A stretch of DNA of 64,000 bases from the NCBI GenBank assembly GCA_965644265.1, contig OZ286469.1:54932001-54996000 (forward strand), read 5' to 3'. Source of the DNA: Glycera tridactyla (Eukaryota). The position numbers and the translations under genes were made by a program. Below, one piece after another: positions 1-64,000 of the stretch. The number at the start of each line of letters is the position of its first letter. Positions within the stretch are counted from its first letter, which is position 1. The notes beneath the pieces were generated by a model. That model ran no database searches, was not told where the DNA came from, and was given only the letters and a program-made list of their open reading frames with translations.

Positions 1-13400: not shown

Positions 13401-16400
13401 TGGTTCCTCTTACATACCAGATCCGATAGTATTTCCTGACCTGAAAAGTGCTATGTCTGCTGCTGCCGCTGGTAAAGGAAACCGTGGTGGATCACAGAGT
13501 GCGAAACGCGGTCAGCGTCATGGCCAAAATCGAACGAGCCGCAGTGGAGGGAAGAACTCATAGCGCATGTGTAGTCGGCTATATCCGGGCCGAACACGAG
13601 AAACAATATGACAAGTTACGCGAATCAAATAGCGAAAAGAAGATGTATAGAGTGGGATGAAGGCTATCGCAATACGGTAATATATTGAATAACTTCTTAG
13701 GAGTGTATTGGCAAAGTGTATTGCATATGAATTGAATGAAACGGTGATTATAGATCGGTAAACAATGTAGTGCTCACGCCCACGTGTACACTTGACCCGG
13801 ATTGACCACATGGTACGCGCACGTGTGCGCTTTATAGAAACAATACTTCGAGTTAGAATGAATGGTTTTCTTGCCCTGATTAGGACTATTATCTAAATTG
13901 CTCTCGCCAAAGAGTTGATCAGTTTGGGAATATAATTATTACTGGCGGACTATTTTCCACTGAATTTATTGACAGGTAAAATTTATTCGCTTACTAATAA
14001 AAATTTATTGCACGCCCCATAAATAATTATTTCATGATTTATTGCAGATTAAACCGCCTGTGGCTGAACAGATAGCAAAAGATCGAGTAACACTGTTACC
14101 AGAAAACTGCCCGATATATCGTAGAAGACGACAATTGGAGATTCGAGGTGCACCACGGGTGCTTTACCTGTGCAGCAGTCATGTGTGGCGCTTAGGAAAG
14201 TTCGTTAGGAATATGTCGGATGATGACAACTTGAAAGAAGTTATGTCAGCATGGTCTTACTATGGGATCAGTGGGGCAAGCTGGGCCTGCTTTGCCAAAG
14301 AAGTCCGTGGCTCCTTTGCCAATACTCCAGCAGGAGCCAAGAAAGCCAGGATGTATGGTGATACACTTACAAAGATAAAATCCCAGGGAATCACTTTTGA
14401 CTATATTGTTTTAGTATTGGGGTCAAATGACATTGGGCGTTTTTCAACTAGAACAAAGTCTGCAGTGTACCGCATTGTGGACCCGAGAATTCGAAATAGA
14501 ATGATCACCAAAATGAGAATGGATGAATTCAAATTTCTGACTGGAAAGATAGTGGAGATACTGCTCATGTTGAAGAGTCATTTTCCATTAGCCAAATTCA
14601 GCAATATTCCCATTACTTGGCGCCCGGATTGGGATGATGAGTCACGTGTCTTGGCGCTATGGGTGAATCATTATCTGAGCAACCATGGTCCAGTTGAAAT
14701 GATGTTTCTACATACTCACTATTTGTTTGTCAAAGCGTACAGGCACATTAAGCCTGCCTTCAGTCTCCATGGAAAAAAGAAACCAAAGAAGAAGTCCTGT
14801 TCTCATGGAGAAATCCTCTCAGGTATGCTATTGCCAGATAGGGTACATTTGAACAATCATGGAAATCGTGCTGTTTGTCTTAATACAGTTGGGGGTCTAA
14901 TGGACAATTGGTTCTATGCAAGTTAGGAAAGAGTTGACCATAAACCAGATTTCTATCACATTAGATTATATTATGTAATGGTGTAATTATATTATATTAT
15001 GCTTATATTCTTCCACATAGGAGTATCGATGTTTGATTGGATATCCCTGGAACAGAGTATGAGGGAGATGTGCCACTGACATATAATGTCCATTAAAAAA
15101 AAAACTTGGTTTATAGCAAAAATTTTTTTTATAGGTATTGAAATGCATATATTACCTCAGGCTCTTACCGTTTGGTGGTCCTTGGGGAAATACTAAATGC
15201 AACTTCCAAATTTAAGAGGATCTCGGAAATTAAAATGTAAATGGAACATTATGTGTGACTCTGAGGTACCATGAATGAAGAGATGTTTGTCAAGTAAGTG
15301 CAAAAAATTGATATATGTTTCACATGTATGTGCTAGTAAGGTGAGGAACAAACAGCAAAACAAAATCAATAACAAAAGAAAAAAATTCCTACGTCTTTAT
15401 TCTGTTGTCTAGGGGCTTTGTCTTGGATGCCGGTTAGTGAAGATTGAAAAACACAATGTGTCCCAGGTTTTCACCGTTTGGATGATCCTTGTGGCAATAT
15501 ACTGTGTTGATATGTGAACTCACTGATTGGCATCTACGACATGGCCCTGGACCAATGGATGAATACGACAGACATGTTCTATAGTTTGTTTTAATGATGC
15601 GTAACTTTTATAAATCTAATAGAAATGAGCAATGGAGATCATTGTTAATCTAAGTGTGGGGGCATCGTAATATGAAACTACAACGGTACTTATCCCTTCT
15701 GGATGGGTGTTAAGAAATTTTACACAATATGTCGATATTGTTCGGCGACATGGATGACTCATCCCAGTATATACCGAGAAGTAATCTTATGCTGCTAATG
15801 GAATTTAAAATCATCACAGGTTCTTACCATTAGTGTGGTCCTTGTGAGGATGATGATACTTTAGAACAAAGCAGCATTGGAATTATGCAAGGATCAAATG
15901 GATGAGATTCCAGAGCTGGATTTATGTATTGACATGGTGAAAAGTAGAAGAATTTGTGTTCAAATCATTCTGTGTATATTCCCATACTATGTTTTGCATT
16001 TAAAACAAAAGCGTTATACAAACAGAGTTTTTTCCGGATAGATGAGGGAGGTTGACTTCATTCACATTTTGTTGAATTTCCCTCTATTTATGTTAACTGT
16101 AGACGCTGCCAGGGAGATTGTATATTTGTGAATTGTGGTAGGATACTATTGGAACAATGTAATATCTAATTCTTAATCGCATATAGACAAGCTCGTATGT
16201 ACTATTTATTATTATGTATTGACTGGGTTTGAAAATTGCATACTTGGTCGACATCATGTGATGACACTTGAGATGCATTAAGAACCACAATTTTTATTGC
16301 TGGCTTCATCTCAAATATGTATTAAGTTGGTAGCTGTACACTCTGAGAGTCAGTCAATTATTTCTTTATTACCTTATTTTATTTTATTTTATTTTCAAAT

Positions 16401-19400
16401 GAAGGGAGTTGACCTCATCCACATAGTTGTTGAAATTCCCCTTTATTAAGTGGGTATTTGCACATCCTGGGAGTCAATTAATTATTTCTTATTTTGTTTC
16501 ATTTCCCATATTGTCATGTTATATCATGTCATGATGAACTTATTTCCCGAAAAACTAGTTTGACAACGGTAATGAACTCATGTAGTTTAGTATCGTAAAT
16601 TAATTTAACGAGTGGCTAGACCAGACTTTTTTTGCCTGAATAGGCACCAGGAATTACTAACTTTTCTCATACTTAGACAATAATGATCGGGAGTATGGCC
16701 ATTTTGGGTCAGGAACAACCTCGATAGAATGGGAAGCGAGCATGTGCAGCCAGGCGAGTCTGACGGACGGTGATACTGATAAATCATCAGACCATGACAA
16801 AATAGACATCCCTACTAATCACTTGAATGTTGACAGCGCTGCTGCTAGTATTCCTGTTGGGAAAACAAGTGAAGATCTAAGCAGAATACCTAAATTGGAT
16901 ATGAGCTGGGTAACCGAATCGATTACTTTTCAAAAGCTGTTAGATGAAAAAATTGCTCTAGCTGTTACTGACAATGTGGCGTTAAGTGCGAACCTGGATA
17001 GGCTGTCACTCACTCTTGTATCAAATCATGCGGATAACATTCTAAATGAAAAGATTCAACAGAGGATAGACGACGTTCAAAACAAATGTAGAATGGATAT
17101 GGAAGCCTATGTGGAGGATACTGTAAAGGGAACTACTGAAGTATGTAAAGAAGAGCTTCTTGAAAAACATTCAACACTTGCTACCATAGTTCAAGATCAG
17201 AACACTCGGATTAATACTATTGAATCGCGTTTGAATAGCTATGCGGCAGAGGTTGATCAAGAACTTAAGTCGTTGAAAGCGGCTAGGATTGTTGACCCCC
17301 CAAGGATAGGAGAAGATTCTCAACAGTACGAGGAAATGGATCTACAGGAGATGAAGGAACTAATTGCACTTTTATGTCTTCGATTAGAAGAACATGATTC
17401 GAGATTGGAAAAGACTGAAATTGATATTGATATCCTTCAAAAAATTGAAAGACTTAGTGTGATCATTGTGGAAGGTATGCCCTTCAAACGAGGTTCTACT
17501 TTACTGGACCAGTTGACTAAATTTCTGAAAGATCAGATTGGTGTACAGGTAACAGGTGCAGATATATCGCAAGTTGTTCGTTTCGGCCCTGTTCGAGAAA
17601 ACAAACCCAGATCATTGCTGGTTAGATTCTGCAATTCAAACATGCGTAGAGTTGTTTTGAAACAAAAACACAAGTTGCACAAGACTGAGTATTTTATTCG
17701 AGAATTCCTCACGCCATGGGAGAGCAAACTCTTCAATCTTGCAAGGGACACAAAAAGGCAAAGTCTTATAAAATTTGCCTGGACCCAGGATGGAAGGGTT
17801 TGCGTCTCTCATGGTCGAGAGGAAAAGAAATTCATCCTGTATGACCATACCACGTTGCATGATGCGATCAACAAAGGAGGTGATAGTACACAGCAGGGAC
17901 ATGGACCTGATGTTGGTGAGACTGTTGGGGGAGACAAGACACGTGACTGACAATGCTCAGATGGGGTCATAGATGAAACAGTATCCAACATGGAAACTAA
18001 TGATTCTGTGGACCCAAATACTACCGCGATACCTTGTAGTTTCTCAGACTTCATACCACCCACTTTCAAAATACCACATTCACAAAAAAAAGATAAAACT
18101 CTACCCAAACCTGACAAAGACCCACACCTTTCTAAACAACCATGGAATCTGGTTAAAGCAGGGAAATCGCTACAAAGAATGAGAGAAAAAGTGGGAAACG
18201 AAATGAAAAAGGGTAAAGATATGAAACAGCCTAAAATCAGTTTTGGTTCCTCTTACATACCAGATCCGATAGTATTTCCTGACCTGAAAAGTGCTATGTC
18301 TGCTGCTGCCGCTGGTAAAGGAAACCGTGGTGGATCACAGAGTGCGAAACGCGGTCAGCGTCATGGCCAAAATCGAACGAGCCGCAGTGGAGGGAAGAAC
18401 TCATAGCGCATGTGTAGTCGGCTATATCCGGGCCGAACACGAGAAACAATATGACAAGTTACGCGAATCAAATAGCGAAAAGAAGATGTATAGAGTGGGA
18501 TGAAGGCTATCGCAATACGGTAATATATTGAATAACTTCTTAGGAGTGTATTGGCAAAGTGTATTGCATATGAATTGAATGAAACGGTGATTATAGATCG
18601 GTAAACAATGTAGTGCTCACGCCCACGTGTACACTTGACCCGGATTGACCACATGGTACGCGCACGTGTGCGCTTTATAGAAACAATACTTCGAGTTAGA
18701 ATGAATGGTTTTCTTGCCCTGATTAGGACTATTATCTAAATTGCTCTCGCCAAAGAGTTGATCAGTTTGGGAATATAATTATTACTGGCGGACTATTTTC
18801 CACTGAATTTATTGACAGGTAAAATTTATTCGCTTACTAATAAAAATTTATTGCACGCCCCATAAATAATTATTTCATGATTTATTGCAGATTAAACCGC
18901 CTGTGGCTGAACAGATAGCAAAAGATCGAGTAACACTGTTACCAGAAAACTGCCCGATATATCGTAGAAGACGACAATTGGAGATTCGAGGTGCACCACG
19001 GGTGCTTTACCTGGGCAGCAGTCATGTGTGGCGCTTAGGAAAGTTCGTTAGGAATATGTCGGATGATGACAACTTGAAAGAAGTTATGTCAGCATGGTCT
19101 TACTATGGGATCAGTGGGGCAAGCTGGGCCTGCTTTGCCAAAGAAGTCCGTGGCTCCTTTGCCAATACTCCAGCAGGAGCCAAGAAAGCCAGGATGTATG
19201 GTGATACACTTACAAAGATAAAATCCCAGGGAATCACTTTTGACTATATTGTTTTAGTATTGGGGTCAAATGACATTGGGCGTTTTTCAACTAGAACAAA
19301 GTCTGCAGTGTACCGCATTGTGGACCCGAGAATTCGAAATAGAATGATCACCAAAATGAGAATGGATGAATTCAAATTTCTGACTGGAAAGATAGTGGAG

Positions 19401-22400
19401 ATACTGCTCATGTTGAAGAGTCATTTTCCATTAGCCAAATTCAGCAATATTCCCATTACTTGGCGCCCGGATTGGGATGATGAGTCACGTGTCTTGGCGC
19501 TATGGGTGAATCATTATCTGAGCAACCATGGTCCAGTTGAAATGATGTTTCTACATACTCACTATTTGTTTGTCAAAGCGTACAGGCACATTAAGCCTGC
19601 CTTCAGTCTCCATGGAAAAAAGAAACCAAAGAAGAAGTCCTGTTCTCATGGAGAAATCCTCTCAGGTATGCTATTGCCAGATAGGGTACATTTGAACAAT
19701 CATGGAAATCGTGCTGTTTGTCTTAATACAGTTGGGGGTCTACTGGACAATTGGTTCTATGCAAGTTAGGAAAGAGTTGACCATAAACCAGATTTCTATC
19801 ACATTAGATTATATTATGTAATGGTGTAATTATATTATATTATGCTTATATTCTTCCACATAGGAGTATCGATGTTTGATTGGATATCCCTGGAACAGAG
19901 TATGAGGGAGATGTGCCACTGACATATAATGTCCATTAAAAAAAAAACTTGGTTTATAGCAAAAAAAATTTTTATAGGTATTGAAATGCATATATTACCT
20001 CAGGCTCTTACCGTTTGGTGGTCCTTGGGGAAATACTAAATGCAACTTCCAAATTTAAGAGGATCTCGGAAATTAAAATGTAAATGGAACATTATGTGTG
20101 ACTCTGAGGTACCATGAATGAAGAGATGTTTGTCAAGTAAGTGCAAAAAATTGATATATGTTTCACATGTATGTGCTAGTAAGGTGAGGAACAAACAGCA
20201 AAACAAAATCAATAACAAAAGAAAAAAATTCCTACGTCTTTATTCTGTTGTCTAGGGGCTTTGTCTTGGATGCCGGTTAGTGAAGATTGAAAAACACAAT
20301 GTGTCCCAGGTTTTCACCGTTTGGATGATCCTTGTGGCAATATACTGTGTTGATATGTGAACTCACTGATTGGCATCTACGACATGGCCCTGGACCAATG
20401 GATGAATACGACAGACATGTTCTATAGTTTGTTTTAATGATGCGTAACTTTTATAAATCTAATAGAAATGAGCAATGGAGATCATTGTTAATCTAAGTGT
20501 GGGGGCATCGTAATATGAAACTACAACGGTACTTATCCCTTCTGGATGGGTGTTAAGAAATTTTACACAATATGTCGATATTGTTCGGCGACATGGATGA
20601 CTCATCCCAGTATATACCGAGAAGTAATCTTATGCTGCTAATGGAATTTAAAATCATCACAGGTTCTTACCATTAGTGTGGTCCTTGTGAGGATGATGAT
20701 ACTTTAGAACAAAGCAGCATTGGAATTATGCAAGGATCAAATGGATGAGATTCCAGAGCTGGATTTATGTATTGACATGGTGAAAAGTAGAAGAATTTGT
20801 GTTCAAATCATTCTGTGTATATTCCCATACTATGTTTTGCATTTAAAACAAAAGCGTTATACAAACAGAGTTTTTTCCGGATAGATGAGGGAGGTTGACT
20901 TCATTCACATTTTGTTGAATTTCCCTCTATTTATGTTAACTGTAGACGCTGCCAGGGAGATTGTATATTTGTGAATTGTGGTAGGATACTATTGGAACAA
21001 TGTAATATCTAATTCTTAATCGCATATAGACAAGCTCGTATGTACTATTTATTATTATGTATTGACTGGGTTTGAAAATTGCATACTTGGTCGACATCAT
21101 GTGATGACACTTGAGATGCATTAAGAACCACAATTTTTATTGCTGGCTTCATCTCAAATATGTATTAAGTTGGTAGCTGTACACTCTGAGAGTCAGTCAA
21201 TTATTTCTTTATTACCTTATTTTATTTTATTTTATTTTCAAATGAAGGGAGTTGACCTCATCCACATAGTTGTTGAAATTCCCCTTTATTAAGTGGGTAT
21301 TTGCACATCCTGGGAGTCAATTAATTATTTCTTATTTTGTTTCATTTCCCATATTGTCATGTTATATCATGTCATGATGAACTTATTTCCCGAAAAACTA
21401 GTTTGACAACGGTAATGAACTCATGTAGTTTAGTATCGTAAATTAATTTAACGAGTGGCTAGACCAGACTTTTTTTGCCTGAATAGGCACCAGGAATTAC
21501 TAACTTTTCTCATACTTAGACAATAATGATCGGGAGTATGGCCATTTTGGGTCAGGAACAACCTCGATAGAATGGGAAGCGAGCATGTGCAGCCAGGCGA
21601 GTCTGACGGACGGTGATACTGATAAATCATCAGACCATGACAAAATAGACATCCCTACTAATCACTTGAATGTTGACAGCGCTGCTGCTAGTATTCCTGT
21701 TGGGAAAACAAGTGAAGATCTAAGCAGAATACCTAAATTGGATATGAGCTGGGTAACCGAATCGATTACTTTTCAAAAGCTGTTAGATGAAAAAATTGCT
21801 CTAGCTCTTACTGACTATGTGGCGTTAAGTGCGAACCTGGATAGGCTGTCACTCACTCTTGTATCAAATCATGCGGATAACATTCTAGATGAAAAGATTC
21901 AACAGAGGATAGACGACGTTCAAAACAAATGTAGAATGGATATGGAAGCCTATGTGGAGGATACTGTAAAGGGAACTACTGAAGTATGTAAAGAAGAGCT
22001 TCTTGAAAAACATTCAACACTTGCTACCATAGTTCAAGATCAGAACACTCGGATTAATACTATTGAATCGCGTTTGAATAGCTATGCGGCAGAGGTTGAT
22101 CAAGAACTTAAGTCGTTGAAAGCGGCTAGGATTGTTGACCCCCCAAGGATAGGAGAAGATTCTCAACAGTACGAGGAAATGGATCTACCGGAGATGAAGG
22201 AACTAATTGCACTTTTATGTCTTCGATTAGAAGAACATGATTCGAGATTGGAAAAGACTGAAATTGATATTGATATCCTTCAAAAAATTGAAAGACTTAG
22301 TGTGATCATTGTGGAAGGTATGCCCTTCAAACGAGGTTCTACTTTACTGGACCAGTTGACTAAATTTCTGAAAGATCAGATTGGTGTACAGGTAACAGGT

Positions 22401-25400
22401 GCAGATATATCGCAAGTTGTTCGTTTCGGCCCTGTTCGAGAAAACAAACCCAGATCATTGCTGGTTAGATTCTGCAATTCAAACATGCGTAGAGTTGTTT
22501 TGAAACAAAAACACAAGTTGCACAAGACTGAGTATTTTATTCGAGAATTCCTCACGCCATGGGAGAGCAAACTCTTCAATCTTGCAAGGGACACAAAAAG
22601 GCAAAGTCTTATAAAATTTGCCTGGACCCAGGATGGAAGGGTTTGCGTCTCTCATGGTCGAGAGGAAAAGAAATTCATCCTGTATGACCATACCACGTTG
22701 CATGATGCGATCAACAAAGGAGGTGATAGTACACAGCAGGGACATGGACCTGATGTTGGTGAGACTGTTGGGGGAGACAAGACACGTGACTGACAATGCT
22801 CAGATGGGGTCATAGATGAAACAGTATCCAACATGGAAACTAATGATTCTGTGGACCCAAATACTACCGCGATACCTTGTAGTTTCTCAGACTTCATACC
22901 ACCCACTTTCAAAATACCACATTCACAAAAAAAAGATAAAACTCTACCCAAACCTGACAAAGACCCACACCTTTCTAAACAACCATGGAATCTGGTTAAA
23001 GCAGGGAAATCGCTACAAAGAATGAGAGAAAAAGTGGGAAACGAAATGAAAAAGGGTAAAGATATGAAACAGCCTAAAATCAGTTTTGGTTCCTCTTACA
23101 TACCAGATCCGATAGTATTTCCTGACCTGAAAAGTGCTATGTCTGCTGCTGCCGCTGGTAAAGGAAACCGTGGTGGATCACAGAGTGCGAAACGCGGTCA
23201 GCGTCATGGCCAAAATCGAACGAGCCGCAGTGGAGGGAAGAACTCATAGCGCATGTGTAGTCGGCTATATCCGGGCCGAACACGAGAAACAATATGACAA
23301 GTTACGCGAATCAAATAGCGAAAAGAAGATGTATAGAGTGGGATGAAGGCTATCGCAATACGGTAATATATTGAATAACTTCTTAGGAGTGTATTGGCAA
23401 AGTGTATTGCATATGAATTGAATGAAACGGTGATTATAGATCGGTAAACAATGTAGTGCTCACGCCCACGTGTACACTTGACCCGGATTGACCACATGGT
23501 ACGCGCACGTGTGCGCTTTATAGAAACAATACTTCGAGTTAGAATGAATGGTTTTCTTGCCCTGATTAGGACTATTATCTAAATTGCTCTCGCCAAAGAG
23601 TTGATCAGTTTGGGAATATAATTATTACTGGCGGACTATTTTCCACTGAATTTATTGACAGGTAAAATTTATTCGCTTACTAATAAAAATTTATTGCACG
23701 CCCCATAAATAATTATTTCATGATTTATTGCAGATTAAACCGCCTGTGGCTGAACAGATAGCAAAAGATCGAGTAACACTGTTACCAGAAAACTGCCCGA
23801 TATATCGTAGAAGACGACAATTGGAGATTCGAGGTGCACCACGGGTGCTTTACCTGGGCAGCAGTCATGTGTGGCGCTTAGGAAAGTTCGTTAGGAATAT
23901 GTCGGATGATGACAACTTGAAAGAAGTTATGTCAGCATGGTCTTACTATGGGATCAGTGGGGCAAGCTGGGCCTGCTTTGCCAAAGAAGTCCGTGGCTCC
24001 TTTGCCAATACTCCAGCAGGAGCCAAGAAAGCCAGGATGTATGGTGATACACTTACAAAGATAAAATCCCAGGGAATCACTTTTGACTATATTGTTTTAG
24101 TATTGGGGTCAAATGACATTGGGCGTTTTTCAACTAGAACAAAGTCTGCAGTGTACCGCATTGTGGACCCGAGAATTCGAAATAGAATGATCACCAAAAT
24201 GAGAATGGATGAATTCAAATTTCTGACTGGAAAGATAGTGGAGATACTGCTCATGTTGAAGAGTCATTTTCCATTAGCCAAATTCAGCAATATTCCCATT
24301 ACTTGGCGCCCGGATTGGGATGATGAGTCACGTGTCTTGGCGCTATGGGTGAATCATTATCTGAGCAACCATGGTCCAGTTGAAATGATGTTTCTACATA
24401 CTCACTATTTGTTTGTCAAAGCGTACAGGCACATTAAGCCTGCCTTCAGTCTCCATGGAAAAAAGAAACCAAAGAAGAAGTCCTGTTCTCATGGAGAAAT
24501 CCTCTCAGGTATGCTATTGCCAGATAGGGTACATTTGAACAATCATGGAAATCGTGCTGTTTGTCTTAATACAGTTGGGGGTCTACTGGACAATTGGTTC
24601 TATGCAAGTTAGGAAAGAGTTGACCATAAACCAGATTTCTATCACATTAGATTATATTATGTAATGGTGTAATTATATTATATTATGCTTATATTCTTCC
24701 ACATAGGAGTATCGATGTTTGATTGGATATCCCTGGAACAGAGTATGAGGGAGATGTGCCACTGACATATAATGTCCATTAAAAAAAAAACTTGGTTTAT
24801 AGCAAAAAAAATTTTTATAGGTATTGAAATGCATATATTACCTCAGGCTCTTACCGTTTGGTGGTCCTTGGGGAAATACTAAATGCAACTTCCAAATTTA
24901 AGAGGATCTCGGAAATTAAAATGTAAATGGAACATTATGTGTGACTCTGAGGTACCATGAATGAAGAGATGTTTGTCAAGTAAGTGCAAAAAATTGATAT
25001 ATGTTTCACATGTATGTGCTAGTAAGGTGAGGAACAAACAGCAAAACAAAATCAATAACAAAAGAAAAAAATTCCTACGTCTTTATTCTGTTGTCTAGGG
25101 GCTTTGTCTTGGATGCCGGTTAGTGAAGATTGAAAAACACAATGTGTCCCAGGTTTTCACCGTTTGGATGATCCTTGTGGCAATATACTGTGTTGATATG
25201 TGAACTCACTGATTGGCATCTACGACATGGCCCTGGACCAATGGATGAATACGACAGACATGTTCTATAGTTTGTTTTAATGATGCGTAACTTTTATAAA
25301 TCTAATAGAAATGAGCAATGGAGATCATTGTTAATCTAAGTGTGGGGGCATCGTAATATGAAACTACAACGGTACTTATCCCTTCTGGATGGGTGTTAAG

Positions 25401-28400
25401 AAATTTTACACAATATGTCGATATTGTTCGGCGACATGGATGACTCATCCCAGTATATACCGAGAAGTAATCTTATGCTGCTAATGGAATTTAAAATCAT
25501 CACAGGTTCTTACCATTAGTGTGGTCCTTGTGAGGATGATGATACTTTAGAACAAAGCAGCATTGGAATTATGCAAGGATCAAATGGATGAGATTCCAGA
25601 GCTGGATTTATGTATTGACATGGTGAAAAGTAGAAGAATTTGTGTTCAAATCATTCTGTGTATATTCCCATACTATGTTTTGCATTTAAAACAAAAGCGT
25701 TATACAAACAGAGTTTTTTCCGGATAGATGAGGGAGGTTGACTTCATTCACATTTTGTTGAATTTCCCTCTATTTATGTTAACTGTAGACGCTGCCAGGG
25801 AGATTGTATATTTGTGAATTGTGGTAGGATACTATTGGAACAATGTAATATCTAATTCTTAATCGCATATAGACAAGCTCGTATGTACTATTTATTATTA
25901 TGTATTGACTGGGTTTGAAAATTGCATACTTGGTCGACATCATGTGATGACACTTGAGATGCATTAAGAACCACAATTTTTATTGCTGGCTTCATCTCAA
26001 ATATGTATTAAGTTGGTAGCTGTACACTCTGAGAGTCAGTCAATTATTTCTTTATTACCTTATTTTATTTTATTTTATTTTCAAATGAAGGGAGTTGACC
26101 TCATCCACATAGTTGTTGAAATTCCCCTTTATTAAGTGGGTATTTGCACATCCTGGGAGTCAATTAATTATTTCTTATTTTGTTTCATTTCCCATATTGT
26201 CATGTTATATCATGTCATGATGAACTTATTTCCCGAAAAACTAGTTTGACAACGGTAATGAACTCATGTAGTTTAGTATCGTAAATTAATTTAACGAGTG
26301 GCTAGACCAGACTTTTTTTGCCTGAATAGGCACCAGGAATTACTAACTTTTCTCATACTTAGACAATAATGATCGGGAGTATGGCCATTTTGGGTCAGGA
26401 ACAACCTCGATAGAATGGGAAGCGAGCATGTGCAGCCAGGCGAGTCTGACGGACGGTGATACTGATAAATCATCAGACCATGACAAAATAGACATCCCTA
26501 CTAATCACTTGAATGTTGACAGCGCTGCTGCTAGTATTCCTGTTGGGAAAACAAGTGAAGATCTAAGCAGAATACCTAAATTGGATATGAGCTGGGTAAC
26601 CGAATCGATTACTTTTCAAAAGCTGTTAGATGAAAAAATTGCTCTAGCTCTTACTGACTATGTGGCGTTAAGTGCGAACCTGGATAGGCTGTCACTCACT
26701 CTTGTATCAAATCATGCGGATAACATTCTAGATGAAAAGATTCAACAGAGGATAGACGACGTTCAAAACAAATGTAGAATGGATATGGAAGCCTATGTGG
26801 AGGATACTGTAAAGGGAACTACTGAAGTATGTAAAGAAGAGCTTCTTGAAAAACATTCAACACTTGCTACCATAGTTCAAGATCAGAACACTCGGATTAA
26901 TACTATTGAATCGCGTTTGAATAGCTATGCGGCAGAGGTTGATCAAGAACTTAAGTCGTTGAAAGCGGCTAGGATTGTTGACCCCCCAAGGATAGGAGAA
27001 GATTCTCAACAGTACGAGGAAATGGATCTACCGGAGATGAAGGAACTAATTGCACTTTTATGTCTTCGATTAGAAGAACATGATTCGAGATTGGAAAAGA
27101 CTGAAATTGATATTGATATCCTTCAAAAAATTGAAAGACTTAGTGTGATCATTGTGGAAGGTATGCCCTTCAAACGAGGTTCTACTTTACTGGACCAGTT
27201 GACTAAATTTCTGAAAGATCAGATTGGTGTACAGGTAACAGGTGCAGATATATCGCAAGTTGTTCGTTTCGGCCCTGTTCGAGAAAACAAACCCAGATCA
27301 TTGCTGGTTAGATTCTGCAATTCAAACATGCGTAGAGTTGTTTTGAAACAAAAACACAAGTTGCACAAGACTGAGTATTTTATTCGAGAATTCCTCACGC
27401 CATGGGAGAGCAAACTCTTCAATCTTGCAAGGGACACAAAAAGGCAAAGTCTTATAAAATTTGCCTGGACCCAGGATGGAAGGGTTTGCGTCTCTCATGG
27501 TCGAGAGGAAAAGAAATTCATCCTGTATGACCATACCACGTTGCATGATGCGATCAACAAAGGAGGTGATAGTACACAGCAGGGACATGGACCTGATGTT
27601 GGTGAGACTGTTGGGGGAGACAAGACACGTGACTGACAATGCTCAGATGGGGTCATAGATGAAACAGTATCCAACATGGAAACTAATGATTCTGTGGACC
27701 CAAATACTACCGCGATACCTTGTAGTTTCTCAGACTTCATACCACCCACTTTCAAAATACCACATTCACAAAAAAAAGATAAAACTCTACCCAAACCTGA
27801 CAAAGACCCACACCTTTCTAAACAACCATGGAATCTGGTTAAAGCAGGGAAATCGCTACAAAGAATGAGAGAAAAAGTGGGAAACGAAATGAAAAAGGGT
27901 AAAGATATGAAACAGCCTAAAATCAGTTTTGGTTCCTCTTACATACCAGATCCGATAGTATTTCCTGACCTGAAAAGTGCTATGTCTGCTGCTGCCGCTG
28001 GTAAAGGAAACCGTGGTGGATCACAGAGTGCGAAACGCGGTCAGCGTCATGGCCAAAATCGAACGAGCCGCAGTGGAGGGAAGAACTCATAGCGCATGTG
28101 TAGTCGGCTATATCCGGGCCGAACACGAGAAACAATATGACAAGTTACGCGAATCAAATAGCGAAAAGAAGATGTATAGAGTGGGATGAAGGCTATCGCA
28201 ATACGGTAATATATTGAATAACTTCTTAGGAGTGTATTGGCAAAGTGTATTGCATATGAATTGAATGAAACGGTGATTATAGATCGGTAAACAATGTAGT
28301 GCTCACGCCCACGTGTACACTTGACCCGGATTGACCACATGGTACGCGCACGTGTGCGCTTTATAGAAACAATACTTCGAGTTAGAATGAATGGTTTTCT

Positions 28401-31400
28401 TGCCCTGATTAGGACTATTATCTAAATTGCTCTCGCCAAAGAGTTGATCAGTTTGGGAATATAATTATTACTGGCGGACTATTTTCCACTGAATTTATTG
28501 ACAGGTAAAATTTATTCGCTTACTAATAAAAATTTATTGCACGCCCCATAAATAATTATTTCATGATTTATTGCAGATTAAACCGCCTGTGGCTGAACAG
28601 ATAGCAAAAGATCGAGTAACACTGTTACCAGAAAACTGCCCGATATATCGTAGAAGACGACAATTGGAGATTCGAGGTGCACCACGGGTGCTTTACCTGG
28701 GCAGCAGTCATGTGTGGCGCTTAGGAAAGTTCGTTAGGAATATGTCGGATGATGACAACTTGAAAGAAGTTATGTCAGCATGGTCTTACTATGGGATCAG
28801 TGGGGCAAGCTGGGCCTGCTTTGCCAAAGAAGTCCGTGGCTCCTTTGCCAATACTCCAGCAGGAGCCAAGAAAGCCAGGATGTATGGTGATACACTTACA
28901 AAGATAAAATCCCAGGGAATCACTTTTGACTATATTGTTTTAGTATTGGGGTCAAATGACATTGGGCGTTTTTCAACTAGAACAAAGTCTGCAGTGTACC
29001 GCATTGTGGACCCGAGAATTCGAAATAGAATGATCACCAAAATGAGAATGGATGAATTCAAATTTCTGACTGGAAAGATAGTGGAGATACTGCTCATGTT
29101 GAAGAGTCATTTTCCATTAGCCAAATTCAGCAATATTCCCATTACTTGGCGCCCGGATTGGGATGATGAGTCACGTGTCTTGGCGCTATGGGTGGATCAT
29201 TATCTGAGCAACCATGGTCCAGTTGAAATGATGTTTCTACATACTCACTATTTGTTTGTCAAAGCGTACAGGCACATTAAGCCTGCCTTCAGTCTCCATG
29301 GAAAAAAGAAACCAAAGAAGAAGTCCTGTTCTCATGGAGAAATCCTCTCAGGTATGCTATTGCCAGATAGGGTACATTTGAACAATCATGGAAATCGTGC
29401 TGTTTGTCTTAATACAGTTGGGGGTCTACTGGACAATTGGTTCTATGCAAGTTAGGAAAGAGTTGACCATAAACCAGATTTCTATCACATTAGATTATAT
29501 TATGTAATGGTGTAATTATATTATATTATGCTTATATTCTTCCACATAGGAGTATCGATGTTTGATTGGATATCCCTGGAACAGAGTATGAGGGAGATGT
29601 GCCACTGACATATAATGTCCATTAAAAAAAAAACTTGGTTTATAGCAAAAAAAATTTTTATAGGTATTGAAATGCATATATTACCTCAGGCTCTTACCGT
29701 TTGGTGGTCCTTGGGGAAATACTAAATGCAACTTCCAAATTTAAGAGGATCTCGGAAATTAAAATGTAAATGGAACATTATGTGTGACTCTGAGGTACCA
29801 TGAATGAAGAGATGTTTGTCAAGTAAGTGCAAAAAATTGATATATGTTTCACATGTATGTGCTAGTAAGGTGAGGAACAAACAGCAAAACAAAATCAATA
29901 ACAAAAGAAAAAAATTCCTACGTCTTTATTCTGTTGTCTAGGGGCTTTGTCTTGGATGCCGGTTAGTGAAGATTGAAAAACACAATGTGTCCCAGGTTTT
30001 CACCGTTTGGATGATCCTTGTGGCAATATACTGTGTTGATATGTGAACTCACTGATTGGCATCTACGACATGGCCCTGGACCAATGGATGAATACGACAG
30101 ACATGTTCTATAGTTTGTTTTAATGATGCGTAACTTTTATAAATTTAATAGAAATGAGCAATGGAGATCATTGTTAATCTAAGTGTGGGGGCATCGTAAT
30201 ATGAAACTACAACGGTACTTATCCCTTCTGGATGGGTGTTAAGAAATTTTACACAATATGTCGATATTGTTCGGCGACATGGATGACTCATCCCAGTATA
30301 TACCGAGAAGTAATCTTATGCTGCTAATGGAATTTAAAATCATCACAGGTTCTTACCATTAGTGTGGTCCTTGTGAGGATGATGATACTTTAGAACAAAG
30401 CAGCATTGGAATTATGCAAGGATCAAATGGATGAGATTCCAGAGCTGGATTTATGTATTGACATGGTGAAAAGTAGAAGAATTTGTGTTCAAATCATTCT
30501 GTGTATATTCCCATACTATGTTTTGCATTTAAAACAAAAGCGTTATACAAACAGAGTTTTTTCCGGATAGATGAGGGAGGTTGACTTCATTCACATTTTG
30601 TTGAATTTCCCTTTATTTATGTTAACTGTAGACGCTGCCAGGGAGATTGTATATTTGTGAATTGTGGTAGGATACTATTGGAACAATGTAATATCTAATT
30701 CTTAATCGCATATAGACAAGCTCGTATGTACTATTTATTATTATGTATTGACTGGGTTTGAAAATTGCATACTTGGTCGACATCATGTGATGACACTTGA
30801 GATGCATTAAGAACCACAATTTTTATTGCTGGCTTCATCTCAAATATGTATTAAGTTGGTAGCTGTACACTCTGAGAGTCAGTCAATTATTTCTTTATTA
30901 CCTTATTTTATTTTATTTTATTTTCAAATGGAGGGAGTTGACCTCATCCACATAGTTGTTGAAATTCCCCTTTATTAAGTGGGTATTTGCACATCCTGGG
31001 AGTCAATTAATTATTTCTTATTTTGTTTCATTTCCCATATTGTCATGTTATATCATGTCATGATGAACTTATTTCCCGAAAAACTAGTTTGACAACGGTA
31101 ATGAACTCATGTAGTTTAGTATCGTAAATTAATTTAACGAGTGGCTAGACCAGACTTTTTTTGCCTGAATAGGCACCAGGAATTACTAACTTTTCTCATA
31201 CTTAGACAATAATGATCGGGAGTATGGCCATTTTGGGTCAGGAACAACCTCGATAGAATGGGAAGCGAGCATGTGCAGCCAGGCGAGTCTGACGGACGGT
31301 GATACTGATAAATCATCAGACCATGACAAAATAGACATCCCTACTAATCACTTGAATGTTGACAGCGCTGCTGCTAGTATTCCTGTTGGGAAAACAAGTG

Positions 31401-34400
31401 AAGATCTAAGCAGAATACCTAAATTGGATATGAGCTGGGTAACCGAATCGATTACTTTTCAAAAGCTGTTAGATGAAAAAATTGCTCTAGCTCTTACTGA
31501 CTATGTGGCGTTAAGTGCGAACCTGGATAGGCTGTCACTCACTCTTGTATCAAATCATGCGGATAACATTCTAGATGAAAAGATTCAACAGAGGATAGAC
31601 GACGTTCAAAACAAATGTAGAATGGATATGGAAGCCTATGTGGAGGATACTGTAAAGGGAACTACTGAAGTATGTAAAGAAGAGCTTCTTGAAAAACATT
31701 CAACACTTGCTACCATAGTTCAAGATCAGAACACTCGGATTAATACTATTGAATCGCGTTTGAATAGCTATGCGGCAGAGGTTGATCAAGAACTTAAGTC
31801 GTTGAAAGCGGCTAGGATTGTTGACCCCCCAAGGATAGGAGAAGATTCTCAACAGTACGAGGAAATGGATCTACAGGAGATGAAGGAACTAATTGCACTT
31901 TTATGTCTTCGATTAGAAGAACATGATTCGAGATTGGAAAAGACTGAAATTGATATTGATATCCTTCAAAAAATTGAAAGACTTAGTGTGATCATTGTGG
32001 AAGGTATGCCCTTCAAACGAGGTTCTACTTTACTGGACCAGTTGACTAAATTTCTGAAAGATCAGATTGGTGTACAGGTAACAGGTGCAGATATATCGCA
32101 AGTTGTTCGTTTCGGCCCTGTTCGAGAAAACAAACCCAGATCATTGCTGGTTAGATTCTGCAATTCAAACATGCGTAGAGTTGTTTTGAAACAAAAACAC
32201 AAGTTGCACAAGACTGAGTATTTTATTCGAGAATTCCTCACGCCATGGGAGAGCAAACTCTTCAATCTTGCAAGGGACACAAAAAGGCAAAGTCTTATAA
32301 AATTTGCCTGGACCCAGGATGGAAGGGTTTGCGTCTCTCATGGTCGAGAGGAAAAGAAATTCATCCTGTATGACCATACCACGTTGCATGATGCGATCAA
32401 CAAAGGAGGTGATAGTACACAGCAGGGACATGGACCTGATGTTGGTGAGACTGTTGGGGGAGACAAGACACGTGACTGACAATGCTCAGATGGGGTCATA
32501 GATGAAACAGTATCCAACATGGAAACTAATGATTCTGTGGACCCAAATACTACCGCGATACCTTGTAGTTTCTCAGACTTCATACCACCCACTTTCAAAA
32601 TACCACATTCACAAAAAAAAAGATAAAACTCTACCCAAACCTGACAAAGACCCACACCTTTCTAAACAACCATGGAATCTAGTTAAAGCAGGGAAATCGC
32701 TACAAAGAATGAGAGAAAAAGTGGGAAACGAAATGAAAAAGGGTAAAGATATGAAACAGCCTAAAATCAGTTTTGGTTCCTCTTACATACCAGATCCGAT
32801 AGTATTTCCTGACCTGAAAAGTGCTATGTCTGCTGCTGCCGCTGGTAAAGGAAACCGTGGTGGATCACAGAGTGCGAAACGCGGTCAGCGTCATGGCCAA
32901 AATCGAACGAGCCGCAGTGGAGGGAAGAACTCATAGCGCATGTGTAGTCGGCTATATCCGGGCCGAACACGAGAAACAATATGACAAGTTACGCGAATCA
33001 AATAGCGAAAAGAAGATGTATAGAGTGGGATGAAGGCTATCGCAATACGGTAATATATTGAATAACTTCTTAGGAGTGTATTGGCAAAGTGTATTGCATA
33101 TGAATTGAATGAAACGGTGATTATAGATCGGTAAACAATGTAGTGCTCACGCCCACGTGTACACTTGACCCGGATTGACCACATGGTACGCGCACGTGTG
33201 CGCTTTATAGAAACAATACTTCGAGTTAGAATGAATGGTTTTCTTGCCCTGATTAGGACTATTATCTAAATTGCTCTCGCCAAAGAGTTGATCAGTTTGG
33301 GAATATAATTATTACTGGCGGACTATTTTCCACTGAATTTATTGACAGGTAAAATTTATTCGCTTACTAATAAAAATTTATTGCACGCCCCATAAATAAT
33401 TATTTCATGATTTATTGCAGATTAAACCGCCTGTGGCTGAACAGATAGCAAAAGATCGAGTAACACTGTTACCAGAAAACTGCCCGATATATCGTAGAAG
33501 ACGACAATTGGAGATTCGAGGTGCACCACGGGTGCTTTACCTGGGCAGCAGTCATGTGTGGCGCTTAGGAAAGTTCGTTAGGAATATGTCGGATGATGAC
33601 AACTTGAAAGAAGTTATGTCAGCATGGTCTTACTATGGGATCAGTGGGGCAAGCTGGGCCTGCTTTGCCAAAGAAGTCCGTGGCTCCTTTGCCAATACTC
33701 CAGCAGGAGCCAAGAAAGCCAGGATGTATGGTGATACACTTACAAAGATAAAATCCCAGGGAATCACTTTTGACTATATTGTTTTAGTATTGGGGTCAAA
33801 TGACATTGGGCGTTTTTCAACTAGAACAAAGTCTGCAGTGTACCGCATTGTGGACCCGAGAATTCGAAATAGAATGATCACCAAAATGAGAATGGATGAA
33901 TTCAAATTTCTGACTGGAAAGATAGTGGAGATACTGCTCATGTTGAAGAGTCATTTTCCATTAGCCAAATTCAGCAATATTCCCATTACTTGGCGCCCGG
34001 ATTGGGATGATGAGTCACGTGTCTTGGCGCTATGGGTGGATCATTATCTGAGCAACCATGGTCCAGTTGAAATGATGTTTCTACATACTCACTATTTGTT
34101 TGTCAAAGCGTACAGGCACATTAAGCCTGCCTTCAGTCTCCATGGAAAAAAGAAACCAAAGAAGAAGTCCTGTTCTCATGGAGAAATCCTCTCAGGTATG
34201 CTATTGCCAGATAGGGTACATTTGAACAATCATGGAAATCGTGCTGTTTGTCTTAATACAGTTGGGGGTCTACTGGACAATTGGTTCTATGCAAGTTAGG
34301 AAAGAGTTGACCATAAACCAGATTTCTATCACATTAGATTATATTATGTAATGGTGTAATTATATTATATTATGCTTATATTCTTCCACATAGGAGTATC

Positions 34401-37400
34401 GATGTTTGATTGGATATCCCTGGAACAGAGTATGAGGGAGATGTGCCACTGACATATAATGTCCATTAAAAAAAAAACTTGGTTTATAGCAAAAATTTTT
34501 TTTATAGGTATTGAAATGCATATATTACCTCAGGCTCTTACCGTTTGGTGGTCCTTGGGGAAATACTAAATGCAACTTCCAAATTTAAGAGGATCTCGGA
34601 AATTAAAATGTAAATGGAACATTATGTGTGACTCTGAGGTACCATGAATGAAGAGATGTTTGTCAAGTAAGTGCAAAAAATTGATATATGTTTCACATGT
34701 ATGTGCTAGTAAGGTGAGGAACAAACAGCAAAACAAAATCAATAACAAAAGAAAAAAATTCCTACGTCTTTATTCTGTTGTCTAGGGGCTTTGTCTTGGA
34801 TGCCGGTTAGTGAAGATTGAAAAACACAATGTGTCCCAGGTTTTCACCGTTTGGATGATCCTTGTGGCAATATACTGTGTTGATATGTGAACTCACTGAT
34901 TGGCATCTACGACATGGCCCTGGACCAATGGATGAATACGACAGACATGTTCTATAGTTTGTTTTAATGATGCGTAACTTTTATAAATTTAATAGAAATG
35001 AGCAATGGAGATCATTGTTAATCTAAGTGTGGGGGCATCGTAATATGAAACTACAACGGTACTTATCCCTTCTGGATGGGTGTTAAGAAATTTTACACAA
35101 TATGTCGATATTGTTCGGCGACATGGATGACTCATCCCAGTATATACCGAGAAGTAATCTTATGCTGCTAATGGAATTTAAAATCATCACAGGTTCTTAC
35201 CATTAGTGTGGTCCTTGTGAGGATGATGATACTTTAGAACAAAGCAGCATTGGAATTATGCAAGGATCAAATGGATGAGATTCCAGAGCTGGATTTATGT
35301 ATTGACATGGTGAAAAGTAGAAGAATTTGTGTTCAAATCATTCTGTGTATATTCCCATACTATGTTTTGCATTTAAAACAAAAGCGTTATACAAACAGAG
35401 TTTTTTCCGGATAGATGAGGGAGGTTGACTTCATTCACATTTTGTTGAATTTCCCTTTATTTATGTTAACTGTAGACGCTGCCAGGGAGATTGTATATTT
35501 GTGAATTGTGGTAGGATACTATTGGAACAATGTAATATCTAATTCTTAATCGCATATAGACAAGCTCGTATGTACTATTTATTATTATGTATTGACTGGG
35601 TTTGAAAATTGCATACTTGGTCGACATCATGTGATGACACTTGAGATGCATTAAGAACCACAATTTTTATTGCTGGCTTCATCTCAAATATGTATTAAGT
35701 TGGTAGCTGTACACTCTGAGAGTCAGTCAATTATTTCTTTATTACCTTATTTTATTTTATTTTATTTTCAAATGAAGGGAGTTGACCTCATCCACATAGT
35801 TGTTGAAATTCCCCTTTATTAAGTGGGTATTTGCACATCCTGGGAGTCAATTAATTATTTCTTATTTTGTTTCATTTCCCATATTGTCATGTTATATCAT
35901 GTCATGATGAACTTATTTCCCGAAAAACTAGTTTGACAACGGTAATGAACTCATGTAGTTTAGTATCGTAAATTAATTTAACGAGTGGCTAGACCAGACT
36001 TTTTCTGCCTGAATAGGCACCAGGAATTACTAACTTTTCTCATACTTACTACTGCCGCACGAATATAGTAGCTAAGCTACACATTTGATAAAACGCTCAT
36101 ATTTAGATGTAATTGGCGCTTATATTAGGAAATTTTATTTTTCAAATCAGTACCTTAGCTGATTCATTATATATTAATAAAATTCATAAACTTATTTACT
36201 CTTTACATGGCACCCCAGCAAGCAGATAGTGAGGTCTCAACTACTAGAAACCGGACAGTGCAGCTTGATACGGCGGAAGATATCAAAAAATTAAAAGGTG
36301 TTAAAATTGCCCATCTGAATATTAGAGGCATCATACGTAAAATATGTGATCTCCAATTATTATTGCTGCAAAGCAACATTGACATACTGGTCGTCGCAGA
36401 AACTTTTTTATCATCTACAACAAGCAACAATGAAATTTATATACCGGGTTATTATATTATCAGGGCAGATCGAACAGCTGAAAGTAGAAGACAATGTGGA
36501 GGGGGGTTATTGGTTTATGTTCGAAAGGATAGAATTGTAGAATTCATTGAAGAGTTTGTAATCTGTTGTCCTGATGTAGAAGGTCTATGGTTCAAATTGT
36601 TGCTACCTGATACGCGTCCTATTTTTGTATGCGGCATGTACAGACCACCGCATGGTAACCCTGGTATCTTTGCAGATTGGATCGAGGATAATATATTGAC
36701 ATATGGTCTAGATGATAACGTAGATATTGTATTGATTGGAGATGCAAATATAGATTTAAAAAAATGCAGATCTACGAATCATTATGTGAAAACATTAAAA
36801 AACAATGGTCTTCAACAGCTAATCGATATAGATACCAGGGTTACTACTGAATCGAGGACACTGATTGATCATATTTCTGTGAATAGGCCAGATTTGTATC
36901 ATCAACATGGAGTACTGGAATGTGGAATCTCTGATCATAGTCTAATAATTGCAGCAAGGAAAAAGTTACATAAGTCAAGGACATCTACGTTTGCCTTCTT
37001 TAAGGATTATTCCAAGACTGATTTAGAGAAGCTTAAGTATGACATAGTAACATACGACTGGTCGATATTCTACGCAACTAACGACGCCAACATATGTACT
37101 GACATCTTCCACCAGGTTTTGAACTCTTTAATAGATATCCATGTGCCACTGAAGCGGCACCGTCTAACAAACAACTGGCCCAAATGGCTGAATGGCGAAT
37201 ATTTAGACTTGGTAAAAGAAAGACAATTAGCAAATAAGCACTTCAAAATAAATAGTAGTGAAGATAATAAATTGTATAAAAGAGAAATTGAAAAAAAATT
37301 TATTAAACTAAAACGTCAACTCCAAAGAGAATTCATTACAAATTCTATAGCAGACCAAAAAGAAAACCCTAAAAAAATGTGGGAGATCTTGAATACTTTT

Positions 37401-40400
37401 TGGGGTAGGCGCAAGGGGTCAACTGAAATACATAAAATAGCAGACTCCACAGATCATAATACTATTGCTGAGAAATTGAATTCTTATTTTAGCACAGTTG
37501 GAGAACAATTAAGTAAAACTATCCAGGATAATGGTGTTGACGCCATAGCAAATTTCCCATATGATATAAAGAATATATTTAAATTGAATCAGATTAATAC
37601 TAATGATATCATAAAAATCGTAGAAGATCTATTGCCGAACAAAGCTGGTAAAGATGACGGATTACCTGTGAAGTTGATTAAATCCTGTCTGACTGAGTTG
37701 GCTCCTTTGCTATGTCATATCTATAATCTAAGTATTGAAAGTGGAGTTTTTCCCAGTACGTGGAAGTCAGCAACTATAGTACCTCTCTTTAAAGAAGGCA
37801 AACGCTCGCTAGAATCCAATTATAGACCCATTAGTCTCCTTTCGACACTGAGCAAAATCTTGGAAAAGCTTGTGCATTTGCAGATCTCGGCCTATTTTGA
37901 ATCTCATGGTCTACTGTGTCGGGAGCAGTCTGGTTTCAGAGAGGGATGCTCTACTGATTCATGCCTATTAGAATTTTTGGATAAGTTGTATGTAAACTTG
38001 GAGAAAGGCTTAACCAGTGTGGTACTCTTTCTGGATCTCAAGAAGGCTTTCGACACGGTGGACCATGGGATTCTTATTAGAAAACTTACCAGATATGGAG
38101 TGGATGAGAAAGGTGTGAAGTGGTTTTCTAGTTATTTGTCAGGCCGGAAGTGTCAAGTCCGAGCAAATGGTGTGCTGTCGGCGGAGAGAAGTATATCATG
38201 TGGCGTTCCTCAGGGCTCTATACTGGGCCCTTTATTGTTCACTATTTATGTAAATGATATCACACATCTTTTACAAGGGTCCAGTATGAGCCTCTATGCG
38301 GATGACACCGCTATAATGACCTCAGACACAGTCCCAATGAATTTGCAAAATAAACTTGAACAAGCACTTGATGATGTCAGTGTATGGTTATCGAGAAACA
38401 AGCTAAGTTTAAATGTCAAAAAAACACAGATAATGGTTTTTGGGACCAGGCACCAAGTCCAGAGATGCAACTTGATAGTTAAAACAAATGGACATGAAAT
38501 CAAACGAGTGGAGGTTTTTAAGTACTTGGGTGTATACTTAGACCCTTGCTTGACGTTTAAATCCCATGCAGAGCATATGAGAAAGAAAACCATTGGAAGG
38601 GTGGGTGTACTTGGCAGACTCAGGGGAGTGCTCAATATGAGCACTTCCCTGATGCTGTATAAGACACTCATTCTTCCAATCTTCGATTATTGCGATATAG
38701 TCTACGACAGTCTGGGTGTGGCTGACTCTAGTAAGCTACAAAGGGTACAGAATAAAGCACTAAGGATTATTACAAAAAGTGAACGATATGTTCGAACAAT
38801 CACAAATCACGAAACGCTTAAATTGCCATATCTAGACTGTCGTAGGGAGTATCATACTCTATTATACGCCAATAAGATACTTATTGGTGATGTTCACTCA
38901 CAGTATACACCTCTTTGCCAATATTCACAACCGATGCATGAATACGAAACTAGAATACGTAATAAAGCGCTCTTGACTGTGCCTATTCCAAGTTTGAAAC
39001 AAGGGGAGGGATCTTTCCGATATCGCAGCTCACAGCTATGGAATAGTTTCAGCAGTAAATATCCGGATTTCAAGAGCGATTGTCAATCACAATTTAAGGA
39101 ACGACTGAAAAATTTTCTACATATTGGATGATCCTTCCCCTACTCTACTCTACTACCATGAATACTAGTATACTGGTATATTTTGATACACTCTCTGTAT
39201 TTATTTTTGTGCTAGTATTTGTAATTAATTTTGTATCTAGTCTGCCTGCTACCGGTAAATTGTTGTATTTGGATGTGAGTCTATTTGGTCAATTATTTTT
39301 TATATATAGAGGAGAACACGAATCCTTGTTCAAAGTAGACTCAGCAATTTAGCAAATTGGAAAATTGAAAATTGAAAACTAATCTATCTTGCTTGCCGTA
39401 CATGTACTCTTTTCTAGATTGAATTACTATTCCTGCCTCGATTGGATTACATCATTATAATATTATTATTATTATTATTATTATTATTATCATCTTAACT
39501 TCGCGAAATAGGACCTAAAGTATTGTTTGTTACCATAGGTAATATTCTATCCATCTTATTATTATTATTATTATGTATCAGTCTTAGTACCCTTAATGGG
39601 TTGACTCTTCAATTTCATGCGTTGCATCAATGATTATTCGCAATTAGTTAAGAAATGTTATATTCGTCAACCTGGGAACGCACCCTTCGGGAGCATCAGT
39701 ATATACATGTAAATGTATGACGAATTGAAATAAAGAATGTAAAACAAAAGAAGTGGTCACTGCTCACAACAGATGGTCTGCTTGGTGTGAAATTCTTCCT
39801 TGATATTCTCTTAATCCACCACTGTTGAACTTTCACATCAGATGGGAATTTATGGAGTGATCTGGGTAATGTTCTAATTCCCATTACAACATTCAAATAC
39901 CACACTGTAGGGCATGATGAGCCAGGTGTTTTGACGATGTGTTGTTTTGACCTATTAGTTTTGCACTGAGCTAGAGATGGCCAGTGTAGCTCTTGACGTC
40001 ACATGCCGATGATACCCGAGGAATACCGAAGTACCAGATTCAAACATTCCAACTGTCTGACTACCCCAGAAAAGTTAGAAAAATAAGTTGTTGCTGATGT
40101 GCAAAAAAATTTTTCATTACCAAAGTATATGTAACTTTTTATATTCTTTCACATAGATTAAAGAGAATTTATTCTTTATATCTCCTTTAATCTGCATGTT
40201 GTTGAACTTTACCCGGTCAATCGATCAAATCCCTGCTTAACCTACCTGGTCCTCGGCCATCGTAATAGAGGTCGACGATGCGGAATGTTTTGGCATCTTC
40301 GACGAAGACTGCAGAGGCACGGAAATTATGCGCTGCTTCCACAATCGGCCCAATATTGGTCGCTGCCGGTGGGTTACTGGATATACTGCTCGGAATGTTC

Positions 40401-41476
40401 ACATGCCCAAAATTTGCCTGAAACAGAAATATAGCACTATCAAGGGGGTGGGGAGGTTGAGGTCAAACAGCTTGGCTAATATGGAGGGTCGAATTTGGCA
40501 AACCGAAATTCGTTGAATGAAGAACATTCAACAAATAGTGCAGCGTGATTTAAAAAGAAAAATACACGCATTACACAAAGTGCTCTCTCAGCTCAGTCCG
40601 ATAATCCCACCTCCGTCGTCGAATTTTCAAGATGGCCGCCTGGCTGTATCCGAAAATTCATCTATGAGTCAGATTTCACTACCTGGCATGATTGAATTGG
40701 ATGAAGATTATCTGGTGGGAGAATTATGTTGGAAACGAAATATGATTGGGTATGATGAGTATAGAATGGGACAAATAGGTCTGAAACAAGAGGTCTTCAT
40801 GCGACTATGATATTGCGGGGATTATACAAAGTGGTGCGGGAACTCTCAATCGCAGATGTTGTTTTTAACGGAAAACGATGACGAAAGAAGACACCTACAG
40901 CGTTCGTGAACTAGAATTCTATAGATGATCCAATATCGTCCATTGTGCGGTCCCGACTGACTCAAAAGATTACCGAAAATGGCACAATAACAATTGTACG
41001 AAAACCCACCTCTGTAAAACGACCTACCGAACAATTACACCTCTGTACTGAGACCAACTTGTCATGCACTCGAAGATGGGCTTGGTAGATAGGTTCGACA
41101 GATTTATTGATTGCTATGGAATCTGAATGTGACTTTGGCTGCTCTTGGTGCATTTACATACCGCAAACCGTCGACAGTAGACTGACAGATATTCGATGTC
41201 ACTAAGTTGAAGGCCATCGGGAAGACTCAGGATGACGGGTACACGACTAAAGGTGCCAAGCGGTAACGTGCTGAAAACACGAGAATGATTCAAATGTTTA
41301 GATTTTCGGCAGAGAGTAACTCCGATTCAACCCTTCCTGATTCTGGATTGACACATCATTTAGTTAAAAACACGACCCAAATATCCAAAGAACCGGAAAC
41401 ATTCACACAACCCCATCGATATTTCCTATATTTGTTTTTGTTGTTATTGTCATTGTTGTTGTCATTATTGTTGTGG

Positions 41477-41564
<88 letters not shown>

Positions 41565-44341
41565 GATGATGTTGAGTGAATGATGAAATTAAATACTCAC
41601 TTGCCATCAACAGGTACTATTTGTCCCTGAGAATTCGGACGATTAGTATCTCCCACCCAGAAGAATGCATCTGAAATAGTGATATATAGATAGATACTCA
41701 CGAGAATTCTGGACCCTGTGAGCAACATATGTGACGCCCATGCAATGGAAATAGGTGACAATATCCAGACTTCCTTTTTCTGGGGCTCGACAGGAGATTA
41801 AGAAATCAAGAGATGAAGAGGTGTTATTTCTCGTCTCACATCTCACAATAATAATGATTCGACTATATCCCCAGGTTTTCAGAGGATTTATACAGAAGGT
41901 CTACTTTCAAATTTGATTGAACGAAGAGGTCAGTCAGGCATATCGCTCCATTTGGGTGACAACATTTGCGACTGTCATGTGACCCACACTTGAGATTTTC
42001 ATAGTCGCAAATGATTTTTTATACAGTCGGAATCATAATTAGCACTTCACAAGAGCCAATTTCGTGATACTCCGTTTGATACTCGTAATCCTTGCATGTT
42101 CCGTTAAACTTTCTGGTCGGGTGGTGCTTGCAGGTGCCAGAAAAATCAAGCCCTTGAACACATTTGTGCATACAATCCCATAGAATTGCACTTACCATTA
42201 AACCACAACCAACCACTATGAGATATATTACTGGTATGTAGTATGGCTCTTGATGATGAACAAACGATTGGCTGAAGGGAAGAACACTCCCGCCATGGAA
42301 CCCACCTAACTCTTTGCGAAATTACGTCCTGAATCTTCTAGCAGTGTTGGTTAATGAGGTTCATAGTATAGGTGCTTCCTGCTACATTGGTTTTGGCAAT
42401 ACGAAAAACAACTCTCGGAGATACCAAAACATTAGGGATATTTTCCCAGTTTGTGAGGGGCCACCATCTGTTGTGTTTGCCTGGCAACTGGTCCAGCTGT
42501 GACATAGACGTCATGCCAGTCAGGTCAAATGACTCATTCGTGTCACCTACCAGAGAAGATCATTCAGAACAATCACTTCCTCCCACATGGCCCGTGTTTG
42601 ATACGACACTCGGCCCTTTAAATATGAGTCACATTGAAGAGGTCTTCCTAGTCAGGTGGTGTTTGTAGAGAGGCCATTTACTATAAAAACCCTATCATGA
42701 TCACAGCTCAGGCTGTCCTCTGTAGGCCCATGTATAGAAGTGGTCTCTCGACCATCGACACTATCGTTGCCACCACCATTGAACTATTTCGGGGAAATGA
42801 TACACAGCCTCCGATATTCATAAACTGAATAAAGACACTGCAAAATGTCTGAATGAATCAATGAAAACGTAGCTCATTAAGGTTAGGGTTGTGGTTTAGT
42901 TGAGGTTTAACCACATGTATTAACCCAAGTCAGATGATATAGTATACCATGTGTTCCTGGTCTAAGGAAGCTCAATGCTCTGTCACCTGGAGACATTGAC
43001 TTTACAAACCATGAACACAAGATGATGGAGAAGCGGAAAGGTTATCGAGTGCAAGTAGCTTACATTTCAGACAAAACCTTAACCTGTTTGACATGATCAT
43101 GATAAAGTTAAACGCGGCACACATAACCAGGTTACTGACTGGAAGTTGGCATCCTCTAGAGCAGTGCTTGGAACAAGGAAATGTATTAGGCTCGGAAATT
43201 AGGTCAGATGTTTAGAGATTACAGTGGAGGGGGGGGGGGGGGGAACTCGAGGCAGGAATTATTATTCAAATATCGAGTAAGAGAGTGGAGATAATCAATG
43301 GATCAGCTCAAACGTACCTGGCGCACTGCCGTCGTAACTGAAATCGACGACATAGAGTGACGTCGAATTGACGGCATAGACTGTTCCACTGACGTCATGA
43401 GCTGAATTAGAAGGGAAACTACCGATTTCTCTCCCGAAATAATCTGTTCCATCACACAGTCCTGCACGAAACAAGAAGAAAAGCAAAATTAGTGTCTTTG
43501 TGATCCAGTCTATATATCCAGGTGGCTGTTAAAATATGTCAGCTCGAGAACGTGACACACATTCTTGACGTCGGTCCATTTTGACCTTCAAGACATTAAC
43601 TTTGACCTTGCCCTCGCCAAACCATGCCTGCCAGCGTACCTAGTCCGGCCAGTTGAGCTACTGAAGGAATACCACCTTCTGTTTGCCCTCTGGAAATGAA
43701 TATGTGCCTGTGTTCGTTCCTGTGCGTACGAGTGGTTGTAGACTAGTCTGAATAAGTGTGTGGGTGATGTTCCAGTGGGTAATGAAACAACTATACATTG
43801 ATTCATTCATTGATTCCTCCCTTCCTTCATTCATCCATTAATTCCACCATCCATTCACGTGCTCATTCGTCTAATAAATCACTCATTCATTATTCATTAT
43901 CGGATATATTCATTATCCATTATCGGATATATTCATTATTCATATTCGTTGATCAGTTTGTTCATTCAAGTATTTTCATCCATTCAGTGATCCATCACTT
44001 GATCTATTTGTTCATCCATTCATGATATCATAAATAGAGTGATAAATTGATTGATCGAGCATTCAATTATAGGATGCAGCGGATAGATGAAAGCGGGCCT
44101 CCCTCATCTCGCCCCATGAGTAAGTGTCTTATCGCCACTCATCTGTTTCGGCAATCCGAAGTATGTCGCATGGAGCTCGACGGGGGGGGGGGGGGGGGGG
44201 GTGACCATGCTTGGCGAAACAACCAGGAAGTTTATCAGCTTGCTTCGTCACACAGTGAGAACATGCACGAAGGCGTCCTCAGTGTTCACTGCAAAGGTCA
44301 CCCACACCAAGAACCAACGGCAGTCACCATGATGATGATAA

Positions 44342-44407
<66 letters not shown>

Positions 44408-45950
44408 CGACGAACCATCACTCATAAAATTACAATCACGTAACACATATACACAGATGCATTCACACTCCCCGATACACATAGACACACAACCCCATGC
44501 CCATTCTCACAATTCTCAAGCAGTTAATGCAGTTTGGAGGGAACTCAAAAGTTGCATGAACTTGCTAGCCTGATATCAGATCTCAACAAATTTCTGCTTG
44601 TAGTACCAAATGATGATTGTGATAGCTCGACTGGTTGAATGTTTGACTTTCAAGAGATATCAAAATGTCATGGTTACCATGACCCTGGTTGCCATGGTAA
44701 CCATGGAAACAAGGATTTTTCAACCAGGATTGGACATTTGACTCTGGCGCCACCTAACTATAGATATTAGGTCAATTATTTGCAATTATTAGAATAGACA
44801 TACATCGACTCTCTACACCTGTATCAGGGGGATTTTGATTTGTGCTCTCGTGTGGGAGATATTCAACCTGAAATTTGCCCAAATTTCCATATTTCAAGTG
44901 AGATATCTCTAGAACTATATGTGATACGCAAATCCCCCTCATGTTGCATTACTCAGACTAGGTCACTGAATATCCCTGGGCAAAAAAATTGAATCCATAT
45001 AGCATGAAGAGCTCGCGCCATTGACACATATATCATTTCAGGTGCAAATTTGCTGTTTCCATGGTTGCCATGGCAACCATGAATGAAGTAAACAAACTTT
45101 AAAACCATGCAAAATGAAGCTGCGCCACTTGACCGTATGAATGTATCAGTGATTATTCCATTTAATGTTCAGGAGAAACTACAATCTCAAATTAGATTCT
45201 TATCGTTGGGATATATGGCTGTCTAGTTCTGACTTGCATTAACAGCTAGAGAAACCTATACAAAAAAACATCAGCCCGACGAAACACCCCCTCTGCCACT
45301 GGATTGAGCAACGCCAACACCAGCACCAGCACTTTCGGCACCATTACTACCAGCACCAGCACTACCACCACCAGCATCAGCACCAGCACTATAACCATAA
45401 CCAGAATCACCACCACCACCACCACCACCACCACCACCACCACCACCATCATTGAAGCTGCTTTGATCAACACCAACATCGGCATCAGCACCGGCATAAA
45501 CATCATCACCAGGACAATCGACACAAACGCCAGCCTCGCCACCACCGCCAGCAGAATCATCACCATCACCATCACTAGCACCACCCCCAATACCACAACA
45601 GAACGACCAACATTGATTAACACTAACATGAGCACCTGCACAACCATCAGCTTCTTCCCCACCACCAGCACCAGCAGCACAGCCAGCTCCAGCAGCAGCA
45701 ACAGCACCAGCACTAGCACCAGCACCAGCATCACCATCATTACCAGCACCAGCACCAGCACCAGCACCAGCACCACCACAACCAGCACCACCACCACCAC
45801 CAACAACAATAACAACACCATCATCGACAAACAGTCCCATCATCACGATTGCCATCAAGATCGGCACAAGTCTTAGAATCCCGGGCACATACCTGTGAAT
45901 GTGAGAAGGAAGGCGAGCAGGGCCGGTCGGAGAACGTACGATCCGTCCAT
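281..45950 (-). CDS. Skeletor/knickkopf-family secreted protein (signal peptide, 2x DM13, DOMON); multi-exon, continues beyond the window start
   Basis: Exons traced by hand with GT-AG sites and consistent phases: 45950-45893, 43461-43318, 41670-41601, 41270-41162, 40417-40246, 8168-8096, 7487-7298, 7218-7165, 6596-(gap at 6497), 5298-5156, 4148-4019, 2725-2615, 1698-1507, 474-281. Motifs YDGSAPDAFFWVG and YDGRGPDAYFWVG (DM13), [16 protein letters not shown] and YFVWAMG (DOMON), [33 protein letters not shown] (family C-terminal region). Confidence 0.88.
862..965. repeat. (GAC)n/(CAC)n microsatellite
   Basis: seen directly. Confidence 0.9.
1507..1698 (-). CDS. host gene exon, post-DOMON region
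   Basis: tcag|GA: [33 protein letters not shown]; donor G|GTGAGC. Confidence 0.88.
2615..2725 (-). CDS. host gene exon, DOMON end
   Basis: ccag|GG: [37 protein letters not shown]; donor G|GTATGT. Confidence 0.88.
4019..4148 (-). CDS. host gene exon, DOMON
   Basis: tgcag|[24 protein letters not shown]; donor G|GTAAGC. Confidence 0.9.
5156..5298 (-). CDS. host gene exon, DOMON
   Basis: atcag|AT: [41 protein letters not shown]; donor |GTGAG. Confidence 0.9.
5869..6015. repeat. (ATCC)n microsatellite between N-gaps
   Basis: seen directly. Confidence 0.85.
6498..6596 (-). CDS. host gene exon, DOMON start (3' end lost in N-gap)
   Basis: tgtag|[33 protein letters not shown]. Confidence 0.8.
7165..7218 (-). 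CDS. host gene probable linker exon [18 protein letters not shown]
   Basis: tag|GTG..GCG|GTAAGT, 54 nt, phase 0-0; low-complexity peptide, so weaker support. Confidence 0.5.
7298..7487 (-). CDS. host gene exon 7, DM13-2 end
   Basis: [43 protein letters not shown]; donor TCG|GTAAGT. Confidence 0.88.
7745..7900. repeat. (CAC/CAA)n low-complexity tract
   Basis: seen directly. Confidence 0.85.
8096..8168 (-). CDS. host gene exon 6, DM13-2
   Basis: ttgcag|AC: [24 protein letters not shown]; phase-1 continuation of exon 5 across the 32-kb intron; donor AG|GTGAG. Confidence 0.88.
10286..10458. mobile_element. older copy of the same MITE family
   Basis: TACAGTGGGACCTG start; collinear internal similarity (AAAAGAGGTGGTCTCTC, AGGTATATTT) to 10736-10911. 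Confidence 0.6.
10736..10911. mobile_element. Tc1/mariner-type MITE, 176 bp
   Basis: TA|CAGTCAAACCTG ... CAGGTTTCACTG|TA; internal GAGACCACC/GGTGGTCTC repeats. Confidence 0.75.
11611..13563 (+). CDS. Element A ORF1 (acidic N-terminus, coiled coil, L1-type RRM/CTD, basic RG-rich tail); one in-frame TGA at 13105-13107
   Basis: 498-aa ORF and 138-aa ORF are in the same frame (..[21 protein letters not shown]..); motifs [34 protein letters not shown] typical of LINE ORF1p. Confidence 0.85.
13608..14926 (+). CDS. Element A spliced SGNH/GDSL esterase, copy 1 (exon 13608-13676, intron 13677-14047, exon 14048-14926; 315 aa); block I Gly changed to Cys in this copy
   Basis: Blocks (G/C)SSH, GISG, LGSND, DRVH; exon 1 [23 protein letters not shown]|GTAATA; acceptor tttattgcag|ATT; same structure in element B. 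Confidence 0.82.
16675..18406 (+). pseudogene. 5'-truncated ORF1 copy 2
   Basis: starts at the repeat junction, first ATG 16742, same TGA before the tail. Confidence 0.8.
18451..19769 (+). CDS. Element A spliced SGNH esterase, copy 2 (intron 18520-18890)
   Basis: +4843 copy, GSSH intact. Confidence 0.8.
21518..23249 (+). pseudogene. 5'-truncated ORF1 copy 3
   Basis: as copy 2. Confidence 0.8.
23294..24612 (+). CDS. Element A spliced SGNH esterase, copy 3 (intron 23363-23733)
   Basis: tandem copy, intact. Confidence 0.8.
26361..28092 (+). pseudogene. 5'-truncated ORF1 copy 4
   Basis: as copy 2. Confidence 0.8.
28137..29455 (+). CDS. Element A spliced SGNH esterase, copy 4 (intron 28206-28576)
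   Basis: tandem copy, WVNHY>WVDHY. Confidence 0.8.
31204..32936 (+). pseudogene. 5'-truncated ORF1 copy 5, extra A in an A-run frameshifts the tail
   Basis: 144-aa fused ORF 32502-32936 appears only in this copy; unit length 4844. Confidence 0.8.
32981..34299 (+). CDS. Element A spliced SGNH esterase, copy 5 (intron 33050-33420)
   Basis: tandem copy, WVDHY. Confidence 0.8.
36207..39131 (+). CDS. Element A ORF2: APE endonuclease + reverse transcriptase, 974 aa, open
   Basis: HLNIRG, VAETF, GDAN, SDH (APE); [38 protein letters not shown] (RT). Confidence 0.97.
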   Translation: MAPQQADSEVSTTRNRTVQLDTAEDIKKLKGVKIAHLNIRGIIRKICDLQLLLLQSNIDILVVAETFLSSTTSNNEIYIPGYYIIRADRTAESRRQCGGGLLVYVRKDRIVEFIEEFVICCPDVEGLWFKLLLPDTRPIFVCGMYRPPHGNPGIFADWIEDNILTYGLDDNVDIVLIGDANIDLKKCRSTNHYVKTLKNNGLQQLIDIDTRVTTESRTLIDHISVNRPDLYHQHGVLECGISDHSLIIAARKKLHKSRTSTFAFFKDYSKTDLEKLKYDIVTYDWSIFYATNDANICTDIFHQVLNSLIDIHVPLKRHRLTNNWPKWLNGEYLDLVKERQLANKHFKINSSEDNKLYKREIEKKFIKLKRQLQREFITNSIADQKENPKKMWEILNTFWGRRKGSTEIHKIADSTDHNTIAEKLNSYFSTVGEQLSKTIQDNGVDAIANFPYDIKNIFKLNQINTNDIIKIVEDLLPNKAGKDDGLPVKLIKSCLTELAPLLCHIYNLSIESGVFPSTWKSATIVPLFKEGKRSLESNYRPISLLSTLSKILEKLVHLQISAYFESHGLLCREQSGFREGCSTDSCLLEFLDKLYVNLEKGLTSVVLFLDLKKAFDTVDHGILIRKLTRYGVDEKGVKWFSSYLSGRKCQVRANGVLSAERSISCGVPQGSILGPLLFTIYVNDITHLLQGSSMSLYADDTAIMTSDTVPMNLQNKLEQALDDVSVWLSRNKLSLNVKKTQIMVFGTRHQVQRCNLIVKTNGHEIKRVEVFKYLGVYLDPCLTFKSHAEHMRKKTIGRVGVLGRLRGVLNMSTSLMLYKTLILPIFDYCDIVYDSLGVADSSKLQRVQNKALRIITKSERYVRTITNHETLKLPYLDCRREYHTLLYANKILIGDVHSQYTPLCQYSQPMHEYETRIRNKALLTVPIPSLKQGEGSFRYRSSQLWNSFSSKYPDFKSDCQSQFKERLKNFLHIG
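40246..40417 (-). CDS. host gene exon 5, DM13-2 start
   Basis: tttcag|[39 protein letters not shown]; donor G|GTAGGT. Confidence 0.9.
41162..41270 (-). CDS. host gene exon 4, DM13-1 end
   Basis: tttcag|C: [36 protein letters not shown]; donor |GTATGT. Confidence 0.9.
41477..41570. repeat. (GAT)n microsatellite
   Basis: seen directly. Confidence 0.95.
41601..41670 (-). CDS. host gene exon 3, DM13-1
   Basis: tttcag|AT: [23 protein letters not shown]; donor AA|GTGAGT. Confidence 0.9.
43318..43461 (-). CDS. host gene exon 2, DM13-1 start
   Basis: tgcag|GA CTG TGT: [25 protein letters not shown]; donor G|GTACGT. Confidence 0.9.
45310..45835. repeat. (CAC/CAG/CAT)n degenerate trinucleotide tract in intron 1
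   Basis: seen directly. Confidence 0.85.
45893..45950 (-). CDS. host gene exon 1, signal peptide [19 protein letters not shown](G)
   Basis: ATG at 45950, hydrophobic stretch, phase-1 donor G|GTATGT matching phase-1 acceptor of exon 2. Confidence 0.75.
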
Positions 45951-46426
45951 GTTTGGCAAGACAACTGATGCGCTCTGAATCACACCAAGATTGACGCTAC
46001 CCGCTTCGCTCTGCTCGACCGCTGCACGCAGATAGATTGTCAAATCGAATGTGTCGACAACGTTTTAATCGCTCAATTCGCCATTTTTCACACAATTTAA
46101 ATTTTGATGGCAAGACTAAATTGTATAGGACTTCCGGCTATCATCGAACCTGATTTTCGCTTGTCTGTATGCTCTTGACAGGAAATGCTCCCATGTTATT
46201 GCATTTTTACCGAGAAACTTTCGAAGTAATCGGCTGATCTTTCCTTATTAAAAAAATTGTGATCCATATGGAATCGACATATTTGCCATGGTCACCAGAG
46301 ATGCAAGTCATGGTGGTCGTGGAGGCGGCAAAGTAGCTTCGAATAAGACGACGGCGATGGCGACGACGATGACGACGAAGACGGCGACGAGCGTGAGGAT
46401 GTTGGTGGTGACAGTGACGGCGCTTG

Positions 46427-46502
<76 letters not shown>

Positions 46503-46534
46503 CATGATGATCATGATGATGACGATGATGATGA
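46427..46534. repeat. (GAT)n microsatellite
   Basis: seen directly. Confidence 0.95.
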
Positions 46535-47580
46535 TAAGCCAGCTTCAATCACTGTGCACCTGGTGAGGAAGTGGGCACCCATCGTGATACTGTTCTTTCG
46601 TCTCTCACCTCTTCCTTGCATATTCCCCCTTTGTTTTGTTTTGTCTTGTATGCCCAAAGTATTGAAAAAACCATGAAGGATTTTGCCACCCCTTAGTATC
46701 ATGTGTTTACCTGTTGACCACTAGAACGCTAGCATCCTCTCAGTAGATGGAACTACAAAGTATAGGTCGGTCGTGTGCGTATGTGTTTATGCTACAGTTG
46801 TATATATATTTTTTTTTCACGCGATACCTCGGAAGGCCATAATGCGTCACCAACCCCCACACCCCGCTTCACCTGTTCTCTAACTTCCCTGTTCTGTCTC
46901 GTGTGGGAACACACGCTTGGCTACCCAGGACCCCATGTTCTATCTATGATCAAACAGACGAGGAAGTGTCGAATACATGCATGCTTGTGTCACGCCGGTG
47001 ACCTATCAGTTATATCACCGTCATATCACTAAATTAGAATTTCTATGGATTGATTTAGTCATCATTTTTATCATGGTTGACGTCGTTATTGGAAGAAATC
47101 AACTCAATCAATCCGAAACACATCAGGAGAATATTGGGGGATATCTCAGCCGGTCAATATTTAGCAGAAATCAACTCAATCGAACCGAAACACATCAGAA
47201 GAATATTTTGGGATACCCTAACCATTCAATATCTAGTCGCCCTTAATTCATGGATTATGGTCCATGCTGCATGATTTGGCATTTTCTCCACTCGAGATGA
47301 TCGTTTCAGAATTATGCCTAACCATATGATATATGCTGCTTTATTGAGAGTAGACATCCAGAAAGGCGCTAATGACCTTATTTTTGCTCCCAAAATTACA
47401 TACCTGCCTATGCTGGCTACTGACATAAACAAGCTATATAAAGAAGCAACACACAATCTCAATCAGCAACCTCTTTTCATCGAATTTTGAAGCCTTTCTT
47501 CTTTATTCATGTAAGATGTGTGTGGCTGGTTGATAGTCACTTGTGACTGGTTTGTGGTCACCTCTTATAGTGCCAGGTGA

Positions 47581-47712
47581 CATAGGACAGGCCAAGCCTG
47601 ATGCCAGAGATGGAAAGAGTCAGGCACAGTCTGATGGTGAAGGTAGCATGAATCAGGCACAGTCTGATGGTGAAGGTAGCATGAATCAGGCACAGTCTGA
47701 TGGTGAAGGTAG
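47581..47712. repeat. Left remnant (4 units) of the same 33-bp minisatellite, separated by element B
   Basis: units start at 47581, 47614, 47647, 47680. Confidence 0.9.
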
Positions 47713-48218
47713 ATAGATAGATAGATAGATATTACTTTATTTGAGTTCGTCAATATATACAGTATTCACAAAACACATAGTATCATTGCAAAATACGATA
47801 TGACACAATTACCCCAAAGGGGTTTCTCCAGGTCGACGAACATTGGAATTCAGGTAATAACAATCCATTTGGTGAACATGAAAAAACTATAGTTATGATA
47901 TCAGTAAATTTGACAGGCCGATATTGTGAATTTTCATAGATTCATAGTCAATCTACTTCACAAATAAATGCTATGCTAACATTGTATTATGATGAACAAT
48001 GTAGATGATGATGAATGATTCATGGTGATGATACGAAAGGTGAGAGGTAACAATAAATGATAAATGACAAGTATATGATGAACGACGAGTAGTAATGCTA
48101 ATATAATTGATTGATTTTCAGCAATATGAGTCAGTATGTCATACAATTTCAGTTTCTATCGAATAAGATATAGTTCATTTAGATTTTGTTTAAGAGAGTC
48201 ATATATGAGATCAGTTAA

Positions 48219-48313
48219 TTATACGTGAAGAAAGTTTTCCAGCTTTACTTTGAAAGCTGCTGTTTCACAAGCACCAAAATCGTCAGCTGATTTCTTTACA
48301 CATTCATTCCAAA
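48219..48313 (-). pseudogene. Element B ORF2 C-terminus, displaced by element C
   Basis: reads (L)WNECVKKSADDFGACETAAFKVKLENFLHV*, matching [18 protein letters not shown]. Confidence 0.9.
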
Positions 48314-49492
48314 AAGAGTTCCGGTTAAGATGGCGATCGTCTCGCACGGCACGTGGCTTCTGGCACAGTTTTGAGGCCTGGATTATGCTATAAAGTGGAT
48401 GATCGATGTCTTATGTCTTGTCAGCCTTTGGATTGATGCACAAGGATTATTGTTAGCCCCTTTAGATGGATTATCATCGGATAGTTATCTCAACATAGGG
48501 TGTTGATTATCCCAGGATTGGATGTTGCACATGTTGGGACTGCAGTGGTGGTGCTGAGTGGGGGCTGGTGAAGTGAGGCTATCAGCGAGTTGGTGGGCTC
48601 CTCCTGGTGGGGGCCAGGAGCATTGCCTAGCTCGTGGGGGCTCATGGGAACAGCACAACACACAAGGATCATCAGGCAGCGCCGTTCCAGTTGGGGTTTT
48701 CATCATGTGGGACATCTAACTGGATATCCACTACCATGGACTGATTGGACACTGTAGGTAATTTTGTCACAGCTATACAGGCTACAGCACTCGGTGAAGG
48801 AGCACTTTTGGTGAAGGTTTTTTACTCAGGAAGGACATGGCTATGGCTGGTTTTACATTTCATAGACTTATTGGTCTTCTCTGAAGCACCCCCTTTGGTA
48901 CTAAGGTGAAGGACATCTATTTGCACAGACTTTAATCAGACTCTTGGAGACAATCCTGGAGCACGGGTTCGTGGTACTGGTGCACACTCAGCTACAGCTT
49001 TTCTGCTTATTCTGCTTATTCGCCCTGCTTATTTGCTTACTCGCTTTGCTTACCTGCACCGCCTCTATGCACTGAACATCTATACTTGAGTAACCGCTAC
49101 TCAGGTGTCTGAAGGTGGTGTAAACCCTGGGCTGGCTTAACCTGGTATTCGCTCACTTTGTAACAAATAACATGTCATGGACTGATGGCGGACTGTTTAT
49201 ATGACCTAACCTGAGGTGGTGGATCAACCAATCATCATATCATATCATATCATATCATTGTCTTTGATCCTGCTGCCGTTATTGTTATTGTTACCACAAC
49301 ATGGAAAGGACTGTGTAGTATTGTATGGACGATAGTGTAGTTTCTATAGATTTGATCCTAAGAGTGTATATGGTCACTGGTTGAAGAGACAGCATATTTG
49401 GGGTTCCTCTGGGAGGTAGAAAGCGGGTTGTGCCACAATCCTGGGGGACAACGAAAAGGCTCAATCAGCGACACAGAGGAACAGGAAGGACG

Positions 49493-50874
49493 ATGCCAAG
49501 CTTCAGGCTTGCAGAGTGGGGGGAGTTCAGCTCAGCTTATGCGGTGATAGTTGCGCTGGAGGAGGCGGAGCTACAGATAACTGCGAAGCCAGTTGGAGAC
49601 ACGTACATCATCTCCGCAAAAGACGATGTCACGACACAGCATCTTCGGGAACTGACGGAACTAGACGGGAAACCTGTGACCCTGACAGAGGAATGGTGGC
49701 CATGAGGGTCCCGAAAGACGTACCGGACTCGGCGCTAATACGGAAAGTGGAACAGATCACAAAGGCGGAGCGGATCATGGGGACCGATATGGAGTCAAGG
49801 GAAAGGTACAAGACTACAAGTGTGAAAATCTGGATACAAGGAGAACCGCCAGCAGAAATCAGCCTGGGAGCGCTGGGGACGTTTCCCACAAGATTGTTCA
49901 TCCCGGAGCCGACCCGCTGTTACAGGTGCCAGCAATACGGTCACACACAGAGGGAGTGCCGTCGCTACGCAAGGTGTGGCTTCTGCAGCGAACGACACCC
50001 AACCAGAGAGTGTTTGGAAAAAGTGAAACAGGAAATGGAAGTAACGCTCAAGTGCATCAACTGCGGGGGAGAACACTCAGCCAGGTCAGCGGTATGCCCG
50101 ATCTACATGAAAAAGGCAGAGGAGACAAAAAAGCGGTTCCTGGCATCATGATCTCGGATCGGATCAGGGGCAGAAGCCCCTCCGCCAGCCCCTCCCCCAG
50201 GCATGGACAACACGCACTACCCGGGACTTCAGAGACAGCAACAGCAGCAGCGACAACAGCAACAAGAGCAACGACAGCACCTTCAGCAACAACCACCACT
50301 GCACCCACCGCAGCAAGCGGCCCAAGATGCTCAACCGGCATGGGGGCTTGGGGCGAAGGAAAACACCATGCCAATGGTACCACAGGGAGAACCGGTGATA
50401 GTGTTGACGCTAGGCACACTGAGAGGTCTGCTGGAAGGCATTGCAGCCATGGTGCTGACAGTGATGAAGGAGCCGGATGCAGGCCCAGCAGTGATAGAGA
50501 CGGTGGTGAACAGCCTCGCCACAACAATCATAGAGCAAGGACGAGATTTGGGAACAACAGTAACAGAGCCACCCGAGGCGTCAGGAACCCAGGTACCAGC
50601 AATACAGGCACAAACTCAATCAGGAACACCTCTGGATGCCAGGATAGAGGAGGAGAAAGAAAGGATGAAAGTGGAGGGCAGGAGGGGCACGAGAAGGAGG
50701 AGGAGCTCGAGTTCCAATTCCAGTCAGGACGAAGACAAGCCAAAACACCAAAGGCCAAAGAGGGGCACCCCCACGAAAACCGAAGTGCCAATGCCCCAGA
50801 GGGGGCAGGAGCAGCAGGAGGAAGGTCACCAGGATCAGGAGTTCATGGAGGTCAATGGAGACCCGGTGAAGTGA
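49493..50874 (+). pseudogene. Element C ORF1, three CCHC knuckles; frameshift near 49690 and in-frame TGA at 50149-50151
   Basis: CYRCQQYGHTQREC, CGFCSERHPTREC, CINCGGEHSARSAVC; 211-aa and 223-aa ORFs share one frame. Confidence 0.85.
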
Positions 50875-50996
50875 ACTACACTGGTGTAGCAGCAGGGATG
50901 GACGGACTGGTAAGACGACTCACGGGAAGACTACAAGACCCATGGAGCCCGGGAGGGACACAGGTTGAGGAACAACCAGTGCCCCCCCTCGGCTCA

Positions 50997-53900
50997 ATGG
51001 TGAACATCCTTCAGTGGAATGTGCGAGGAATGCGGAACGCCGAAAAACGAGCCTATATTACAGCCATGATCCTACAGGACAAACCAGAAGTTGTCATTCT
51101 GCAAGAAACCAACCTCGAGATAAACTCCACGTTCACTCTGAGTGGTTACAGGCTGTATCACAAGGCAGGAACAAGGGGTCTTCTCACTGCAGTCAAAGCC
51201 ACTATTGAATCCTGTGAGGTGCTTGGAAACATACCTGCTGGACCAGGGGTGGAAATTCAGGCGACTGATCTCAAATTGAAAAGTGGACCTCTCAGGGTAT
51301 ACAATATATACCGGAACTGCAATCCAAATAGGCAGGCTCATCTGACTCCACGTCAACTTCTGGCATCAGCACAGCAACAGCGATCAGTCGTGGGCGGTGA
51401 CTTCAACGCTCACCATCCTCTGTGGGGGTCCCCAGTGGGTGGCAGGAGATGCAGGACTGGGGAACAACTGGCCCAAGAGTTGGAGGATGGTACAATGGTG
51501 GTCCTGAACACAGGAGAGGCCACCCACAAGGATGGGGGCAGACTTGACCTCACGCTGGTCACCGCTGATATAGCCCCTCTGGCAACTTGGAGGGTGGACA
51601 CGTCAATGGTCACGGATCACTGGGCAATAAAGACCGCAATCCACATGAGCCAGGTAGACCCGCCCGCCAGACCCGCTAGAAGGAACTTTGAGAAGGCCGA
51701 CTGGGAAAAGTACAGAGGCCTCCTGGTTGACCAACTCGCAACGCTTGAGCCACCTTTGGATCTGGACGAATACGAGGAAAGCCTAGCTACAATCATCAAT
51801 GCAGCGGCAGACGCTTCAATCCCCCAGTGCTCCGCCAGAAACACAGCAAGGACTGATCACTGGTACGCCACGGATCGAGTACGTGAACTGAGAAAAAGGG
51901 TCAACCAACATGGAAAGCTCCTCAAGCACCATCACACAGAGGAAAATAAGAGGAGGCTCCAAGAGGTGCAGCAACATGCGGAGAGAGTTGCCAGGGAGGC
52001 CAGAGTTTGTAAGTGGATGGAATGGTGTGCCTCTTTCAGCCACAGCACGAGCCTGTCGGTCATGTGGTCAAAACTAAGGAAGGCAGCAGGTGGTTCCTTG
52101 CAGCGGCCGCACCTACCGAATCCTCAGGACACAGCCAACCAACTCATAGCAGAATTTGTGGAGAGGTCCGCCTCGGACCAACTTCCAAGGACAGCTAGAA
52201 CAGAGATGCACAGGCTACAGCCACAGAGGGAGAGGGACACAACAACCGCCATAGGCACCCCTGATCCAATGACGGACAGGCCTTTCACTGCAGGGGAAAT
52301 GGGAAGGTCTTTCCGTTCAGCGAACACGTCGCCTGGCCCAGACGCCATCTCACACCAGATGATAACAGAGGCAGGGATCGTGGCACATGATGCACTATTG
52401 GAGTTAATGAATCACTCGTATGAGGTGGGCAGGCTACCAGTGGCATGGAAAGCGGCGGACATCATCGCTATACCCAAGCAAGGCCAGACAGGGAAGTACA
52501 GACCAATCTCACTTCTTTCCTGCTTGGACAAGCTAATGGAGAGGATGACCTTGAACAGGTTGAACTGGAGGCTCGGGAGACCGCACACCCACATTTTAGG
52601 CTTCAAGGAAGGATCAGGCACAACGGACGCCATTGCAGCCTTTCTCACCAGGATCACCCAATCAAACGGACCATCAGCAAAGTATGTGGTGTTTCTTGAC
52701 CTGGAGAAGGCTTTTGAGCTAGCCAGTCCTGTCGTGATCACGAGCCTGCTGGTGAAGCGAGGCGTGCATGGAAAGCTGCTGGGCTGGGTGACTGACTTCC
52801 TGAGCAGAAGAACGGCTAAAGTTAAGTTCCAAGGCACCCTGTCCGAAGTGAAAGAATTCGAGAACGGCACCCCGCAAGGATCGGTTCTGAGTCCAAGGTT
52901 GTTCAACATACTCATGGAGGAGATAGTCTCCCAGCCGCTACCGGGTGACGCTGCTGTATACAGCTATGCAGATGACCTGGTGGTGGTCACGTCTGGAGAG
53001 GATGCCTTGAACATGGCAGCGCAGTCCCTCAGAACCATCCATGAAACTGTCACTCGCTTGGGGCTAAAGATTTCACCTGAGAAAACAAAAGCCATGGCCT
53101 TTGGGACCCCGAACCCAGCTCGCTGTCTTTCTCTGGGATGCACTGAAGTAGAGTGGGTTCAGGAGTACAGATACCTAGGCATCATGGTAGACAGGGCTGT
53201 CTCTTTCAAGAATCATGTGTCTCTCATCAGCGCCTGGATCAAGAAACGCCTGAACCTCATGAGGGCGATGACGTCGAAGAAAACCGGAGCGACGGCCGAA
53301 GTGCTCAGGACTTTCTATATGGCAAGCATCCGCTCCATTATAGATTATGCTGCTCCCGCTCTCATTCTGGCAGATTCAACGCAGGTGGGAGTCCTGAACA
53401 AGCTGCAAAACATAGCCATGCACTGCATCTTGGGCGCGCCTGGATGGACAAGGATTGAAACTATGCAAAAAGAAACGGGGCTCGTCCCAGTGGACTACAG
53501 GATTCAGCAGAGAGTGGCCAGCTTTGCCGTGAGAACACTCACCACGTCAGACGAATCTCCGGTGAAGCAAGTCATTCTGACCGCAATCAGGGAGCAACAG
53601 GCTTTCAACAGGTACTGGCCAAACAAAGTGAGGACCATTCTGACCACCCGGGCGCCCCAAGGGGAAACCTTGATGACAGAGGACGCGCCAGTCATACCAC
53701 GCCGCCCTCCATGGGAAGACCCCCCAGGAACCTTCATCGTGGTTTGCCCGGAAGCAGGAAAGAGAAACACAGCACCGGCAGTGCTAGCCAGAGATGCTAA
53801 TGTTAGAATAAAGGAGTTGAATGCACACACAGATGGGGTCTACTTCACAGACGGGTCAGTGTCACCCACCACTGGCAGGGCGGGCGCAGGAGTTGTAGAA

Positions 53901-54722
53901 ATTGTGCGTGTGGCACGGGACCATGCAACAGAAACAGTGATGACAGAGATGGCAATCAGGACTACGGATAATGTCTCCTCAATGCAGGCGGAATTGGTGG
54001 CCATTAATGGGGCCCTCACCATGGCCACACAGAAGCAGCTACGGGAGATAATCATTCACACGGACTCACTCTCCGCGATACAAGCACTACGGCAACACTG
54101 GCCTAGGGACAACAGAGAACTGGTAACTACTGCTCAGAGCAAGGCAAATAGACTTTTGGAAGGTGGAGGGGATGTCACATTCCACTGGATACCAAGCCAT
54201 GTTGGAATACCGCTAAACGAGAGAGCAGACACAGTGGCCCAGGCATCCCTGTCGCTGCCCCGTGTGTCAGTCAGGACACCAACCAGTTGCAGCAACTTGG
54301 TGAAGAGGTACAAAGATAGAGTGGAAGCACAGTGGAAGACTAAGGTAGACGCGCTGGCGCCTAGCTCCCCATCTATCAGGTGGCACAGAAAGGCAACTGG
54401 GGACAAGACTATCCGTATCCCCCGGACAACCCCAAGGCAGGGGGAGGTGGCCATATACAGATTGAGGTTAGGATATAGGTGTAGTTGGGAGATAGCAGGA
54501 CCAGTAGATAAGGAATGCGACATGTGCAGCGAAGAAACTGACAAGCCTCTCGCTCATTTTGTTGCAGAATGTGGAGCCACTAGGAGGATTTTTGGAGACC
54601 AGATACTGCAGGAAGGCGATATTCTAGACAGAGCGATGCGCAAAATTAGGAGAGCTTGTGACAATGTACCAGTCTTAGCCCGCCAACTCCTTGCCCACCA
54701 GCCCCCCGTTAATTGGAAGTAA
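50997..54722 (+). CDS. Element C ORF2: APE + RT + RNase H + C-terminal CCHC-like motif, 1241 aa from MVNILQWN, open
   Basis: QWNVRG, LQET, GDFNAH, TDH; YRPISLL, GTPQGSVLSP, YADD; FTDGS, AELVAI, HTDSLS, WIPSHVGIPLNERAD; CDMC..H..EC. Confidence 0.95.
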   Translation: MVNILQWNVRGMRNAEKRAYITAMILQDKPEVVILQETNLEINSTFTLSGYRLYHKAGTRGLLTAVKATIESCEVLGNIPAGPGVEIQATDLKLKSGPLRVYNIYRNCNPNRQAHLTPRQLLASAQQQRSVVGGDFNAHHPLWGSPVGGRRCRTGEQLAQELEDGTMVVLNTGEATHKDGGRLDLTLVTADIAPLATWRVDTSMVTDHWAIKTAIHMSQVDPPARPARRNFEKADWEKYRGLLVDQLATLEPPLDLDEYEESLATIINAAADASIPQCSARNTARTDHWYATDRVRELRKRVNQHGKLLKHHHTEENKRRLQEVQQHAERVAREARVCKWMEWCASFSHSTSLSVMWSKLRKAAGGSLQRPHLPNPQDTANQLIAEFVERSASDQLPRTARTEMHRLQPQRERDTTTAIGTPDPMTDRPFTAGEMGRSFRSANTSPGPDAISHQMITEAGIVAHDALLELMNHSYEVGRLPVAWKAADIIAIPKQGQTGKYRPISLLSCLDKLMERMTLNRLNWRLGRPHTHILGFKEGSGTTDAIAAFLTRITQSNGPSAKYVVFLDLEKAFELASPVVITSLLVKRGVHGKLLGWVTDFLSRRTAKVKFQGTLSEVKEFENGTPQGSVLSPRLFNILMEEIVSQPLPGDAAVYSYADDLVVVTSGEDALNMAAQSLRTIHETVTRLGLKISPEKTKAMAFGTPNPARCLSLGCTEVEWVQEYRYLGIMVDRAVSFKNHVSLISAWIKKRLNLMRAMTSKKTGATAEVLRTFYMASIRSIIDYAAPALILADSTQVGVLNKLQNIAMHCILGAPGWTRIETMQKETGLVPVDYRIQQRVASFAVRTLTTSDESPVKQVILTAIREQQAFNRYWPNKVRTILTTRAPQGETLMTEDAPVIPRRPPWEDPPGTFIVVCPEAGKRNTAPAVLARDANVRIKELNAHTDGVYFTDGSVSPTTGRAGAGVVEIVRVARDHATETVMTEMAIRTTDNVSSMQAELVAINGALTMATQKQLREIIIHTDSLSAIQALRQHWPRDNRELVTTAQSKANRLLEGGGDVTFHWIPSHVGIPLNERADTVAQASLSLPRVSVRTPTSCSNLVKRYKDRVEAQWKTKVDALAPSSPSIRWHRKATGDKTIRIPRTTPRQGEVAIYRLRLGYRCSWEIAGPVDKECDMCSEETDKPLAHFVAECGATRRIFGDQILQEGDILDRAMRKIRRACDNVPVLARQLLAHQPPVNWK

Positions 54723-55059
54723 TGAGAGACAGCGTTGATTTGGACTTATTGACGTTATTGGAGTTATTGTTATTAAGGAAGGCTGTAGTTCATGAATTAA
54801 CTTGTGTAAATCGAAGCAACGCGGGTGAACGCACACACTGACATTCAGCTGAGAGTCGTATTGGCTATTGTGGACCACGTGACGAGAAGCAACGCGAGAG
54901 AACACTCACGCATGGACTTCATACTTATTGATTTAATTTGTTTGATGATACTGTTGGATACTGGAACTAACGGACTTACCAGACAAGGGCCAGTCTAAGA
55001 CAGTGGCCCGTCCCCCCCTTGAAGATTCAAGCCCGGGGAGAACCTACAACCAACCAACC

Positions 55060-57879
55060 TTCATTCCAAAGTTTTGGTCCCCAGTGCCTGAAAGATCCTT
55101 CTGATTGTTTTAATCTGGGAACATAACTTTCTAGATACTTCCTTTTTACCTGTCTAGTACTATACATGTGCTTAGTTTCTTTGTAGGCACACAGGGGAGT
55201 ATATTGTGGGTGAATATCCTCTACGAGAATTCTATTCACATGTATTAGGGTATGACACCGTCTGCGATGGTCTAGGAATGGCATATTTAATGTGCTATGT
55301 AAATCGTTTGTTCTGGCTCTGTAATCACTCTGGGTTATGATTCTTAATGCTTTATTTTGTACTTTTTGTAATTTAGAAGCATCTGCCACTCCCAGGCCAT
55401 CATAGACCATGTCACAGTAATCAAACACTGGAAGGATGAGGGCTCTGTACAGCATCAGGGCAGTATTTTGATTAATAATGCCCCTGAGTCTGCCCAGTAC
55501 CCCCACCCTTCCAATGGTTCTAGCTCTAATATACTCTGCATGAGAAGAAAATGTTAGACAACTGTCCAGAATGATTCCTAGATATTTAAATTCAGGTACT
55601 ATGTCTACATCTTGCGAATCGACACTCACCCTAATATTGGTTCTTTTTACTTGCATGCGTGTACCAAATATCATTACTTTGGTCTTACGGAGATTGAGAC
55701 TTAATTTATTTCTTTTCAGCCATTTGCTGATGTTTTCCAGAGAATTTTCCAATTTTTGTTTCAAAACTATAGAATTTTTGTCATTGACAAGTACCGCTGT
55801 ATCGTCCGCGTAGAGGTTCACACTGGGTCCCTGCATAAAGTGACTAATATCATTGACATATATAGAAAATAGTAAGGGACCCAGTATGGACCCCTGCGGG
55901 ACTCCACAATTTATCACACGCTTGCTAGAGAACTTTCCATTAGATTTGACTTGGCAGTGCCGATCTCGCAGATAGCTTTTAAACCATTTGATGCAAATAG
56001 CATCTGCACCATAATACCTCAATTTTCTCAAGAGAATATCATGGTCCACCGTGTCGAATGCCTTCTTCAGGTCCAGGAAGATCACTCCACTGGTATCACC
56101 ATTTTCTATGTTCAGATATATTTTATCAAGAAACTCCAACAAACATGTACCAGTGGAGCAACCTGCCCGGAACCCTGATTGCTCCCGACACAGTAGACCA
56201 TGACATTCAAAATATGCAGAAACCTGTTGGTGTACCAACTTTTCAAGAAGTTTGCTCACGGTAGATTGTAAACTTATAGGTCGATAGTTAGATTCATCGG
56301 CACGTGAGCCTTCTTTGTATAGAGGGACAATGGAAGCCAATTTCCAATTGGTAGGAAACTCTCCTGTGGTGATACTAAGATTGAAAATATATACTAGTAA
56401 TGGGGCTATAGTCTATTTGCAGTTTTTGATTATCCTCGCAGGCAAACCATCATCCCTTCCTGATTTGCTCACGGATAATTTTTTAATCACAGTCTCAACC
56501 TGGTCCTGGTGAATTTCTCTCAATTTCAAACAAGAGTTTATGTTATAGGGAAAGTCATGTAAAGGGTCCAGCCCGTCACTAGTTATATTGTTACTTAGGT
56601 TCAGTCCTATACTACTAAAGTGAGAGTTCAGTTTATCAACAATTTCCTCTGGGTCGGTTGAATTCCCAATTTTCACAATGTCTATTTGACTTTTTTTATT
56701 CCCCCAAAATTCGTTTATAGTGTCCCACAATTTGGGTTCATTGCAATATTGTTCAAATGTCCCCTCTATATACTGTCGTTGCAAAGTTCTTTTCATGTTT
56801 TTACATTGTCTTTCAATTTCTTTCTTTTGTTGTTTGTTTTCATCAGTATTTGACAATCTAAATCTTTTGCTGGCATTCTCACGTGACTTGACTAGGTCTA
56901 GGTATTCCCCATTTAGCCATTTTGGCCAATTCTCATATACCTTGTGCCTTTTTAGCGGAATATGTCGGTCTAAAATTTCATTAAGTTTAGTATGCAAAAT
57001 TGCTACACATCTCTCAACATCACCACAGGTGTACACTTCCTCCCAATTTACTTTTTCAATTTCAGAGTTCAAGCGCTCATAGTTAATATTTTTGTAATCT
57101 TTAAAAAATATGAAGTCAAACTTCTTGGAAACTGGTACTTTTTTGCGAGCGACTACAATAAGACTGTGGTCAGACAGGCCACAGTGTAATACCGCATGCT
57201 GGTGATAGAGGTCTTTATTATTTACTACTACATGATCAATGATGGTCTTACTCGTGGTGGTGATTCTGGTGTCACTATCGATTAATTGAATTAAATTATT
57301 GTTTTTTAACATATTTTTGTAGGACTTACATGTCATTGCATTTTTATAATCCAGATTTACATCACCTATTATCAAAATGTCACAAACTGTTGTCAAACTC
57401 AAGTCTATTGAGTTTTTTTCTAACCAATCAATAAACACACCAGTAACACCATCAGGAGGCCTATAGACTGCACATAAATACACTGGTCTTGTGTCTGGTA
57501 GTATCAATTTTAGCCACATGGCTTCAATATCAGGGCAACATATCACACGATCGTCGAGTATTTCCAGAACTCTCTTATTTTTCACATAAATCATTAATCC
57601 TCCACCTCTCACCTTTCCACTCTCTCGAGTTCTATCAGATCGTATAATATGGAATCCAGGTATAAACAATTCTGCATTTTCATGCTTTTCTGACAGAAAA
57701 GTTTCTGCCAAAATAAGAATATCTAGATCACTTTGTGCCAATAGAATTCGGATTTCATCAATTTTTGATATAACTCCCTTAATATTCAGATAACCAATTT
57801 TGACCCCTTTCAAACTTTTTACATCTAGTGCTGAGTTCAATTGTCTTGTCATACTCTTTTTAATAATATTATTTACCAT
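55060..57879 (-). pseudogene. Element B ORF2 (APE-RT), main part; single in-frame TAG at 56413-56415; interrupted by element C
   Basis: 488-aa and 437-aa ORFs are in one frame (..IIKNCK*TIAPLLVYIFNLS..); [14 protein letters not shown]. Confidence 0.93.
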
Positions 57880-58987
57880 CGTCTCATGTGAATGAAGGTA
57901 TGAATGAGATGAAATGAGATGTTGACTTATGTCGCTAATTTAATTAGCTCAATTTGTCAAGATATGACGGAGGGTGTGCTGGATCAACTTACAAATGTAT
58001 GTGCAGACACCAGTCATAAAGGAGTAATTTATCTATTTAATTATATCTATTCATATATTACAGAACTGTAGATATTTTATAGTGTCTCAAATTCAATCGG
58101 TAAGGCACTCTGCCGAAGATGATTAAATTTCAGGGTATCTAAACAGAGTTGAACATCAATGTGATTGCTGTCCATATGGACCATAAGTAGCTACAATATT
58201 TACACACATTCGATTCTATTTCGAACACCAATTATGATTTTATGAAATTAACTGATCGCTGATGTAGGCAATGACAATGAAAAAGATGAAAATCCGAGTT
58301 TTCAAAGGCTAATAATACCCATCTGATTGATGTACTCACATGTTGCCCAGCCACTTATCCATCTAGGAAATCATAGGCAATAACATTAGGATAATAGTGG
58401 AGAGCACTACTCTGAAAGTCAGAGAATCAAGCAGTTCCATTCTAAATATTGAAATAGAATGTAAAATAAACTATACTGCACCCTTTGAGAAGAACAAGTA
58501 TCAGAAAACAACTTTTTCAATGTTATTTGTTTCAATCTGTTTATGGTGTCTTCTCATTTCATTTCGTGGTAGCTTGTTTTGTAGTGTTCCATGACAGGAG
58601 TAGGAACCCAGAGTACCAGAAATTCAATGATTTTCACACTCATATACAGTATACTCTACACATATCTTGATACATCTATATTCACCACATAATCATTTGA
58701 TATTTATCCTCTCAATTTGCCAGCCTGTGACTATTTATGTTAAAGTTGTGACAGATTTGACATATGAGATGATAAAATATATATACCATATATATGGCCC
58801 TCATTGTAGAGACAGATCAGATTGATACAGGCCTTTGTGTGTGTTCCGCGACAGGTGTAGGAACCCACTTTTGCCTTCTCAACAGATCTATCTCTTCATT
58901 GAGGGTCATTAACATTCAATACATGAATATTTTCAATAGTAATTGTAGACATTGCATTCATTTCAATCATGACAATTTATGCAGTGT

Positions 58988-60285
58988 TTATACAGGATTT
59001 TCCTTGTTTGATTTGTTGGGTAAGCAATTTGAATACCAATCATCAAGTATTGGTGGGATTACTGACATGCACAAGGCCATATTCCCATTCTTGCTGAAGT
59101 GGACCTTATCTTCAATAAACATCCCACATAAAATTTCCCCAAATTTACAAGGTTTCTTGTACACTTTCTTTTTCTGTATATACCCCCACCTTTGTTGATT
59201 GGTTCGTTGCTTCCTGACATACAAATGATGAATGTTGATTGTTCTGATTGCCAAGCTTGAATATGGTAGGTTAAACCTGCGTCTCAGGTAGTTGTCAATC
59301 CAAATTGACAGTGCTTTCGACTCATCAAACCAGCTGGGTCTCCATGCAATCTTTACATGACAACAAACAACATCTGGGAACAATTCCATAAATAGGTAGA
59401 CCACTCTATCAATTTGAGATAATAGGTTAGTATAAGCCTCATGTAATACAATATAACATTGGGATCTCATAAGCCTTGGATCACGAATGCTATTTTGGAT
59501 TGCCCTGAGTTTTTGGTTGGCCTTATCCACGTCATTCGAGCCTAGAATGAATATCAGATAATTTGGGGTGATGTTGCTTGACTTGATCTTTGCATACGTA
59601 TTTCCATAAAGCCTTTCCTTCTTTTTGCCATCTTTGTATTCGAAAAACGTCCCTGAATTTCTTCTGCAAATGTTAGCCATTTGGCCCCACTAATGCCCCA
59701 GAGGTCCCAGTGACTCAGTACTTCCCTTATGTCCTGGTTAGGAAGCTCCTTCTGAATGTAACGTTTGAACCTCCACACATGGCTACTCCCCACGACCAAA
59801 AAGTTGGGTACTCCGTATTCCTCTATTAATTGTCGTCGTCGATACACTGGGCAACTATCCCTGTTTAACACCACGCGATCGGTTGCCACTCTCTCAGCAT
59901 GTTCAGGTATTTTCTGTATGACATAAAAGTAAAACAATCATGTAAGTACTGTCAAAGAATAATTTAGCTATACGGGGATGAAAACGCTATTTATTTACAT
60001 ATTCATAGGCAATGGTTTGTTTGGTTTATATATTTATTTTCATTCGATCCCGGTAAGCATTGTATGCGAGTGTCATATTTTGTTATGCCAGCTCGACACG
60101 GGCCCAATCAGCTGTTTACAATCCGGCAAGTCAATCCCGATCGAAATCACGCGGTGATATAGAAACTTATCATATTTTCATCAATTCGGCCACGAATGTG
60201 TTATGTAGTCTCTCACCTGGTTCTTGAAACCTTCGTTGAAGTTCTTCTTCCGTATTTGTGTTATTAAGTTGGCTAGTTTCAACAT
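58988..60285 (-). pseudogene. Element B spliced SGNH esterase (exon 60285-60217, intron 60216-59914, exon 59913-58988); 1-bp deletion near 59633
   Basis: exon 1 MLKLANLITQIRKKNFNEGFKNQ|GTGAGA; acceptor ttttatgtcatacag|AAA; GSSH, GISG, LGSND, DKVH; frameshift located by alignment to A (NT-x-DGKKKERLYG vs [13 protein letters not shown]). Confidence 0.85.
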
Positions 60286-60351
60286 TATGAGTGAATTTGT
60301 CGCGAAATTTTTCGGGGTTTCCTAGCTCTTCGAGGACGGTTATTGATGACG

Positions 60352-64000: not shown

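Follow-up and report, generated by a model that had tools for sequence, protein, structure and literature searches.

The work of Kapitonov and Jurka from 2003 is said to be the source for the esterase-type ORF1 proteins of LINEs. These type IV ORF1 proteins occur in CR1, L2 and RTEX elements, for example as the zebrafish ZfL2-1 ORF1p (Schneider et al., 2013; PMC3905857), and no esterase ORF1p in Repbase was combined with another RNA-binding ORF1 module (Schneider et al.; PMC3905857). Among bdelloid rotifer retroelements, Vesta LTR elements and Athena Penelope-like elements (PLEs) carry a GDSL esterase as ORF3; introns in these ORFs are not mentioned in that report (PMC5408684).

Because LINEs are copied from RNA, an intron that is efficiently removed should vanish from a LINE family. 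The splicing of L1 is cryptic and damaging, and retroviral env mRNA is made by removal of gag-pol from a leader donor. Splicing or introns in LINE transcripts have been recorded for L1 (spliced integrated copies), Tad and the antisense RNAs of TART, and the TART introns are located in these non-coding antisense RNAs (PMC1636488). Penelope-like elements, Athena among them, keep spliceosomal introns though they are copied through RNA (Arkhipova et al., 2003, as related in PMC4209133 and PMC1636488). In the literature that we searched, we met no account of a LINE esterase gene that contains an intron.

The window analysed here, a stretch of 64,000 nucleotides, contains two elements, A on the forward strand and B on the reverse strand, which a preliminary description had assigned to a LINE lineage whose dedicated esterase gene is interrupted by a conserved spliceosomal intron. 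This central claim has gained ground, in that we found the intron in three further distant elements and its acceptor in four truncated contigs. We put at roughly 0.8 the probability that A and B are old, diverged members of a LINE family whose esterase gene is split by a retained U2-type GT-AG intron in phase 0, and that it is mostly unspliced RNA that is copied.

ORF2 of element A matches the Pfam domains Exo_endo_phos (E = 6e-5) and RVT_1 (E = 1e-41), both of which were also found in the pieces of ORF2 of element B; the Pfam search gave no GIY-YIG match in either element. Comparison of the window with itself revealed no flanking long direct repeats of the kind expected of LTRs, an internal tandem array being the sole exception. 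By these sequence features, namely the endonuclease and reverse transcriptase (RT) domains, the lack of LTRs and the 3' tail of A described below, A and B are APE-type non-LTR (LINE) retrotransposons. Rfam and tRNA scans of the window gave no matches.

Element A includes a tandem array (11825–36048, forward strand) of five units, with a period of 4843–4844 bp (~4.84 kb) and 99.8% identity, each containing part of ORF1, exon 1, the intron, exon 2 and the spacer. In the first unit, ORF1 (11611–13563, ~650 codons) has one in-frame stop, and 44 nt separate its stop codon from the ATG of esterase exon 1 (13608–13676, the ATG plus 22 codons), which is followed by the donor G/GTAATA (the slash marks the exon border). 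The intron (13677–14047; 371 nt, GT...AG, phase 0, 36% GC) has 8–11 stops per frame and ends in ...ttattgcag. Exon 2 (14048–14926; 292 codons plus stop) is intact, and a TTG sits two codons 5' of its proposed start. An AT-rich, unconserved spacer (14927–16668) follows; in the last unit of the array it spans ~1.9 kb (34300–36206) and reaches ORF2 (36207–39131), which is intact and encodes 974 aa with the APE endonuclease and RT. The 3' UTR (39132–39492) ends in an (ATT)n microsatellite tail, ~330 nt past the ORF2 stop. The other copies of exon 1 start at 18451, 23294, 28137 and 32981, with those of exon 2 at 18891–19769, 23734–24612, 28577–29455 and 33421–34299, and the splice sites are identical and the esterase frame intact in 5/5 tandem copies.

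In element B, all of whose features lie on the reverse strand, ORF1 (60352–62490) is open over 712 codons, and its stop is separated by 66 nt from the ATG of exon 1 (60217–60285), which again comprises the ATG and 22 further codons and ends at the donor G/GTGAGA. The intron (59914–60216; 303 nt, GT...AG, phase 0) has 7–8 stops per frame and ends in ...tcatacag. Exon 2 (58988–59913) carries one frameshift, and its G-S-S-H, G-I-S-G, G-S-N-D and D-x-x-H blocks are spread over two frames. A spacer of 1.1 kb (57880–58987), not conserved with that of A, leads to ORF2 (55027–57879), which encodes APE and RT and has one in-frame stop; the 3' end is cut by an adjoining, different LINE. Copies A and B are each partly broken.

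The four SGNH blocks occur in the same order in A, in B and in 19 relatives recovered by an exhaustive phmmer search, most of them from short contigs of one metagenome sample; the metagenome scan for further relatives used an alignment of one esterase clade, group 3. A catalytic block G-S-S-H had been attributed to both elements, which holds for B, whereas A has C-S-S-H as its Ser block, together with G-I-S-G (Gly), G-S-N-D (Asn) and D-x-x-H. The esterase gave no match in a phmmer search of the PDB, and a word-indexed protein search with the esterase likewise gave none. The best match of the family profile was the acetyl-xylan esterase Est2A (E = 2.5e-4), and it was followed by a GDSL protein and by PAF-AH. 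Lipase_GDSL and Lipase_GDSL_2 were the two best Pfam matches, below the curated threshold (E = 0.06 and 0.09 for A; 0.0013 for the best member). An AlphaFold model built on the family alignment reached a pLDDT of 80 and a pTM of 0.78, and was used in place of a single-sequence model with a pLDDT of only 35. Its top Foldseek matches in the PDB were almost all SGNH/GDSL hydrolases (probability 1.0, target-normalised TM 0.5–0.64), including PAF-AH-like proteins, GDSL lipases, acetyl-xylan esterases and sialate esterases. By motifs, profile and predicted fold the protein is an SGNH hydrolase, and a predicted enzyme; the family profile and the model thereby bear out an identity that had previously been assumed.

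Elements A and B are collinear across ORF1, esterase and ORF2. The order ORF1, esterase, spacer, ORF2 is also found in contig L004; in L015 the esterase is followed, after ~0.9 kb, by an APE ORF2 39% identical to that of A, and in L007 an ORF1 homologue lies upstream of the esterase. The identity of ORF1 is 26–49% between A and B and 24% between A and L004, the closest ORF2 relatives are no more than 39% identical, and all parts co-diverge, at 24–58% identity, in A, B, L004, L015 and L007. ORF2 starts 1–2 kb 3' of the esterase stop, and the intervening spacer is 0.9–1.9 kb long across the family and unconserved; between A and B, the introns, spacers and UTRs have no significant nucleotide similarity. 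In A, B, L003, L004, L014 and L017 the esterase has an ATG of its own, 3' of the ORF1 stop, and in all members examined the exon-1 ATG lies between 14 nt before and 66 nt after that stop. As judged from these sequences, the family is one of three cistrons: an unclassified ORF1 (~650–710 aa), a stand-alone SGNH esterase gene, and ORF2 (APE and RT).

ORF1 had no Pfam or PDB match, a four-sequence profile did not assign it to a class either, and a word-indexed protein search with the conserved part of ORF1 of B gave no match; weak coiled-coil and Baculo_FP_2nd hints were all that emerged. We also considered whether the spacer might be a second intron or ORF2 might be joined to an upstream exon, and rejected both, since in A, B and L004 an ATG with stops before it opens ORF2 and there is no common acceptor. 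L001, the contig around the ORF2 relative P0002, lacks any homologue of ORF1 or of the esterase and was set aside.

Our re-examination of the intron in A and B agreed with the preliminary description. The 23-codon ATG exons end at GT donors at the positions reported, the phase-0 introns have the lengths given, the esterase frame opens right after a pyrimidine-rich CAG, and in neither element does an in-frame ATG precede the catalytic Ser block. Identities of 8/23 between the two copies of exon 1, and of 7/14 over the first residues of exon 2, were reproduced, and the introns, said to be stop-filled and unlike each other, contain 7–11 stops in every frame and are not significantly similar. In the six-frame translation of the window, exon 1 of A and exon 1 of B are each other's best non-self match, and their Met-anchored alignment (z = 5.4) was reached by 0 of 2000 shuffles; as a sequence comparison, their similarity exceeds chance.

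Donor and acceptor positions are kept in relatives: exon 1, the GT donor and the AG acceptor are found at the same codon and in phase 0 in five distinct elements, A, B, L009 (exon 1 of 24 codons, intron of 328 nt), L017 (24 codons, 379 nt) and L014 (31 codons, 118 nt). G/GT directly follows exon 1 in 5/5 elements and YAG directly precedes the homologous codon in 8/8, within otherwise unalignable sequence. The four truncated contigs have the acceptor; in L008, L010 and L011 it lies at this codon with stops upstream, and in L011 the acceptor TAG is itself an in-frame stop immediately before the first conserved codon. The pyrimidine tracts are modest (fraction 0.45–0.7 at positions -23 to -4), and the donors of A (GTAATA) and L009 (GTATTG) match the metazoan consensus only moderately.

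Seven or eight relatives (L002/L013, L003, L018 and L004–L007) have an uninterrupted esterase ORF. Family members of this kind had been put forward as potential evidence against splicing; they exist, but what they lack is precisely the intervening sequence, which favours splicing. In L002/L013, L003 and L018, 24 residues precede the junction codon, as in L009 and L017, the same 14-residue block follows, and the proteins are exactly collinear with the spliced product. Exon 1 of L009 aligns with their N-termini with z = 3.0, a value reached by 11–19 of 2000 shuffles, and the spliced proteins of A and B align locally through the junction into the uninterrupted proteins P0073, P0074 and P0060 with matching residue numbers; across clades, no single comparison of exon 1 of A or B with group 3 or L004 reaches significance. 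Since an exon-1-like peptide is fused in frame to the esterase in the uninterrupted relatives, this peptide would be the N-terminus of the esterase. The intron-less relatives look like natural, precise intron losses.

Between the intron-bearing paralogues L009 and L017, pN and pS are 0.20 and 0.84 in exon 2 and 0.24 and 0.91 in exon 1, and their introns align at 46% identity, with 159 gap columns. By these values, purifying selection acts on both exons and the introns are free to change; the figures come from this pair only, synonymous sites being saturated between A and B. In the esterase tree, which is weakly supported, the intron-less pair L002/L003 is nested among intron-bearing members of group 3, and the L004-type clade is intron-less in 4/4 members. 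A/B and the distant group 3 have the intron at the same codon and in the same phase, and it is present in at least five elements of three esterase clades. We conclude from these comparisons that the interruption is probably an old U2-type intron kept by the LINE family, 23–31 codons after the esterase ATG.

Could the intervening stretch instead remain in the RNA? The 23–31-codon ORF would then be a conserved uORF acting as a reinitiation shuttle after ORF1, and the esterase would either start at a non-AUG codon near the beginning of its frame, for which the TTG in A is a candidate, or not be made in these copies. The tight association of the exon-1 ATG with the ORF1 stop is what one would expect of a coupling ORF, and splicing is predicted here from DNA sequence. 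We nevertheless consider this very unlikely, because a uORF would not account for relatives that fuse the peptide to the esterase with identical residue counts, for invariant G/GT and YAG at a homologous codon amid unalignable sequence, or for the in-frame TAG of L011. We give even less credence to the proposal that the esterase units with an intron belong to the host, as genes of its own or as fragments captured by it (a domesticated esterase beside LINE debris, for instance), and not to the mobile element. Introns are normal in host genes, and the tandem amplification of the unit of A took place in the genome and not by retrotransposition; but the recurrence of one gene order with co-diverging parts, the distance of only 0–66 nt between the ORF1 stop and esterase ATG in all members examined, and the many diverged, decayed copies within single samples all argue against a host origin.

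Of the alternatives, the one that we take most seriously, while still thinking it unlikely, accepts the intron as real and supposes one or more later gains, for instance by insertion of an intron-generating element, among the descendants of intron-less elements. The intron-less relatives would then retain the primitive state, and the wholly intron-less L004-type clade, the poor resolution of the tree and the variable length of exon 1 (23, 24 or 31 codons) are compatible with such a history. Gain accords less well with a codon boundary and phase common to A/B and the distant group 3, with intron sequences so mutually unrelated that no common inserted element is seen, and with the position of L002/L003 inside group 3, whereas exact loss is mechanistically easy for an element copied from RNA.

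On our preferred reading, that of a retained intron, the host spliceosome would remove the intron, and the full-length esterase (315 aa in A) could be obtained solely from spliced RNA, unspliced RNA yielding from the same ATG just a peptide of 26–34 codons. Retention of the intron across the family suggests that the RNA that is reverse transcribed has been mostly unspliced over long periods of inheritance; now and then a spliced RNA would have been copied, founding an intron-less lineage. The position of the exon-1 ATG relative to the ORF1 stop suggests that translation of the esterase is probably coupled to termination of ORF1 on the same RNA, and does not proceed from a separate subgenomic mRNA. 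Retention or splicing would thereby split a single pool of transcripts into molecules used as template and molecules that encode esterase. A point against this reading is that ORF1 and ORF2 would also be present on a spliced RNA of full length.

A fuller version, which we hold tentatively and at somewhat less than even odds, is that the intron is ancient, has been selected and predates the split of the three clades, with regulated retention providing both an unspliced template pool and a spliced pool that gives esterase in trans, and with the intron-less sublineages arising from copied spliced RNA. If so, a retrovirus-like division of labour would have evolved independently in a non-LTR element, and the coexistence of intron-bearing and exactly intron-less sublineages would be a built-in natural marker of which RNA a LINE picks as template. 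A conserved intron in a coding gene under selection suggests control, by the element or by its host, over which isoform is translated into esterase and which is reverse transcribed. The family also offers a LINE that carries a large ORF1 and an SGNH esterase side by side as separate genes, and its esterases form a divergent clade that escapes standard domain models; gene finders will overlook the split esterase or take it for a host gene.

How, then, does the family compare with known systems? Like Vesta and Athena ORF3, its esterase is a stand-alone SGNH/GDSL gene forming an extra retroelement ORF, but Vesta and Athena belong to other element classes and their GDSL gene lies 3' of pol. The resemblance to LINEs with type IV ORF1p is closer, in that an SGNH-type esterase with all four catalytic blocks is encoded 5' of the APE/RT ORF; its role is likely to be the same, namely a proposed part in RNP assembly or transport, at steps linked to lipids or membranes. 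In contrast to type IV ORF1p, the esterase is not fused behind a coiled coil but is a cistron of its own downstream of a large separate ORF1, is split by an intron and followed by the 0.9–1.9-kb spacer, and has no PDB sequence match beyond generic SGNH enzymes and only subthreshold Pfam GDSL matches.

As regards splicing, the preliminary description had proposed an env-like strategy. There is a likeness to retroviral env and copia gag RNAs, in that unspliced RNA would be genome or template and spliced RNA the mRNA for an accessory or structural protein. An env-like strategy proper is not supported, however, since the intron is short (118–379 nt), lies inside the esterase cistron, 23–31 codons past its ATG and downstream of ORF1, and removes no upstream or other gene, and since ORF2 has an ATG of its own preceded by stops; the analogy is therefore loose. 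With L1, Tad and TART the family shares splice sites within a non-LTR element and spliced RNA that appears sometimes to be copied back into DNA, but, unlike in L1 and TART, splicing would be needed to make an element protein, at a site that appears to be conserved under selection. Penelope-like elements likewise keep a spliceosomal intron despite copying through RNA; they have a telomerase-like RT with a GIY-YIG endonuclease or none, where A and B have an APE endonuclease and RVT_1, and in the family described here the intron interrupts an accessory coding gene that is conserved, at a position which deep clades have in common.

In the plus-strand LINE copy A, the esterase gene opens with an ATG-initiated exon of 23 codons (13608-13676) followed by GTAATA, passes through an intervening stretch of 371 nt (13677-14047) with 8-11 stops in each frame and a T-rich run and CAG at its end, and resumes as exon 2 (14048-14926), a 292-codon frame up to the stop whose first in-frame ATG lies downstream of the catalytic Ser block. 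The diverged minus-strand copy B has the same layout: 23 codons (60285-60217), then GTGAGA, a stop-filled stretch of 303 nt ending in CAG and, directly after it, the esterase frame from 59913. The preliminary description had placed exons, donors and acceptors correctly in both copies, and its identities of 8/23 in exon 1 and 7/14 at the start of exon 2 were confirmed. Its catalytic GSSH block does not hold for A, in which Cys rather than Gly precedes Ser-Ser-His, and its account of B was right in layout, but exon 2 there contains one frameshift. The two short exons were each other's best non-self matches in a six-frame search of the entire window, and their Met-anchored alignment gave z=5.4, a score reached by 0/2000 shuffles; their similarity is therefore not due to chance. 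A alone shows a likeness between eight exon-1 residues (13620-13643) and eight near the start of exon 2 (14063-14086; 6/8 identical). It is weak or absent in B and in the related contig L009, and may reflect chance or a small internal duplication.

DNA of relatives was obtained and sorted into two classes, interrupted and uninterrupted. In L009, an ATG and 24 codons ending in G are followed by GTATTG and 328 nt that finish in ttttcag, and this acceptor abuts the homologue of the 14-residue block that opens exon 2 in A and B. Its paralogue L017 has 24 codons, the same final G before GTAAAT, and 379 nt; L014 has 31 codons, G before GTAAAT, and only 118 nt, with an esterase ATG that overlaps the end of ORF1. 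Three contigs that begin within the intervening sequence (L008, L010 and L011) have stops ahead of a YAG that sits right before the same codon; the acceptor of L011, TAG, is itself an in-frame stop when read through. L015 has a similar end, shifted by one base. L010 starts exactly at GTAAGC, a donor-like hexamer, and L012 precisely where the exon-2 equivalent has its first codon; such start points are probably assembly-break coincidences. Contigs L002-L018 (ERZ23486739, JAAUYI01) hold many diverged esterase-family copies, both intron-bearing and intron-less, and the sample therefore contains DNA of a eukaryote in which this LINE family is abundant. The two accessions seem to represent one metagenome sample, assembled twice. 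None of the contigs appeared to be human.

The preliminary description had taken uninterrupted in-frame members as evidence that would speak against an intron. Such members exist, and they precisely lack the ~300 nt, with no read-through. In L002/L013, L003 and L018, a single open frame runs through 24 residues into the same 14-residue block, the count expected of L009 and L017 minus the intervening sequence, and the L009 exon-1 peptide matches those 24 residues significantly (z=3.0, reached by 11-19/2000 shuffles). A third clade (L004, L005, L006 and L007) is likewise uninterrupted. We tested the splice model by joining the predicted exons of A, and of B, unaltered. In local alignments, the spliced A protein aligned through the junction into the L004 product from residue 18 in both, and with P0074, a protein of another relative, from residue 10 in both. 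Precise absence is the outcome expected if a spliced RNA is copied, and these intron-less relatives are the strongest evidence for exon joining short of RNA data.

L009 and L017, both intron-bearing, are old paralogues with saturated synonymous sites. Between them pN is far below pS in exon 2 (0.20 and 0.84) and in exon 1 (0.24 and 0.91), and the introns have diverged to 46% identity with 159 gap columns, which argues that the ancestors of both were functional intron-bearing elements, not dead copies. Divergence between A and B is too great for a pN/pS ratio; both keep all catalytic blocks. In a neighbour-joining esterase tree with weak support, A stands apart from the other clades, the intron-less L002/L003 are nested among the intron-bearing L008-L011 in group 3, and the L004 clade is wholly intron-less. 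An intron gained later would be a possible account of this distribution, but the simplest reading is that the intron is old and was lost precisely at least twice.

At the level of DNA comparison, then, the phase-0 GT-AG interruption is conserved, its exons are conserved under selection, and exact intron-less relatives exist. We consider the finding itself real, and the proposal of a LINE lineage with a conserved spliceosomal intron in a dedicated esterase gene is well supported by such comparison. The intron would presumably be removed by the host spliceosome, with the 315-aa esterase of A made from spliced RNA only and unspliced RNA yielding a peptide of 26-34 codons. Because the intron is inherited, the RNA that is copied would be mostly unspliced, and the intron-less lines may have been founded by rare copying of spliced RNA. 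After splicing, full-length RNA would still hold ORF1 and ORF2. The env-like expression strategy originally suggested is contrary to this anatomy, in which the intron is small and intragenic.

Single-sequence searches with the esterase were blank or below threshold. An exhaustive phmmer search across 1.84 billion representatives yielded 19 distant relatives (24-31% identity), which have Ser, Gly, GxND and DxxH blocks in common. A family profile and an AlphaFold model were built on an alignment of A with 17 relatives. The profile matched a solved acetyl-xylan esterase (E=2.5e-4), followed by a GDSL protein and PAF acetylhydrolase; the model reached pLDDT 80 and pTM 0.78, and nearly all its Foldseek matches in the PDB were SGNH/GDSL hydrolases, at probability 1.0. 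Shared blocks, profile match and predicted fold together support an SGNH assignment. The family is a divergent SGNH clade, out of reach of Pfam's GDSL models. By analogy with ZfL2-1 ORF1p, the esterase may act in a step linked to lipids or membranes, a role that is itself only proposed (PMC3905857). In two related proteins, P0073 (L004, 3061-5415) and P0075, the esterase is fused to a low-complexity C-terminal tail of ~380-480 residues, enriched in Asn, Gln, Thr, Tyr and His, which is absent from A and B.

Pfam identified APE endonuclease and reverse transcriptase in ORF2 of A (974 aa, intact, 36207-39131) and, in two pieces, of B (57879-55027). Translated comparison found A and B collinear over their full length, with identities of 26-49% in ORF1, 33-42% in the esterase and 50-58% in ORF2, and neither the intron nor the long interval separating esterase from ORF2 conserved; the esterase is therefore the middle gene, in the order ORF1, esterase, a 1.1-1.9-kb spacer and ORF2. 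The 9.7-kb contig L004 likewise carries ORF1 (24% identity to that of A/B), an esterase ORF, 1.1 kb and ORF2 (36% to that of A); in L015 the esterase is followed after ~0.9 kb by an APE ORF2 39% identical to that of A, and in L007 the esterase is preceded by an ORF1 homologue. In every member with both genes visible, the stretch from esterase stop to ORF2 ATG is AT-rich, unconserved and without an ORF (A, plus strand, 14927-16668 and 34300-36206; B, minus strand, 57880-58987; L004, 5416-6509; L015, 886-1777), and its 0.9-1.9 kb is very long for a LINE inter-ORF region. The ATG of ORF2 has stops before it, and no acceptor common to ORF2 starts was found. In all members with both sites visible, the esterase gene starts close to the end of ORF1, its ATG falling between 14 nt ahead of the ORF1 stop and 66 nt beyond it; this proximity suggests translation coupled to that of ORF1. 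Reading A by eye, we noted a 14-codon mini-ORF (13567-13611) that begins 3 nt past the ORF1 stop and whose TGA overlaps the exon-1 ATG (ATGA); it may be relevant to termination-reinitiation.

Within A, 11825-36048 comprises five head-to-tail units (period 4.84 kb, 99.8% identity) that extend from inside ORF1 to just short of ORF2, each holding the greater part of ORF1 together with the split esterase gene and the spacer. Exon 1, donor and acceptor are identical in all five and the esterase frame is open; ORF1 is broken by a single in-frame stop in each unit, and the fifth unit is off by one base in length. The unit junction shows microhomology of ~1 nt only, and the array may reflect amplification in the genome or an artefact of assembly. 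All five esterase copies and ORF2 are intact in A, which ends in an (ATT)n tail; B has an open ORF1, the frameshifted esterase and one in-frame stop in ORF2. Upstream of B, ~200 nt 5' of its ORF1, ~39 copies of a 33-bp unit (62696-63984, 84% matches) may represent a 5' UTR or promoter built of repeats, comparable to the monomers found in some LINEs. A third, unrelated LINE (49516-54722, plus strand) converges on the 3' end of B; its ORF1 (49516-50151, plus strand) has CCHC zinc knuckles and its ORF2 of 1598 aa has APE, RT and RNase H. N runs occupy 1203-1378, 5328-5697, 5737-5868 and 6016-6497, and some ORF calls, such as 5256-6593, cross these runs.

Our literature search did not find this arrangement described; it may already be annotated in Repbase or Dfam. 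Esterase domains of LINEs are known within the single ORF1 protein of CR1, L2 and RTEX (PMC3905857, PMC4120745), whereas the esterase of A and B forms a cistron of its own next to a large ORF1. The hallmark of Penelope-like elements is that they retain introns (PMC4209133); A and B, in contrast, are APE/RVT_1 LINEs and do not belong to that group. Introns have also been reported in transcripts of L1, Tad, kangaroo-1, Penelope and Athena, and in TART antisense RNA (PMC1636488), but none is said there to divide a conserved gene of the element. The arrangement joins two known kinds, the esterase-bearing LINE and the intron-retaining retroelement, and is of high interest for transposon biology.
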